From contig CBDCXV010000009.1 in the NCBI GenBank assembly GCA_965223905.1, positions 768,001 to 832,000 on the forward strand: 64,000 bases of DNA. The letters are read 5' to 3'. Under the pieces are notes generated by a model that was not told the origin of the DNA, did no database searches, and saw nothing but the letters and a program-made list of their open reading frames with translations. This document shows positions 1 to 64,000 of this stretch, in pieces. This stretch comes from Candidatus Latescibacterota bacterium (lineage in GTDB: Bacteria; Latescibacterota; UBA2968; UBA8231). The stretch's first letter is position 1. The number at the start of each line of letters is the position of its first letter. Both the position numbers and the translations under genes were made by a program.

Positions 1-44
1 GAGGGTAGTGGGCGAAGGAAGGGAGTTGAGGCAGGCACGGGTCT

Positions 45-863
45 TCAGGCTTCGACATCGCTTTCGTTTGCGATGGCGTCTACTACCGGCGTAATCGTCT
101 GGATAAGATCCCGCAGCACGTCAGCAATTTTTTCGGCGTAAGTTTCATCATCGAGCCTACCGCTCCCAACCTCTACCAAAATATCCTGGTCATTATAGAC
201 TTGCCATCCCTCGGGAAGTCTTATTTTGTTTAAAATGTCTTGAAAGACAAAACTTTCTTCCTCTCCAGCCTTCCTATTATGTCTGAATAAGACATTAACC
301 GTAACTTTCTCATTATCCGGTTCACTTGGGGGATACAAATCGGCTTCATAGTAGGTTGCATAACCGCTGGATCTTTTCCAAGGTTCACGCGAGAAATGGA
401 ACCAATAGTAACGAAAGTCGCTATAGCTTCCGGCCCATCTGCTATGTCTTTCGGGCTGGAATTCCGGAGACAGGCCATCCATTGTCAGCTCCCCAACTTT
501 TCGCAAAAAGTGCGTAACGTCGTCGTCGACGTTAGGATTCCTTCCACTATAATCCTGCGACCTGCTGCCAACTTTGACGACATCCATTCCGGGAACGGGG
601 ATAATTACAGATGCCTGTAAGTATAGCGTATCTGCTTTGACGTCCCTGTAGGGGATCAATTGAACGCAGGTTATCAGGTTTTCTCCAGGGGCTTTTTGAT
701 TTAGCCACAAGACTGCGGAGGCTACTTCCGGCGCGAATCTGTGGCTTACCAGAATGATGCGCTGATCGTGATTTAACGCATTGAGATTATCTTCTGCATT
801 GAGGTGAGCCAGCAGGCGGCTCTCGGCTTCCGACTCTGGAATTTCCTTATAGTCAGCGCTCGT
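45..863 (-). pseudogene. 5'-truncated gene, probably the C-terminal part of an endonuclease-associated (NucS/PD-(D/E)XK-like) protein
   Basis: Frame is open from 863 to 45 with no good start codon. Reads ...LNALNHDQRIILVSHRFAPEVASAVLWLNQK...CVQLIPY, a segment typical of the end of such nuclease domains. Lower GC than the flanks. Confidence 0.5.
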
Positions 864-908
864 TTATCCGCTTGCCCGTAAATGCCTGAGCAGTTGCTGC
901 CGTTTCAT
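864..908 (-). pseudogene. hicA: HicA toxin N-terminal remnant (MKRQQLLRHLRASG*)
   Basis: ATG overlaps the hicB stop (GTATGA). HicA-type first helix, then TAA after 14 codons. Confidence 0.7.
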
Positions 909-1114
909 ACGGCGATCTGCTCTTCCACAAAATCGGGACCTGCAGCCGATTTCGCCTCCTGGCGGTTGAATTCGAGGGCTTCTCGAAGGGTCACCCGCAA
1001 AGTCTCAACGAGTTCCTGGTGGGTGCGTTCCTGACAGTTCACTCCGGGGATCTCTTCAATCCAGCCGATCCACCAGTCCCCTTCATTCTTTATTACAGCG
1101 GTGTACTCTGCCAT
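905..1114 (-). CDS. hicB: HicB-family antitoxin (short form, no DNA-binding domain)
   Basis: YTAVIK..GDWWIGWIEEIPGVNCQERTHQELVETL motif; GGAGG RBS upstream. Confidence 0.88.
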   Translation of the reverse strand: MAEYTAVIKNEGDWWIGWIEEIPGVNCQERTHQELVETLRVTLREALEFNRQEAKSAAGPDFVEEQIAV

Positions 1115-1279
1115 TCGTCTTCCTCCATTTCCTGATTGTCAGCCTGCCCGGGGTCCAGCCAAGCCGGGAGCGTACCCGTGGTTTTCCTCTCTCCCTCCAG
1201 ATACGAAACCTCAACGATCGCGGGGCCTTGGGAATCCTTCCGAGAGGTGGAGGAGTCCCCGCCTTTCTTGGCCCAAGGA

Positions 1280-1307
1280 AGTATAAGGGGGGCGTTTCGA
1301 GTGACAA
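1280..1307 (-). promoter_or_regulatory. Candidate sigma70 promoter upstream of hicB
   Basis: TTGTCA-N16-TATACT on the minus strand, about 165 nt above the hicB start. Confidence 0.45.
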
Positions 1308-1435
1308 GGTGCGGGAGGTCCATGCTTAGGGGTGATGAGACAGGTGCCCATTGATCTCTTTGTCAGCGATGAAGGTTTCTTCGATTGTATGTGCGCCACC
1401 CACACCTTCCCCCGGAAAACCCCTGAAGGAAAAAC

Positions 1436-2665
1436 ATGCGCAACCACCCGTTGGACGGAATCGAACGCGAGAACATTGCCATCACCGACATCGACGTCAT
1501 CCCCCTCTCCTACGTCGACCCGGCCGGCGACCTGTGGCACTGCGGCAACTACCAGGTCTGGAAGACCGACGGCGCCATCACCCGGATCTTCACGGATCAG
1601 GGGATCGTCGGCATCGGCGAGGGCTCCCCCTACGAGGGGCCGGAATACATCCGGGAGTACACCGAGCGGACGATCAAGCCGATGCTGCTCGGCAAGAACC
1701 CGTTCGATGTCGAGTTCCTCTGCAACCGCGGCAATTCCGACCGCCACAGCCGCGCCCCCTGGGCCGGGGTCGACTGCGCCTGCTGGGACATCATCGGCAA
1801 GGCCAGGGGGGTTCCGGTCAGGACGCTGCTGGCCACCGGGGACACGGGCGCCGTCGACGAGATCGGGATCTACGCCAGCGGCGGCGTCGAGCACGTCTGG
1901 CACGATGGCGGCGAGCAGTTCCTGATCGAGGAGGCGCTGAGATACAAGGAGCAGGGGTACGACGCCTTCAAGTTCCGCACCGGCACCGACTGGGAACGGA
2001 GCGGCATGACCTTCGACGCCTACGTCCCCATCCTGCGCCGCCTGCGCGAGGCCGTGGGGCCTGACTTCCGCCTGATGCACGAGGGGGTCGGCACCCTTCT
2101 CGGGTCCCTCGAGGCGGTGATCACCGAGTTCGCCCCGGTGCTGGAGGAGTTGGGCTTCTACTGGTTCGAGGAGGCGTTCGGCGGCACCAACAGCGAGCAC
2201 ATCGACCTCTTCGTCGAGCTCAACGAGGCGATGCCGACGGTGATGGTCTCGGGAGGGGAGCGCTTCCTCGAGCGCTTCGAGTCGCAGGTCTGGCTCGACC
2301 GCGGCGCCCTCGACATCATCCAGACCGACTGCAACGTCGCCGGCCTCACCGAGAACTGGTACATCGCGCGCATGGCCCATCTGCGCGGCAAGCTCGCCAT
2401 CCCTCACAACTGGCACGGCGGCGGCGGCACCATGGCCAACGCCCACTACGTCGCCGCCATCCCCAACCGCGACTACTGCGAGCTGAACCAGACCCGCAAC
2501 CCGCTGAAGGAGGAGATCTTCAAGGAGCCCCTGACCGTGGAGAACGGGGTCATGAAGCTGCCGGACAGGCCGGGCTTCGGGGTCGAGCTGATCGACGGCG
2601 TCGAGAAGAGATTCCCCTACGTACCGGGGTCGTACAGCAAGCCGAACGAGCGCCTCCCGGGATAG
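1436..2665 (+). CDS. Mandelate racemase/muconate lactonizing enzyme (enolase superfamily)
   Basis: GIVGIGEG, VDCACWDIIGK, WFEE, SGGE, IIQTD, PHNW and PDRPGFGVE motifs; GAAGGA RBS. Confidence 0.92.
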   Translation: MRNHPLDGIERENIAITDIDVIPLSYVDPAGDLWHCGNYQVWKTDGAITRIFTDQGIVGIGEGSPYEGPEYIREYTERTIKPMLLGKNPFDVEFLCNRGNSDRHSRAPWAGVDCACWDIIGKARGVPVRTLLATGDTGAVDEIGIYASGGVEHVWHDGGEQFLIEEALRYKEQGYDAFKFRTGTDWERSGMTFDAYVPILRRLREAVGPDFRLMHEGVGTLLGSLEAVITEFAPVLEELGFYWFEEAFGGTNSEHIDLFVELNEAMPTVMVSGGERFLERFESQVWLDRGALDIIQTDCNVAGLTENWYIARMAHLRGKLAIPHNWHGGGGTMANAHYVAAIPNRDYCELNQTRNPLKEEIFKEPLTVENGVMKLPDRPGFGVELIDGVEKRFPYVPGSYSKPNERLPG

Positions 2666-3034
2666 GGAAGGGGGATGGCCGGGGCAGCCGGTCGACATCG
2701 ATCTGGGATTTGGGGAACCATCCTGGGTGTGGGCTGGGCTCTCAATGTCGAAATCCACCGCGACGAGAGACTCATCCCCCAAGGCGTGGAACTGCCGTCC
2801 CTCCGCCCCCGCTGCCCACGGATCTGGCCGGTTATTTCCGGCACGGTGGGGCGCAGTGCCGCGAGTCGTTACAACGGCGGCGTTCGATGCGACGCTGTTG
2901 TTGCCCGGTTCGCCGCCGGTCCTGCTTTTGCCCCTTGGTACTGAAAAACCCCCGCTGCCGCAGTGGCGTCGGGGGTTTGGCCCGTCCAGGTGGTTTGCCC
3001 GAGTGTGGGAGAGTCTGGGCGGTGGATTTCCCTG

Positions 3035-3442
3035 CTAGCCGGCTTTATGAGTCAGCAGCGTCACACCCTCAAGCCGAGCTGCCTTCTGATCGAAGGTGTG
3101 CAGCGGGTGGGCGCCCGCCCGGTCGGCTGCCGCCAGGATCATCAGGTCGGAAAAACCAGCGTCACCCGCCCGGTAGCGGGAGGCCGCACGGCCCACATCG
3201 TCGGCTGCCTCGATTACGAGACCCTCGGTCGCTACCAGTTCTTCCAATTTCGTCGCAATCTGGTCACGGGAAAAGCCGTAGGCCCGTTCCAGCACCCAGA
3301 CAGTCTCGACGGTAACCTCGCGACAGACGTAGCCCGGACGGTCCACCGTGAGCGACTCCAGTAACGACCGGGCGGCCTCCGCCTGTTTGGCGTCGTCGCG
3401 TACCAGATAGCGGACGAGGACATTGGTATCGAGTCCGATCAT
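3035..3442 (-). CDS. vapC: VapC PIN-domain ribonuclease toxin, apparently intact
   Basis: MIGLDTNVLVRYL, ETVWVL, GFSDLMI and TFD, with the four acidic residues present; start overlaps the upstream stop. Confidence 0.92.
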   Translation of the reverse strand: MIGLDTNVLVRYLVRDDAKQAEAARSLLESLTVDRPGYVCREVTVETVWVLERAYGFSRDQIATKLEELVATEGLVIEAADDVGRAASRYRAGDAGFSDLMILAAADRAGAHPLHTFDQKAARLEGVTLLTHKAG

Positions 3443-4440
3443 TCCTCACACGCCCCGTCGGCTATGGCCTGCTCCATTTCCTCTACAGTGACGGTGGGGC
3501 CGTCATGCCGGAGCGCACCAAACAGCCGACTGATGGGAGGCACGGGTGGATTTCGCACCTCGTCGTCGGGAATTTTTCCGGTAGAACCGTATTTGAGCCT
3601 ATCCATAACAGAATCGATTTGATCTTTTTCGTAAGAGAAAATTATTGTTTTTGAATCGTCGCCGAACATCCACTGCCGATAGTAAGACATTTCACCTTGT
3701 GTTTCGCCAGATGCAATCGCATCTGCGAATGCCAACGAAACCAAGTAGTCCAAGTCATGTTTTGTGTTTGCCAGGCCTTTCTCAAACGGACTATCTCGAC
3801 GTTGGCGGTCACAGGACACTGCAAGAAGCGATTTACAGTAATGCCATATAACCCAACTTTCATCCACGTCATCAGGATTTTTGACAACGTCCTTCAGCGC
3901 TAACCGAATTATATCTGGATCGTTGACGATGTTGTAACAAATTTGCACGATTTCCTCATCATGGCCTGGTTTGTTTTTGATCTTTTTCGCCATTTTTTGA
4001 TCCAATGGTTCACAGTCTGCGGTTGTCTGCAGTCGTTCAAGTATATCTTGACCCTCTCGTTTTTTATCTTCCTGTTCAATAATCGCTTTCAAATCGACAG
4101 GTTCCCACTCTGGATTATCTGCTATCATTTGCCGCATGCGTTTGGTTCTTTCATCATGCAAAGGACCGCCGTACGGACGGTTCTGTTCAATCTCGACCTT
4201 CAACATCTCGGACACATGGGCCCAAACCTCGATAGCGTCCGAACACGCCGTCAGCTTGCACTTTGATGCGGGCCATTGCGCGGAATTGGCAGTGCTGCAA
4301 AGCTCGTATGCTAAAGTGTCGATTAGCACGATACGACCGCCTTGTTCGCACATGTAACGAAACGGCGCACCATCCCTGTGCATGCCCTGAATGTAACTTT
4401 TGTCAATGATGATGCGTGGGTTCGTCGTGTGTTCGTTCAT
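3439..4440 (-). CDS. AT-rich hypothetical protein (possible divergent PIN-like fold) with an AbrB/VapB-like antitoxin C-terminal tail
   Basis: 333-aa ORF with AAGGAAAGAGG RBS. The last ~45 aa (DEVR..PVPPISRLFGALRHDGPTVTVEEMEQAIADGA) resemble AbrB-type antitoxin C-termini, and GC rises there. Confidence 0.6.
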   Translation of the reverse strand: MNEHTTNPRIIIDKSYIQGMHRDGAPFRYMCEQGGRIVLIDTLAYELCSTANSAQWPASKCKLTACSDAIEVWAHVSEMLKVEIEQNRPYGGPLHDERTKRMRQMIADNPEWEPVDLKAIIEQEDKKREGQDILERLQTTADCEPLDQKMAKKIKNKPGHDEEIVQICYNIVNDPDIIRLALKDVVKNPDDVDESWVIWHYCKSLLAVSCDRQRRDSPFEKGLANTKHDLDYLVSLAFADAIASGETQGEMSYYRQWMFGDDSKTIIFSYEKDQIDSVMDRLKYGSTGKIPDDEVRNPPVPPISRLFGALRHDGPTVTVEEMEQAIADGACEE

Positions 4441-4489
4441 TGTCCTCTTTCCTTTTCACCAGTTTTCAGTTTTATCTGTGTCTATCCCT

Positions 4490-4757
4490 TCAGGTTTCGA
4501 CCAAGCTCCGCACTCCGAGGGCGTCAAAGACCGCGACCGCACGGTCAGCGGCAACGCTTCTAATGTACCCGGTCTGCGCCGCCTGCGCGAGGCCGTCCGA
4601 CGGCGCCCTTGACATCATCCAGACCGACTGCAACGTTACCGGCCTTATCGAAAACTGGTACATCGCTCGCATAGCCCATCAGCGCGGCAAGTTCGCCGCC
4701 ATCCCCAACCACGACTACTGCGAGCTGAACCAGACCCCACAACCCGCTGAGGAAGGG
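4490..4757 (+). pseudogene. Collapsed, degenerate copy of the central/3' part of the enolase-superfamily gene at 1436
   Basis: Blocks match 2033-2055, about 2301-2400 and about 2451-2510, joined by internal deletions. Mismatches are mostly C>T and G>A. Confidence 0.9.
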
Positions 4758-4821
4758 TAGGGGGGCCGCTGGGAGTAACCCCTTTGGTTACGAAGCGGGC
4801 AGGTTTCGGTTTATTTTGCCC

Positions 4822-4839
4822 TGTGGTAGATGAACTACA
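4822..4839. promoter_or_regulatory. Imperfect palindrome, possible antitoxin operator
   Basis: TGTGGT-agatga-ACTACA, about 30 nt upstream of the dinJ-like ATG. Confidence 0.3.
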
Positions 4840-4867
4840 AACGAAGCTATTCCAAGAAAGCATCGGG

Positions 4868-5124
4868 ATGAGTAATGACTCCGTCGTAAGTGCTCGAATC
4901 GACAGGGATACCAAGGCTCGAGCTACAGAGGCGCTGCAGGCCATGGGCATGTCGGTGTCCGATGCGATCCGCCTGCTGTTGCTGCGAGTGGCGGATGAGA
5001 AACGGCTGCCATTCACCGTACAGGTTCCTGATGCAGAAACCGTCGAAGCGATGAAAGAGTTGGACGAGGGTAAAGGCAGGCGTTTCGGCAGCGCCGAGGA
5101 ACTGTTCAAGACCTCGGCACTTGA
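4868..5124 (+). CDS. dinJ: RelB/DinJ-family antitoxin with a 1-nt deletion near the 3' end
   Basis: VVSARID..TKARATEAL..MGMSVSDAIRLLL.RVADEKRLPF. Restoring one G at about 5110 gives ...ELFKDLGT* (TGA 5122-5124). As assembled it reads through to 5251. Confidence 0.85.
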
Positions 5125-5125
5125 G

Positions 5126-5170
5126 GTGACCCCGGTCCGATCCACGCGGTTCAAGCGCGACGTGAGAAGA
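5126..5170 (+). pseudogene. yafQ: YafQ toxin N-terminal remnant (MTPVRSTRFKRDVRR)
   Basis: FKRD motif directly after the expected dinJ stop; similarity ends after about 15 codons. Confidence 0.7.
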
Positions 5171-5317
5171 CCAGGCCCTGGCGGGAACCGCCCCGTGTCG
5201 GCACCGGGGGGTTACAGGTCGGTCACTTCCTCGGATCGCGGGGGTTGCTGATCGCGGACCGCGAAAATACCGGAATGTTCGTCCCTCCAATCCGCCGCAC
5301 CGATGAGGCCAGCATTC

Positions 5318-5716
5318 CTACCTGCCCGCCGCCTCTTCAACGTATTCCTTCACGAGCAGCAGGTTTTCCATCGATCCCTCCAGCAACCGTTGCATAGGCG
5401 TCTGTTCGCCCAACGCCGCGTGCTGCTCACGGAGCCACTTGTTCTCGGTTTCCTCACTCAGGAACAACGCGGACAACGTCTTGCGGATGCGAAAGAGATG
5501 GGCGATCCGGTCCTTGGTGTCGCGTCCTTTGAGAGCGGTGCGTCCACTCAGCAAGTCCGACACATACGGCATTTCCGACCGTTCGTACCCGAGCAGCGGC
5601 ACAGCGTCTTCAGGATCCAGTTGCCAGGTTTCCAGGAGTTTGTTGATGAACTGGGCGGGGCCAGTCAACGTTTCTTTCGATTCTTGCATCTGACCTGCTG
5701 ACCCCCGGTGCCCCAC
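5318..5716 (-). CDS. Xre/MbcA/ParS-type antitoxin; no RES toxin downstream
   Basis: KDRIAHLFRIRKTLSALF...ENKWLRE.HAALGEQTPMQRLLEGSMENLLLVKEYVE C-terminal pattern. Confidence 0.8.
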   Translation of the reverse strand: MGHRGSAGQMQESKETLTGPAQFINKLLETWQLDPEDAVPLLGYERSEMPYVSDLLSGRTALKGRDTKDRIAHLFRIRKTLSALFLSEETENKWLREQHAALGEQTPMQRLLEGSMENLLLVKEYVEEAAGR

Positions 5717-5717
5717 C

Positions 5718-6485
5718 TCAGCTGCGCCCGCCGCAGGCGACGATCGTCTGTCCGGTGATGAAGCTCGATTCCTCGGAGAGCAGGAACTTGACCGCGGCGG
5801 CCATCTCTTCGGGTGCCGCCATGCGCCCGAGCGGGGTGGCCGCGATCAGCTGCTCGACCATGTCGGGGTTGGCCGACCGCCCCATCTCGGTGTCGGTCAG
5901 CCCGGGAGCGAGGCAGTTGACGCGGATGTTGTGGGGGGCGAGCGCCTCGGAGCAGTGGCGGGTGAAGGCGACCACGGCCGCTTTGGTCGTCGCGTACGGG
6001 ATCATGTTCTTCTTCAGCAGCATCGCCGCCAGCGACGAGATGTTGACGATGCGTCCGTAGCCGCGGGCGATCATCGAGTCCTTGACCGCCCAGGTGGTCA
6101 GGAACGGTCCGTCGACGTTGACCTCGAACATCCTCTTCCAGTCCGAAAAGCCGACCTCCTCGTGCGGGGCGTTGTCGGCCATGCCGGCGTTGTTGACCAG
6201 CAGGTCGACAGGGCCGAGCCCGGACCCAACGGCCGCGACCATGCGCGCCACCTCCTCTTCCCGGGAGACGTCGGCCTGGACGATGATGCCCCTGGCGCCG
6301 GCGGCCTCTACCTGCTCCAGGGTTTCGCGTGCCGCAGCCTCGTTCCGCGCGTAATTGATCGCGACCGCGGCCCCGTGCTCGGCGAGCATGACGCAGACAG
6401 CCCTTCCGATGCCGCGCGAGCCCCCGGTCACCAGGGCGGTGCGGTTCGCAAACGGGAGGGCGGGGTTTTTCTCAGCCATACGCAC
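5718..6485 (-). CDS. SDR-family oxidoreductase (FabG-like)
   Basis: TGGSRGIG, NNAG, YATTK, RVNCLAPG. Confidence 0.93.
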   Translation of the reverse strand: MRMAEKNPALPFANRTALVTGGSRGIGRAVCVMLAEHGAAVAINYARNEAAARETLEQVEAAGARGIIVQADVSREEEVARMVAAVGSGLGPVDLLVNNAGMADNAPHEEVGFSDWKRMFEVNVDGPFLTTWAVKDSMIARGYGRIVNISSLAAMLLKKNMIPYATTKAAVVAFTRHCSEALAPHNIRVNCLAPGLTDTEMGRSANPDMVEQLIAATPLGRMAAPEEMAAAVKFLLSEESSFITGQTIVACGGRS

Positions 6486-7308
6486 CCTTGGCGTGCCGCC
6501 CGAGCATGCGCTGCAGCCGCGGCGAGGCCCCCTCCCAGACGTGCTCGGGCATGCGGTAGTCGATGAAGGGGTAGAACTTCTGGGAGACGAACCGCTTGCT
6601 GTAGGTCACCCCGGCCATCAGGCGGGTGCGGTCGGAAGTGTTGGGGGCGCCCCGGTGCCAGACCTGGTTGTTGAACATGTAGGCGTGGGTCCGGAGGGCG
6701 AGGAAGGAATGCGGGCCGTTGCCGTCGAAGCAGGGCCGGTCCTGCACCCCGGGCCGCCGCCCGGCGAAATGGCTCCCTGGGACGATCTGTGTGGGACCGT
6801 GCATCAGCTCCTCGACGTCGGTCAGCGGCGTGAAGACCTGCACCACGAAGCAGGGCAGCGGCACCTCTGGAGAGTGGCGGGGGATGTGCCGCGGCAGCGG
6901 GAAGTGGATGAGGTCGTCGAGGTGCCAGCCCCCCGGGCCGTCGGTCACAGCGCCGGGATCGGGCGGGGTGTACAGGGCGTTCTGGGACATGCAGTGGCAG
7001 TCCTCCCCGAGGATCGCCTCGGCGAGGCTGGCGAACGGCTCGCGGACGATGAGGTCGCGGAAGGCCGCGGAGTACTCGAACATGCGCATGAGACTGGTGC
7101 CGCGGATCTGATCCCGCTCCGGCTCGTGCATGGCCGCATCGTCCCACTTGCCCTGCATGTCCTCGCGCAACGCCTCGACCTCTTCCAGCTCCAGCACCGG
7201 GCCGAGGTCGCAGTACCCCTCCCGCTGGAACCGGGAGATCAGGCGTGCGGTCTCTTCGGTGGTGAACGGCTCACCGGGGAGAATGGCGCTGTCGGGCAGG
7301 CAGTTCAT
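6472..7308 (-). CDS. Phytanoyl-CoA dioxygenase (PhyH) family Fe/2-OG enzyme
   Basis: WHLD, GPTQIVPGSH, WHRGAPN, distal R. Confidence 0.9.
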   Translation of the reverse strand: MNCLPDSAILPGEPFTTEETARLISRFQREGYCDLGPVLELEEVEALREDMQGKWDDAAMHEPERDQIRGTSLMRMFEYSAAFRDLIVREPFASLAEAILGEDCHCMSQNALYTPPDPGAVTDGPGGWHLDDLIHFPLPRHIPRHSPEVPLPCFVVQVFTPLTDVEELMHGPTQIVPGSHFAGRRPGVQDRPCFDGNGPHSFLALRTHAYMFNNQVWHRGAPNTSDRTRLMAGVTYSKRFVSQKFYPFIDYRMPEHVWEGASPRLQRMLGRHAKGAYG

Positions 7309-7413
7309 GGGAAGGGGAGTGGTTGCGGAAATATTACCGGATCGGCTGCGCCGCAGGGGGGAACGCGTTCCGGCGCGGGGCGGTCCCGGGGAAATGGCCG
7401 GCGCCGTTGCCCA

Positions 7414-7510
7414 CTAGTGTCGCGTCCCACGGATAACTTGAAAAATCCGGCGCTGAGACGGGATGGATCGGCGCCGGAAATTGTAAGGGATTCCTGGGAC
7501 GCGACACTAG
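7414..7510. mobile_element. 97-bp MITE-like palindromic element
   Basis: Perfect 16-bp inverted ends CTAGTGTCGCGTCCCA / TGGGACGCGACACTAG, with further imperfect internal pairing (TCCGGCGC/GCGCCGGA). Confidence 0.7.
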
Positions 7511-7512
7511 GG

Positions 7513-8507
7513 TCAGTCGAGGCTGTAGAACCCGTAGCGGAGCGACCAGCGATCCGCCTGCCCCGGGGGGATCTTCAGGTCGATGAACGGCTCGGGGCAC
7601 AGGGTAGTGGACGGGGACCAGTACTGCAGCTTCGACATCGGCCGGTCGCCGTCCATGCGCACGCCTGCCCCGGTCCTGCGGTTCTCGATGGCGAAACGGT
7701 GATCCTCGGCCCGGCCTGAAAACCATTCAACAGCGTCAGGATGAAGGCTCCCTCCGGGATCTCCTCGAGATAGGTCAGCTCCTTCCCCCTCACCTCGGCG
7801 AACCCCTTCAGATCCTGGTCGGGTAGCGGCGGGAACGGAAAGCGCACGACGAAATCCGGGCCGGTCGCCTGCCCGTCGATGACGAAGAAGTTGTGATTGT
7901 ACACGTCCGTTTCGATGGCGAGGCGGCCGCTGTTTTCGAGGACGTGATCGATCACCAGTTCGGGGCTTCCGGGGGTGAGGGTCAGCCGCTTCGAGTACGC
8001 ATACCCGTACCCGGAGCTGTCGTCCCTGACGGACTGGCCGAACTCGATCCAGTTGCCGCCCCGGGAGACCGTCCAGCCGCCGTGGTCGACGATGCGGTAG
8101 GTGTGGTTCCAGCGGAAATCCTCTTCATCCGGCTGCCGGCAGACCCCGACGCCGATGCGAACGAAGGATGCCCCGGGCTCTCCCGGCCGGTACCCGAGCG
8201 CTCCAAAGGAGTCGACCGGGCCGGTAATGCGGTCGTGCAGATAGGGGTCGTCCGACTCCTGCCACTCCCCGAAATACTCGTGCCCGTCATGGGTCAGGCT
8301 GTAGATGACGCCCGACCAGTCGAAGCGGGTGCCGCGGTAGTACCCGTTTTCGCTGTCGGGCAGGTAGATCCCGGCCGTGACCAGGTCGTTGGAGATGGAG
8401 GCTGTCGGGGCGGGGCCGGCCGAGGCCATGGACGCGGAGGTGGAGAGCGCGAGGAGCATCGGCAGCAACAGGTTCAGTGAAGGTAATTCTGGGAAAATCC
8501 GATTCAC
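7513..8507 (-). CDS. Secreted galactose-mutarotase-like protein; one frameshift at a homopolymer (7719-7722)
   Basis: Signal peptide, YYRGTRFDWSG and YNHNFF. Adding one T restores ...HRFAIENRRTGAGV...LCPEPFIDL...YGFYSLD*. Confidence 0.75.
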
Positions 8508-8527
8508 GAGTCAGCTGGTTCGGGAAT

Positions 8528-8740
8528 TCAGGCGATGGAAGGAGAGCGGACCCTTAGTTGAATGCGGAAGTCGATCATCTCGCGGAGAGCGGCGCCCCCA
8601 TTGGAATTGCGTTCTTCCCTCACTCGCAGGTCGAATTCTGTAACAGCCCTGGAAATTTCCTCCCACAACGGTTGCAGCCCGAGTCTCTCAATCTTGCTCT
8701 GGGCCCCATTGTAATATTTCTCCTCGACTATTTCGGGCAT
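8528..8740 (-). pseudogene. Truncated type II restriction endonuclease (N-terminal ~60 aa)
   Basis: ATG overlaps the MTase 3' end. MPEIVEEKYYNGA...NGGAALREMID ends at 70 aa, far too short for a REase. Call rests on position and recalled BamHI/BglII-like N-termini. Confidence 0.55.
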
Positions 8741-9660
8741 CGCACAGCTGTCGAGAAAAGGCTTGGAAATCCCCCGGGTAAACGTTTTGCGTCGAGCTTT
8801 ACGGTCAGGTCGGTAAGACGTTCGCGAATGATGGAGCAATCCCCGATCTCCATGCCGAGCCATTTGCGATCGTGAACCTCGGCCTGTTGATAGGTACTGC
8901 CTCCCCCTCCGAAGGGATCAAGTACGACGTCCCCGGGCTCGCTCGACATCAGGATGGCGCGTCCGGGAATGACGGGTTTCAGTTCGTTGATCCCGGGCCG
9001 GACCTTGAACTTGCGGTGCCGGACCGGTGAGGTGTCGTCCCAGAAGTCGGTCAAGTTGAGCCCGTCCGGGTTAAGGGCTTTTCGGTGTCCACCGTAATCC
9101 TTGATGTCCTTGCCGCAGTGCCGGCATTGGGGTACCGGAACGCGCAGGCGATTGTAGACGCGAGGCTCGCCCTTGGTGAAATAGAGCAGTGCGTAGTGTG
9201 CCGGGTACAGCTTCTTCCCCCGGGGGTAGGTGCCCTTCATGCTCAGGGCGATCCAGTGCCGGAATTGCATGGAACGGTTATCCAGGTGGTGCGCGAGATG
9301 GAAAGCCCACCTGGGCAGAGAATAGATGAACAGCGCCCCGCCATCGACGAGTACGCGGCAACACTCTTCGATCCAGCGGCAACACCAGTCGAGATAATCA
9401 TCATCCGTCCACGAGTCTGAAAAACCGTTGCCGTATTCCTTGTTGAGGTTGAATGGCGGATCGGCGAAAACCGTGTGAACCGACTCCGAGCATACCAAAG
9501 GCAGAACATCGAGACAGTCCGAGTTGAAGAGAACGCCTTTGGAAGTAACCAGGTAGGGCTGCGGGTGAGTATCGGTGTCGGTCAGCGTCGAGGAAACCAT
9601 TGAGGAGTTTGCTTCAGGGAGAATTGATTGCGAAAAGTTCGGTACCTGAGGGTACCACAT
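8728..9660 (-). CDS. Beta-class amino DNA methyltransferase, M.BamHI-like (probably m4C)
   Basis: FADPPFNL precedes VLDPFGGGG. LYPAHYALLYFTKG, CRHCGKDIKDYGG and PVRH..NEL closely parallel M.BamHI as recalled. Confidence 0.9.
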   Translation of the reverse strand: MWYPQVPNFSQSILPEANSSMVSSTLTDTDTHPQPYLVTSKGVLFNSDCLDVLPLVCSESVHTVFADPPFNLNKEYGNGFSDSWTDDDYLDWCCRWIEECCRVLVDGGALFIYSLPRWAFHLAHHLDNRSMQFRHWIALSMKGTYPRGKKLYPAHYALLYFTKGEPRVYNRLRVPVPQCRHCGKDIKDYGGHRKALNPDGLNLTDFWDDTSPVRHRKFKVRPGINELKPVIPGRAILMSSEPGDVVLDPFGGGGSTYQQAEVHDRKWLGMEIGDCSIIRERLTDLTVKLDAKRLPGGFPSLFSTAVRCPK

Positions 9661-9789
9661 GTTGGATCACCTCGCCATGTGAATGCCATAGCGATGACAC
9701 CGTAAATGATAATGAACAAACGTATACCATCATAGAGAGGGCATCGAACCTGGTCAATGGAGAAGGCGCCGCAATTGCCGCTTCGGTCC

Positions 9790-11019
9790 CTAAGCACCGG
9801 CGACGAACGGCTCGCGCTGAAACGACATCAGGAACTCGGGACCGCTTTCCGTCACGTGGCAGACGTCCCCGAGGGGGACGAACATCTTCCCCGACCCGGG
9901 CAGCGAGAAGGTCGAGTGCACGACCGCGGTGGTTCCTTCCTGCAGCGGGGTCTCGTTGCTCTCGTTGAGCACCGGGCTCTCGCTGTAGTCGAGCCCCATG
10001 CCGTGGCCGATGCGGCCGCCCTGGACCTCCCAGCCGCTCTCGGCCGCCTTCTCCCGCACCGCCCTGGCGACGCCGCCCACGGGAGCGCCCGGCCTCATCA
10101 CCTCGAGGCCGGCGTCCTGGGCCTGGCGCGTCAGGGCGCAGATGCGGTCGAGCTCGGGGCACGGCTCGCCGAGGGAGCCGGTGCGCTGGCCGTGGCACCA
10201 GTACCCCTTGTAGACGACGTAGGAGCAGGCGGCCATCAGGTCGCCGGCTTCCAGCACCCGCATGTGGGGCTTGACCTCGAGCCTGACGTCGGACCAGTCC
10301 GGCGCCGGCCCGGAGGCGATCCAGTACTTGGCGACGTCGGCCCCCTGCCTGCGGATGACGCGCTCCATCTCCGCGACGACCTCGATGCCGCGCATCCCGG
10401 GGCGGGCGGTCTTCACCAGGGTTTCGAAGCCGAGGTCGCTGAGCGCCGCGGCCCGGCGCATCATCTTGACCTCGCCGGGGGACTTGGCGTAGCGCAGCTC
10501 GGCGACGATGTCCCGGGGGGCGGCGAACCGGGCGCCGAGCTCCCCGACCAGGGCCTGGTGGAACGGCTGCGGCATGTTGTCGATGCCGACGACGCCGACC
10601 TGCCGGTCGCCGAAACCGCTCCCGTCGAGGATCGCCAGGGTTTCGGCGGCAAAGCTCCGCGGGGCCCCCGGCTTGCGCGCGTCGACGGCCACGGCGTTGG
10701 GATCGACCGCGGTGACCAGGCGGACGTCGTCGAGGGGGGACACCTCCATGGCGAGGTCGCGCATGTAGGGCATGCCGGCGAACATCAGCGTCGCCTCCCC
10801 CACCCGCGGGACGACGACGGCGGAGTCGACGATGCGGTCGTGGTCCGCCCACCCCGACAGGTAGGCGACGTGGCCTGTCTGCCCCCACATGTGCTCCATC
10901 GCCGGGGAGTAGACGAACAGCGCCCCGAGGTCCTCTTCCTCCAGGAACTGCTGCACCTTGCCGATGCGTCCGGCAAGCGTTTCGCGGGAAACTGCCATGG
11001 TTTCCTCCCTCCCTTTCAA
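9790..11019 (-). CDS. M24 (Xaa-Pro peptidase/creatinase) family protein
   Basis: Creatinase-like N-domain, LRYAKSPGEV, GHGMGLD. True start may be 10998. Confidence 0.85.
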   Translation of the reverse strand: MKGREETMAVSRETLAGRIGKVQQFLEEEDLGALFVYSPAMEHMWGQTGHVAYLSGWADHDRIVDSAVVVPRVGEATLMFAGMPYMRDLAMEVSPLDDVRLVTAVDPNAVAVDARKPGAPRSFAAETLAILDGSGFGDRQVGVVGIDNMPQPFHQALVGELGARFAAPRDIVAELRYAKSPGEVKMMRRAAALSDLGFETLVKTARPGMRGIEVVAEMERVIRRQGADVAKYWIASGPAPDWSDVRLEVKPHMRVLEAGDLMAACSYVVYKGYWCHGQRTGSLGEPCPELDRICALTRQAQDAGLEVMRPGAPVGGVARAVREKAAESGWEVQGGRIGHGMGLDYSESPVLNESNETPLQEGTTAVVHSTFSLPGSGKMFVPLGDVCHVTESGPEFLMSFQREPFVAGA

Positions 11020-11138
11020 TCCCTGCCTGACACGAGGCAGGGCAGATTCTGGTTACTTGCCCATTCTGCGTTGCGGGTGTGCCCGCCACCGGTCTCCCGG
11101 TGGCTCGCCGAACCTCTGCTGATGCCCGCCGCGGAAGG

Positions 11139-12023
11139 CTACACGCGGGCGAACTTCTGGACGCGCTGCCCCAGGTCGCCGTCCCCGATCTCGGCGACGT
11201 AGATGCTGCCCTCGGCGTCGACGCAGAGTCCGTGGGGCGATTCCATCACTCCCCCGGCGGAGCCGGAGAAGCGGCTGACGCACTCCCCCTCGGGGGTCCA
11301 GACGCCGGCGCGCCCGAAGCCGCCCTGCTCGACGACGTAGATCATGCCGTCCCCGGTTACCCAGACGTCGCCGGGCATCGACAGGTCCGTCCACTCCTCG
11401 ATGAAGGCGCCGTCGGGATCGAAGACCTGGATGCGGTCGTTCTCGCGGTCGCAGACGAGCACGCGACCGTCGCGGTCGCAGCCGATGTTGTGGACGACGG
11501 CGAACTGCCCGGGGCCGGAGCCGGGCTCGCCCCAGGTGAGCAGGTGCTCTCCCTCCTTCGAGTACTTGTGCACGCAGCGGTTGGCGTAGCCGTCGGAGAC
11601 GTAGATCGAGCCGTCGGGGCCGATGGCCACGCCGGTCGGCATGTTGAACTGCCGCCGGTAGTAGGTGACGCCGGCGACTCCCCGGGTGCCCCACTCCCGC
11701 TGCATCTCCCCGAGCAGGCTGTAGCGGCGCACGATGTGCTGCAGGGAATCGGTGAGGTAGACCTCGTCGTCCGGGCCGATGAAGATGCCGTGCGACTGGC
11801 TGATCAGGTGCGGCGAGACCCCGAAGTCGCCGTACCCCCAGGAGGTGACGAAGCGGCCCTCCCTGTCGAAGACGATGATCGGGTGAACCCCGCGGGTGAA
11901 GATGAAGATGCGTCCCTTCGAATCGACGGCGGCGTCCGAGACCTGCGCGGGCACCCAGCCTTCGGGGTACTTCGCCCAGCCGTCGACCAGCTCGTACCTG
12001 AAATCACCTTCTCCAAGCTCCAT
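11139..12023 (-). CDS. NHL-repeat protein (peptidyl-alpha-hydroxyglycine lyase-like)
   Basis: FNMPTGVA, YVSDGYAN, DRENDRIQVF and PHGL repeats. Confidence 0.88.
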   Translation of the reverse strand: MELGEGDFRYELVDGWAKYPEGWVPAQVSDAAVDSKGRIFIFTRGVHPIIVFDREGRFVTSWGYGDFGVSPHLISQSHGIFIGPDDEVYLTDSLQHIVRRYSLLGEMQREWGTRGVAGVTYYRRQFNMPTGVAIGPDGSIYVSDGYANRCVHKYSKEGEHLLTWGEPGSGPGQFAVVHNIGCDRDGRVLVCDRENDRIQVFDPDGAFIEEWTDLSMPGDVWVTGDGMIYVVEQGGFGRAGVWTPEGECVSRFSGSAGGVMESPHGLCVDAEGSIYVAEIGDGDLGQRVQKFARV

Positions 12024-12041
12024 GCGAATCCTCCGTTTTAT

Positions 12042-12199
12042 CAGCCGCTGAAAAATCCATCTGGGCTGCGGCAGGCCCTGACGGCCGCAGCGAGGTTGCG
12101 CTCCCTCCCCGAATCCCCTGCGGTGCGGCCCGGTAGCGCGCCTTGTCTTCGAGCCGCCATGACTCGGCCTGCCTGCAGAGCAACTTTAGCGACGGGCTG
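12042..12199. repeat. Intergenic MITE/REP-like element with IS-type ends
   Basis: Imperfect inverted ends CAGCCGCTGAAAAA ... TTTAGCGACGGGCTG; non-coding interior. Confidence 0.4.
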
Positions 12200-12500
12200 T
12201 GTTGGTGTGAAACTCCGCGTTCCCCTCACTCCCCGGCGGGACCGCGCCTTGTTGTATTCGACCCCGCCTGCAAGCGGCTTCACCGCGGACCTCTGAATCT
12301 GGGCGAATTTCTCGATGCGCCGCTCCCTGTCGCAGTCGCCGGCCTCGCCTCGCCTGCAAGTGCCGCTTCATCAACGGGCTCCCTGAAGCGCGGCGCGGTC
12401 CGTCCTCGATTGGTACGGATTCGTCCGGAGAACGGACTCCCACAGCGGAACATCCACGGCACATCACCGGCGAACCGGTTCACGACAGGGGCGGCACCAG

Positions 12501-13448
12501 TCATCCGGCCCCCTCGATAAAAGCCTCGTACAGCTCCTGCACCCCGGCCTCGAACGGGTCGCCGTCGTGGGCGACGACGCGGATGGCGAAATCGACGGCC
12601 TCGCCGCGGTTGACGAACGTCGCCCCCTTGCGGAACGGGTTGACCCGGATGCTGCCGTAGGTGGCCGCGTACCAGGCGGCGTTGCCGAGGGAAGGGTACT
12701 GAAATACCGCGATGCCGGCTGTGCGTCCCTGTGAGTCGGTGCCGTAGTAGTCGATCCAGCCGGCGTGCTGCCAGCCGACCTCTTCGCCGCGGCGGCCCTC
12801 GGAGTCGACGAGCTCGCCGCCCAGCGGTTCGCCTCGGCGGTCGACGACGCGCAGGTGATCGGCGACGCGGATCGTGAAGTACCCGTGCCGCGACGGTCCG
12901 ATGCGGATGTCCCTGTCGGTCGGCCGCAGCTCGGAGCGGACGTCGATGAGGTTGGCGCCCTCCCCGGGGCGGACGCCGACGGTGCGCATCTCCTCGGCGA
13001 CGACGCGGCGGTACTTCGGGCTGTACCCCTCCTCCGGGCCCTGCCACTGCGTGCGCAGGATGATCTCGAGGCGGTCCTCGCCGAGCTCCGTGCACTCGTT
13101 GTGGGCGGCGGCGACGATGCGGCCTTCGCCGCGGCCGCGCATGTCGGGGCCGTCGGTGTAGAAGCACATCCCCGGGTCCTCGAAGCGGCCGGCCGCGGAG
13201 GTCCGGCAGGTGAAGAAGTAGTCGTTGCCGACGGTGATCGACTGGTGAAAGGGGTGGTCCTCCGGGCGCTCGCTGGTGACGCCGACTCCCGACGGGGTGA
13301 GGACCGGGTAGACATAGCAGCGCCGCGCCGACTGGCAGACCCCGGTGACCGGCCTGCCCTTCCAGCCCACCCGCAGCAGGCGGACCGGTTCCTCCTCCGG
13401 GTCCGCGGGAAGGGCGATGGGGGCGCTGTCGATACCGAAGTGCTTCAT
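12501..13448 (-). CDS. DUF6807/'PmoA-family' protein (not methane monooxygenase)
   Basis: YVYPVLTPSG.VT..PEDHPFH and W.DY.G motifs; lies beside Gfo/Idh genes, the usual context. Confidence 0.75.
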   Translation of the reverse strand: MKHFGIDSAPIALPADPEEEPVRLLRVGWKGRPVTGVCQSARRCYVYPVLTPSGVGVTSERPEDHPFHQSITVGNDYFFTCRTSAAGRFEDPGMCFYTDGPDMRGRGEGRIVAAAHNECTELGEDRLEIILRTQWQGPEEGYSPKYRRVVAEEMRTVGVRPGEGANLIDVRSELRPTDRDIRIGPSRHGYFTIRVADHLRVVDRRGEPLGGELVDSEGRRGEEVGWQHAGWIDYYGTDSQGRTAGIAVFQYPSLGNAAWYAATYGSIRVNPFRKGATFVNRGEAVDFAIRVVAHDGDPFEAGVQELYEAFIEGAG

Positions 13449-13449
13449 C

Positions 13450-14538
13450 TCACCTGAACCAGTCGTAGTTGAGCCCGAGGCCGCGGTCCGGCAGCGGCAG
13501 ATCGACGCGGTCCCGCCGGGCCGAGGAGAGCTTGAGGGCGATCTCGACCTCGAGCGCGGCCGCGGCGCGGCGGCCGGAGTTCAGGGGCTCGCGGCAGCGC
13601 CCCTCCAGGCAGTCGATCAGGGAGGCGAGACCGTACACGGCGTTGTATCCCGGGGCAAGCCGCGGCCCCGGCCACGGGACCTCGAGGCGGCGTTTGCCCG
13701 CGGCGGTCTCGACGTCCCGCCGGAGCCGCCAGCCCCCGTCGAGCAGCAGCTCTCCGGCGCTGCCGCTGACCCGCAGCAGGGGGGCTCCCTTGCGGAAGAA
13801 AACCACGTTGCCGGCCGCAGTCACCATCATCCCCTGGCCGGCGAACTCGTCGCTGCCGGACGGGCGCCTCTCCCCGTCGCCGCAGCCGCAGACCCAGGCC
13901 GGGTCGCCGTCGACGAACAGCGACCAGTGCTGTTTCTGCGCCATCGGCAGGGGCGCCTCCATCGACGCGACCTCGCCGAGGGTGCCGCCGCGTACGAGCT
14001 CCTTCGCCGTTCCGTAGGAGGGGTGGTTGACGGGGATGGCGCCGGCGCACAGGGGAACGCCGGCCGCGGCGCAGGCCCCGACCATGCGGTCGGCTTCCTC
14101 GAGGGTGTGCGCCATCGGCTTCTCGACGGCGATCGCCCTGACCCCGTACTCGACCGCCAGGCTGGCGAGGCCGGCGCGCCCCTTCGTGTTGGTGGCGATG
14201 GCGACGATGTCGAGCCGCTGCTCCCGCAGCATCTCCCTGGGGTCGGCGTAGACCGCGGCGGCGGCGCAGCGCTCGGAGAAAACCGCCCGCCGCTTGGGGT
14301 CGCGCTCGGCCGCGGCGACCAGCTCGACCTCGGAGCGGTCGCGCATGACCTCGGCCCAGCTGTGGGGGACCTGGGTTTCCCCGGGGCCGTCGTGGAAGTG
14401 GAAGCGGCGGTGGACGTCGAGCTCCGGGGTCGGCCTGTCGGTATCGTCGACGTCGTAGCGGGTCGGCGGCCGCCTACCGAGGTCGGAGAGCAGGCCCATC
14501 CACCCCAGTCCGATAACGCCTCCCCGGTATGCAGGCAT
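13450..14538 (-). CDS. Gfo/Idh/MocA oxidoreductase
   Basis: GVIGLGWMG and EKPMA. Confidence 0.9.
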   Translation of the reverse strand: MPAYRGGVIGLGWMGLLSDLGRRPPTRYDVDDTDRPTPELDVHRRFHFHDGPGETQVPHSWAEVMRDRSEVELVAAAERDPKRRAVFSERCAAAAVYADPREMLREQRLDIVAIATNTKGRAGLASLAVEYGVRAIAVEKPMAHTLEEADRMVGACAAAGVPLCAGAIPVNHPSYGTAKELVRGGTLGEVASMEAPLPMAQKQHWSLFVDGDPAWVCGCGDGERRPSGSDEFAGQGMMVTAAGNVVFFRKGAPLLRVSGSAGELLLDGGWRLRRDVETAAGKRRLEVPWPGPRLAPGYNAVYGLASLIDCLEGRCREPLNSGRRAAAALEVEIALKLSSARRDRVDLPLPDRGLGLNYDWFR

Positions 14539-14749
14539 GGCGGCTGCGGCTTCCTACTGACCAGTCCCACCCGGGCCGCAAGGGGCCTGAGTGTGGCGTA
14601 CCCGGGGTGAGCGGCGAGTGAGGGCAAGGCCCCGAAACGGGATTGAAGGGCGGAAGAATGGCAAGATTTTGGTGAGTCAGGAGTTTTCCATCGGTCTTGA
14701 CCGACCAGGTGGATGAAGGGCAGGGGTAGCGTGAGACCTCCAAAATAGA

Positions 14750-15778
14750 TCAGGTGGCGGCGCGGCTGGCCGCGACGAAGGCGTCGACGTCGACCGGCAC
14801 GCCCCCTTTGCGGGCCGATTCCCACGCCGCCAGCAGCGGCGCCAGGGTCTTGAGCCCGTCGCTGAAATCGCTGCGCAGCGCGCTCCCGCTGCCGCTGCGG
14901 ATCGCCTCGATGAAGGTGCGGTCCAGCTCCCGCCAGGGCTGGAACTCCTCCGACATGTACACGGTCTCGCCGTTCATCTCGATGTGCGAGTACCCGCGGT
15001 GGATCGCCAGGTACCCGCCCTCGTAGTAGAACAGGAACCAGGCCTCGTTCGCCGGGGACGCCGGCGAGGTCTGGAGGAAGGTCATGGCCATGGTGGCGCC
15101 GTTGGAGAGGCGGAAGCTGCAGGGCGCCGACAGCGGCACCCGGTAGGGCCCGCGCTCGCAGAAGAAGGCCTGCGCCGCCTCGACGTCGAGGCCGCTGACG
15201 AAGCGGCAGTAGTCGATGGCGTGCGGCCCCCATCCCAGTGAGTTGGCGTGGCACTCGATGATCCTCTCCCAGCCCGGGGTCTCGGCGTCCGGGTCGAGCG
15301 GCGGCAGCCGGTCAATGCTCTGGAAGCGGACGTGGACGATCTCCTTGTCGGCGAGCAGCCGTTTTGCCTCTTGGAAGATCGGGCGGTAGCGCTCGCGGAA
15401 GCAGACGGTGCCGAGGAGGCGGTTGCGCTTCAGGGCGTCGTCGATGTCGAGGGCGGTCTTCATGTCGAGGGCCTGCGGCTTCTCGCAGAAGAGGTGGGCC
15501 CCCTTCCCGGCCGCGGCGATTTCGACCGCGGGCCGGGCCGCGGCCGGCACCAGCGACCACAGGGCGTCGAGGGATTCCTTCTCCACCATCTCGAGGCCGT
15601 CGGTGTAGGCGGCCGGGATGTCGAATTCCGAGGCCGCGGACCGGACCTTGTCGGCGTCGATGTCGCAGACGGCGACGACTTCCGCGGCGGGGATGGACTT
15701 CAGGTTGGGGAGATGTTGGGTGACCGCGTGTCCGCCGGCGCCGTACATGCCGACGCGCACCCGGTCCGAAGCAGCCAT
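14750..15778 (-). CDS. Gfo/Idh/MocA oxidoreductase
   Basis: GMYGAGGHA, CEKPQA, HAID. Confidence 0.9.
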   Translation of the reverse strand: MAASDRVRVGMYGAGGHAVTQHLPNLKSIPAAEVVAVCDIDADKVRSAASEFDIPAAYTDGLEMVEKESLDALWSLVPAAARPAVEIAAAGKGAHLFCEKPQALDMKTALDIDDALKRNRLLGTVCFRERYRPIFQEAKRLLADKEIVHVRFQSIDRLPPLDPDAETPGWERIIECHANSLGWGPHAIDYCRFVSGLDVEAAQAFFCERGPYRVPLSAPCSFRLSNGATMAMTFLQTSPASPANEAWFLFYYEGGYLAIHRGYSHIEMNGETVYMSEEFQPWRELDRTFIEAIRSGSGSALRSDFSDGLKTLAPLLAAWESARKGGVPVDVDAFVAASRAAT

Positions 15779-15958
15779 GATCGATCCTGTGTCGTTTGTA
15801 TTGCGCCGGGGCTCGGGGGTGTCCCTCGGGTTAGGGCAGGGCCCAGGTTGGCCGGCACCGCTGGCAGAGCGACCTTACCGGGCAATATGCTGTGCAGACC
15901 AGGAGCGTACCAACCGCATAAGGACAGGCGCGGTCAAACAATTTAAGGGCGAGGAAAA

Positions 15959-17503
15959 ATGAAGCTGAAGGAATCGCTGGAACTCGGGGGCCGCCACCTG
16001 CTCGGGTGGCTCGACCCGGAAAGGAACTGGCTGCCCACGGGAAGCTGGGCGATCACTCACGACCTCGGGCGCTGGTGGGACGCCATGCTGCGCCTCGAGG
16101 ACGCCACCGGGTTCGAGATCCCCGGACACATCGAGGGGGGGAACCTGGCCAACCTGCACTGGCTCACCGACAACCCGGACGGGCTGCTCTGGGTCCCGCC
16201 CGGCCTCTACTGGCACCCGGTCAAGTTCGAGTTCCACAGCCTGCGCGAGGGGATCCTGACCTTTGCCGCCCTGGCGAAGTTCCGCGGCAGCGCCTGGGCC
16301 CGCCGGGCCGGCCGCCGCTATCTCGAAAGCATCCGCAACGGCCTGGCGCCGGACTTCTCCTGGGACGCCGGCAGGTTCGACTACGCCCGCTATTTCGACG
16401 AGGTCGAGCACCGGGACGCCGGGCACACCCCGTTCAACGAGAACCGGTTCCAGAAGACGGTGAGCCACGGCCGCTGCATCGAAGCCCTGGTCTGGTACTA
16501 CCGCTGGACGGGAGACGACCTCGCCCTCGACCTCGCCGAGCGCCTGGCGCGATTCCACCTCGAATACGCGGTCGCCGAGGACGGCCGCATCCCGCGCTGC
16601 CTGATCGCCCCGGACAGCGCCCCGGGGGACCGCCAGTCCCACCTGTACACCCTGTGCGGGCTGTTGCTTTTCGGACTGATGACGCGCCAGTCGCGCTACG
16701 TCGACGCCGTGGTCCGAACTTACGAGGTCGGAGTGCCGGAGATCGTCAACGAGTGCGGGTGGGTCGCCCACGACCTCGGGGTTCTGCGCTTCCCCGACAG
16801 GACCGGGAATCCGCTCGCCAACACCGAGTCGACCGGGGCCGCGGCGCGCCTTGCCCTGTGGATGGCGATGCACACCGGCCGGGCGGAGTGCTACGACGAC
16901 GTCGAGCGCCTGGTGCGGGCGCGGCTGTTTCCCGGGCAGACCACGGAGGCGGACCGGCGCGGAAATCCCGCCGTCGAGATAGCGGACAAGGCGATCGGGG
17001 GCTGGGGGGTGAACGACTACCCGCACGCCGGCAAGGGGTTCAACCCGAGCGGCACCGCGGAAGTCGTGCACACCTTCAGCGCCATCTACCGGAACGTCAT
17101 CTCCCGACAGGAGGCGGGGCTGTTCGTCAACATGCATTTCGACTGCGAGGGGCCCGACGCCGAGGTCGCGGTGGCGCGCGACAGGGAGGCCGTGGTGACG
17201 ATCACCCCCCGGGTGGAGGACCACCTCTTCGTGCGCGTTCCCGGGTGGGCGGACCGGGTGCGCCTGTCGGTCGACGGCGAACCGGTGGAGGCGGACATGA
17301 CCGGGCCCTGGGCCTGCATCCCGCGGCAGAGGCTGAAGCGGGGAAGCCGGGTGGTGCTGCGCTACGGGCTGCCGGAGAGGCGCACCTCCGAAACCATGCC
17401 GGCCGGGGATACCTACGAGTTCGCCTGGAGAGGGGACGAGATCATAGGCGTGGCTCCGAACGACAAGCCGCTGCCGTTCTATCCGACGCTCGAGGTTCAG
17501 TAG
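15959..17503 (+). CDS. Hypothetical (alpha/alpha)6-barrel protein, GH127-like
   Basis: Strong coding bias and GAGG RBS. The C-terminal LFVRVPGWA motif is typical of GH127-like proteins. Confidence 0.6.
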   Translation: MKLKESLELGGRHLLGWLDPERNWLPTGSWAITHDLGRWWDAMLRLEDATGFEIPGHIEGGNLANLHWLTDNPDGLLWVPPGLYWHPVKFEFHSLREGILTFAALAKFRGSAWARRAGRRYLESIRNGLAPDFSWDAGRFDYARYFDEVEHRDAGHTPFNENRFQKTVSHGRCIEALVWYYRWTGDDLALDLAERLARFHLEYAVAEDGRIPRCLIAPDSAPGDRQSHLYTLCGLLLFGLMTRQSRYVDAVVRTYEVGVPEIVNECGWVAHDLGVLRFPDRTGNPLANTESTGAAARLALWMAMHTGRAECYDDVERLVRARLFPGQTTEADRRGNPAVEIADKAIGGWGVNDYPHAGKGFNPSGTAEVVHTFSAIYRNVISRQEAGLFVNMHFDCEGPDAEVAVARDREAVVTITPRVEDHLFVRVPGWADRVRLSVDGEPVEADMTGPWACIPRQRLKRGSRVVLRYGLPERRTSETMPAGDTYEFAWRGDEIIGVAPNDKPLPFYPTLEVQ

Positions 17504-17534
17504 ACCGGAGAGGCGCCTGCCGCGGCGCTGCGGA

Positions 17535-18650
17535 TCAGTGGGCGACCGAGCCGTCGGCGTGAAAGGAGCCGCCGATCTTCACCGGCTCGAACGGGATTTC
17601 CGCGCACGCCCTCTCGTCGATTTCGACGCCGATGCCGGGGCGTTCGCGGATCTCGCGGAATCCGCCTTCCTCGGCGAACGGCTCGTCGACCAGCTCCGCG
17701 GCGATCCCGAGGTGCCGCTGCGATTCCATGAAGGCGTAGTTGGGAATGGCCGCGGCGAGATGGGCGAAGGCGGCTCCGTTGACGGGGCTGCCCATCAGGT
17801 GGGGGAACAGCTGCACGAGGGCGGACTCGGCTATCGCGGCGATCTTCTTCACCTGCGTGAAGCCGCCGGCCAGCGACAGGTCGGCGCGGATGAAACTGGC
17901 GACCTTCCTGTCGATGAGCTCCTTGAACTGAAAGATGCCGTAGCTGCGCTCGCCGACCGCCAGCGGTATGTCGACGTGGGCGGCGACGTACTCGAGGGCA
18001 TCCTCGCTTTCCGGCACCAGCGGGTCCTCGTAGAACTTCAGCCGGAACGGCCTCAGCTCGGCGGCGAGGGTGATGGCCTCGTCCGGCCTGAGGTTGCGGT
18101 GGATCTCCACCCCGAGGTCGACGCGGTCCCCGGCAGCCTCGCGCGCCGCCGCGACCATGGCGACGGCGTCGTCGACGACCTCGGCGGAGGTCCGCTGCTC
18201 GAAGCCGGGAAAGAAGGGACCGAGCCGCAGGGTGGTGTAGCCGGCGGCGACCGCCCGTCTCGCCGTCTCGCCGACTTCTTCAAGGGAGGAGCCCCCGACG
18301 CCGCCGAACACCGCGACCTTGTCGCGGCACCTGCCTCCGAGCAGCTGGTAGACCGGCAGCCCGGCCTCCTTTCCGAGGATGTCCCAGAGGGCGATGTCGA
18401 TGGCGCTGAGGGCGGCGCTCAGCACCGGTCCGGTGAAATGGGCGCTGCGGGAGACCGTCTGGAAGTGGTGCTCGATCCGGCGCGGGTCCTTGCCGACGAA
18501 ATACTCCCCCAGCTCCTCGATCGCCGCGGCGACGACCGGGTGGTGGGCCCACAGGCCGGCCTCGCCGTTGCCGACGAGGTCCTTGTCGGTGTACACGCGC
18601 ACCAGCAGGCAGCGGCCGGTCAGGAAGCTCTTAATGCAGGTTATCTTCAT
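17535..18650 (-). CDS. Enolase-superfamily dehydratase (galactonate dehydratase-like)
   Basis: SAIDIALWDILGK..GLPVYQLLGG, FYEDP, AVGER, C-terminal DGSVAH. Confidence 0.9.
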   Translation of the reverse strand: MKITCIKSFLTGRCLLVRVYTDKDLVGNGEAGLWAHHPVVAAAIEELGEYFVGKDPRRIEHHFQTVSRSAHFTGPVLSAALSAIDIALWDILGKEAGLPVYQLLGGRCRDKVAVFGGVGGSSLEEVGETARRAVAAGYTTLRLGPFFPGFEQRTSAEVVDDAVAMVAAAREAAGDRVDLGVEIHRNLRPDEAITLAAELRPFRLKFYEDPLVPESEDALEYVAAHVDIPLAVGERSYGIFQFKELIDRKVASFIRADLSLAGGFTQVKKIAAIAESALVQLFPHLMGSPVNGAAFAHLAAAIPNYAFMESQRHLGIAAELVDEPFAEEGGFREIRERPGIGVEIDERACAEIPFEPVKIGGSFHADGSVAH

Positions 18651-19046
18651 TGTGGAACAGGGGCTTATGTCTCGGGGCGATCAGCGAGCGAGCCGATGGT
18701 ACGGATCGATCCGGCGGGCGGCAAGGAAGCGGCCAAATCAGTGAGATGAAGAACACCCGGGAAAAGCGGCGAGCCGTTGCCGCTCTTCTGATCTCGGCAG
18801 TCTGCACGGACTGGCGTTGTGGCTGGTCCCCATGCCTGAGCAAGGGGAAGAGCGGGTGGTCCGGGTCCGGTTCCCAGTTCGTGTGAAACCCGAACGGTTC
18901 GAGTTGAGCCCCCCGGTTTCGGTTCCGCGTCAACTACTGGATCGCCTGCGTTCGGAAACGCGGCCGCCCGATCTCGAAACTGTGGCTTCCCGCGGCCGGT
19001 ATCTCTCCGGAAAAAAGGAATGACAGATCAGACGGAGGTTTTTTAG

Positions 19047-19127
19047 CGGATCCAGCAGGCGGCCAGCTTCGAAGGCAAGACCGCAAGCAGCTTCATTCTC
19101 TCCAGTGCCTTGGCCCAGGCGGAGCAG
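19047..19127 (+). pseudogene. Internal fragment of a DUF1778 (TacA-like) antitoxin
   Basis: RIQQAASFEGKTASSFILSSALAQAEQ, a ribbon-helix-helix pattern; no start or end. Confidence 0.55.
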
Positions 19128-19156
19128 GTACTCGTCCTCCGGTAGTGGAATCTTTC

Positions 19157-19215
19157 GCATGTCGACCTCCTTCGAGGAGTTCGAGGATCTTGAGATCTTC
19201 CGCCGCCTCGCCGAG
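19157..19215 (+). repeat. 59-bp direct repeat of 32679-32737 (inside the SDR gene)
   Basis: 54/59 identity by manual alignment. Confidence 0.9.
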
Positions 19216-19518
19216 CCAACCTGGAGAGGCTCTGCGCACAAGTCCACGCACGACGATACCGATTCACGTGGTTGACCCGCCGGGGCGGATCGTCCGCACC
19301 TTGGGCGACTGAAAAGCACTTGCGTGGCGCGTTGTCTTAAGGATCCTGCCGGGCTGGTCCTACTTTCGCCTGAGCCGGTCTCAATTCTCCAGCCCCGCCT
19401 CCTGCAAAAAAAGCGTTTGCCAACGGACATCCCCTGTCCTCCTCGCGCATATCTTCATCCCGTCCAATTGGGGTACAGCCCATCCGCATGGGTGACTTAA
19501 CCCAGAGGAGCTGAGGGA

Positions 19519-19780
19519 ATGAAAGCCGCAATCGGGTGTCTCATCGGGCTGATGGGACTGTGGAGCCATGCAGGGGCCGAGCCCCGGGTCGAGGACCGGG
19601 TTCCGCTACTCTCAGGCGCAACGGTTCCCGGCACGCACACGGCCCGCCGGGACGCCACCGATGCGGCGGCGCAGGCCGTGGGCGCCGGGGTGTATCTGTA
19701 CCGCCTCAGCGGGGGCGAGGCGAAGATCACCCGGTCGATGCTGCTGATCGACGGACAGGCGGGGATTCCGTCGGGTGGGA
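19519..19780 (+). pseudogene. Internally deleted remnant of an N-terminal-FlgD surface protein gene (same family as 55036)
   Basis: Signal peptide plus AEP..E.RV, joined directly to DATD...VGAGVYLYRL...TRSMLLIDG; similar to 55198-55660. Confidence 0.75.
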
Positions 19781-19870
19781 GCGGGTCGAACGTCCTGGAA
19801 GGCTGCGCCGGATTCACGGGACCGATTTCCAAGGCTGCGTTTGACCTGCTTATCATGTTCAGGTTTCCCT

Positions 19871-20809
19871 TCACCTGCGGTAGCGGATGCGAGCTACCGC
19901 CCCACGAGCAGCAAGCTGTCCCCGCGCATAGTGACCTGGCATCGTCGGCGACCGCCAACGGCCGGCTGTCTGCATTTCGGCAAGCGAAGCACCGCCGGCA
20001 GCGAGCGACTCAGCGCCGCCGACGCGCAGCGAGTGACCGGAAACCCCCTTCACGCCAATGGCCGTGCATCGGCGTTTGATGATCTGTCGGACGCTTGCGG
20101 TGCTTAGTTCCTTCTCGCCCCCGACATTTCCGCCTCGATGGAGGCGGCGAAATAGCGGCCCGCAGGTAATCCTGGCCGCTTCCAGCCACGCCTTGACCCT
20201 GGCCACGGTAGGGGGACCCAGATAGAGCACGACTCCGATCCCTTCCTGGTCCGTCTTCGAGTGGCGGATGGTAACGCGGCCGCCATCAAGTTCGAAAGCG
20301 AGATCGTCGACCTGGAGAGCTACCAGCTCGGAGACGCGCAGCAAGCCGTCCGACATGACCGAAATGATCGCCGCGTCGCGCCGCCCCTGGATGGACCCTT
20401 CGCCAGCGGCGATAGCCGCGGCGGCCTCGGCTTGCGAGAAGTTCACGCCGCTCGCCTGACCTCGTCCTCTTCCTCGCCCCTGGCGCCGGATCCCGGCAAG
20501 AACCCGGTTGGTTCGGGGACCTACCGGCGGTGGAAGGTCCTGCAGCTTGGCCCGGAACTTGAGCGCAGCGACTACCTGGGAGCACGTCGCCGGCGACTTC
20601 TCGGCATCGTACAGGGCGGCGAGGTAGTTGGCAACGACGGTATCGGTGACGGGGTTGTCGCCGATCGCTTTGTCGAACCTCGCCAGCGCGGCCGTATAAG
20701 CCCGCTTGGTGTTGGCGGAAATGCTGGCCTGGACGAGCTCGAGGGCCCGACTTGAGACAGTGAGGGACGGCGCTTGTTTGACGGCGACTGGTGCGGTGTG
20801 GGTGCTCAT
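19871..20809 (-). CDS. Cre-like tyrosine recombinase
   Basis: SANTKRAY, RDAAII..GLLRVSEL, HSKTDQ, HSLRVG, AGRW, HY; full R-K-H-R-W-Y catalytic set. Confidence 0.92.
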   Translation of the reverse strand: MSTHTAPVAVKQAPSLTVSSRALELVQASISANTKRAYTAALARFDKAIGDNPVTDTVVANYLAALYDAEKSPATCSQVVAALKFRAKLQDLPPPVGPRTNRVLAGIRRQGRGRGRGQASGVNFSQAEAAAAIAAGEGSIQGRRDAAIISVMSDGLLRVSELVALQVDDLAFELDGGRVTIRHSKTDQEGIGVVLYLGPPTVARVKAWLEAARITCGPLFRRLHRGGNVGGEKELSTASVRQIIKRRCTAIGVKGVSGHSLRVGGAESLAAGGASLAEMQTAGRWRSPTMPGHYARGQLAARGAVARIRYRR

Positions 20810-21509
20810 TTCATGTGCCGATAAGATGTCCTCTAGGACGACCTGAGGTGTACTCCGTCAACTGACAGAAAAATGGGGTGAAATAAGGTGCATTTTCATG
20901 CTTCCTGGACCGGGGTTGTTTCCCGTACCGAGTACCGGTACGGGCTGGCATACCCCAGCGCTTAGTGAAAGCGATCCAAGCTATTTAACTCGAAAGGAAA
21001 CCGTTCAGTTCCCTGGAAGATTGGGGCCGAAAAGGCTCGGTCTCGAACCGCCGCCAGCGGTTTCCGCAGAGGTGCCAGTCGACCTTGTTGTCGACGGTAT
21101 CCAGCGCCTCGAAATCCAACTTGTGGCGAAGTAGCGCCCCCCCGGGCGGGAGTGCGCGACCTTATAATTTAACGCGACCATATTGTTATCAAATGTTATA
21201 AAATGATTCTTATAAGATCGGTTAAACAATCTATTTACCGAGTCCATTGTCCGCAAATGGTCGAAAATCTTCCCGGATATGTCAAGCACTTTTTTCGCCC
21301 AAACGACAGGCAGACCCAGGGAGAGCAGTCTGAGCGACGCAAGTTGTTTCCCATTTTCGCCCTCATGATCTTCAATTTCGGAACGGGGCCGGACACAGTC
21401 TGGCCGATTCGCTGACGAGAACGGCGCCTTAAACGACGGTTTCCTCCCCCCGGCCATACGGTAAACGTCGGATCGGCCCTCGATTGATCCCGCCTCGGGA
21501 TTCGCCCCC

Positions 21510-22337
21510 GCCGTCGCCGATATCCACCCCCGGCGGTGCTCGCCCGCATCGGCCGCGACCTGGTGAGAAACGGAGAGTCCCTCCACATCCTGGAGGTGGT
21601 CGACGGCCGCCTCGTTCTGGTGTCCGCTGAATGGGACGTGGTAGGCGCCTGGCCAACCCTGGCATGCTACCAGGTCGACGTGCCCCAACCCGGCCTCGAC
21701 CGACAGGGCCCCGGCCCACCTGCCGGCCGGCTGGTATTGGTTCTCCTGACCTGGGAATCGGACCCGGGGCGAACCCCCTGAAGAGGGCGACCGCCGCCCG
21801 GGAGCAACCATATCAGGCGAACTGGCCTCGCGCCTGAAGGCCCCCACCTCAGCAGCGAAGTCCTCGGCCAGGGCGGCCACTGGTGGGTAGGGCCCAACCT
21901 TTCGAGGGCGACGATAAAGCGGCCAAACCCGGTTCCTGCGTTAAGCCCGGAAGGCCCCCAGCCTGACCATTCTGTGGTATCTCCGCGACCCTTCCGGGGT
22001 CCACGGCGTACCGCAACGCCTCTGCGCCCATCCGCCCGATCCCCTGGTTTCCCAGCGCACCGCCGCCTGGGCGACCCTGCTGGCCGTTTGCGGCGTTCCC
22101 GAGGCCGTCGACACCCGCGACGGCTGGCGCCCACTTCGTCCACGCCCCCCCCGGTTGCCTCGTCGCCTGGAGGTCGAACGGCAGGCCAAGGTCGGGCCCG
22201 AGATCCGGGTCGACCTCTCCGAACTGGCCCGCGCCGACCTGGCGACCCGGGCCCCGCGCCTTCGGCAGCTTCATCGACGCCAGGGTGCCCGAGGCCGACG
22301 CCCGCCAGTTATGGGACCTGCCCACCCCCGGAATTGA
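21510..22337 (+). pseudogene. Multiply frameshifted phage portal-like gene
   Basis: Fragments across frames: LARIGRDLVRNGESLHILEV, QRLCAHPPDPLV, LLAVCGVP, RDGWR.FVH, VDLSELARADLATRA(RAFGSF). These resemble HK97-type portal proteins. Confidence 0.55.
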
Positions 22338-22542
22338 CCCCCGGGAAATGGCCTATTTGGCCACATGCGGCCCGGTTCCTTCCAAGTCCCCCGGGTCGGA
22401 AATGGACGCCTCCAGGGGCCCGGATTACTAGCGATATCCGATCATATCGCAGCTAATCCAAACAGCAACGAAAGCTTCGAAAAACGGCTTGAGATGCGAA
22501 CTAAGCCATTCAAACCAAGAGGATGAGGGGAGCACCCATATA

Positions 22543-25500
22543 ATGGATACCAGGCACGCGTTACACGAGGCAAGAAGATGGGGATGGGGAGGAATGCTCG
22601 TTTTGCTGACCATGTCGTTTCTCCCAAGGGGGATGCAAGCGCAGGAATCGTCGTTTGGTCCTCCAGAAGTGACGGTGAAATCTGGACCGGAGCAGCTCAC
22701 GGTGGAGTGGGACGAGGTAGAGGGGGCCACCGGCTACAAGGTGCAGTGGAGGAATGCCTCCGATGAGGCGGATGCGGAAGATACTGAGTGGGATGCCAGC
22801 CGTCAGGCCATGGAACCCGGGACGAGTTCGAGTAATCTCATCCCGGGTCTGGACCCGGCCCTCACGTACGAGGTGCGGGTTTTCGCCAAAGACATGTACG
22901 GCGACTACAGCAATCCTTCGAATGATCCCGATGGTGACGGTACTCCTATAGATCCATCCACCACTGGCACGCCGGCACCGGGCAAGGTGACGGGCGTGAC
23001 GGTGACCATTCCCATCGCCGCGGGACAGCTCACGGTGACCTGGGACAAGTTGGAGTTAGATAACCTCACTGGCTACAAGGTGCAGTGGAGGGATAAGGTG
23101 CAGTGGAGGGATCCGGATGAGGTAGCCTCTTGGGATGATTTCATGCCCGACGAGGACGGAGCGGACGGCGACAACCAAGAAACGCTGGACGCATCCCCAC
23201 CCCCAACGACCTATTCGATTCCAGGTTTGTCGGCGGAGAACACGTACACGGTGCGGGTGATCGCCACCAACGAGCCTATTCCCGCCACCCCCAACGCCGA
23301 CGAAAGCGACGGCGGCGACGGCACCCCCTCAGACGACGCCACAGGCAGGCCGAGGCCAGGCCAGGTGAACGGCCCGGATGAAGAGGCTACTACCGATCCT
23401 TTGATGGTAGAACCCGGTGAGGGGAAACTCACCGTGAAGTGGGAGTTGGTCACGGGGGCCGACGAATACAAAGTGCAGTGGAAGTCGGGGACGCAGGATT
23501 GGGACCCGATCAACCGCCAAGGCATGGAGGGCGAAGACGCAATCAGTCATGAGATTACGGGTCTGACGGCGGGCACCGAATACACGGTGCGGGTGTTCGC
23601 CATGAACACGAGCGGGCCCGGCATGCCATCAGAAAACGTCATGGGCACGCCGCAGCCGGGCCAGGTGACGGGGGTGATGGTGACCTCCGGCGTGGCGGAG
23701 CTTACGGTGCAGTGGACCGCGGTCTTGGGAACTGGAATTGGATACAAGGTGCAGTGGAAGTCGGGGGACGAGGAGTACGACGAAACGGGGAATACCCGCC
23801 AAGCAACGACGACCGCAACGAGCCATACGATTTCTCCTTCACCGGCTCTGACGGTGGGCACCGAGTACACGGTGCGGGTGATCGCCACACACGATCCGGC
23901 CGGAAATGCGGTAGAGGATATTTTTCCGGCCGACGGCACGCCTTCAGACGACGCCACAGGCACGCCGAAGCCGGGCTTGGTGCAGGGCTTGGTGCAGGTC
24001 ACGCCCACCCTACCGGGGGAGATCACGGTAACTTGGGACCGGTTGGAGGGGGCAGATAGCTACACGGTGCAGTGGAAGTTGGCGACGGAGGTGAATTACG
24101 ACGGGACCCGCCAAGAGGAGATCGGCCAGCCGGAAAGTGGTGATCTTTCGCATAGGATTACGGGGCTGGGGCGCACCGCGCACACGGTGCAGGTTTATGC
24201 CACAAACGATGGGGGGGATGGCGCGGCCACAGAAAAACCTGCAACCCCGGGAACCCCGGGGGACGACCAGGTGACGGGCGTGACGGTAACTCCCGGCTCG
24301 CAGCAGCTCACCGTGGAGTGGGTCCCGGTCACCGGGGCCACTGAATACAAGGTGCAGTGGTGGAAGGGAACCGCGGGATCATACGCAGATGCTCTTGAGG
24401 GGGACAAAGGCGATGCCTCGGGGATTCGTGGTGCGCGGTATACGATCAGGAGCCTGGATGAGGACACCGAGTACATGGTACAGGTGATTGCCGGGGAGGA
24501 GGGCGCACCCTCCCCAGTGACCGATCAGTGGACCAAGCCGGGCCAGGTGACGGGCGTGACGGTGCCCACTCCCACCACCGCGGGACAGCTCACGGTGACT
24601 TGGACGGCGGCTACCACTGCCGGGGTCATCGCCGCCGAGGGTGGCTACAAGGTGCAGTGGAGGACGGGGTCAGAGAATTGGGATCCCGGCCGCCAAGTCG
24701 ACGTGGAAAATGGGAATGCGGAGGAAACGACGATTGGCGATGGCACGCCGACTGCGGATATGCCTCTGGGGGGAACCCTCTACCGGGTGCGGGTGATCGC
24801 CTACAATGATGGCGGCGACGGCGACCCCTCAGGCGAGGCCACAGGAACGCCGTTGGCGGCCCAAGTGGCAACCCCGACGGTGAATGCCGGCCCGGAGCAG
24901 CTTGAGGTGGAGTGGGACGAGGCAGATGGGGCCTATAGGTACAAGGTGCAGTGGGAGGTGGGTTCATCTTTCACACCTGGCTTTACACCCACCGAAGGCA
25001 CCAACCAAAAAACAGTAGCCGGGACCGAGACCAGTTATACGATTCCGGGTCTGACGGGGGGAACCGAGTACGTGGTGCGGGTGATCGCCGAAAACGCGAG
25101 CGGCACGCCGGCCGCGGGGACCGCGAACGCGACAACAGGCACGCCGGAGCCGGGCATGGTGGGAACCCCGACGGTGACTCCCGGCCCGTTGCAACTGGCC
25201 GTGGAGTGGGACGCGGTCACGGGCGCCACCAGCTACAAGGTGCAGTGGAGGGATCCGGAAACTGATGACTCTTGGGATGCGTGGGATGCGGATGATTTCA
25301 CACCCGATGGCACAAACGAAGCAACGGTGCAAGCACCCACAACGATCCATACGATTTCTCCTAGCCCGGCTCTGTCGGCGGCCATCACCTACACGGTGCG
25401 GGTGGTCCCCGTAAACGCGAGCGGGGATGGCGCACCCTCAGCCGACGCCACGGGCAGGCCGGCGCCGGGCCAGGTGACGCTCGTTGCTCAGGATCTAAAC

Positions 25501-28500
25501 GCAGACCCCCCCGTGCGCCCTGTGAATCCCGGTGAGGAGCAGCTCACCGTGAATTGGGTCGATGTTATGGGGGAGGATGAATACAAAGTGCAATGGAAGT
25601 CGGGGACCGATGATTGGGACCCAAGCAACCGCCAAGGCATGGAGGACGAAGACGCAACCAGTTCTACGATTACGGGGCTGACGGCGGGCACCCCGTACAC
25701 GGTGCGGGTGATTGCCGTAAACACGAGCGGGGACGGCACGCCCTCAGCCGAGGCCACAGAAACGCCGAAGCCGGGCCAGGTAGGAACCCCGACGGTGGTC
25801 TCAGGCGAGGGGAATCTTACGGTATCGTGGACCGCGGTTTCTGGAACTGGAATTGGCTACAAGGTGCAGTGGAGGGATGGGAGTACTGTTGCCACTTGGG
25901 ATGGTTTCACACCCAGCGAGGGCACCAGCCAAGAAACGGTGACCGGAACGAGCCATACGATTCCGAGTCTGTCGGCGGGAACCGAGTACACGGTGCGGGT
26001 GATCGCCACACACGATTTGACCAACAACGACCCGATGACGGACGACGGCACGCCTTCAGAGGACGCCACAGGCACGCCGAAGCCGGGCCCGATAGGAACC
26101 GTGACGGCGACTCCGGGCGTCCGGTCTGCTGAGGTAAGCTGGCCCAGGGTCACCGGGGCAGATAAGTACATCCTGCAGTGGAAGTTGGCGACGGAGGTGA
26201 ATTACGACGGGACCCGCCAAGAGGAGATCGACCAGTCGGAAATTGGTGGTCTTACGTATAGGATTCCAGAGCTGACGGCGGGCACCTCGTACACGGTGCA
26301 GGTTGCCCCCCAAAACGAGGGGGGGGGCAGAGGGGATTTTGGAGAATCATCCGCTTTCATCCCAACAGCGGGGACAAATAACCAGGTGGTGGGGGTGGAG
26401 GTGACTTCCGGCTCGGAAGAGCTCGAGGTGGAGTGGGACCGGGTCCCTGGAGCCACTGGATACAAGGTGCAGTGGAATAGTGATGGTAATTACGACGACT
26501 TAGATGATGCGGCTGATGATCCTGACGACAGAACGTCAGATGTGTCCGGGACCAGTTATACGATTACGGGTCTGACGGGGGGCACCCTCTACGCGGTTCA
26601 GGTGATTGCTACCGTGGCCGGGGAGCCTGGAGATCCCTCAGCCGCCGGGCCCACACGCACAGGCACCCCTGCGCCGGGTCAGGTGGAGAACGTGCAGGTG
26701 ACCCTCGGCCAGGGGACCCTCGACGTATCGTGGGATGCGGCCCCGGGGGCCACTGGTGGATACACCGTGCAGTGGAGGGAGGATTCGCAGCTGTACAGCA
26801 CCCGGTCAAGGATGAAAGAGGTCGCTGCAGGTGCAAATCCACCTACGATGACAACATTAACAGAGATGGACCTTCGGGGTCCTGGCCTTTTTATGCCTGC
26901 GGGTCAGAAGTACTGGGTGCAGGTTTACGCCAAACACACAGATGAAGGGGCTGGCCCACCCTCAGAAGAAGTCACCGGCACGCCGTTGCCGGGCGAGGTG
27001 ACCCCGACGGTGACTCGCGGCCCGCAGCAGCTCGAGGTGACGTGGGACCTGGTCCCGGGGGCCACTGGATACACGGTGCAGTGGAAGTCGGGGAGCCAGG
27101 ATTGGGACAACTTGGGTGATACGGATGACACCAGAACGGCGCGCTTGGGAAATGTGTCCAGTCATACGATTGAGAATCTGACGGCAGGCACTCAGTACAC
27201 GGTGCAGGTTTTCGCTTCAAACGCTGGCGGGTTGGGGCCGGCCTCGGATCTACAAAGAGGCACCCCTGCGCCGGGCACGGTGACGGGCGTGTCGGTGACT
27301 TCCGGCTCGGGGGCGCTCACGGTATCGTGGACGGCCGTCCCGGGGGCGGCTGGATACAAAATCCAGTGGAAGTCGGGAGAGGAAACGTTCGAGGATGCGG
27401 CAACCGACAACCGCGAAGGCCGGAGAACGGGTCTGAGTTACACCATCGAAAACCTGTCGGCGGACACCGAGTATACGGTACAGGTGATCGCCACCTTGGA
27501 ACTGAGCAATTCCAACGACCCGGAGACAGACGATAGCGCTCCCTCAGCCCCCCCCGCCACCGGCACGCCGTTGCCGGGCCAGGTGGCAAATGTGGATGTG
27601 GGGATCGGCGCGGGGAAGCTCCTGCTGTCGTGGGACGAGGTTACCGGGGCCGACGACTACACGGTGCAGTGGAAGTCGGAGGATGAAACGTTCCCGGATG
27701 CCGCAACCGACAACCGCGAAGCAACGGATATTTCGGGGACGAGGTATACGATTGAGGGCCTGACGGCGGGCACCGAGTACACGGTGCAGGTGATCGCCTC
27801 CAACGCGAGCGGCGACGGCGATCCCTCAGAAGAAGCAACAGGCACTCCGAACGAGCTCGCTGAGGGCCAGGTTGCGAACGTGGTGGTGACTCCCGGCGCC
27901 GGGGAGCTCATGGTATCGTGGGACCCGGTAGCAGGGGCCACCGGCTACACGGTGCAGTGGAAGTCGGAGACGGACGCGGATTACGATGCGACCAGCCGCC
28001 AAGCCTCCGGCTCGGATATTACCGGTACGAGTTATACGATTCAGGACCTGACGGCGGGCACCGAGTACACGGTGCGGGTGAGGGCTACCGTGAATGGGTC
28101 CGAGGGAGATTACTCGGACGAAGCCTTCGAAACGCCGTTGGAACGGCCGGCCCAGGTTGCGAACGTGGTGGTGACTGCCGGCCCGGAGCAGCTCATGGTA
28201 TCGTGGGATGCGGCCCAGGCGGCCACCGGCTACAAGGTGCAGTGGAAGTCGGACCAGGAAACGTTCGAGGATGCCGCAACCGACAACCGCGAAGCCTCGG
28301 GTTCGGATATTACCGGTACGAGTTATACGATTGAGGATCTGACCGCGGGCACCCAGTACACGGTGCGGGTGATCGCTACGGGGGCCTTGGTCGGCGGTGC
28401 ACCCTCAACCGGTGACCCCTCAACGGAAGTCCCAGGCACTCCGACGCCGGGAATGGTGGTGGACGTGACCGTGACTCCCGGCGCGGAGCGGCTCACGGTA

Positions 28501-31500
28501 TCGTGGGGGGCGGCAGAAGGGGCTACTTTTTACGATGTGTTGTGGAGATCGGGATCGGAGCAATATAGCCCCCCTGACCGGTTAGCCAGGGTGACCAGCG
28601 GTACGAGTCATGTGATTCCGAATCTGACGGGAGGCACCGAGTACTATGTGTGGGTGTTTGCCTTGGCGGGTTCGCCCGAAGCCCCAGTGGCGGGGCCGCC
28701 GGTAGTGGAGGTGGCAGGCACGCCGTTGAGGCGGCCTACGGTTACGCCGCGGCCTGATCCACAGCCGCAGCCACCTCGACAGCCACAGCCGCCCACGCAG
28801 CCGCAGCCGCAGCCCCCGGCCGCCAAACCGCCTGCGGTTTTGACGCCGCCTATAGTGAACCATGTCAGCCTGAATGCGGTCGATGGCGGGCTTCAGGTCC
28901 GCTGGCTGTCGCTGGCCAAAGCCGGCTACAAGGGACCGGTGACCGGCTACAAGGTGCAGTGGAAATCCGGGTCGCAGTCGTATGCCTCGGCCCGCGAAGA
29001 CACCGCTGCCGGCCCGCTCACGTGGATATTCCATACCATCCCGGACCTGAGTCACGAGACCGAATACACGGTGCAGGTGCTCGCTTTCAACGAGCACGGC
29101 GACGGCCCGGCTTCTCAGGAGCTCACCGGCACGCCCAAGGAGGACAAGCCGTCCACGCGGATCGCGGGGACCCTGAGAGGGGCTGTACGGGGTTCGAGTG
29201 GTCAGCAGCCGCGTGGCGACCGTGTCCAGCAGTCGAGTCTGGGTCTGGGCCCGACCGGGCATCTGGACGCCGGCCAGGAAGTGACGCTGACCGTGTCGGT
29301 TGCCGAGGTCGCCTCCTATGTCCTGGAAGTGACCGGAGGACGGGGGGTCACCTTGACCGGGGACGGCGTCACCGACGAGGGCGAAGGCCGGGCTCAGCTG
29401 GATGCGGAGTCCTGGTCTGACAGGCAGCAGCGCACCGTGGTGCTGAAAGACACGGCTGCGGTGGACACCTTGTCCGTGGCGCTTCTGGATACGGACGGCG
29501 AGCAGGTGGCCGCCCTGGGCCCCCGGATCGTCTACAACCCGGAGGTGCGTCACGGCATTCGGGTTACGGGCCTGCCGGACACCCTGGCGGTAAACCGGAC
29601 CTATACGGGTGACGTAACCCTGCTGGACCAGTACGGCAACGTCCGCGTCGCCGACGACGACCGCGAGGTGGAGCTTTCGGCCAACCAGGCAGGCGTCATG
29701 TCGTCGCCGGCCGACCTGACCGCAGGTACCGGGGAGTTCTGGGTACGCAGCGATTCGCTGTTGACCCGGCCGCTGGTCCTGACCTTCCGTGATGGCGCGG
29801 TGAGCCAGTCGGAGACGGTCATCGTGCGGCCTCTGGATGCACCGGATGAGCTGGTGGCCGTTGATAATCCGGACGATGAGGGCGGATTCGTCCTGCTGAC
29901 CTGGGATCTGTCGGTAGACCATTCGATTCTGGACGGCTACCACATATACCGTGCGCCAGCAGGTGGTGAACCGGTGGATTGGGGTCACGTAGCAGCTGAC
30001 CCCGAAGCGACAGAGGGCCGCGTCGTGGTAGCCACGCTCGACACGGCCACCACGGCTTGGGGCATCGCCGCCGAACTGGAGCTCGACATGGAGCCGGATT
30101 CGGGAGAAGGCGAAACCCCGGTGACCCCGCCGCCCGACGATCCCCCGACCAATGGGAGATCGTCGAGTATTACCCTGTCGTCGGGTATCGTTTCCGCCAC
30201 GCCGGAGGATGACGACATGGACGACGACATGGACGGTGACATGGACGGTGACATGGACGGCGGCATGGACGACGACATGGATCCGAAGAAGGTTCGGCGC
30301 TCCTCGGTTACGCGGTCGGGTTCGGTGCGCGCCGTCGACAATGTCGCCCCGTCGGCGGTTCGTGAGTTCCGTGCAATCGACGCTCCCGACGACGACGGGG
30401 GCCGCATTCTCCTGAGTTGGGAAGGCTCGCTGGCCGACACCTCGGTGACCCGGCGGGTCGCAGGGGCGATCGGTCCGGTGGTTTCGGACATGAGCCGCGG
30501 GGTTGCGGGCTATCGCATCTACCGCCAGCCGGCCGAAGGGGCGTTTGCGCTTTTGGACACGGTCGGGCGCAGCGCAACCTCCTTTGTCGATACGACGGCC
30601 GTCAACGGGGAACGGTTCACCTACACGGTGGCTGCCTTCGACGAGGACAACGAGACCCGCTCGGAGGAACGGTCGGCCATGGCCATCCGCAACAACGAGG
30701 TAGACGTCAACGGACAGGCCATCACGGGCCTGTTCGGTGCCGACCGCCAGGTCGGGTTCGACGACTACTTCCACTTCGCCGACCACTACGGTTCGGCGGC
30801 ATCGGATGTGGAGTGGGACCCCGCGTTCGATCTGGCCGCCAAGCAGTCGGTGGGCGAAGCCGGGCTCAACGTCTTCGCCGAGAACTTCGGTCGCCAGACC
30901 GCCTCGGCGGCCAAGGTGATCCCGTTGCGGCCTGGCCGAAACGAGCAGACGCGGCTGGATTTCTACGGCGGCGTCCCGCTGCCGCGGGTCGGCGAGGAGT
31001 TCGTGCTCACCGTGCACCTGAGCGACTTCGATCTGCTCAAGGGCTACGGCTTCCAGCTCGAGTTCAACGGCGAGGAGCTGGAGGTCGTTCGCGCCGTGGC
31101 CGTCGACAACGGCCTTGGCGAGGGCCCCCTGGCCTTGCCGCAGGTCCTGGGCGCAGGGGACGGGAAACGGGCCATTGTCGCCTACGGGGATGCCGTCTCG
31201 GAAGGCACGGTGGCCGTGGATCTGGTTTTCCGCGCTCTCCAGGAGTTCGAATCCGGCTTCATCAAGGTCACGGAAGGCCAGGTCCGCGACGGTGCCTTTG
31301 CCGTCAACACCCTGGCCTTGCCGGCCCCGGTGGAGATGGAGACGCTGCCGGAGGTGTACGCTCTGGGGTTCAACTACCCGAACCCCTTCAACCCGGAGAC
31401 CACGATCAAATACGCGCTTCCTCAGGCGTCGGACGTGGAACTGGTGGTCTACAATTCGCTCGGCCAGAAGGTGCGCACCCTGGTGTCCGAACATCAGGGC

Positions 31501-31629
31501 GTAGGTCGCTACGCCTTCACGTGGGACGCGACCAACGACCGCGGTCACGCGGTGTCTTCGGGGATCTACCTGTACCGCCTGCAGGCGGGAGAGTTCGCGC
31601 AGGTCAGAAAGATGCTGTTGCTCAAGTAG
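22543..31629 (+). CDS. Giant secreted protein: 21 tandem FN3 modules, Pro/Gln linker, Ig-like region, EF-hand/dockerin-like, cohesin-like and C-terminal FlgD/T9SS-type domains
   Basis: 21 Y(K/T)VQW...Y.V.V.A modules counted; signal peptide ending MQA-QE; tail NYPNPFNPET...SSGIYLYRL...RKMLLLK. The ORF track starts it at 22489. Confidence 0.93.
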   Translation: MDTRHALHEARRWGWGGMLVLLTMSFLPRGMQAQESSFGPPEVTVKSGPEQLTVEWDEVEGATGYKVQWRNASDEADAEDTEWDASRQAMEPGTSSSNLIPGLDPALTYEVRVFAKDMYGDYSNPSNDPDGDGTPIDPSTTGTPAPGKVTGVTVTIPIAAGQLTVTWDKLELDNLTGYKVQWRDKVQWRDPDEVASWDDFMPDEDGADGDNQETLDASPPPTTYSIPGLSAENTYTVRVIATNEPIPATPNADESDGGDGTPSDDATGRPRPGQVNGPDEEATTDPLMVEPGEGKLTVKWELVTGADEYKVQWKSGTQDWDPINRQGMEGEDAISHEITGLTAGTEYTVRVFAMNTSGPGMPSENVMGTPQPGQVTGVMVTSGVAELTVQWTAVLGTGIGYKVQWKSGDEEYDETGNTRQATTTATSHTISPSPALTVGTEYTVRVIATHDPAGNAVEDIFPADGTPSDDATGTPKPGLVQGLVQVTPTLPGEITVTWDRLEGADSYTVQWKLATEVNYDGTRQEEIGQPESGDLSHRITGLGRTAHTVQVYATNDGGDGAATEKPATPGTPGDDQVTGVTVTPGSQQLTVEWVPVTGATEYKVQWWKGTAGSYADALEGDKGDASGIRGARYTIRSLDEDTEYMVQVIAGEEGAPSPVTDQWTKPGQVTGVTVPTPTTAGQLTVTWTAATTAGVIAAEGGYKVQWRTGSENWDPGRQVDVENGNAEETTIGDGTPTADMPLGGTLYRVRVIAYNDGGDGDPSGEATGTPLAAQVATPTVNAGPEQLEVEWDEADGAYRYKVQWEVGSSFTPGFTPTEGTNQKTVAGTETSYTIPGLTGGTEYVVRVIAENASGTPAAGTANATTGTPEPGMVGTPTVTPGPLQLAVEWDAVTGATSYKVQWRDPETDDSWDAWDADDFTPDGTNEATVQAPTTIHTISPSPALSAAITYTVRVVPVNASGDGAPSADATGRPAPGQVTLVAQDLNADPPVRPVNPGEEQLTVNWVDVMGEDEYKVQWKSGTDDWDPSNRQGMEDEDATSSTITGLTAGTPYTVRVIAVNTSGDGTPSAEATETPKPGQVGTPTVVSGEGNLTVSWTAVSGTGIGYKVQWRDGSTVATWDGFTPSEGTSQETVTGTSHTIPSLSAGTEYTVRVIATHDLTNNDPMTDDGTPSEDATGTPKPGPIGTVTATPGVRSAEVSWPRVTGADKYILQWKLATEVNYDGTRQEEIDQSEIGGLTYRIPELTAGTSYTVQVAPQNEGGGRGDFGESSAFIPTAGTNNQVVGVEVTSGSEELEVEWDRVPGATGYKVQWNSDGNYDDLDDAADDPDDRTSDVSGTSYTITGLTGGTLYAVQVIATVAGEPGDPSAAGPTRTGTPAPGQVENVQVTLGQGTLDVSWDAAPGATGGYTVQWREDSQLYSTRSRMKEVAAGANPPTMTTLTEMDLRGPGLFMPAGQKYWVQVYAKHTDEGAGPPSEEVTGTPLPGEVTPTVTRGPQQLEVTWDLVPGATGYTVQWKSGSQDWDNLGDTDDTRTARLGNVSSHTIENLTAGTQYTVQVFASNAGGLGPASDLQRGTPAPGTVTGVSVTSGSGALTVSWTAVPGAAGYKIQWKSGEETFEDAATDNREGRRTGLSYTIENLSADTEYTVQVIATLELSNSNDPETDDSAPSAPPATGTPLPGQVANVDVGIGAGKLLLSWDEVTGADDYTVQWKSEDETFPDAATDNREATDISGTRYTIEGLTAGTEYTVQVIASNASGDGDPSEEATGTPNELAEGQVANVVVTPGAGELMVSWDPVAGATGYTVQWKSETDADYDATSRQASGSDITGTSYTIQDLTAGTEYTVRVRATVNGSEGDYSDEAFETPLERPAQVANVVVTAGPEQLMVSWDAAQAATGYKVQWKSDQETFEDAATDNREASGSDITGTSYTIEDLTAGTQYTVRVIATGALVGGAPSTGDPSTEVPGTPTPGMVVDVTVTPGAERLTVSWGAAEGATFYDVLWRSGSEQYSPPDRLARVTSGTSHVIPNLTGGTEYYVWVFALAGSPEAPVAGPPVVEVAGTPLRRPTVTPRPDPQPQPPRQPQPPTQPQPQPPAAKPPAVLTPPIVNHVSLNAVDGGLQVRWLSLAKAGYKGPVTGYKVQWKSGSQSYASAREDTAAGPLTWIFHTIPDLSHETEYTVQVLAFNEHGDGPASQELTGTPKEDKPSTRIAGTLRGAVRGSSGQQPRGDRVQQSSLGLGPTGHLDAGQEVTLTVSVAEVASYVLEVTGGRGVTLTGDGVTDEGEGRAQLDAESWSDRQQRTVVLKDTAAVDTLSVALLDTDGEQVAALGPRIVYNPEVRHGIRVTGLPDTLAVNRTYTGDVTLLDQYGNVRVADDDREVELSANQAGVMSSPADLTAGTGEFWVRSDSLLTRPLVLTFRDGAVSQSETVIVRPLDAPDELVAVDNPDDEGGFVLLTWDLSVDHSILDGYHIYRAPAGGEPVDWGHVAADPEATEGRVVVATLDTATTAWGIAAELELDMEPDSGEGETPVTPPPDDPPTNGRSSSITLSSGIVSATPEDDDMDDDMDGDMDGDMDGGMDDDMDPKKVRRSSVTRSGSVRAVDNVAPSAVREFRAIDAPDDDGGRILLSWEGSLADTSVTRRVAGAIGPVVSDMSRGVAGYRIYRQPAEGAFALLDTVGRSATSFVDTTAVNGERFTYTVAAFDEDNETRSEERSAMAIRNNEVDVNGQAITGLFGADRQVGFDDYFHFADHYGSAASDVEWDPAFDLAAKQSVGEAGLNVFAENFGRQTASAAKVIPLRPGRNEQTRLDFYGGVPLPRVGEEFVLTVHLSDFDLLKGYGFQLEFNGEELEVVRAVAVDNGLGEGPLALPQVLGAGDGKRAIVAYGDAVSEGTVAVDLVFRALQEFESGFIKVTEGQVRDGAFAVNTLALPAPVEMETLPEVYALGFNYPNPFNPETTIKYALPQASDVELVVYNSLGQKVRTLVSEHQGVGRYAFTWDATNDRGHAVSSGIYLYRLQAGEFAQVRKMLLLK
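30214..30282 (+). repeat. 12-bp tandem repeat encoding (DMDD/DMDG)n
   Basis: GACATGGACGRY, about 5.7 copies. Confidence 0.9.
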
Positions 31630-31645
31630 AGTTGTTGGGTTTAGG

Positions 31646-31677
31646 GGGGAGGAGAGGCAGAGATGCTTCTCCTCCCC
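31646..31677 (+). terminator. Stem-loop after the FN3 gene
   Basis: GGGGAGGAGAGGCA-gaga-TGCTTCTCCTCCCC; weak U tract. Confidence 0.6.
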
Positions 31678-32395
31678 TTGGTATTTGGGAGCTGGGATGT
31701 CGAACGCTTCGGACCTTACTTGCGATTCGGGGTGGCCTCCAGTCGCCGGAAAGGGCAAAGACATCCCAGCTCCACTTTTTCCGGTGAGATCCGGGGTTTG
31801 GTTGTCGGCCCTTTTTGGAACGCCTGCAGTGGGTGCCATTCGTGTTACGGCCCTGATGCGGGCGTTTCTCGTTACTGGACCAGAATACCCATCCAGCGCC
31901 GGTAGCCGTAGCGATACACCCGCTCGGTAACCCGAAAAATCGATTCAGTCCTCGCCATCGGGCACAGGCAACCAAAGCCATAAAGGGATCCCGTTGCCGC
32001 TTGCGGGCCATCCATCCTGTGAGCGCCGCAGAGCTGCATGTGGGCTTTATGCGATCCTATCACTGCCCGGGTCTCCTTTTCCACGGAGTCTGTCGGGCAG
32101 TCGCTGCGGCCGAAGGTGCAGGTGAGCAGCGTTTCCCTCCGCCGGCCTCGGTCAGCAGCGGTCATTCTCTCCTGAGATTCAGACAGGCCGGGTCGACGGA
32201 CGCATCTGCCGGCACTGTATCCACACTGTCATCTTCGTAGATTAGCGACCGTGGGCAGAGCAACCCGGGGTCCATGGGTCCCTTCTTCGCATCCGCAGAT
32301 CATGCTCTCGGGGAGGCCGGCCAGAGGCTGTCTGCTGCAACCGGTATCCACTGGGAATCCCCCAGAGAGCTGGTTTTTCAACACCCCCGAGCGAG

Positions 32396-33208
32396 ATGGC
32401 GGATCCCTTCTACAAAAAGAGCATCATCACCACCGGGGCTTCCTCCGGGTTGGGGGCCGCCCTCGCCCTGGAGCTGGCCCGCCGCGGGGCGAACCTGGCG
32501 CTGTTCTCCCCCGAGGCCGAGCAGCAGGAAGAGGTGGCCTCCCGCTGCCGGCAGCTGGGTGGGGAGGCGGTGGCCGTGATCGGCGACGTCACCAATCCGG
32601 AGGACTGCAAGCGGTTGGCCGACGAGTGCGCCGGCCGCTTCGGCGGCGTCGACTACCTCGTCGCCAACGCCGGCATCAGCATGTGGACCTCCTTCGAGGA
32701 GGTCGAGGACCTCGAGATCTTCCGCCGCCTCACCGAGGTCAACTACCTCGGCGCCGTCAACTGCATCTACCACGCCCTGCCCCATCTCAAGAACAGCCGC
32801 GGCATGATCGTGGCGATCACCTCCATCCAGGCGAAGATCGGCGTGCCCAAGCACACCGGGTACGTCGCTTCCAAGCATGCCCTGCAGGGGTTCTGCGAGG
32901 CGTTGCGCCTGGAGCTGAAAGACGCGGGGGTCGACATACTGACGGTGCTGCCCCACTGGATCTCCGGGACCGACCTGCGCAAGAGGGCGGTCGGCAGGGA
33001 CGGCGGCATCCTCGGACGGGCGGCCCGCAAGCACAGCGGGGACGCGATCCCGGTCGACGAGGCCTGCCGCGCCATTGTCAGGGCGATGGAGAAGCGGCAG
33101 CGGGAGCTCGTCATGCCGGCCAAGCTGAAGGTCCTGCTCTGGCTGAGCCTGCTCAGCCCCCGGATCGCCGATGTCCTGATAGAGAGGGCGGTCGGCAGGC
33201 AGCGCTAG
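32396..33208 (+). CDS. SDR-family oxidoreductase
   Basis: TGASSGLG, ANAG, YVASK. Confidence 0.92.
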   Translation: MADPFYKKSIITTGASSGLGAALALELARRGANLALFSPEAEQQEEVASRCRQLGGEAVAVIGDVTNPEDCKRLADECAGRFGGVDYLVANAGISMWTSFEEVEDLEIFRRLTEVNYLGAVNCIYHALPHLKNSRGMIVAITSIQAKIGVPKHTGYVASKHALQGFCEALRLELKDAGVDILTVLPHWISGTDLRKRAVGRDGGILGRAARKHSGDAIPVDEACRAIVRAMEKRQRELVMPAKLKVLLWLSLLSPRIADVLIERAVGRQR

Positions 33209-33341
33209 TGTCCTTTCCCTGGATGTTCCCTCATTTCGCTGCCGGCCCGTTTTGCTTCGAGGCGTATCCCGGGCTCGCCGTTGCGGCCGGTTGTAGAGCC
33301 CCGGGGAGCTCAGCTGCAACGCCAATCCACAGGAGAGACAG

Positions 33342-34394
33342 ATGACCCCGAACCCGGAACCGAACAGACCCCTGTTCTCAAGTGGATTCACCCACACCGT
33401 GGGTCCCAGTCCCGCCATCGTCACCGGGGAGCCCGGCTCGTGGGACGACCGCGTCCTCGAAAGCGGCGACTGCATCAGGGTGGATGGCACCTGTTACTGG
33501 TACTACCACTCGTACTCGACCTGGGCGGACACCGATTACCAGATCTTCGTCGCCGCCGCGTCTGACCCGCTCGGCCCGTGGCGGAAGCACGGAGAGCTTC
33601 CGATCCTGACCCGGTCGGGCCGCCCCCACGAGAGCGGGCTCGTCGCCTGTCCCAAGGTCGTCAGGGACGGCGGGCGCTTCTGCATGGTGTACCTCTCCTG
33701 CGGGGAAAGCCCCTTCGGCTGGGGGTGGTCGGTCTCGCTCGCCCGTGCCGACAGCCCGCTGGGCCCGTGGATCAAGTACGAAGGGAACCCGATCATCGGC
33801 CACCAGCGCATGTGCTACCCGGCAGGGCTGGTCAAAGTGGAGGACAGGTGGTTCATGTTCGGCACCGAGCCCGATACCGTTCAGCTCGATTTCGGCCGCA
33901 TGCACGTCGCCACCGCCGACCGCCTCGAGGGGCCCTGGCAAGTCGGGGAGGAGCCGGCGCTGATAGAGGGGGAGAAGGGTGCCTGGGACGAAGGCGGGTT
34001 CTCCGAGTTCGAGGTCCTCCATTTCAACGGCCTGTTCCACGCCTTTTACGGGGGCAGCGAGCTCGCCGAGGTCAGCGATCCCTCCCACCTCGGCAGCGGC
34101 CCCTACACGGAGGAGGCCGAGAAGGCGCGGCTGAGCGTGCGCGAGAGCATCGGCTACGCCTGGAGCGAGGACGGCTTCGTCTGGACCAAGTTCGAGGGCA
34201 ACCCGGTCGTCCCCTACGCCAGCGTCCCCAACTGCGCCGCCATGGCCGAGGTCCACGCGATCATCGAGTACCCGCGCGTCTACTGCTACCACACGCTGCG
34301 CTACCTCGAGTGCCCCGAAGGGGAGAACCCGGAGTGGTTCGACCGCGGCTGGATCGAGCACCTGGGGATCCAGGTGCTGGAGGACCTGCCGTGA
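33342..34394 (+). CDS. Five-bladed beta-propeller glycosidase-like protein (GH43/GH130-like)
   Basis: Repeated A.S/D.PLGPW.K..GNP and G.WD blades. Confidence 0.75.
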   Translation: MTPNPEPNRPLFSSGFTHTVGPSPAIVTGEPGSWDDRVLESGDCIRVDGTCYWYYHSYSTWADTDYQIFVAAASDPLGPWRKHGELPILTRSGRPHESGLVACPKVVRDGGRFCMVYLSCGESPFGWGWSVSLARADSPLGPWIKYEGNPIIGHQRMCYPAGLVKVEDRWFMFGTEPDTVQLDFGRMHVATADRLEGPWQVGEEPALIEGEKGAWDEGGFSEFEVLHFNGLFHAFYGGSELAEVSDPSHLGSGPYTEEAEKARLSVRESIGYAWSEDGFVWTKFEGNPVVPYASVPNCAAMAEVHAIIEYPRVYCYHTLRYLECPEGENPEWFDRGWIEHLGIQVLEDLP

Positions 34395-34563
34395 ACCGGC
34401 GGCCCTGCGGAAAGAGCGGATTTCCGCGCGGTCTCCGGGTGGCTCCGGAATCGCCGAGCCTGTCTGGTCGCCCGCCCGTAGGGCTCGGACCCGCGGCAGG
34501 TGACCGGGTCTCGGTCCAAAGCGACTTTTTCGCGGACTGCCAGATAGAAAGGATTGCAAGAGC

Positions 34564-35976
34564 ATGGACGAGCTATCGCTTCTGAACGACGACCAGTTGC
34601 GGCACTTCATCGTCAACGGCTACGTGATCGTGCGCCCCGGGCTGCCCGCCGGCCTGCACGAGAGGATCTACCGCGAGACCGGGACGGTGTTCGAAAAGGA
34701 GGGCAACCCGGGCAACAACCTCCTGCCGAGGGTCCCGGCGGTGCAGCAGATCCTCGACGCCCCCGAGGTCCGGGGGGCGCTGACCAGCATCCTCGGGGAG
34801 GGCTACTACTCGCAGCCCCACCGCCACTGCCACTTCAATCCGCCCGGCAGCAAGGGGCAGAACCTGCACCAGGACGGCAGCAGCCGGTGGTCCCACCACA
34901 CGCGACGGATCCTGCTTTTCTACTACCCCCAGGATACCCCTGAGGAGCTGGGCCCGACCGCGATCGTGCCGGGAAGCCATTACTACGCCACCAGGGAAGG
35001 GGTGGCCGCCTCCGAGGAGCTGCCGCTGTGCGGCGCGGCCGGGACCGTGGCGATCGTCCACTACGACCTCTTCCACCGGGCCAGCCCCAACCGCAGCGAC
35101 CGCAAGCGCTTCATGATGAAGTTCCTGTTCGCGCGCACCTTGGAGCCGCGGTCGCCGAGCTGGGGAAACCAGGGCTCCGGCTGGCCGGGTGACGGCAGCC
35201 CGCTGCCCCTCGACGCACCCGGCGTCCCGGACCGGAAGATGTACGAGCACGTCTGGGACTGGCACTGCGGCAGGACGGCCAACGGCGCCGCGGGCAACGG
35301 GCAGGCTTCCCCGGATTCGGCGGAGCGGGTGCCGGAGTTGCTGGCCGAGCTCGGTGGCGGCTGCGAGTCCGCCAGACTGCGGGCCGCCTACGCCTTGAAA
35401 GGAGCAGGCTCCGCCGCGGTCCCCGGGCTGACGCGGCTGCTGCGCGCCGATTCGCAGGAGCTGCGTCGCAACGCCTGCCACGCCCTGAGCGCCATCGGGG
35501 AGGCAGCCGTCGAGCCCCTGATCGACTCGCTGCAGCGGGGTGATGCAGCCGCGCACGAGCGCGCCGAGGCGGCCGAGACCCTGGGGGACATCGGCCTGGC
35601 GGCGCGGCCGGCCATACCGGCCCTGACGCGGCGGCTGCAGGACGAGTCGGCCGAGGTCCGCGCCCAGGCCGCCGAAGCGCTGGGAACGGTCGCCCAGTCG
35701 GAGCCGGCCGCGGCCCCGGCGCTGGCCACGGCCCTCGGCGACGAAGAGGACCTGGTGCGCCGCAACGCCGCCTTCGCCCTGATCCGGCTGGGGCCGCACG
35801 CGGAGCCGGCGATTCCGGCGCTGCGGGACGTGCTCTATGACAGGGACCGGTACGTGCGCGGCGACGCGGCACAGGCCCTGCTGCGGATAGGAACCCGGCA
35901 GGCTTGGGAGGCGGTGCTGCCTTTCCTCGAGACCTCGAGGTGGTGCCCCCTGACGACGAAGGAGAGCACCTACTAG
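34564..35976 (+). CDS. PhyH-family dioxygenase fused to HEAT repeats
   Basis: LHQD, GPTAIVPGSH and FHRA, then VR..AA.ALG repeats. Confidence 0.88.
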   Translation: MDELSLLNDDQLRHFIVNGYVIVRPGLPAGLHERIYRETGTVFEKEGNPGNNLLPRVPAVQQILDAPEVRGALTSILGEGYYSQPHRHCHFNPPGSKGQNLHQDGSSRWSHHTRRILLFYYPQDTPEELGPTAIVPGSHYYATREGVAASEELPLCGAAGTVAIVHYDLFHRASPNRSDRKRFMMKFLFARTLEPRSPSWGNQGSGWPGDGSPLPLDAPGVPDRKMYEHVWDWHCGRTANGAAGNGQASPDSAERVPELLAELGGGCESARLRAAYALKGAGSAAVPGLTRLLRADSQELRRNACHALSAIGEAAVEPLIDSLQRGDAAAHERAEAAETLGDIGLAARPAIPALTRRLQDESAEVRAQAAEALGTVAQSEPAAAPALATALGDEEDLVRRNAAFALIRLGPHAEPAIPALRDVLYDRDRYVRGDAAQALLRIGTRQAWEAVLPFLETSRWCPLTTKESTY

Positions 35977-36117
35977 GGCCGGGTGGTCCGGGCCCTCGCT
36001 GACATGCAGGTCCTAGTGAGATTCGCGGTGCCCCGCCGGCCCCTGTCTGCTCTCGACATCCTGCCGTCGTTGACGGTCCGTCCATCCCGCCGCGGTCCCA
36101 TTGGAGTGAACCACTGG

Positions 36118-38475
36118 ATGCTCAGGACAGCCATATCAGCGGTTCTGGTCATGGCCCTGACACTGCCGCCGCCGGCGTGCGCCCGGATTGAAAAGAGCGA
36201 CCTCCACATCGGGCTGTTGCTCGATACCCAGCCCCGCGAAACCGATTCCGGAAGCGATCTGGACTTCCTCAGGGAGGAGATCCACAAGGTGCTGGGGGCC
36301 GGCAGGTCGGTTCACTTCCTCCCGGAGCACCTGCGTTTCGGCGCGGGGCGCGCGGACTACCTGTCCCTGGCACACGACCCTGCGGTCGATCTGATCATTG
36401 CCGCGGGGCCGGCAGGCGCCGCGATGCTGGCCGCGGAGGGCGATCTGCCAAAACCGACGATCGCCGTGGGGATACTGGACGTGGAACTGCAGCGGATGCC
36501 GCTGGTCGAGCCCGGCGTATCCGGGGTGCCCAATTTCACCTATGTCCTCGGTACCCACTCGATCCGGAAGGACCTCGAAGCGTTCCACCGCATCCATCCC
36601 TTTGCCCATCTGGCCGTCATCGTCAGTGAAAGCCTGAAAGGCAAGCTGGATTTCGAGGGTTTCTTGCAACCCCTTGCCGCCCCTTTCGGGGCCCGGGTGG
36701 AGCTGGTCTTCTGGGGGGCGGAAGCGCCCCTCCCGGCGCTGAGCGACGCGGTCGATGCGGTCTATCTGGCGATGGTTTTCGAGCGCCGGCCCGAGGAGGT
36801 CGCCCCGCTGGCAGCGGCCCTTTCCGAGCGCAGGCTGCCTTCCTTTGCCATGAGCCGGTCTTATGTGGATGCGGGGATGATGGGCTGTATCGGCGACGAG
36901 AACGGCCGGGACCAGATCGTCCGCAGCCTTGCCCTGATCGTCGAGGGAGTCGTCCTGGGGGAGGAGCCGGCGGAGATGTCCCTGCGGCGCAATCTCGACG
37001 AGCAATGGGTGCTGAATGCCGAAACGGTCCGGAGGATCGGTCTCGACCTCTCTTTTGAAACGCTGTTTTCCGCCCGCTTCCTCAAAGCGGACGAACCGGC
37101 CGGGGATCGGCGCTTGAGTTTGCGGGAGATCATCGCGGAGGGTTTGCGGAGCAACCTCGACCTGCGCATCGAGAAGGCCAACGTCGACCTGGCAGGCCAG
37201 GATATGCGCCGGGCCAGGTTCTCCCTCCTGCCCACAGTAGAGGCCTCGGCCACCCTGTTGCAGATCGACCCGGACGCCGCGGAACGCGCTTTCGGTCAAC
37301 AGCCCGAGCGCACCGGCGCCGGCGCCGGCACCGTGCAGCAGGTACTGTTCTCCGAGCCGGTCCTGGCCAACCTCGAAATCCAGCGGTACCTCGCCGAGGC
37401 CGCCCGCCATCGAGCCGACCTGGTCGCCCTCGACGTGGTGCTGAACCTGGCGGCCGCCTACCTCGATATCCTGCTGGCCCGGACCGCGGGGCGGATTCAG
37501 GACGAGAACCTCGAAGCCTCGCGCCGCAACCTGAAGATCGCCCGCACCCGCCATGCCGTCGGCTATGCGGGCGTTGCCGACGTATTCCGCTGGGAAAGCG
37601 AAGTGGCCCGGGCAACCCAGGCCTCGATCGAGGCTTTCAACGCCCTGTACCTGGCCAAAGTGCAACTCAACCGATTGCTGAACCGGGCCGATATCGGCGA
37701 GGAGTTCGAAGTGGAGGATTCCCGGCTTTCCGACGATCTCTTCGGCGGCTTCGACCCGGCACGTATGGGGGATTTGATCGGCCGCGCAGGAGATGTGGAG
37801 ATCCTGACCGACTTCCTCGTCGAGGAGGCCCTGAAGAACATGCCTTCGCTGAAACAGCTGGAAGCCAACATGAAAGCGGCCGAACGCCGGCAGCGGATGA
37901 ACTACCGGCAATACTACCTGCCATCGGTGGCTTTGCGGGGGCAGGCCGACTACACCTTCTGGCGCGCCGGCAAGGGGATGCCGCCGGCCTCCGCGGCTCC
38001 CCTCGATGAAACCTGGAACCTCGCCCTTCACTTCACCTATCCCCTCTTCCAGGGCAACCAGCGCAAGGTTGCCGTCGACCAGACCGCGATCCAGCAGCGG
38101 CAGTTCCGACTCCGGGAAGAGAGCTTGCGCCAGCAGCTCTCCCAGGCCGTCCGGGTGCGCATGGCGAACCTGGTTTCCAGGAGCACCAACATACACTTTG
38201 CGAATGTGGCCGCTGCCAGCGCCCGCAAGAACTTCGAGCTGGTGCAGGATGCCTATGAAAAGGGCCAGCTGGGAATCGCCCAGCTGGTGGATGCGCAGCG
38301 AGCCGCCCTCTCCGCGCGCCAGGCGGAGGCCGGTGCGGTCTACGAGTACCTGGTCAGCTATCTGCAGCTGGAAAACAGCGTCGGGGGGTACACCATGTTC
38401 ATGACTCCCGAGGAGCAGGATGCCTTTGTCGGGCGCCTGACCGCCTTCTTCTCCGAAAGAAAAAGGGCACCATGA
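36118..38475 (+). CDS. TolC-family outer-membrane factor with an N-terminal periplasmic-binding-like domain
   Basis: Signal peptide from MLRTAI; about 320-aa N-domain; OEP repeats LSLREII..GL.SN and Y.KG....QLVDAQ. Confidence 0.85.
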   Translation: MLRTAISAVLVMALTLPPPACARIEKSDLHIGLLLDTQPRETDSGSDLDFLREEIHKVLGAGRSVHFLPEHLRFGAGRADYLSLAHDPAVDLIIAAGPAGAAMLAAEGDLPKPTIAVGILDVELQRMPLVEPGVSGVPNFTYVLGTHSIRKDLEAFHRIHPFAHLAVIVSESLKGKLDFEGFLQPLAAPFGARVELVFWGAEAPLPALSDAVDAVYLAMVFERRPEEVAPLAAALSERRLPSFAMSRSYVDAGMMGCIGDENGRDQIVRSLALIVEGVVLGEEPAEMSLRRNLDEQWVLNAETVRRIGLDLSFETLFSARFLKADEPAGDRRLSLREIIAEGLRSNLDLRIEKANVDLAGQDMRRARFSLLPTVEASATLLQIDPDAAERAFGQQPERTGAGAGTVQQVLFSEPVLANLEIQRYLAEAARHRADLVALDVVLNLAAAYLDILLARTAGRIQDENLEASRRNLKIARTRHAVGYAGVADVFRWESEVARATQASIEAFNALYLAKVQLNRLLNRADIGEEFEVEDSRLSDDLFGGFDPARMGDLIGRAGDVEILTDFLVEEALKNMPSLKQLEANMKAAERRQRMNYRQYYLPSVALRGQADYTFWRAGKGMPPASAAPLDETWNLALHFTYPLFQGNQRKVAVDQTAIQQRQFRLREESLRQQLSQAVRVRMANLVSRSTNIHFANVAAASARKNFELVQDAYEKGQLGIAQLVDAQRAALSARQAEAGAVYEYLVSYLQLENSVGGYTMFMTPEEQDAFVGRLTAFFSERKRAP

Positions 38476-39578
38476 AGCGAGGTAGGGTTCAAAGGGGGAA
38501 TTCCGAAGCCGCGGGAGTTTGTGTCCTGGCGTTGGGTTTGTGGGTCGGGTGTGGGGGCGAGTCGCCGGTCCCGGAACCGGTCCGCCCGGTGAAGTACGCC
38601 GAGGTTCGCCCCGCAAGTGCCGTGCGGAGCCAGCGTTTTTCCGGCACCGCAAAAGCCGGCATCGAGGCCAAGCTCAGCTTCAGAACCGGAGGGCTCATCG
38701 AAGCGATCGACGTGAAGGCGGGCGACCGGGTCGAAACCGGCCAGCGCATGGCCGCCCTCGACAACCGGGATGCGGTTCTCGCCTACCAAAGGGCGAAGGC
38801 GGCGCTGGAGAACGCCCGGGTGCAGAAGGCCAATGCCCAGTCCAGTCTCACCCGTGTACGGCAGCTCTACCAGGCCGACAATGTATCCCTCGCCGAGTAC
38901 GAACAGGCCAAGACCGGCTTTGCCGCGGCCACCTCCAGCTACGAGTCGGCCGGGAAGAGCCTGGATCTGCAGGAGCGCCAGCTGAGATACAACGAGATAT
39001 ACGCCCCTGTCGCCGGCATCGTCTCCGCGGTCCGCTACGAGGTCAACGAGGTGATCCAGGCCGGGGCGCCGCTGGTGGAGCTGAGCGCGGGCGAGGATAT
39101 CGAAATGGAGGTGGGTGTGCCCGAGGGCTATATCGCCCTGATCGAGACCGGAGTGCCGGTGCGCGTGCGTTTCTCGGCCCTTCCCGGGGTGGATTTCGCC
39201 GCCCGGGTGCGCGAGATCCCCTACGCGCTCGACGCCTCCAGCACCTATCCCGTAAGAGTGCGTCTCGACGCCCCTTCCCCGTCCATCCGGCCCGGCATGG
39301 CCGGCGAGGTGGAGTTTCGCTTCGGCACCGGAGGGCCTTCGGATCCGCTCGTGGTACCGGTCAAGGCGGTGGGGGAAGACGCCCAGGGCAGGTATGTCTT
39401 TGTCATTGAGGGGGTCGACAACGGCCTGGGGACGATCCGCCGAAGGCCGGTCCGCATCGGCGGACTGGTGGCGGACGGTTTTGTCGTGGAAGAGGGGCTC
39501 GCCGAAGGGGAGCTGGTCGCGACTGCGGGCCTCGGATCCCTGATGAACGGGATGAAGGTGCGGCTCCTGGAAGAGTGA
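38472..39578 (+). CDS. RND efflux membrane fusion protein
   Basis: Lipobox-like WVGC, LSFRTGG.I..I.VKAGD, IYAPVAG, RPGM. Confidence 0.92.
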   Translation: MKRGRVQRGNSEAAGVCVLALGLWVGCGGESPVPEPVRPVKYAEVRPASAVRSQRFSGTAKAGIEAKLSFRTGGLIEAIDVKAGDRVETGQRMAALDNRDAVLAYQRAKAALENARVQKANAQSSLTRVRQLYQADNVSLAEYEQAKTGFAAATSSYESAGKSLDLQERQLRYNEIYAPVAGIVSAVRYEVNEVIQAGAPLVELSAGEDIEMEVGVPEGYIALIETGVPVRVRFSALPGVDFAARVREIPYALDASSTYPVRVRLDAPSPSIRPGMAGEVEFRFGTGGPSDPLVVPVKAVGEDAQGRYVFVIEGVDNGLGTIRRRPVRIGGLVADGFVVEEGLAEGELVATAGLGSLMNGMKVRLLEE

Positions 39579-39606
39579 GCCGCCCCAGGCCTGAACCCGA
39601 GATACA

Positions 39607-42600
39607 ATGAACCTCACCAGAATCGCACTGGACAACAGCCGCGTCACCATCGTGGCCCTGCTCGTCGTCGGGGTACTCGGTCTGGCCGGCTACCGGACGA
39701 TGCCGCGCGACAGCATGCCCCCCTACACGGTCCGGGCCGCCTCGGTAGTGACCACCTTCCCCGGGGCCGGTCCCGAGCGCGTCGAGGCCCTGATCACCAG
39801 CAGGATCGAGGAAGTCGCGCAGGAGTTGCCCGAGCTGAAGAACGTCTCCAGCGAGTCGCGGACCGGCCTGTCGGTAGTGGCGGTAGAGCTCGAACAGGGA
39901 GTACCGCCGGACGAGCTCCAGGCCGTGTGGGATCGATTGCGGCGCAGGATGGAGGCCATTCGCCCGGATTTGCCGGAAGGCACCTACGGCCCCGAGGTCC
40001 TGGACGATGGCATCGGGGCGGTGTACGGCATCGTGATCGGCCTGACCGGAGATGGTTTCACCTTTGCCGAACTCGAGGCCTGCGCCAGGGAACTGCGGGA
40101 CGACCTCATCAAGCTGCCGGGCGCCTCGGATGTGAGAACGGGCGGAATCCAGGAGGAGCGGATATACCTGCAGTTCAACGACGCCAGGATGGCGGAGCTG
40201 GGCCTCTCGGCCCAGAAGATCAAGAACGACATCGCCAGCACGAACATCGTTTTTGCCGGCGGCGAGGTCAGCCTGGAGGATGAACGCCTGGTGCTCGAAC
40301 CGACCGGCAGCTACGCCGATCTCGAGGACCTGGGGAGGACGTTGATAGCGGTGGGCAAGGGGGGGAGGGTGTACCTCGGGGACATTACCCGCATCGCGCG
40401 GGAGTACGAGACACCCAGGCAGCGCCTGGTCAGGATCGACGGACAGCCGGGGCTGTCTCTCTCGGTGGCGCTCAGTGAAGGGGCGAACATCATCGAGCTG
40501 GGAAAGGAGGTAGACCGACTGGTAGCCCTCCACCGGGCGCGGGCTCCCCTGGGGATAACCTTCAGCAGGGTGGCCTCCCAGGATATCGAGGTGGAGAAAT
40601 CGGTCGCCAACTTCACCAGCAACCTCCTGCAGGGCGTCGCCGTCGTGCTGGTTGCCATGCTGCTCTTCCTGGGGCTGCGCACCGGCCTGGTAGTGGCCAG
40701 CCTCATTCCCATGACCATTGTCGCGACCCTTTTCATCATGGGTGCTGCTCGATATCGGTCTCAACCAGGTGTCGCTGGCGGCGCTGATCATGGCGCTGGG
40801 CATGCTGGTGGACAATGCCATCGTGGTGTCGGAAGCGATCGTGGTGAAGATGGAAAGGGGCACCGAGGCCAGAGAGGCCGCCATCGAGTCGGCTCGCGAG
40901 CTGGCGGTGCCGCTCCTGGTCTCGTCGCTGACCACCTCGGCCGCCTTCCTTTCCTTCTTTCTGGCCCCGTCCATCATGGGCGAGATGATGGGTCCCCTGT
41001 TCAGCGTGATTTCCATAGCGCTGCTCTCATCCTGGCTGCTCTCCCTGACCATGGTCACGTTGCTGGCGGTGTTCTTCCTGCGGGTGAAACAGCAGGCCGC
41101 CCGGTCCGGGAGAAGCAACCTCATCGAGCGCTTGAACGGCTATTACGAAGAATTGCTGTTCAAGGCCCTTCAGCGCCCCTGGTCGTTTACGGCAATCATC
41201 GCCGGTTTGTTTGTAGTGTCGCTTCTGGGATTTGGTTTTTTGCCGTTCATCTTCTTTCCCGACAGCCAACGCAACCTGTTGACGTTGAACCTCAGTCTGC
41301 CATTGGGCACCAGGATCGAGACTACGACGGCCCGGGTGCAGATGCTCGAGTCGTATATCGCCGACAGTCTCCTGGTGAGCCCGCAACGACCGCGCGGGGG
41401 TAACCGACTGGGCGGCCTTCATCGGCGAGGGGCCCCCTTCCTACGATCTGGGTTACCAGCCGGGGGAGGGCAGTCCGGGTTCGGCCCACCTGTTGCTGAA
41501 CACCAGTTCGGGCGAGGACAACCAGTGGATAATCGACCGCCTGGACGGCTTCAGCTTCCGCTCCTTTCCCGATGCCGAGGCAAGGGTTTCGAGGCTGTCC
41601 GGCGGTAGCGGAGGAAGTGACGTGGCCGTGCGGATAACAGGACCTGATCCCGACGGACTGTTCGCCATCGCCGAGCGCATCAAGCAACGGCTCAACGGAA
41701 TGACCGGCACGAAGAACATCGGGGACGACTGGGGGCCGAAGATCAAGAAAGTCGTCGTCGACATCGACCCGTCCAGGACCCGGAAGGCCGGTCTGACCAA
41801 CCAGGATATCGCCCTTTCGCTGCAGGCCGCGCTCGCCGGGTTCGATATGGGTGCCTTCCGCGAGGGCGACCAGAGCATACCCATCGTGCTGCGCCACGAG
41901 AGCAGCCAGGAGGTCGATGTGCGCCAGCTGGAGAGCCTGAACATTTTCGCCCAGGGATCGGGGAAAAACGTTCCGTTGGGACAGGTGGCGCAGGTTGTTC
42001 CGCAGTGGCAGCTGCCCAGGATCAAACGGCGCGACTTGAACCGCACCATGACGGTGACCTGCGACGCCGGGAGCGGATTCACCGCGAAGGATGTCACCGA
42101 CGCCCTCGTCCCGTGGCTCGAGGAAGACAGCAGATCCTGGAAGCAGGGCTATCGCTACGAACTGGGCGGCGAGTCGGAGGAAAGCGGCGATGCCATGGGT
42201 GCCGTCATCTCGAAGCTGCCCCTGTCCGCCTTCATCATCCTGGGGCTGCTGATCCTCCAGTTCAACTCCATCCGCAAGACCTTCATCGTCCTGAGCACCA
42301 TCCCTCTCGGCCTGATCGGGGTGGTCGCCGGGTTGCTGGTCTTCGGCTCGTTCTTCGGCTTTTTCGCCTTTCTCGGGTTGATCTCCCTGGCGGGCATCGT
42401 CATCAACAACGCCATCGTTCTCCTGGACCGCATACAAACCGAACAGGACCGGTCCGGGCGGGCGTCCGTCGATGCGATTGTCGCCGCGGCGCAGCAGCGT
42501 TTCCGCCCCATCCTGTTGACCACCTGCACGACGACCCTTGGGCTCGTTCCCCTATACTTCGGCGGCGGCCTGATGTGGGAGCCGATGGCGGTGGCCATCA

Positions 42601-42683
42601 TGGTGGGCCTGCTCTTTGCTACAGTGATCACCTTGCTGTTCGTGCCGGTGCTGTACAAGATCCTCTTTGGCGTCAGAGACTGA
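39607..42683 (+). CDS. RND permease (AcrB/AcrD/AcrF family) split by two +1 frameshifts (about 40744 and the G-run 41396-41400)
   Basis: GMLVDNAIVV, GIVINNAIVLLD and RFRPILLT lie across three frames; total length fits one ~1020-aa protein. Confidence 0.88.
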
Positions 42684-42972
42684 CCTGCCGTTTTCAATCT
42701 ACAACGGAAAGATCGAGCCAAGGTGAGCCGGCCAGCTGCGGCGACCGGCACGAGTGGAAGCCTGACCCGGAGCGGCTGGCGCGGCGGTATGAGCGGTTCC
42801 GCACGCAGGTTTCGATGAACGCAGGGGCTTGGCCCCTCTATTGGCGTGGCCATCGTAGTGGGCTTGCTTCACCCACCGTGATTCACCATTCTGTCCGTTC
42901 CGGCCGTTCCGGTACTCAGCAAGATTCTCTTTGTCAACATTGAAAGTGAAACAGGTGATGAAAGGGGCTGAT

Positions 42973-43953
42973 ATGCTCGACAACATAATCGTCCGTCTCG
43001 TGGTTCACTATCTTGCCACATTCCTTTTTTTCGGGGGTCTTTGGGAGTTGCTTCCAGGGATCTTCCAGGAACAAGACATGGCAGAGAGAATTGGATCCGA
43101 CCCTTTGTCATCCCGGCAGTTCGAGCAACCCGAGCCTGATGCGGGACTGAGCCAGATGTTTGTGCCAGTGTCGACGTCCCTGCTGTTTTCGTTTCTCTTC
43201 GCCCTGCCCGTGACCTGGGTGTATCGCTGGACCCGGCCCCGCAAGAAATACAGCCAGGCCTTTGCCCAGACCCTCCTCGTCGTGCCCATTGCGATTGCCC
43301 TCGTCGTGTTTCTCGTCAAGGACAGTGTCGCCCTCGCCTTCAGTCTCGCGGGCATTGTCGCCGCGGTTCGCTTTCGCACGTCGTTGAACGAACCCATGGA
43401 TGCCACCTACATGTTCATCGTCATTGGCATCGGGTTGGCGGCCGGTATCCAGTACGGTTCAGTGGCGATCCTGGCATCGGTGGCTTTCAATACCGTTGCA
43501 CTCGGCGTCTGGCGCATGAACTGGGGAGCAGAGCCTGCGGTCATGTCCGGGTTCAGGTTGGTGCGTTCGGCCAAGGAGGGGTCGACCGGTGTGAGCTTTG
43601 CCCAGGCGGGTAAAGACCGCCGTCAAGTGCAGGCTCCGCCACGAGGACGAGGTGCGAGCGGGGCAAAGGCGGGTAAAGACCCCAAACCGTACAATGCCAG
43701 GCTCAGGGTACACACGACGCAGATCAAGGGGGCGCAGGAGGCCGCTGTTGCGCTCCTGCCGACCTATGCCACGCGCTGGGAGCAGATTGGGATTGTAAAA
43801 CATGAAGAGGGCGCTGCGATTGTCGAGTTTGACGTTCGGCTGAAGAAAAAAACGGATCCGGCCGCCTTCACCGCAGCGCTTGAAAAAAGCGCCGGGGGAC
43901 ATACCGACAAAGTGGAGTTGGAAAGGATTATGGATCATGGGCAGCCAGGGTAA
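42973..43953 (+). CDS. DUF4956 membrane protein
   Basis: ALAFSLAGIVAAVRFRT...IGIGLAAG motif. Confidence 0.85.
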   Translation: MLDNIIVRLVVHYLATFLFFGGLWELLPGIFQEQDMAERIGSDPLSSRQFEQPEPDAGLSQMFVPVSTSLLFSFLFALPVTWVYRWTRPRKKYSQAFAQTLLVVPIAIALVVFLVKDSVALAFSLAGIVAAVRFRTSLNEPMDATYMFIVIGIGLAAGIQYGSVAILASVAFNTVALGVWRMNWGAEPAVMSGFRLVRSAKEGSTGVSFAQAGKDRRQVQAPPRGRGASGAKAGKDPKPYNARLRVHTTQIKGAQEAAVALLPTYATRWEQIGIVKHEEGAAIVEFDVRLKKKTDPAAFTAALEKSAGGHTDKVELERIMDHGQPG

Positions 43954-45037
43954 CAAACTCCTGATAGGGTTTCTGGTCTTCAGCGGTTTGTTTTTTGCGG
44001 TGGCAACGCTCGTGCGGAAAGACGCCGCGGTCGATTCCGACGTGGACGCTGCGGACAGTCTGGCATCTGCATCCACTTCAGGGACGGCGCGCGGGGACCA
44101 TCTAACCCCGGCGAGTCGGCAGTTGCGGCTCGTGTCGACTGTGTGGTCGCCGTTCACCAACGCGCCAGGAGAGCCTCGGTTCGCCCTCGATCTGGTCGGC
44201 GAGGCTCTCCGACGCGCGGGGATCAGCGCCGAAACTGTCATCGTGGACGAGGCCAGGTTTACTTCCTCACTGCTGAGCGGCGAGTACGACGGAAGCGCCG
44301 CCGTGTGGAAGTACGCGGAGCGCGAACCGGTGCTGATTTACTCGCAGCCGTATCTCTGGAACCGGTTGATCCTCGTCGGGCGGCAGGGCAGCGACGTGTC
44401 GGCGACCTCGCTGGCCGACCTCGCCGGCAAGCGGATCGCCCTGGTCGCCGGGTACGTGTATGGCGAGGAAGTCGAGACGACGGACGGGCTGATCATCGTT
44501 GACTCGACCGGTGAAGAGGACAGCGTCGCAAAACTCCTCAACGGTGAGGTGGACTACACGCTGATGGACGATGTGGTCGTCCAGTACATCATCACCAACT
44601 ACGGAGAAGAAGCTCAAACGCGGCTGGCGTTCGGCTCGACGCCTCTGCTCACACGCTCGCTTCACCTCGCCGTCCGCCGCTCGCTTCCGGACGCCGAGTC
44701 GATCATCTCGCGGTTCAATGCCGGGCTGCGCGGCATGATCGCCGACCGCACCTACCATCGCCTGTTCCACCTCGACTGGATTCAAGCGGACGTCGACGGC
44801 GACGGTAGCAGCGAGTACGTGCCTCGCGTCGATCAAACCGGCCCGCGCCCGCCGGAGCGTTCCTACGTGCTCTCGGCGACGGGCAGCCCGACCACGAAGC
44901 CCGGCACGACGCAGCGCTTCTACTTCGACGGGGTCATCTACGAAGGCTGGTCAAACGTGCCCGAGCAGTACAAGGCCCCGGTCAGCAAACCCGAGCGGCG
45001 CCGGCACGCGGTCAGAATCTTCACCTTCACGTGGTAG
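43937..45037 (+). CDS. Membrane-anchored extracellular solute-binding protein (family 3 type)
   Basis: WSPF, YSQPY, LADLAGKRI, FNAGL..M.ADRTY; DVDGDG Ca-binding-like loop. Confidence 0.8.
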   Translation: MGSQGNKLLIGFLVFSGLFFAVATLVRKDAAVDSDVDAADSLASASTSGTARGDHLTPASRQLRLVSTVWSPFTNAPGEPRFALDLVGEALRRAGISAETVIVDEARFTSSLLSGEYDGSAAVWKYAEREPVLIYSQPYLWNRLILVGRQGSDVSATSLADLAGKRIALVAGYVYGEEVETTDGLIIVDSTGEEDSVAKLLNGEVDYTLMDDVVVQYIITNYGEEAQTRLAFGSTPLLTRSLHLAVRRSLPDAESIISRFNAGLRGMIADRTYHRLFHLDWIQADVDGDGSSEYVPRVDQTGPRPPERSYVLSATGSPTTKPGTTQRFYFDGVIYEGWSNVPEQYKAPVSKPERRRHAVRIFTFTW

Positions 45038-45135
45038 CGGGAGCGGGTCCACTGCGCTCGTGTGACGTGATCCCGTAGAAGGATCTCGGCCCGGTTCTCT
45101 TTGCCCGCAGCGAACTTAGTTGATTAAAGAAGCAA

Positions 45136-45232
45136 ATATGCTCGACAACATAATCGTCCGTCTCGTGGTTCACTATCTTGCCACATTGCTTTTGTTCGGG
45201 GGCCTTTGGGTGTTGTTTCCAGGGGTCTTTCA
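45136..45232 (+). repeat. Copy of the 5' end of the DUF4956 gene (42971-43067)
   Basis: First 52 nt identical, then scattered mismatches. Confidence 0.92.
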
Positions 45233-45252
45233 ACCTTGAGGGGGTATGGATT

Positions 45253-46281
45253 GTGAGCAGTCCGGGTAACAACTTCCTGACAGGGTTTTTTATCTTCAGT
45301 GTTTTGTTTTTTGTGGTGGCATTGCTCGTTCGGCATGACGCGGCGATCGATTCCGACGTGGACGTGCAGCATCATGGCACATCAGGCGGCGCACATGCGA
45401 AGGAGGACGCCGCGATCGCTTCCGGCGTGGACGCCGCGGCCAACGCCGCGGAAAGTTTGCCATCCACATCCGCTTCAGGCACGGTGCGCGGGGACCATCT
45501 CACCCTCGCGAGTTACGACCTCGAAAAACCGGCGCGGCATTTCAAGCTGCCGAAGCGGTTGCGGGAGGTTTCCGGATTGGCCATGCTCGCCGGGAACCGA
45601 CTCCTCGCGCACGATGACGAAAGGGGCGTGGTAGTAGAGATCGGTTATCGCGATGGTTCGATTGTAAAGGCGTTCGCACTCGGCGCCGGGCGCGATCCGG
45701 TCGCCGACGACTTCGAAGGCATCGCCGCGGCTGAAGGTCACATATACCTTGTCTCGAGTTCAGGACGGTTGTACGAGTTTGGCGAAGGCGCCGACGGGGC
45801 AACCGTTCTCTACAAACTGTATGCAACCGGCATTGGACGAGATCACGAAATAGAGGGACTCGCCTACGACCCGGACCAACGAGTGCTGTTGCTTGTCAGC
45901 AAAAACCCCAGGAACCCCGGGCAGGCGGGCCTGATAGCGATATATCGCTGGTCCGTCGATACCAAACAGCTCGCCGAGGTTGGCCGTATCCTCCTGGAGG
46001 CCTCCGCGCTGGCGCGCCGCATCGGCAGCAAACGATTCCAACCTTCGGGCATCGAGCGGCACCCGGTATCGGGAAACTACTTTGTCGTGGCTGCCCGCCA
46101 GGGCGCCGTTGCCGAGATTACCCCACAGGGACAGGTCCTCGCCGTAGCGGAACTGGCGGCCCGCCGGCATCCGCAGGCCGAGGGCATTGCCTTTGCTTCC
46201 GACAATACCTTGGTCATAGCCGACGAAGGGGCGGGGAAGCGCGCGCGCCTGAGCTTCTACCCCGTTGCCAAGGGCCGCTAG
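45253..46281 (+). CDS. SdiA-regulated/YjiK-like beta-propeller protein
   Basis: LREVSGL, DFEGIA, IEGLAYD, PQAEGIAF, IADEG. Confidence 0.82.
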   Translation: MSSPGNNFLTGFFIFSVLFFVVALLVRHDAAIDSDVDVQHHGTSGGAHAKEDAAIASGVDAAANAAESLPSTSASGTVRGDHLTLASYDLEKPARHFKLPKRLREVSGLAMLAGNRLLAHDDERGVVVEIGYRDGSIVKAFALGAGRDPVADDFEGIAAAEGHIYLVSSSGRLYEFGEGADGATVLYKLYATGIGRDHEIEGLAYDPDQRVLLLVSKNPRNPGQAGLIAIYRWSVDTKQLAEVGRILLEASALARRIGSKRFQPSGIERHPVSGNYFVVAARQGAVAEITPQGQVLAVAELAARRHPQAEGIAFASDNTLVIADEGAGKRARLSFYPVAKGR

Positions 46282-46363
46282 CGGCGCGCAAAAGAGCGAC
46301 AATCTGCCGGCGCATTGGATGGGCAGGATGTACAGTTGACAACCCCGAAAGCGAAGGAGTTCC

Positions 46364-49075
46364 ATGATGACGCCTCCGAAGCGGCGCGCCATGTTTCTCT
46401 CGTTGGTGCTCGTTCTTTCCGTTCCGGCGGCATCGGCGTCCCAGGAAGACCCACCGGCTCCCGGGTCCATGATCCACCGGTCCATTCCTCCTCCGGGCGC
46501 GAGGACCCATGTCGTGATTCCGGGGGAGAGATTCCGGGTCTCGCCGTCCAACCGCTGGTTCTACGGCAGCAACTACCGCGACCTCTGGACTACGCCGATC
46601 GAGGTTGAGGTCCTTGACCTGGATCGGGTGGGAGGCGGCCTGACGCCGCTTCGCACCGGCGGCTTCGGACAGTCCATCTCGCTCCACTTCACCGGGCGGG
46701 ATGGCCGCCGCTATACGGTCCGTTCGCTGGACAAGGACGCCACCCGGCGGGTGCCGGACATCGTCAGGGAAACGGTCGTGGGCGAAGTCCTTCAGGACCT
46801 GATCAGCGCGATGCTGCCCACCGGGGCGCTCGTGGTCGATCCCCTGATGGAAGCTACCGGCATTCTCCATTCCGGGCACACGCTGGTTGTGATTCCGGAT
46901 GATCCCCGGCTCGGAGAGTACCGCGCTTCCTTTGCGGGCTTGATCGGACTGCTGCAGGAACATCCTTCCGAAGGCCCGGACGATACCCCCGGCTTCGCCG
47001 GTTCGCGGAAGGTGAGCGGCACGGACAAGATGCGGGACCGCCTGGAAGACGGCCCCTGCGACCGTGTCGATGCCCGAGCCTTTCTCAAGGCGCGACTCAT
47101 GGACTTTCTCATCGGCGACAAGGACCGTCATCACGGCCAGTGGCGATGGGCGCGGTTCCCCGACGGGGATTGCCATACCTGGCTCCCGATACCAGAGGAT
47201 CGCGACCAGGCCTTCATTGACTTCGACGGGTTTGCGATGGCGTTAGCGCGCCGAGCGATACCCATCCAGATCCGCTTCGAGGACACCTATCCAAATCTGG
47301 TTGGCCTGACCATGACCGGTTGGGAGTTGGATCGCGAGTTCCTGGCCGAACTCGACCGGACGGCGTGGGATGCGGTGGTAGCGGAATTTCGTGAGGACCT
47401 GCCGGATCCCGTCATCGAAGATGCAGTCCGCCGCCTCCCCCCGCCGTACTACGAGGGCGTCGGCGAAGCTCTTGCCAAGACCCTCAAGTCGCGTCGCGAC
47501 GCGCTGCCTGACTTTGCCGACAGATACTACGAGTCGATCACTCGCCAGGCCGAAATCCGGGCGACCGACCGGGACGAGTACCTCCACTGCGAGCACCTGC
47601 GGAACGGTAATCTCGTCGTCCGTATAGGTCTCGCCGAAGGACCCGGGGGAGAAAGAACGGCGCCCTGGTTCGAGCGGACGTTCCACGCCGAAGAAACGCG
47701 GGAGGTCCGCATAGCCCTCCGGGGGGGAGACGACAGCGTGGAGGTATCGGGGACGGACGGACGGATTTCCGTTCGCATCGATGGTGGCGGCGGGGATGAC
47801 ACCTTCGTCAACGCGTCCGGGGTTGGCGCTTCCAGAACGGCGTTCTACGACTCTCGCGGGAAGAATCGGTTCGTCGAGGGCAACGGAGCGCGAACCGACG
47901 AGCGTCCCTACCGACGCCCGCCCGCCACCCACACGCCCAATGCCAGGTACGCGCTGGATTGGGGCATGCTGACGTCAACCATCCCGATCGTGATGGTGGA
48001 TCGGGATCTGGGTGCGTTCCTCAGCCTGTCTCACAGCCGGCAGTATTTCGGCTATCGCCGAGACCCGTTCGCTGCACGGCATTCCTTCAGCCTCGGGTTC
48101 GCCAGTAGCGGTCTCAAGCCCTTTGCCTCCTATAGCGGCACCTTTCGCCGCCTTCTCCGCGGTCTCGACGCCACCGTTCACGCCGAGTACTCCGGTTTCG
48201 AGACGGTCCGTTTCACCGGCTTCGGCAACGACACGCAGCTTCTGGGTTCGTCCGACTTCTACAAGGTGGAACAGAAGTACTTTGTTTTCTCGCCCGCCAT
48301 CGAGCTTAGAAGGGAACAGCGTCATGGAGAGGCGCATGCTGGGGGGACGGAACCACGGCGCTCGGAAACAGCGATCAGTCTGGGGCCCATCGTCAAGTAC
48401 TCCAGCACGCCACTGGCTGCCAACCAGGACAAATACATCGCTTCTCTGGATCACCCGGTGTACGGCATGGGTTCCTTCGGCCAGGCAGGAGCGCAGGGAC
48501 GGGTCGAGTACGACACCCGCAACAATCCGGCGTACCCCACGAGCGGTCTCCTGGTCCGAGGCGCCGGAGCCATCTACCCCGGCGTCTGGGATGCGAAGTC
48601 GGCCTTCGGCACCGCAGAGGGAGCGGTGCATGCCTACCTGACGGCTCGTATTCCGACCACCCCCACCCTGGCCCTGAGAGCGGGCGGGAAGAAGGTGTGG
48701 GGGACCTTCCCCTTCCACGAGAGCGCCTTCCTCGGCGGGCCCGGCTTTGCCGGTGCCGGCACCTCCGGCGGTCAGGTCCGCGGTGTTCGCAAGGACCGGT
48801 TTGCGGGAGACGCCTCGGTGTATGCAAATGCCGAACTGCGTTTGGCGGTTGCCTCCTTGCAGCTCTTGATGCCGGGAGAGTTCGGCGTGTTTCTTGGCGC
48901 TGACACCGGCCGGGTATTCTTCGCGGGGGATCCGGCCGACGCCGGCAAATGGCACACCGGCGCCGGGGGTGGATTCTGGCTGTCGTTCCTCCACCGCCGG
49001 CGGTCCGTGAGCGTTGCGGTCATGGATGGCGCTGAAATGACGGGACTGTACGTGCGCGCCGGTTTCCTGTTCTAG
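46364..49075 (+). CDS. Omp85/BamA-TamA-like outer-membrane protein with an N-terminal kinase-like domain
   Basis: Signal peptide; DRHHGQW and DRDQAF; C-terminal VRG..KDRFAG, AELR, DTGRV and terminal F. Confidence 0.8.
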   Translation: MMTPPKRRAMFLSLVLVLSVPAASASQEDPPAPGSMIHRSIPPPGARTHVVIPGERFRVSPSNRWFYGSNYRDLWTTPIEVEVLDLDRVGGGLTPLRTGGFGQSISLHFTGRDGRRYTVRSLDKDATRRVPDIVRETVVGEVLQDLISAMLPTGALVVDPLMEATGILHSGHTLVVIPDDPRLGEYRASFAGLIGLLQEHPSEGPDDTPGFAGSRKVSGTDKMRDRLEDGPCDRVDARAFLKARLMDFLIGDKDRHHGQWRWARFPDGDCHTWLPIPEDRDQAFIDFDGFAMALARRAIPIQIRFEDTYPNLVGLTMTGWELDREFLAELDRTAWDAVVAEFREDLPDPVIEDAVRRLPPPYYEGVGEALAKTLKSRRDALPDFADRYYESITRQAEIRATDRDEYLHCEHLRNGNLVVRIGLAEGPGGERTAPWFERTFHAEETREVRIALRGGDDSVEVSGTDGRISVRIDGGGGDDTFVNASGVGASRTAFYDSRGKNRFVEGNGARTDERPYRRPPATHTPNARYALDWGMLTSTIPIVMVDRDLGAFLSLSHSRQYFGYRRDPFAARHSFSLGFASSGLKPFASYSGTFRRLLRGLDATVHAEYSGFETVRFTGFGNDTQLLGSSDFYKVEQKYFVFSPAIELRREQRHGEAHAGGTEPRRSETAISLGPIVKYSSTPLAANQDKYIASLDHPVYGMGSFGQAGAQGRVEYDTRNNPAYPTSGLLVRGAGAIYPGVWDAKSAFGTAEGAVHAYLTARIPTTPTLALRAGGKKVWGTFPFHESAFLGGPGFAGAGTSGGQVRGVRKDRFAGDASVYANAELRLAVASLQLLMPGEFGVFLGADTGRVFFAGDPADAGKWHTGAGGGFWLSFLHRRRSVSVAVMDGAEMTGLYVRAGFLF

Positions 49076-49189
49076 TGCCTGCGCGCGCAGTCTCGCGTGA
49101 ATTCGTTCGCCGATGCATCCCGCCTCGCTGCGTTGCGCTCTGTCGGTGGGTCCCCTACCCACCTCCGCACCCTGAAGCGTCGACTCGAC

Positions 49190-49468
49190 AATATCCTTGC
49201 GGAAGCCCCGCAGGTTGCCGGAGCCGCCGACCGCGGCGGCTTCGTGGAACGGGCTGCCGTAGATCCACCGGTGCAAAAGGTTTGCCTTGAATCGCCCGCC
49301 TGGTACAACAAGGTGAGTCGTGTCGCCCTTCTCCGGGATAGAGCGGTAAATCAGCCGGCCGGCCTGTGCCGCTGCCCCGTCAGCACCCCAAAGAGGCAGG
49401 ACGACAACAAGCGGAGCGATCGCCAGGCGACGCAGCCGGGAACGGATGAAGCGCTCGTTTCGTCTCAT
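49190..49468 (-). pseudogene. Convergent, internally deleted paralog of the Omp85-like gene
   Basis: IYRSIP..THLVVPG.RF...RWIYGS is fused directly to PFHE.A..GG...RGFRKD, i.e. the N- and C-terminal motifs of 46364 with about 2.1 kb missing. Confidence 0.8.
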
Positions 49469-49507
49469 TCTTCAAGCTCCTTTTACTCGGTAACAGGGAG
49501 GAAGACC

Positions 49508-49915
49508 ATGCGATACTTTTCGGTAGGTGCGGCGGCACTGATCGCCCTTTCCGTTGCGTGTGACGACTCGGATCCTGTCGCAGGAAACAGCAATGGCGAA
49601 CAGCGGACCGAGGAAGGCGACCGCGCCCAGCTGGCGGAGATGCGACGGGAAATCGACGCGCTCGCCGGCGACGCAACGGGCGCGTCAATTGAGGATTGCC
49701 GCTACTCGGGCTTGGGTGCCAAGCCCTGCGGCGGTCCTTGGGAGTACGTGATTTATTCCACTTCATCAACCGATTCGATGGCACTGGCCGAGCAGCTGAC
49801 AGCGTACAACGCCTTTGAAGCCGGGATGAACGAGCGCTATCAGTATGTTTCGGACTGCTCATTGGCCGACGTGCCGGTGTTGGCGCACAGGGATGGGCGG
49901 TGCGTCGCCGAGTGA
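49508..49915 (+). CDS. Hypothetical Cys-rich lipoprotein
   Basis: GGGAGG RBS, lipobox SVAC, GAKPCGGP..Y..YS motif. Confidence 0.78.
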   Translation: MRYFSVGAAALIALSVACDDSDPVAGNSNGEQRTEEGDRAQLAEMRREIDALAGDATGASIEDCRYSGLGAKPCGGPWEYVIYSTSSTDSMALAEQLTAYNAFEAGMNERYQYVSDCSLADVPVLAHRDGRCVAE

Positions 49916-50139
49916 CGCCTGGCCTCAAACGTGTATCTATATTCCCAAAAGAAAGCCACGCGCAAAAGAAAGCCACGCGATGCCACCTCCCGCGAAAGAA
50001 AGAAGATGTGAAGTGAAGCTCCGCTCCTTGCTGCTCCCGCTGGCCCTGGCGGCCGCCCAAGGGTAGTCGAAACCTGTGTCGGGCCTTGGTTGGAGCGAAA
50101 AACCAGGGAAAGGCGAAACAGAGCCGGGGGAATCGATCG

Positions 50140-51540
50140 ATGGATGGGAAAACAACCGCGGTGAGCTCGGCGGATGTAACTGTTCTGTGGGCGGTCGAAG
50201 CGGAACTTCACGGGAATCTCAAACCGACATCCGAGGAAGACGAAACTCAGGGCGAGCGGCCGCACCTGTGGACAGAGGGCTGGGAGAGAGTGGCCGACTA
50301 CCACAGCTGGAAGATCGAGGTCGCCGAGGCGCAGGATTTCCTCGTGTCGATGACCTGCTCCCGCGCCGGCGAGCCCGGCAGCATCGAAGTTGAAGTAATC
50401 GCGGAAGAGAGAAGCATCCCTCTGGCCGTCGCCCCCACACGGGGCTGGATACCGGAGTGGGGGGATGAATGGAGCAGCTTCGGCAAGGTCGACTTCGAAG
50501 GCAGGCTGCAACTGGACGCGGGCGTCGGCTCGATCGAGTTGCGCGCGAAGGAGGAGTCCGGGTCGGAGATCCTCCGCCTGTACACGCTCGAGCTGACTCC
50601 GGTGAGCGCCCTCGGTCGTCTGACCGCGGCAGCGGCGCGGGCCCGGCGCTTGCGTGCCGGCACCGACTGGTTCGTCGAAGCCCGCTACGGAGCGACCTTT
50701 CACTGGACTCCCCTCACTCAACCGCGACACGGCGCACGCAAACCGTTCTCGCAGGCTGTCAGCGATTTCGACGTCGAGAGCTTCGCCGGGATGGTGGAAG
50801 AGACCGGCGCGGGCTACGTCATCTTCACGTCGACTCACGCACCGCACTATTTCCCGGCGCCGATCCAGGCGATAGAGCGGCTCCTCCCCGGAAACACCTG
50901 CGAACGCGATCTCATCGGCGATCTGTCCCGGGCGCTGTGCCGGCGCGGGCTGCCGCTGATCCTCTACTATCCCGGCGGCAGAAGCACGGATGATACGGAC
51001 GAGATCCCGTGGGGGCAGGCGTCGGGATGGACCGGGGACAGGGAGCGGTACCACCGCAATTTCTGCGACATCCTCGCCGAGATCGGGCAGCGCTACGGCC
51101 GTGGGATCGCCGGCTTCTGGTTCGACTTCTGTCCCTTCAACGTCTCGCACCGTTTCGAGCCGCTGTACGCGGCAGCCAGGACCGGCCATTCCGGCCGCAT
51201 CATCGCCTGGAACAGCTGGATCAATCGCAAGCCGAGCGATTTTCAGGATTTCTGGGCGGGAGAGATCGGGGAGTTCCTGGCCCTTCCCGGCCCCGAGCAC
51301 TACGGTGAACTGCAGCCCCACGTCTGGTTCTTCCTCGACGATGAATGGACTCACGAAGAACCCGACACCGAGATTCCCCGGCCGCTCTACGACACCCCCG
51401 CATTGATCGACCACCTGAAGAGGGCGGTCGAGCGACGCATCCCGGTGTCCATGAACGTGGGAATCTATCAGGACGGCAGCGTGTCCGAGGCGACTCTGGA
51501 GCAGTTGCGCGCGGTCAAGGCCTCCATCAGAGCCGGCTGA
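50140..51540 (+). CDS. Alpha-L-fucosidase-like (GH29) enzyme with an N-terminal CBM-like domain
   Basis: WFVEARYGATFHW, GAGYVIFTSTH, RDLIGDL, GFWFD nucleophile motif. Confidence 0.85.
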   Translation: MDGKTTAVSSADVTVLWAVEAELHGNLKPTSEEDETQGERPHLWTEGWERVADYHSWKIEVAEAQDFLVSMTCSRAGEPGSIEVEVIAEERSIPLAVAPTRGWIPEWGDEWSSFGKVDFEGRLQLDAGVGSIELRAKEESGSEILRLYTLELTPVSALGRLTAAAARARRLRAGTDWFVEARYGATFHWTPLTQPRHGARKPFSQAVSDFDVESFAGMVEETGAGYVIFTSTHAPHYFPAPIQAIERLLPGNTCERDLIGDLSRALCRRGLPLILYYPGGRSTDDTDEIPWGQASGWTGDRERYHRNFCDILAEIGQRYGRGIAGFWFDFCPFNVSHRFEPLYAAARTGHSGRIIAWNSWINRKPSDFQDFWAGEIGEFLALPGPEHYGELQPHVWFFLDDEWTHEEPDTEIPRPLYDTPALIDHLKRAVERRIPVSMNVGIYQDGSVSEATLEQLRAVKASIRAG

Positions 51541-51770
51541 GCCGCCCGCCGTCAGGTCTGCCACCCCAGGTTCCGCGTCGCCGGGACGCGGGGTTTCGTT
51601 TATTTGTGCCGAAGAACATCGGAGGCGGAGCCATTGGCCGGGGAACCACTTTGTCTGCAAATCGGATTGGGATTGAAAGGAACCGGCGTTCGGGAGCTTT
51701 TCCCGACACCGGCGTCGAGGTTCAGTAACCGGCGGACGTAACGTCCACTGCTCTTGGCAGGAGGTTTTTT

Positions 51771-52643
51771 ATGCGATTATCGCTGGTCGTGATGCTGGCA
51801 CTCGGCTGCACCGCCGGGGCTGGGGGAGATGCCGATGCGGAAGCGGGACGGTCCGGTTGGTATTTCAGCGGCGCATCCGGTCTTGTCCTGAGCTCGGGGA
51901 TGGACCAATCCGGTTGGAATCGTGACACGGTGTGCTATCCCACGGACCCCTGTTTCGATGCCGACCCCGTCCCGGAGCTTTCCGGTTACCGCTGGGGCTA
52001 CGACATCGACGCGGATGCCGGCGCCGGGTTCGCATTCGCCCTGGGCCGCGGCATCGGCCGCCAGCGCCTCGAGGTTTCGTTCTCGCAGAGCAGGAACGAC
52101 ATCGACCAGGAATTCGCCTCTCTCGAGTATTTCGACGGCAGCCCCTGGATCGGACGGGAAGGAACGGTTGGGTCCAACGACGTGGCTTCCATCGGATCCG
52201 TCACTACCCGGATCCTGGCGCTCAACGTGTACCGGGACCTGGCCGCGACCCATCGTCTGACCACGTACGTCGGCGCCGGACTGGGCGCGGCCTTCGTCGA
52301 GGTCAGCGACCTGCAGTACTCAAACGACTACGAGGACACCGCGGAGTCGCCGCCTGTGTACGACCCGCCGCTGTCGTTCTACAACAGCATCCAGGATGTC
52401 GATCTATCCGACACGGTGCCGGCCGCCCGCCTGCACGCCGGGGCCGATTACGAGGTGAACGACCGGATGCTGCTCGGCGCCAAGCTGACCTGGTCCCTGC
52501 TCGGCGAGATTTCAGACACGGCGGTCTATTCCAGCCATCCGATGCAACAGGAGGGAGATCCTCCCTTCACCAACCAGACCAGTTTCGACGCGGCAGGTGG
52601 TTGGTCGCTGGCCCTCACGATCAAGCATCGGTTCGGCGGTTGA
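51771..52643 (+). CDS. Outer-membrane beta-barrel protein (OmpA/Msp2-like)
   Basis: AGGAGG RBS, signal peptide, LNVYRD, YVGAGLG, AGADY, terminal HRF. Confidence 0.8.
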   Translation: MRLSLVVMLALGCTAGAGGDADAEAGRSGWYFSGASGLVLSSGMDQSGWNRDTVCYPTDPCFDADPVPELSGYRWGYDIDADAGAGFAFALGRGIGRQRLEVSFSQSRNDIDQEFASLEYFDGSPWIGREGTVGSNDVASIGSVTTRILALNVYRDLAATHRLTTYVGAGLGAAFVEVSDLQYSNDYEDTAESPPVYDPPLSFYNSIQDVDLSDTVPAARLHAGADYEVNDRMLLGAKLTWSLLGEISDTAVYSSHPMQQEGDPPFTNQTSFDAAGGWSLALTIKHRFGG

Positions 52644-52764
52644 GAGGTCTTCAGGGGACGGGACACCCCGGAGCATGACCCGTGCATGATCAGTGACCGG
52701 TGGTTGCGGAGGTTTCGAACGGGGCCGGCAGAAACGAGCGGTTAGAAGGCAACCCGCAGGAAGG

Positions 52765-53190
52765 TCAGCCGCGCCAACCTTGGGCTGAAGCCCTGACGTA
52801 CAGGTGCCGGCCTATGGCTCCCAGTGCTGCGTCCAGCTGATCCATTCGCGAGTTGTGCTGGACATCCAACACCCGGTCCACCTGCGGCCGGTGCCAGCCG
52901 AGGCGGCGCGCCAGCTCTGCCTTGCCGATGCCCTGCTCGCGCATCCCCTGGTAGAGCATCACCTTGATGGCGGTGAGGGTCGGCAGCACGGCGATTTCCG
53001 GTCCTTGAGAAGGTGCAGGAATATCCCGACCGTCGTGGATACGGGCAGCTATCGCCTCTTCCAGCGCATCGACAGCCCGTGCCAGCGCTTCGTCTCGGTC
53101 CATCCCAAACGTGGTGAGTTCGGGGAAATCCGGTGACGTTGCCAACAGGGTGCCGTCGTCCTCTTCGAGCAGAATGAGATAGGTCAGCAT
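52765..53190 (-). CDS. hicB: HicB antitoxin with C-terminal HTH
   Basis: SPDFPELTTFG...EAL..A.DALEEAI and KAELARRLGWH.PQVDRVLD. Confidence 0.9.
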   Translation of the reverse strand: MLTYLILLEEDDGTLLATSPDFPELTTFGMDRDEALARAVDALEEAIAARIHDGRDIPAPSQGPEIAVLPTLTAIKVMLYQGMREQGIGKAELARRLGWHRPQVDRVLDVQHNSRMDQLDAALGAIGRHLYVRASAQGWRG

Positions 53191-53330
53191 CAGTTCAACC
53201 CCAGGTCTTTCTTGATTTCGGCCACCAGCCCTCGGCCCAGTTCCTTGCTGCCGCCGTGCATGGGCAACTGAGTCGTGCGGTCACCGAGTCGGACTGTGAT
53301 ATGTCCACCACCGCCTTTGTGTGGGTCTAT
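53190..53330 (-). pseudogene. hicA: HicA toxin lacking its N-terminal helix
   Basis: HKGGGGHITVRLGDRTTQLPMHGGSKELGRGLVAEIKKDLGLN*. Stop overlaps the hicB ATG; in-frame TGA upstream and no start codon. Confidence 0.8.
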
Positions 53331-53359
53331 CCGGGTTTTTCAACGCCGAATCGGGACAA

Positions 53360-53506
53360 TGCCTGCCAGGAGGGTTTACAGACGACGCTGGGGTTGTTAT
53401 TGGGCTTGTCAAACTGGTAGATAGCCATATTACCCCAGAGATCCAAGAAAAAGCAGAAAAAAGGCTGAGAGAATTTTTCCCGGACGAAGGTCCTCCACAA
53501 GCATAG
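53360..53506 (+). pseudogene. C-terminal fragment resembling YkvA/DUF1232
   Basis: LPGGFTDDAGVV...HITPEIQEKAEKRLREFF. Confidence 0.5.
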
Positions 53507-53519
53507 AGAAAGGGAAACG

Positions 53520-53756
53520 ATGACACCACAAGAAGAACAGGAACTATTTGCCCGAATAGATGCCATTGAAGCGGTCTTAAATTCTGTCTCCTGGATGATT
53601 TTGAAAAGTCTAAACCCACAAGATACAAAGAGAGCATTTGCAGATATGTGCAATGAACTTAGAAAAGCACTGTCAGATCCCACATTCGGAGCACGGCAAA
53701 AAAGAGCAATAGAAAAGCAAATATCTATGCTTGAAAAACTGGGTGATTCTCTTTAG
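53520..53756 (+). CDS. AT-rich hypothetical protein, 78 aa
   Basis: AAAGGG RBS; helical composition; terminator downstream. Confidence 0.55.
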   Translation: MTPQEEQELFARIDAIEAVLNSVSWMILKSLNPQDTKRAFADMCNELRKALSDPTFGARQKRAIEKQISMLEKLGDSL

Positions 53757-53846
53757 AAGTCTCTTTGATGTATTCATTCAAAAAAAACCTAACGGCATTG
53801 ATTAAATCTTTTCTCTGAAAGCCGAAAGATTTATAGTCTTCCTCGC

Positions 53847-53876
53847 CCCCGGTTCCTTGTGAATCGGGGTTTTTTT
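53847..53876 (+). terminator. Rho-independent terminator
   Basis: CCCCGGTTC-cttgt-GAATCGGGG followed by T7. Confidence 0.8.
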
Positions 53877-53912
53877 GTTGTTCCATTTCATACTCCTTGA
53901 AAGGGGGTTAAA

Positions 53913-54026
53913 ATGTTGTATAAGTCCATCATTACAACCATCGGCGTTCTGATTTTCAGAGAGGCCGGGATCTACGTCTGCCGAAAGGCATCGGAAAGGC
54001 TGTATACGGAGAGGCTATTAGTTTAA
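53913..54026 (+). CDS. Candidate 37-aa small protein MLYKSIITTIGVLIFREAGIYVCRKASERLYTERLLV
   Basis: GAAAGGGGG RBS 5 nt upstream; below the ORF-track size cutoff. Confidence 0.35.
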   Translation: MLYKSIITTIGVLIFREAGIYVCRKASERLYTERLLV

Positions 54027-54715
54027 AGAATCATTCTTCTGCAACTCCGTATCCCCCCCCTTGATCCACCTGAGTAAATCGGCGATCTGCTACGGCTCAC
54101 AGTGCTGTAGCCTGCAACTGCTGAAACCGGCAGGTTTCGGGCAAACAGCGCAAAACAGGCCGATTGTAGCGGGGTTTATAGTTACCATCTTGATCGCGCC
54201 GCCGGCTTCGGGGGCGCGGTGCGGTCGCTGTCCCGGATATGGGGCGCCGGAGCCCCGGGGCAGCGAAGGCGATGGCGCCGCCGGCTTCTCCAGTGGTTCC
54301 GGGCGGCCGCAGAAGATGGCCGGTCCCATGCGGCCGTTAAGCTACAGCCTTGTGCGTCTGTGCTTCCGGATCTTGTAATTCTTCTCTATCGAGATTGCCG
54401 TTACAACAAGACGTGCGGTAACGGTACGAGGCGATACTATTGAAATGCTCGGCGGCGTCTTGCTGTTTGACGCGGGGCTTCTCCCCTTCCAATGACAGAC
54501 GCAGGGCCGCGGGGGTTTTCCTCGTCAGCCTTGCTCTTCTCGAGCCCGTCGAGGAGGGGCTGCCGGGTTTCGCGGACCGCCTCCGGCCAGGTGCGACGCC
54601 GCCCCCTTGGCCCTGGTTGCCGCTGTTCCTCCCGGCCGGGCTTTCTGCCTGTCCGCGGGCTGCGGATCCCCGCTGAGATCCGACCGCACGGCCCCTTTCC
54701 AGTCTTGCCCTTTTG

Positions 54716-54869
54716 TGTCGCAAATTGAGACAGGCGTCGCATATCGCGACACATGGCCCTCACTGCCGCCCCTGGGTTTATATAACCCGTTTATAAACAG
54801 TTGGTTGAACAGTTGACCCCCCTTCAGGCGACCCCCGGGGCAGGCGCAGAAGTGTTTCAAAATGCGACA
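54716..54869. promoter_or_regulatory. Three 17-bp palindromic boxes, candidate sigma54 enhancer (bEBP) sites
   Basis: TGTCGCAAATTGAGACA (54716), CGTCGCATATCGCGACA (54735), TGTTTCAAAATGCGACA (54853). Confidence 0.65.
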
Positions 54870-54948
54870 CTCGCCCTCTTTTTCCTCGCTTCACTCCATA
54901 TGGGTTAACCCCTTTATATGCAAGTAGTTAGCTCCATTTCTTCCACGA

Positions 54949-54964
54949 TGGCACAGTCTTTGCA
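54949..54964 (+). promoter_or_regulatory. Sigma54 (-24/-12) promoter
   Basis: TGGCAC-AGTCT-TTGCA with exact GG-N10-GC spacing, upstream of the giant ORF. Confidence 0.8.
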
Positions 54965-55035
54965 TACATCCACAGGATCCGAACGCGCAGGCACCCGGTG
55001 CGTTCCTGCCGGGGCTTCGGCAATCCCGGTCCTGC

Positions 55036-58000
55036 ATGCGGCCGACCTTGCGACTGGAGAACCCCATCGATACTTCCCGCATCCTTGCCGCCCGTCGCTC
55101 CTGGGCCTCTTTCCCGGGTGCCGGCGGTTTCGGATGGCTGCTGGCGGTGCTCGGCTGTCTCGCGGCACCGGGGTCAGGCGCCGCCGCCGCCGCCGGGGCC
55201 GAGCCGCTGCTGGAGGGTCGGGTGCTTCTGTCTTCGGGCGCCCCGGCGGCCGGGGTGCGGGTGCGGCTGTTCGCCGAGCTGGGGCGTTCGCTGGGCGCCA
55301 CCGCGGATGAGAGCGGCTATTTCGCGCTGCCGCTGAACGCCCTGCGCAAGGCCGCGCCCCTTCCGGCGCGCCTGCGCCTGGGTCAGAACTACCCCAACCC
55401 GTTCAACCCCTCGACGATCATCCCGTATCAGCTGCCGGCCCCGGCGCGGGTGCGCCTGGAGGTGTTCAACATCCTGGGTCAGCGGGTGGCCACCCTGGTG
55501 GACGGGGCGCGGCCGGCCGGTTTTCACACGGCGACCTGGAACGGGACCGATGCCTCGGGGCGAGGCGTGGGCTCGGGGGTGTATCTGTACCGGCTTCTTG
55601 GGGGCGGGGAGCGCCTGACGCGGTCGATGGTGCTGCTGGACGGACCGGTGGTCCCGGCGGGTGGAGGGGGCTCCGGCGGGGCGGGGGATCCCTGGAGTGG
55701 AGGAGCCGACGGGGCGGGGGCACCCGCTGCAGGGACCGGCGCGGAGGCGGATGCAGGGAGCTTCGGCGGGGCCGACTCCTGGAGCGGGGCGGCAGGCACG
55801 GCGGGACACGCTGCGGAAAGCGAAGCGGATCCTTGGGGTGGGGCGGTGGGCTCGGCGGATGGGTTCGTTTCTGCGGGTCACCCTCCGGGGAGCGCCGCGG
55901 GTGGAGCGGTCTCCGGGGGTGCGGCCGATCCATCAGACAAGCCCGCAGGAGCAGGAGGTACCGGTCCGGAGAAGTGGGCTCCGGCCGGCGGAGCCGCCTC
56001 CGGGGGGGCGAGTGCAGCGGGTCCGACAGGCGGGATGGGAGCGAGGGCTTCGGCCCGCGGCGACGGGCGGGTCTACGGGCTGACGGTCTCGGGTCCGGGG
56101 CTGGTCCCCTGGGTCGACCCGGCCTTCCGGGTGGGAGCAGGACCGGTCGAGATTCAGGTTCAGCCGCTGTCATCCCGGCCTCGGGGCAAGGTGGCCGCAG
56201 GCGGCCTGCTGGGGGACGTCGACGGCAACGGCCGGGTCGATCTCGCCGACGCCCTGCTGGTCGCCTCGTACAGCGAGGACCCGACCCTGTCCCTGCCCAC
56301 CGGCGACATTTCTCTCGGCGACGTCAACGGGGACGGGCAGGTCAACCTGGCCGACGCCCGGCTCATCGAGGCCTACCACGCCGACCCGTCCGACCCGTCG
56401 CTGCCGGAAGGGATCGGCGCCCCGGTGGCCGCGGCGGATGCGCCGATGCTCTACTGGACGGACGCGGGCAGCGACCGGATTCAGCGGGCCCGCCTGGACG
56501 GCTCCGGGGTCGAGGACGTCGTCGACAGCGGCCTGGTCAACCCGCGCGGCCTGGCGGTGGACTCAGCGGCCGGCAAGCTCTACTGGAGCGACTACGGCAG
56601 CGACCGGATTCAGCGGTCCAACCTCGACGGCTCCGATATCGAGGACTTGGTGACCGCGGGCCTGCAGATCCCCCTGGCCCTGGCTCTGGACGCGGCCGGC
56701 GGCAAGCTCTACTGGACGGACAACGGCACCGACCGGATTCAACGGGCCAACCTCGACGGAACCGAAATCGAGGATCTCGTCACCGGCCTGCGGACCCCGT
56801 TGGGCCTGGCCCTCGACGCGGCCGCCGGCAAGCTCTACTGGACCGACAGCGGCGCCGACCGCATCCAGCGCGCTGAGCTCGACGGCAGCGAAATCGAAGA
56901 TCTGGTGACCGAGGGCCTGCAGATCCCCCGGGGGCTGGCCCTGGATACGGCCGGCGGCAAGCTCTACTGGGCCGACAGCGGCACAGATCGCATTCAACGC
57001 GCCAACCTCGACGGCACGGAAATCGAGGACCTGGTCACCACCGGTTTGGGCACGCCCCGGGGCCTGGCCCTCGACGTTTCTGCGGGCAAGCTCTACTGGG
57101 CCGACAGCAGCACCGACCGCATCCAGCGGTCCAACCTCGACGGCTCTGAAATCGAAGACCTGGTGACCGAGGGCTTGCTGAGCCCCCGGGGCCTGGCCCT
57201 TGCCCGGACTTTGTCCACGGACAACCAGGCCCCTGCCCTGGAGCCGCTGGCGGACCGCACCGCGGCAACCGGCGACTCGCTGACCCTCGAGCTTGCCGGC
57301 AGCGACCCGGACGGAGACGCCCTGACCTACACCGCTTCCTCCGGCGACGAAGCGGTGGCCACGGCGGAAGCCGCCGACTCCCTGGTGACTCTACGGCTGC
57401 TGGCCGTCGGCGAGACCGCCGTCACCGTGACCGCCCGCGACCCGGGGGGCCTGCAGGCAACCCGAACCTTCACCGTCACCGTGCAGGCCTCCAACGAGCC
57501 CCCGCTCGCCGTGCCCTGGCTCTACTGGAGCGACGCGCGCACCGACCGCATCCAGCGCGCTGAGCTCGACGGCAGCGACATTCGCACCCTGGTCGGCGGC
57601 CTCGGACAGCCCCGGGACCTCGCCCTCGACCGGGACGGCGGCCGCATGTACTGGACCGACAGCGGCGCCGACAAGATCCAGCGCGCCCACCTCGACGGGT
57701 CGCGGGTCGAAGACCTGGTGACCGAGGGGTTGAAGGAGCCGTTCGGCCTCGCCCTCGATAAGGCCGGGGGCAAGATCTACTGGAGCGACTGGGGCACCGA
57801 CAAGATCCAGCGGTCCAACCTCGACGGCTCCGAAATCGAAGACCTCGTCGCCACCGGTCTGAACGAACCCTACGGCCTGGCCCTCGACCTGGAGGAAGGC
57901 AAGATCTACTGGACCGACTGGGGGGCGGACAAAATCCAACGGGCAAACCTCGACGGCTCCGAAGTCGAGGACCTGGTCACCGGCCTCAACCAGCCCCGGG

Positions 58001-61000
58001 GGATCGCCCTCGATCTGGAGGAGGGCCGCATGTACTGGCCCGACTGGGGCACGGACAAGATCCAGCGGGCGAATCTCGACGGCTCCGGTGTGGAAGACCT
58101 GGTCACCGAGGGCCTGAAGACCTCCCAGGCGATCGCCCTCGACCTGGAGGAGGGCCGCATGTACTGGACCGACTACGGCACCGACAAGATCCAGCGGGCC
58201 CACCTCGACGGCAGCCAGGTCGAAGACCTGGTCACTTCCGGCCTGAAGGAGCCCTACGGCCTGACCCTGGGCGCCGGCCTGCCGGCGCAGATCCTGAAAG
58301 TAGAGGGCGACGCGGCGACCCTGAACCTGGCCGGCCGTTTCCGCGACCCGGAGGGAGGCCCCCTGACCCTCACCGCCACTTCCAGCGACGAGGCGGTCGC
58401 CGCCGCGACTCTGGCCGACTCGGTGCTGACCATCGCCCCGGTCGCCCCCGGACAGGTGACCGTCGCGGTCACCGCCCGCGACCAAGGGGGCCGGCACACC
58501 ACTCTGCCGGTCCCGGTGACCGTGTATCCGGCCAACCGTCCCCCGGTGGCCCGGACCCTGGCCGACCGCAGGATCCGCATCGACCGGCCTGCCCGGGTCG
58601 ATCTGACAAGCGCCTTCACCGACCCGGACGAAACAGACGTGCTGACCTACACGGCCGCCTCGAGCAACGAGGCGGTGGCCACCGCAGCCGTCGAGGGGGT
58701 CGGGGTGCTGATCACCCCCAAGACCACCGGGCAGATGACCATCGCGGTGACCGCCCGCGACCCGGAGGGATTGGAGGCGAGCTTGAGCTTCAGAGTCACC
58801 GTCGAGCCCAAGCCGCCCCCCAAGCCGCCGCCCAGGCCTCCGTCGGACTCCAGCAGCAGCAACGACAGTGGCGGAGGAGGGGGTCCTGTAACCCCTCCGC
58901 GACCGCCGCCACCACCACCACCGCCGCCGCCGCCGCCCCCAGGTCCGAACAACGCCCCCACCTTCGACGAGGGCCCGGCCGCCACCCGCAGCGTCGCCGA
59001 AAACACCGGGGCGAACCGGAACATCCAGCACCCGGTCCGCGCCACCGACGACGGACACCGCCTGACCTACCGGCTCTCCGGCACTGACGAGGCCCGCTTC
59101 GCCGTCGTCTCCGGCAGCGGGCAGCTGCGCACCCGGTCCGGGGTCACCTACGACTTCGAAGCCAAGGACCGCTACGAGGTGACGGTGGAAGTCGACGACC
59201 CCTACGGCGGAACCGACGCCATCGACGTGACCGTGCACGTGGCCGACATCGACGAACCTCCCCAGGCCCCGGGCAGGCCTCAGGTCGACCCGGCTTCATC
59301 CACCAGCCTGACGGTAACCTGGACCGAGCCGGCCAACACCGGCCCCGACGTCCACGACTACGACGTGCAGTACCGCAAGAGCGGCAGCTTCCTCCCCTGG
59401 CCGCACACCGGCCCCGGCACCGCCGCCACGATCCCGGACCTGGAGGTCAACACCCGTTACGAGGTGCAGGTGCGGGCGCACAACGACGAAGGCGAGAGCT
59501 CCTGGTCCGCCTCCGGCTTCGGGACGACCAGCGCCAACCAGCGGCCGGTATTCGACGAATCCGCTCCGACGCGCAGCCTCGACGAGAACACCACCGGAAC
59601 ACAAGACATCGGCGCCCCGGTGAGGGCGACCGATCCGGAGAACACGGCGCTGACCTACCGCCTCTCCGGACGGGACGCGAGCTCCTTCACCCTCGACGAG
59701 AACAACGGCCAGCTGCGCACCCGCCCCGGCGTCGCCTACGACTTCGAAACCCGGAGTCGCTACTCGGTTACGGTGGAGGCAACCGACGAGCCGGGCGGCG
59801 GAACGACCGTCACCGTGACCATCGAACTGATCGACGACGACAACGAGCGGCCGGACCGGCCCGACCGGCCCACGGTGACAGCCTCGACGCTGAACAGTCT
59901 ATCCATTCGCTGGACCGCCCCGGCCAACACCGGTCCCGACATCCACGACTACGACGTGCAGTACAGCGAAGACGGCGGCACCTTCGGCGACTGGCCGCAC
60001 ACCGGACCGGGCACGAGCACGACGATCACCAGCCTGACCGCGGACACGCGCTACCAGGTGCAGGTGCTCGCGCGTAGCCCGGAAGGCGAGAGCCTCTGGT
60101 CCCAATCAGTTGAAGTGAGAACCGTCGCCAACCAGGCGCCCACGTTCAGCGAAGGATCGCGCACCTCGCGCAGTCTGGACGAGAACACCGCCGGGACGAA
60201 CGACATCGGCAACCCGGTGACCGCCACCGACAACGACGGAGGGACGCTGGACTACCGGCTCGCCGGCACCGACGCGGCCCACTTCGACCTCGACGCGAAC
60301 GACGGACAGCTCGAGACCCGATCAGGCGAGACCTACGACTTCGAGGAGAAGGCCCGCTACGAGGTGACGGTGCGCGTCGAGGACGGCCAGGGCGGCAGCA
60401 ACACCATCGAGGTGACGATCAATCTGAGAGACGAAACCGAACCGCCCGAGGACCCGGCAGCACCCAGCGTCTCGGCGGCCTCCTCGACCAGCCTGACGGT
60501 GACCTGGGCGGAGCCGGCCACTACCGGCCCCGACATCAGCGACTACGACGTGCAGTACCGCGAAGGGGACAGCGGCAGCTTTTCTTCCTGGTCCCACAAC
60601 AGCGCCGAGCGTACCGCCACCATCACCAGCCTGACCCCGGACACCGACTACCAGGTGCAGGTGCTGGCCCGCAACGCCGAAGGAGCCAGCGACTGGTCCT
60701 CCTCCGGCACGGGAAGCACCGACCCCAATCAGCTGCCGGTGTTCACCGACGGGTCGAGCGCCACCCGCCGCCTCGACGAGAACACCACCGGCGTTGAGGA
60801 CGTCGGCGATCTGGTCGGCGCTACCGACCCGGAGAACACCCCCCTGACCTACAGCCTCGAAGGCACGGATGCGGATGCCTTCGCCATTGACACACGCAGC
60901 GGCCAGTTGAGGACCGACGGGGACGAGACCTACGACTACGAGACGAAGCCCCGCTATGTTCTGAGGGTCAAAGCGACCGACGGGCATGGCCGCGATCGCA

Positions 61001-64000
61001 CCATCCCCGTGTTAATAAGCCTGAACGACCTCAACGAGGCTCCGGAGTTCATCAGCGACGCGGCCTTCGAGGCGGCGGAGAACCAGACCTTTGCCGGCCT
61101 GGTGGAAGCCGAGGACCTCGATGGCGCCGACCGCGTCACGAACTACACCCTCACCGGCGGGGCCGACCAGGACCGGTTCGAGATCAACAGCGCAGGGGTG
61201 CTGGCCTTCAAGGATGACCCCGACTTCGAGAAACCCGCGGATTCCGGGAGGAACAACACATACAATGTGGCGGTCACGGCCACCGGCGGCTCGGGAGGCC
61301 GCGCCCTGACCGCGGAACAAGCGATCACCGTCACCGTCACCGACGAGAACGAGCCGCCGGCTTTCACCAGCGACGATGCCTTCACGGTCAAGGAAAACGA
61401 GCGCTTCGCCGGCCGGGTTGCTGCCGGGGACGTCGATAGAGACGATGCCATCACCGGCTACGAGGTAACCGGCGGGGCCGACGGGAGCCGGTTCGAGATC
61501 GCCAATACCCACGAGTTGCGCTTCAAGGAGGATCCCGACTTCGAGCGGCCGGCGGATGCGGGAGGAAGCAACGAATACAGCGTGGTGGTAGAGGCCACCG
61601 GCGGCACCGGGATCCGGGAGCTGACCGCGACGCAGACGGTCACCGTCATCGTGGAGGATGTAGACGAGCCGCCGGGCAAGCCGGAGCCGCCGACCATAGC
61701 TGCCAGGAAGCGGAACAGTTTGACCGTGCGCTGGACGGCACCCGCCAACACCGGGCCGGACATTGCGGACTACGGGGGGCAATACGGAATAGCCGGCAGC
61801 GGTACCGTCGAGGGCGGCTGGGACCGCGTCGGCACGGCCACGGAGGCGACGGTCGACAATCTGTCTGCGGACACGGCCTACGAAATACAGGTGCGGGCGA
61901 CGAGTGCGGAAGGGAAGAGCGGCTGGTCGGAACCGGCGGAGGGACGGACCGAAGAGAACCGGGTTCCGGTTTTCGGCGAGGGGCCGAGCACGAGGCGCGA
62001 GCTCGCGGAGAACACGGCCGCCCATGTGAACGTCGGCCTGCCGGTGACGGCAACCGACGCCGACGCCGACAGGCTCATCTACAGCTTGGAACGCCCGGCA
62101 GAGAGCCCGTTCACCATCGATTCACCTAGCGGTCAACTCAAGACGAGAGACGGTGTGGCATACAATCACGAGGAGCAGTCCGAGCATGCGGTAACGGCGC
62201 GCGTGGAGGACGGCCATGGCGGCAGTGCGACGATTGTCGTGACCGTTGCCATTCTGGATGTCGAGAACTCCGCAATAACCGCGGATGCCGGATGGGACCT
62301 GACGGTGGCGGCCGGCGGAACCGGCTATCTGGACGGCACGGGCTCGAGCACCGAGGAAGGTGAGTTGAGCTGGTCCTGGTCGCTGCTCTCCTGGCCGGGA
62401 GACGACCCGCCGGCGCTGGACGACCCGGCCAGCCCGACCCCGTCGTTCGCCGCGGCCGCCGAGGGGACCTACGCCGTTCGGCTCGCGGTCAGCAACGGCA
62501 GCCAGAGCGCCAGCGACGAGGTGCTGGTCACGGTACGGCCATCGGCGGAGGCCGGCCTGCTGGTCACGGCCGACCTGTTGGCGGACACCAACCGGGACGG
62601 CCGGGTGGATCCGTCCGACGAGCCCGGCGAGAACACCTCGACCGAGGCTTCCGGAGCCCTGTTCGGTCTCAATGCGGATGATGATGACGGGGATGGGGTT
62701 CAGGACGGGTGGGACGATCGGGCGAACGGCGATGCGGACCTCCTGGACACGGCGCCCGTGGTGGTGAGGCGGATCTCCGGGCTGCACAGAAACCACTCCG
62801 TCGTGCTGGAAATGGCCTACCAGTCGGTGTTGCAGGACGAATTTGCCTGGACGTCCGTCGGCCCGCAATTGTTCTACCAACGGGCGGACGGCGACGTCGA
62901 GCTGTTGATTGCCGGCGGCGACCTGCGGGCGGAGCTACCGATCGATCAACTGGTTGCCGGCGACCTGCGCCTGTACATCGAGAGCCGGTTCGGACGACAC
63001 TTGCACTTCGATGGAAAGCTCTCGCTCACGCTGACCGTCCGGGACGGTGGATCCGCGATATCGCAGGACAGGGTCGTCCTGCGGGCGAGTCCGATCCTGT
63101 TCTCGCATCATCTGCAGCCCGCCGAGCGGGTGTTCGTGGTGGGAATCCCCGCCTGGGATTCTCTCTCCAACACGGCGCTCCTCGACGCCCTGGAGGCCCA
63201 TCTGCCCGCGTCGACCGAACTGTACCGGCTCGATTCCTCGACATACGATAACGACCGCTGGATTCAGGATTCCATGGAGACCGGCTATGTGCAGCGGCCT
63301 TCCGCCGCCGGAGTGGAGACGGCGGCGGTTCACACGCAGATGCTTCGCGGTCGCGGCCTCCATCGCTTCCTGCCGGAAGAGTATCTGAGCGCGGAAGTGG
63401 GCTATGTGTACCCCAGCGGCGTATCCGGCACCAGCTTCAACTACGGCGGCAACGTGGAGGTCATTCCACCGTATACACACAACGGCAGAACCTGGTCTTT
63501 CGGGCGCCTGGTGATCGGCGACAATCCAACCCGCCGGGACTGGGCAATGGACCGCTGGCAGTTTGCCTTCTTCGAGTCACAAGGTGTGCAGGGGCCGCCG
63601 ATCGAGGTAGACACGAGCTGGCTCACGGTCTCCCATGTCGATGAGCTGTTCTCGGCGCTTCCCAACCACAATGCGGCGCCGGGAGAGAGACCCTGGGTCA
63701 TCGCCATCGCCTCGCCCGCGCTGGCCGTCGAGTTGCTCGAGGAGGCAGTGGAGCAAGGCTACGGCGACGCGCCCGTATTCGAGGGCCGCGGGTCTGATGA
63801 AACCACGGCACAGGAGATGCTGGCCGACCGCCGCCTCATGGCCGCAAACGACGACGCACAGCGGCGGATCGACACCGTGCGGGAGCGATTGATGACGGAG
63901 GCGGGCCTTGCGGACAGCGACTTCCGGGAAGTGCCGGCCCTGTTCTACGAGTTTTTCCACAATGAACTGTCTTATGGAATGCTGGCTCTGGTTCCCAGCA
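55036..64000 (+). CDS. Giant surface protein (about 2,990 aa or more, incomplete): signal peptide, FlgD-like, G/A linker, dockerin, two six-bladed YWTD propellers, Ig-like, poly-Pro, cadherin/FN3 array, PKD-like and protein-arginine deiminase (PAD) domains
   Basis: Frame +1 appears open from the TAG at 54925 to the window end, and the track lists no frame +1 ORF there. Motifs: NYPNPFNPST; GDVDGNG and GDVNGDG; 12 YW(T/S/A/P)D repeats; DRWIQD (63253-63270); GGNVEVIPP; WLTVSHVDE (His at 63634). Start uncertain: ATG 55036, or near 55066 behind GGAGA. Confidence 0.88.
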   Translation, partial: MRPTLRLENPIDTSRILAARRSWASFPGAGGFGWLLAVLGCLAAPGSGAAAAAGAEPLLEGRVLLSSGAPAAGVRVRLFAELGRSLGATADESGYFALPLNALRKAAPLPARLRLGQNYPNPFNPSTIIPYQLPAPARVRLEVFNILGQRVATLVDGARPAGFHTATWNGTDASGRGVGSGVYLYRLLGGGERLTRSMVLLDGPVVPAGGGGSGGAGDPWSGGADGAGAPAAGTGAEADAGSFGGADSWSGAAGTAGHAAESEADPWGGAVGSADGFVSAGHPPGSAAGGAVSGGAADPSDKPAGAGGTGPEKWAPAGGAASGGASAAGPTGGMGARASARGDGRVYGLTVSGPGLVPWVDPAFRVGAGPVEIQVQPLSSRPRGKVAAGGLLGDVDGNGRVDLADALLVASYSEDPTLSLPTGDISLGDVNGDGQVNLADARLIEAYHADPSDPSLPEGIGAPVAAADAPMLYWTDAGSDRIQRARLDGSGVEDVVDSGLVNPRGLAVDSAAGKLYWSDYGSDRIQRSNLDGSDIEDLVTAGLQIPLALALDAAGGKLYWTDNGTDRIQRANLDGTEIEDLVTGLRTPLGLALDAAAGKLYWTDSGADRIQRAELDGSEIEDLVTEGLQIPRGLALDTAGGKLYWADSGTDRIQRANLDGTEIEDLVTTGLGTPRGLALDVSAGKLYWADSSTDRIQRSNLDGSEIEDLVTEGLLSPRGLALARTLSTDNQAPALEPLADRTAATGDSLTLELAGSDPDGDALTYTASSGDEAVATAEAADSLVTLRLLAVGETAVTVTARDPGGLQATRTFTVTVQASNEPPLAVPWLYWSDARTDRIQRAELDGSDIRTLVGGLGQPRDLALDRDGGRMYWTDSGADKIQRAHLDGSRVEDLVTEGLKEPFGLALDKAGGKIYWSDWGTDKIQRSNLDGSEIEDLVATGLNEPYGLALDLEEGKIYWTDWGADKIQRANLDGSEVEDLVTGLNQPRGIALDLEEGRMYWPDWGTDKIQRANLDGSGVEDLVTEGLKTSQAIALDLEEGRMYWTDYGTDKIQRAHLDGSQVEDLVTSGLKEPYGLTLGAGLPAQILKVEGDAATLNLAGRFRDPEGGPLTLTATSSDEAVAAATLADSVLTIAPVAPGQVTVAVTARDQGGRHTTLPVPVTVYPANRPPVARTLADRRIRIDRPARVDLTSAFTDPDETDVLTYTAASSNEAVATAAVEGVGVLITPKTTGQMTIAVTARDPEGLEASLSFRVTVEPKPPPKPPPRPPSDSSSSNDSGGGGGPVTPPRPPPPPPPPPPPPPGPNNAPTFDEGPAATRSVAENTGANRNIQHPVRATDDGHRLTYRLSGTDEARFAVVSGSGQLRTRSGVTYDFEAKDRYEVTVEVDDPYGGTDAIDVTVHVADIDEPPQAPGRPQVDPASSTSLTVTWTEPANTGPDVHDYDVQYRKSGSFLPWPHTGPGTAATIPDLEVNTRYEVQVRAHNDEGESSWSASGFGTTSANQRPVFDESAPTRSLDENTTGTQDIGAPVRATDPENTALTYRLSGRDASSFTLDENNGQLRTRPGVAYDFETRSRYSVTVEATDEPGGGTTVTVTIELIDDDNERPDRPDRPTVTASTLNSLSIRWTAPANTGPDIHDYDVQYSEDGGTFGDWPHTGPGTSTTITSLTADTRYQVQVLARSPEGESLWSQSVEVRTVANQAPTFSEGSRTSRSLDENTAGTNDIGNPVTATDNDGGTLDYRLAGTDAAHFDLDANDGQLETRSGETYDFEEKARYEVTVRVEDGQGGSNTIEVTINLRDETEPPEDPAAPSVSAASSTSLTVTWAEPATTGPDISDYDVQYREGDSGSFSSWSHNSAERTATITSLTPDTDYQVQVLARNAEGASDWSSSGTGSTDPNQLPVFTDGSSATRRLDENTTGVEDVGDLVGATDPENTPLTYSLEGTDADAFAIDTRSGQLRTDGDETYDYETKPRYVLRVKATDGHGRDRTIPVLISLNDLNEAPEFISDAAFEAAENQTFAGLVEAEDLDGADRVTNYTLTGGADQDRFEINSAGVLAFKDDPDFEKPADSGRNNTYNVAVTATGGSGGRALTAEQAITVTVTDENEPPAFTSDDAFTVKENERFAGRVAAGDVDRDDAITGYEVTGGADGSRFEIANTHELRFKEDPDFERPADAGGSNEYSVVVEATGGTGIRELTATQTVTVIVEDVDEPPGKPEPPTIAARKRNSLTVRWTAPANTGPDIADYGGQYGIAGSGTVEGGWDRVGTATEATVDNLSADTAYEIQVRATSAEGKSGWSEPAEGRTEENRVPVFGEGPSTRRELAENTAAHVNVGLPVTATDADADRLIYSLERPAESPFTIDSPSGQLKTRDGVAYNHEEQSEHAVTARVEDGHGGSATIVVTVAILDVENSAITADAGWDLTVAAGGTGYLDGTGSSTEEGELSWSWSLLSWPGDDPPALDDPASPTPSFAAAAEGTYAVRLAVSNGSQSASDEVLVTVRPSAEAGLLVTADLLADTNRDGRVDPSDEPGENTSTEASGALFGLNADDDDGDGVQDGWDDRANGDADLLDTAPVVVRRISGLHRNHSVVLEMAYQSVLQDEFAWTSVGPQLFYQRADGDVELLIAGGDLRAELPIDQLVAGDLRLYIESRFGRHLHFDGKLSLTLTVRDGGSAISQDRVVLRASPILFSHHLQPAERVFVVGIPAWDSLSNTALLDALEAHLPASTELYRLDSSTYDNDRWIQDSMETGYVQRPSAAGVETAAVHTQMLRGRGLHRFLPEEYLSAEVGYVYPSGVSGTSFNYGGNVEVIPPYTHNGRTWSFGRLVIGDNPTRRDWAMDRWQFAFFESQGVQGPPIEVDTSWLTVSHVDELFSALPNHNAAPGERPWVIAIASPALAVELLEEAVEQGYGDAPVFEGRGSDETTAQEMLADRRLMAANDDAQRRIDTVRERLMTEAGLADSDFREVPALFYEFFHNELSYGMLALVPS

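What the first reader, a model, noticed from the sequence alone, without database searches (positions are those of the whole stretch)
62560..64000. Mammalian-type protein-arginine deiminase (citrullinating enzyme) at the end of a ~3,000-aa adhesin
Seen: the frame +1 ORF missed by the track ends in ...SPILFSHHLQPAERV...NDRWIQDSMETGY...FNYGGNVEVIPP...FGRLVIG...FFESQGVQGPPIEVDTSWLTVSHVDELFSALP...IASP...LMTEAGLADSDFREVPALF. Known: these blocks occur in the same order in vertebrate PAD1-4 (PF03068: DRWIQD-type, LDSFGNLEVSPP, GRIL.G, WL.VGHVDE, ELGL.E.DIIDIPQLF). Equivalents of PAD4 catalytic Asp350, His471 and Asp473 are present, and an acidic DTNRDG/NADDDDGD Ca-binding-like region precedes them. 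This is not the Porphyromonas PPAD/agmatine deiminase family. Stand-alone PADs occur in some bacteria and fungi. Inference: here the enzyme is carried on a long YWTD/cadherin/FN3 stalk. That suggests contact-dependent citrullination of host matrix, immune proteins or Arg-rich antimicrobial peptides by a symbiont. I know of no description of this architecture.
Basis: partly seen in the sequence, partly recalled or inferred. Interest (0 to 1): 0.9.

Follow-up and report, generated by a model that had tools for sequence, protein, structure and literature searches.

The report
Arginine deiminase on giant bacterial stalk
A bacterium carries a complete, apparently active enzyme of the same family as the human citrullinating enzymes at the tip of a 3,071-residue secreted stalk protein, one of a set of near-identical stalks in this genome that each end in a different enzyme.

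Summary
The open frame at window 55036 runs 251 bases past the window end and encodes 3,071 aa. Its last 563 aa match PF03068 end to end (E 2e-80), align to human PAD1 and PAD4 across both the middle and catalytic domains, and fold like them (TM 0.81-0.83).

It is the bacterial two-domain PAD type. It has no PAD_N, and none of the four calcium-site-2 positions holds the residue PAD4 has there.

New findings:
- About 28 relatives, including Acidobacteriota MAGs, carry the same PAD on a ~980-aa cadherin/FN3/PKD stalk with its own signal peptide.
- No other genome of the window's phylum has a PAD (0 of 167).
- This genome holds at least 7 giant paralogues with the same stalk but other heads: leishmanolysin-like protease, purple acid phosphatase, PPDK_N.
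- The stalk-to-PAD switch lies at residue ~2220, and a second assembly spans it.

Best reading: an extracellular, stalk-displayed citrullinating enzyme whose head was acquired horizontally. The target is unknown. This is a new variant of a known kind.

The parts
55036..64000 (+). Single ORF of 3,071 aa. It continues 251 nt beyond the window to a TGA at window-equivalent 64249-64251.
   Evidence: GC3 is 0.71-0.93 along the whole frame. The start Met and first 200 aa are 85-93% identical in 5 paralogues that align from residue 1.
55036..55200 (+). N-terminal signal peptide (aa 1-~55: RR, hydrophobic FGWLLAVLGCLAAP, then AGA|EP). Cys41 lies inside it.
   Evidence: Read from the translation and conserved in paralogues. 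No signal-peptide predictor was available, so this is an inference.
55210..55623 (+). CarboxypepD_reg-like piece (aa 59-100) and a T9SS type-A sorting / FlgD_ig-like domain (aa 119-196), unusually placed at the N-terminus.
   Evidence: PF13620 E 8.2e-5 and PF13860 E 4e-9. TIGR04183 scores 30.5 bits against a cut-off of 23.
55633..56160 (+). Gly/Ala/Ser-rich low-complexity linker (aa ~200-375). Paralogues have only ~8-47 aa here.
56209..56373 (+). Dockerin type I domain (aa 392-446).
   Evidence: PF00404 E 1.2e-11.
56443..58290 (+). Two YWTD (LDL-receptor class B) beta-propellers (aa ~470-720 and ~830-1085) separated by a PKD/Big_9 domain (aa 730-816).
   Evidence: PF00058 E 5.3e-103 with 12 stretches, plus PKD.
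58372..58815 (+). Big_2/Big_9 Ig-like domains (aa 1113-1260).
58948..61695 (+). Repeated cadherin-FN3 modules (aa 1305-2220). This is the part of the stalk shared with giant paralogues of the same genome (65-92% identity).
   Evidence: The same-genus genome G002 has an 83%-identical stretch ending at residue ~2221.
61663..61725 (+). Recombination breakpoint (aa ~2210-2230). Upstream, 40-residue windows are 27-39 of 40 identical to paralogue C2:125216. Downstream, identity to paralogues is ~25% and identity to the ~980-aa stalked PAD proteins is 60-75%.
   Evidence: Sliding identity. P0083 from another assembly is at least 31 of 40 identical in every window across the breakpoint.
61678..62535 (+). 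FN3 (aa 2215-2303), cadherin (aa 2325-2406) and K319L-like PKD (aa 2418-2500). This short stalk travels with the PAD in all close relatives.
62563..63057 (+). PAD middle (Ig-like) domain, aa 2510-2674, with the acidic cluster N2546, D2548, D2550, D2557, D2560, D2568, D2571 (equivalents of PAD4 Ca sites 3-5).
   Evidence: The phmmer alignment reaches PAD4 chain residue 118 and PAD1 residue 140. These positions are conserved in 26-28 of 28 clade rows. The AF2 model shows a beta-sandwich. PF08527 itself did not score on this protein.
63058..64000 (+). PAD catalytic domain, aa 2675-3062 (ends at window-equivalent 64221). It holds D2745, R2771/R2773, H2867 and D2869; Cys3048 lies at 64177-64179, beyond the window.
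   Evidence: PF03068 E 2e-80. Alignments to PAD1 and PAD4. Foldseek TMq 0.81-0.83. Tetrad counts.

Best explanation
The end of the window encodes the catalytic head of a 3,071-aa secreted modular protein. The head is a complete two-domain (PAD_M + PAD_C) protein-arginine deiminase of family PF03068, with every catalytic residue intact.

The protein reads, in order: signal peptide; an Ig-like N-terminal cassette; dockerin; two YWTD propellers; about ten cadherin, FN3 and other Ig-like modules; a PKD domain; and the PAD.

The first ~2,220 residues are a stalk that this genome, and a genome of the same genus, use repeatedly. At least seven paralogous giants carry other C-terminal heads. The last ~850 residues (FN3-cadherin-PKD-PAD) come from a clade of ~980-aa secreted 'stalked PADs' otherwise seen in Acidobacteriota and unnamed MAGs. 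They were joined to the resident stalk by recombination within homologous cadherin/FN3 modules.

Inferred mechanism. The protein is exported by Sec, and how it stays at the surface is unknown. The stalk holds the enzyme tens of nanometres from the cell. The acidic Ca sites 1 and 3-5 are filled by external calcium. The Cys3048 thiolate, with His2867, Asp2745 and Asp2869, then hydrolyses the guanidinium group of peptidyl-arginine to citrulline plus ammonia on extracellular proteins or peptides.

Shown here: identity, completeness, fold, conserved residues, architecture, paralogue family, patchy distribution. Inferred: secretion, activity, calcium dependence, substrate class.
For: Identity and completeness:
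- PF03068 at 271 bits, covering the full profile.
- phmmer to PAD1 at 2.9e-57 and PAD4 at 2.2e-53, covering PAD_M and PAD_C.
- AF2 model with pLDDT 86.2; the top 50 listed Foldseek hits are all PAD1-4 or PADI6 chains, TMq up to 0.83.
- The tetrad D-H-D-C is present here, in 27 of 28 clade rows and in 109 of 110 other bacterial rows.
- W347, R372 and R374 equivalents are present.
- The only cysteines in 3,071 aa are Cys41, in the signal peptide, and the catalytic Cys3048, as expected of an exported enzyme.

Single gene:
- No stop across 9.2 kb, coding GC3 throughout.
- P0083, from another assembly, is 95.5% identical over residues 1818-3071 and spans the breakpoint.

Exported:
- The signal peptide is conserved in paralogues.
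- The ~980-aa relatives start with their own signal peptides.
- The genome has PorU and ~99 CTD-bearing cargo ORFs.

Modular heads:
- Paralogues share the stalk and end in LRR + Peptidase_M8 (4 loci), GSDH + Metallophos (1) or PPDK_N (2).

Horizontal origin:
- PF03068 occurs in 1 of 41 relatives and 1 of 168 genomes of the phylum, in both cases only this genome.
- The nearest named PADs are Ca. Multivorans and Holophagales (Acidobacteriota), at 56-64% identity.
- Synteny with same-genus genome G002 ends at window 53221.
- GC3 is 0.87 in the stalk and 0.81 in the PAD cassette.

Activity precedent:
- Bacterial PF03068 PADs are active in Streptomyces (passages of 10.1101/2020.07.16.207027).
Against: - No expression or activity data exist; no RNA holder was listed.
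- The four Ca-site-2 positions, which the PMC8826395 passages link to the mammalian calcium switch, do not hold the PAD4 residues. Regulation may therefore differ, or the enzyme may be calcium-independent.
- PF08527 (PAD_M) does not score on this protein by itself.
- There is no C-terminal T9SS sorting domain and no recognised anchor, so 'displayed on the cell' is unproven. The protein could be released.
- The short public contigs break at 61653-61679, just at the paralogue-shared region. They do not bridge the stalk/PAD junction independently.
- The stalk is 65-92% identical to paralogues, a situation in which assemblies can mis-join.
- The host, and even host association, are not established.
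Confidence: 0.7

Rival explanations
1. Assembly chimera. The true gene is a ~980-1,260-aa stalked PAD like its relatives, and the assembler joined it to the 5' part of one of the near-identical giant stalk genes.
For: The genome holds at least 7 paralogues 65-92% identical over the cadherin/FN3 stalk. Public short contigs end at 61653-61679, exactly where the sequence becomes paralogue-shared. Most relatives are 950-1,040 aa with their own signal peptide. The nearest database protein, P0083, is called at only 1,263 aa.
Against: P0083 comes from a different assembly (95.5% identical, so not the same sequence). It continues 400 aa upstream of the breakpoint and starts in the middle of an FN3 domain, so it is a truncated call of a longer gene. 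Across residues 1900-2220 P0083 matches our protein in 31-40 of 40 positions per window, against 27-39 of 40 for the best in-genome paralogue, and it is the better match in 14 of those 16 windows. The junction falls at a domain boundary and is in frame. The genome is in 11 contigs of up to 2.2 Mb. No signal peptide or start lies near residue 2100-2220.
Confidence: 0.08
2. The PAD head is a nutritional or matrix-processing exoenzyme, not a host-manipulation device. Together with the sister giants (metalloprotease, acid phosphatase, dehydrogenase heads) it works on extracellular organic matter. It releases ammonia from arginine-rich proteins or makes them easier to degrade.
For: Sister proteins on the same stalk carry degradative heads: Peptidase_M8, and Pur_ac_phosph_N + Metallophos. 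The reaction releases NH3 (established PAD chemistry). A neighbouring gene has a weak alpha-L-fucosidase match. Other bacteria fuse PAD to subtilase, amine oxidase or a carbohydrate-binding module.
Against: One ammonia per arginine is a poor yield for a 3,071-aa protein. YWTD, cadherin, FN3 and LRR modules are binding modules typical of animal extracellular proteins. Nothing in the sequence distinguishes this reading from host targeting.
Confidence: 0.25
3. The substrate is bacterial: the cell's own surface proteins, a secreted ribosomal peptide (as with citrulassin in Streptomyces), or proteins of neighbouring bacteria.
For: The one functional assignment for a bacterial PF03068 PAD that I read passages of is modification of a lasso peptide encoded elsewhere in the genome (10.1101/2020.07.16.207027, passages).
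Against: That enzyme is a stand-alone ~600-aa protein in a different branch of the tree (rows P0051 and P0053), and I saw no export signal described for it. Here the enzyme follows a signal peptide and a ~2,500-aa extracellular-type stalk. No RiPP genes were seen among the neighbours scanned.
Confidence: 0.15
4. The domain is a non-catalytic binding or scaffold module, like mammalian PADI6.
For: A dead copy exists in the clade: P0085 has Arg for the catalytic His and Ser for the Cys. Ca site 2 is absent.
Against: In this protein the tetrad, W347, R372, R374, Ca site 1 and Ca sites 3-5 are all intact. The lone mature cysteine is the nucleophile.
Confidence: 0.05

Closest known systems
Human PAD1-PAD4 (PF03068; PDB 5hp5, 1wd8, 8r8u and others)
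   Same: Same family and fold (TMq 0.81-0.83, 27-30% identity). Same catalytic Asp/His/Asp/Cys, W347, R372 and R374, Ca site 1 and the acidic Ca3-5 cluster of the middle domain.
   Different: No PAD_N domain; a PKD domain precedes PAD_M. The Ca-site-2 residues are replaced. The Ca4/switch Asp388 is Glu. The protein is exported and fused to a 2,500-aa stalk. It has one cysteine only.
Bacterial two-domain PF03068 PADs (Streptomyces albulus citrulassin PAD; actinobacterial and proteobacterial PADs of Cummings et al. 2021 and Harris et al. 2020)
   Same: PAD_M + PAD_C without PAD_N, and loss of Ca site 2. Both are described in passages of PMC8826395. Catalytic and many Ca residues are retained (passages of 10.1101/2020.07.16.207027).
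   Different: Those are mostly stand-alone ~570-700-aa proteins and lie in other branches of the tree. The passages I read mention no stalk, and the words 'signal peptide' and 'secreted' do not occur in the PMC8826395 main text.
Unpublished ~740-1,480-aa 'stalked PADs' in MAGs (Ca. Multivorans sp., Holophagales bacterium, many unnamed; P0004-P0021, P0084-P0092)
   Same: 47-69% identical over the 563-aa PAD part (98% for P0083) and the same FN3-cadherin-K319L_PKD-PAD order. One starred clade of 28 rows holds them all.
   Different: They have their own signal peptide directly before the first cadherin. They lack YWTD propellers, dockerin and the N-terminal cassette. Those with a named record title are in another phylum.
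Porphyromonas gingivalis PPAD (PF04371)
   Same: A bacterial, exported, cell-surface citrullinating enzyme that acts on host proteins, in an organism with a type IX secretion system (recalled knowledge, plus passages).
   Different: It is an unrelated branch of the guanidino-modifying superfamily, calcium-independent and with a C-terminal sorting domain (recalled). Here the family is PF03068 and there is no C-terminal sorting domain.
Other PAD fusions: OmpA + PG_binding + PAD (Aulosira, Heteroscytonema, an Acidobacteriota MAG); Peptidase_S8 + PG_binding + Amino_oxidase + PAD (Actinoplanes aureus); CBM96 + PAD (Pseudoteredinibacter isoporae)
   Same: PAD_M + PAD_C as the C-terminal module of a long multidomain protein.
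   Different: Different N-terminal modules, different tree branches, and at most 2,862 aa among the best 150 representatives.

Membership tests
Protein-arginine deiminase, PF03068 (PAD/PADI) | Profile match above Pfam's gathering score over the whole catalytic domain | tested here: met
   271.2 bits against a cut-off of 25, profile positions 2-394 of 395. The genome-wide search gives the same single locus.
Protein-arginine deiminase, PF03068 (PAD/PADI) | Catalytic Cys645 with Asp350, His471 and Asp473 (PAD4 numbering) | tested here: met
   D2745, H2867, D2869 and C3048, read from the printed alignments and the completed ORF. The tetrad is D-H-D-C in 27 of 28 clade rows.
Protein-arginine deiminase, PF03068 (PAD/PADI) | Substrate-contacting Trp347, Arg372 and Arg374 | tested here: met
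   W2742, R2771 and R2773. That these residues contact substrate is recalled from the PAD4 literature.
Protein-arginine deiminase, PF03068 (PAD/PADI) | Pentein (alpha/beta-propeller) catalytic fold plus Ig-like middle domain | tested here: met
   AF2 model with pLDDT 86.2 and pTM 0.87. Foldseek gives PADI4 8r8u_A at E 3.5e-49 with 574 aligned columns and TMq 0.81, and PAD1 at TMq 0.83.
Protein-arginine deiminase, PF03068 (PAD/PADI) | Deiminase activity on peptidyl-arginine | not testable with these tools
   Needs expression and a citrulline assay.
Three-domain animal/late-cyanobacterial PADI type (Cummings et al.) | PAD_N domain (PF08526) | tested here: not met
   PF08526 is not among the listed hits. 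The position is occupied by a K319L-like PKD domain.
Three-domain animal/late-cyanobacterial PADI type (Cummings et al.) | Calcium site 2 (E351, D369, S370, N373 in PAD4 numbering) | tested here: not met
   The residues are S, Q, M and G here. At these four columns only 4 cells among the 28 clade rows are acidic (3 Glu at the D369 column, 1 Asp at the N373 column). Site membership of the residues is recalled; the paper's passage says sites 2 and 4 are exclusive to that clade.
Two-domain bacterial/fungal PADI type | PAD_M + PAD_C only, with Ca sites 1, 3 and 5 kept | tested here: met
   The alignment to PAD4 starts at chain residue 118. Q349, E353 and E411 are conserved, as are N153, D155, D157, D165, D168, D176 and D179. 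PF08527 itself scores only in relatives, for example L012 at 25.0 bits, not in this protein.
Porphyromonas-type PPAD / agmatine deiminase (PF04371) | PF04371 profile match | tested here: not met
   Only PF03068 is reported for the C-terminal 563 aa at E up to 1.
Type IX secretion cargo | Type-A sorting domain at the extreme C-terminus | tested here: not met
   The protein ends with the PAD domain. A TIGR04183-like domain lies at aa 119-196 instead. 99 other ORFs of the genome have it one residue before the stop.

The most novel reading that the evidence does not exclude
The bacterium runs a modular 'enzyme-on-a-stalk' system. One long stalk built of domain types typical of animal extracellular proteins (YWTD propellers, cadherin, FN3) has an N-terminal T9SS-type domain and takes interchangeable C-terminal catalytic heads: PAD, leishmanolysin-like protease, purple acid phosphatase and others. 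The PAD head is a cassette passed horizontally between unrelated co-resident lineages. It is used to citrullinate extracellular proteins of an animal host or of competitors. That would be the first extracellular use of the animal-family PAD by a bacterium, and it would work at ambient external calcium instead of an intracellular calcium switch.
Probability: 0.3. Interest if true: 0.8.

Novelty: new variant of a known kind. Interest (0 to 1): 0.6.

Why it matters
PF03068 PADs are best known as intracellular, calcium-gated regulators in animals. The bacterial members studied so far are stand-alone enzymes with one known substrate, a lasso peptide.

This locus, together with the clade of about 28 stalked relatives, shows that bacteria also export this enzyme on adhesin-like stalks and pass the cassette between phyla.

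If active outside the cell, it would be a second, independent route to bacterial citrullination of foreign proteins, after Porphyromonas PPAD. It would also give a natural PAD that lacks the calcium-switch site. The family of identical stalks with swapped heads is a ready-made natural experiment in enzyme display.

Tried and rejected
- Expression: the look-up of sequencing runs listed no RNA holder, so nothing can be said about transcription.

- Read support for the full-length gene: only short Logan contigs were available. They are fragmented over 54.7-61.7 kb because hundreds of related YWTD/cadherin/FN3 contigs pile up. One X1 contig of 4,533 nt covers 61653-64000 and beyond with 1 mismatch, and X3 and X5 cover the PAD part in pieces. 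None bridges the stalk/PAD breakpoint by more than a few dozen bases, except X5 record 29 (61534-62312, 7 mismatches, 3 gaps). I do not count this as confirmation of the junction.

- Same fusion elsewhere: the word-indexed search for 1,643-5,229-aa proteins found 1 (P0082, 1,711 aa, Cadherin-like + Calx-beta + PAD). The 'longer' search found 15 of 987-2,815 aa. The exhaustive representative search found none above 2,862 aa in its best 150. The JGI metagenome scan found 1 distant locus. No YWTD + PAD protein other than this one (and, possibly, the truncated P0083) was seen.

- Lipoprotein reading of Cys41 (LAVLGC): one paralogue has Ser there, so I prefer a type-I signal peptide. Not resolved.

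- Read-through of an intergenic spacer between the N-terminal sorting-like domain and the rest: rejected, because paralogues join the two parts in frame with only ~8-47 aa between them.

- Phylum of the organism: not named. I did not look up exact-sequence clusters, to avoid identifying the record. It is a T9SS-bearing phylum with 168 species genomes held.

- Habitat: a search for 'Candidatus Multivorans' found 0 papers. Host association is suggested only by the fact that the laid runs are filed under coded organism labels and by the domain repertoire.

- Literature: searches found no paper linking PF03068 PADs to sponge or symbiont MAGs. Their sequence lists may contain multidomain PADs.

- Tree: FastTree only. 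Rows covering fewer than 480 of the 563 query residues, including the one mammalian sequence P0047, were left out, so the position relative to animal PADs was not tested.

- My first numbering of the Ca-site-2 columns was off by two. It was corrected.

Full report
THE OBSERVATION

It is the tail of one ORF, 55036..63999, 2,988 aa and open at the window end. The window is G000:C9:768001-832000. On the contig the frame continues for 83 more codons to a TGA, giving 3,071 aa (window-equivalent 55036-64251).

Pfam PF03068 matches the completed C-terminal 563 aa (P0002) at E 2e-80 over profile positions 2-394 of 395. The whole protein also shows 12 YWTD repeats, 7 cadherin, 4 FN3 and 5 Big_9 stretches, plus PKD, K319L-PKD and dockerin.

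WHAT THE HEAD IS

phmmer against PDB sequences gives 27 distinct chains, all PAD1, PAD2, PAD3, PAD4 or PADI6. PAD1 scores 2.9e-57 and PAD4 2.2e-53. The alignments start at PAD1 residue 140 and PAD4 chain residue 118, which is at the beginning of the middle domain.

I counted through the printed PAD4 alignment; the chain is offset +3 from native numbering. The following equivalents result:
- Catalytic tetrad: Asp350 = D2745, His471 = H2867, Asp473 = D2869, Cys645 = C3048.
- Substrate contacts: Trp347, Arg372 and Arg374 are kept.
- Ca site 1: Gln349, Glu353 and Glu411 are kept.
- Middle-domain acidic cluster (Ca sites 3-5): N153, D155, D157, D165, D168, D176 and D179 are all kept.
- Asp388 is Glu.
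- Ca site 2 is replaced: E351 is S, D369 is Q, S370 is M and N373 is G.

The assignment of residues to calcium sites is recalled from the PAD4 and PAD2 structure papers.

An AlphaFold2 model built on a 19-row alignment has mean pLDDT 86.2 and pTM 0.87. Foldseek returns PADI4 and PAD1 first, at E 1e-46 to 1e-49 and TMq 0.81-0.83 with about 575 aligned columns, so both domains align.

There is no PAD_N; a K319L-like PKD domain sits in its place. This is therefore the two-domain type. Passages of Cummings et al. (PMC8826395) describe that type for non-cyanobacterial bacteria and fungi, and state that calcium sites 2 and 4 are exclusive to the animal and late-cyanobacterial clade. It is not the Porphyromonas PF04371 type.

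RELATIVES

Bacterial PF03068 proteins are numerous:
- 1,953 representative clusters at E up to 1e-3, of which 459 are at E up to 1e-30.
- 357 confirmed loci in species-representative genomes.
- 837 were already compiled in 2020 (passages of 10.1101/2020.07.16.207027).

The window's PAD falls in a starred clade of 28 rows (FastTree, 138 rows; rows covering fewer than 480 query residues were dropped, including the one mammalian sequence). In this clade almost every member is 740-1,480 aa with precomputed fn3, Cadherin, Big_9, K319L_PKD and PAD domains. The named members are two Candidatus Multivorans MAGs (Acidobacteriota, Thermoanaerobaculia) and a Holophagales MAG, at 64, 61 and 56% identity.

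Full sequences of several members start with a signal peptide directly before the first cadherin (P0004, P0085, P0088). They align to our residues 2104-3071.

PAD is also fused to other modules elsewhere:
- OmpA + PG_binding (Aulosira, 1,856 aa; Heteroscytonema; an Acidobacteriota MAG).
- Subtilase + PG_binding + amine oxidase (Actinoplanes aureus, 2,067 aa).
- CBM96 (Pseudoteredinibacter isoporae).
- A 2,862-aa protein with no other Pfam hit.

Of the 80 loci kept, 12 have an ORF of 900 aa or more counted from the first start codon. 'PAD at the end of a long protein' is thus recurrent in databases.

THE STALK AND ITS SISTERS

tblastn of segments of the protein against its own genome shows that only the PAD part is unique, with 1 locus. 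The other segments recur in many loci:
- N-terminal 200 aa: 85-93% identical elsewhere.
- Dockerin + YWTD part: 77-95%.
- Cadherin/FN3 part, residues 1305-2305: 65-92%.

Enclosing ORFs reach 4,128, 4,098, 3,562, 2,706, 2,576, 2,493 and 1,775 aa. Their C-terminal 1,300 aa end in different heads:
- An LRR array followed by leishmanolysin-like Peptidase_M8 (four loci).
- GSDH followed by Pur_ac_phosph_N + Metallophos (one locus).
- PPDK_N (two loci).

A 793-aa paralogue with the same N-terminal cassette lies 3.4 kb downstream of the PAD gene, followed by a phage-type integrase.

A sliding comparison places the switch at residue ~2210-2230 (window ~61.66-61.73 kb), at the start of an FN3 domain. 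Upstream of it, 40-residue windows are 27-39 of 40 identical to paralogue C2:125216. Downstream, identity to paralogues is about 25% and identity to the ~980-aa stalked PADs is 60-75%. In the same-genus genome G002 a 4,147-aa ORF matches our residues 1305-2221 at 83%, and the match stops at that same point.

ORIGIN

PF03068 was found in 1 of 41 close relatives and 1 of 168 genomes of the phylum, in each case only G000 itself. The genomes searched are 78-99% complete where listed.

G002 shares the upstream flank at 96% nucleotide identity up to window 53221. It then carries unrelated sequence with a 9,039-aa ORF on the other strand.

GC3 is 0.87-0.88 in the stalk and 0.81 in the PAD cassette. 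The Acidobacteriota PAD genes have GC3 of 0.76-0.83. That shift is modest.

The simplest history is horizontal acquisition of a stalked-PAD gene, followed by recombination with a resident stalk gene inside homologous cadherin/FN3 modules.

IS THE LONG GENE REAL?

For:
- No stop in 9.2 kb, and coding GC3 throughout.
- An in-frame junction at a domain border.
- P0083, from another assembly, is 95.5% identical over residues 1818-3071. It begins mid-FN3, so its gene call is truncated, and it stays at least 31 of 40 identical across the breakpoint.

Against:
- The public short contigs fragment over the stalk and end at 61653-61679, so they give no independent bridge.

I put the chimera rival at about 8%.

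EXPORT AND ANCHORING

The N-terminus has a signal peptide conserved in paralogues. It is followed by a CarboxypepD_reg-like piece and a domain that passes NCBIfam's T9SS type-A sorting model (30.5 bits against a cut-off of 23).

The genome has a full-length PorU (617 bits) and 99 ORFs with this domain one residue before the stop. In 15 ORFs, including ours, the domain is N-terminal. Paralogues join it in frame to the dockerin/YWTD part through only ~8-47 aa, so it is a genuine part of the protein. Its role is unexplained.

The mature protein would have a single cysteine, the nucleophile. It is very acidic, with 15.5% Asp + Glu and 1.2% Lys. Both features fit an extracellular, calcium-loaded protein.

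MECHANISM AND RIVALS

I infer a Sec-exported enzyme held on a long stalk, acting on extracellular peptidyl-arginine. External calcium would fill sites 1 and 3-5, and there would be no site-2 switch.

Which proteins it modifies cannot be read from sequence.

A pseudoenzyme reading is unlikely here. One clade member, P0085, is clearly dead, with tetrad D-R-D-S.

VERDICT

The enzyme family and bacterial membership are already known. The stalked, exported, horizontally mobile form and the swap-head stalk family were not described in the papers I could search. This is a new variant of a known kind, of moderate to high interest, with function still to be shown.

Noticed in passing
window 55390-55623, and 14 other ORFs of G000 (e.g. 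C11:64150-63551, C10:100048-99443, C9:835611-836222): A T9SS type-A sorting (CTD-like) domain sits just after the signal peptide at the N-terminus of 15 ORFs. 99 ORFs of the same genome carry it one residue before the stop, and the genome has a full-length PorU. An N-terminal position for this domain is unexplained.
   Followed up: partly
G000 C2:125216-137599, C2:179633-191926, C9:907655-915382, C9:489282-497399, C10:21619-32304, C11:56777-64255, C2:173017-178341: These are giant paralogues (1,775-4,128 aa) with the same YWTD/cadherin/FN3 stalk but other C-terminal heads: LRR + leishmanolysin-like Peptidase_M8, GSDH + purple acid phosphatase, and PPDK_N. C9:487231-490590 and C9:489282-497399 overlap in different frames, so that copy may be frameshifted.
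   Followed up: partly
P0085 (989 aa) and P0004 (980 aa), both on one 7,787,359-nt contig of another genome: Two stalked-PAD paralogues occur in one genome. P0085 has Arg for the catalytic His and Ser for the catalytic Cys, so it is a naturally dead copy beside a live one.
   Followed up: partly
window 52765-54000: A 141-aa ORF on the minus strand (52765..53190) looks to me like a HicB-type antitoxin; it was not scanned. It is followed by a 500-nt segment of only 40.6% GC (53500-53999) in a 64.6% GC window. Synteny with same-genus genome G002 ends at 53221.
   Followed up: partly
L110/L111 (G002:C1:3886000-3925999): Where G000 has the PAD giant, G002 has a 9,039-aa ORF on the opposite strand with no similarity to the stalk at E 1e-10.
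   Followed up: no
L090:6124-7290 (window-equivalent 70124-71290) and L090:3611-5989: A tyrosine recombinase (Arm-DNA-bind_3, Phage_int_M, Phage_integrase) lies 6 kb downstream of the PAD gene, just after a 793-aa paralogue of the stalk's N-terminal part. No tRNA was found in L090 or in window 45000-64000.
   Followed up: partly
window ~22430-31626 (C9 ORF ending at 799626): A second giant ORF in the window (3,065 aa stop to stop) ends in a C-terminal T9SS sorting domain. Similar CTD-ending giants lie directly upstream of two stalk paralogues (C9:486061-486375, C10:33482-33168).
   Followed up: no
L031, L034, L029, L038, L040 (Aulosira, Heteroscytonema, an unnamed MAG, an Acidobacteriota MAG, a Desulfuromonadales MAG): This is a separate class of 1,265-1,856-aa PAD fusions. 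They share a conserved N-terminus beginning MARPMLGDLELQ, and the two scanned (L031, L029) have OmpA and PG_binding_1 domains before PAD_M + PAD. The class is spread over four phyla.
   Followed up: partly
window 41493-42680: A 396-aa ORF matches only the C-terminal third of AcrB/AcrD/AcrF (profile 665-1019 of 1021). It may be a gene fragment or a mis-picked start.
   Followed up: no
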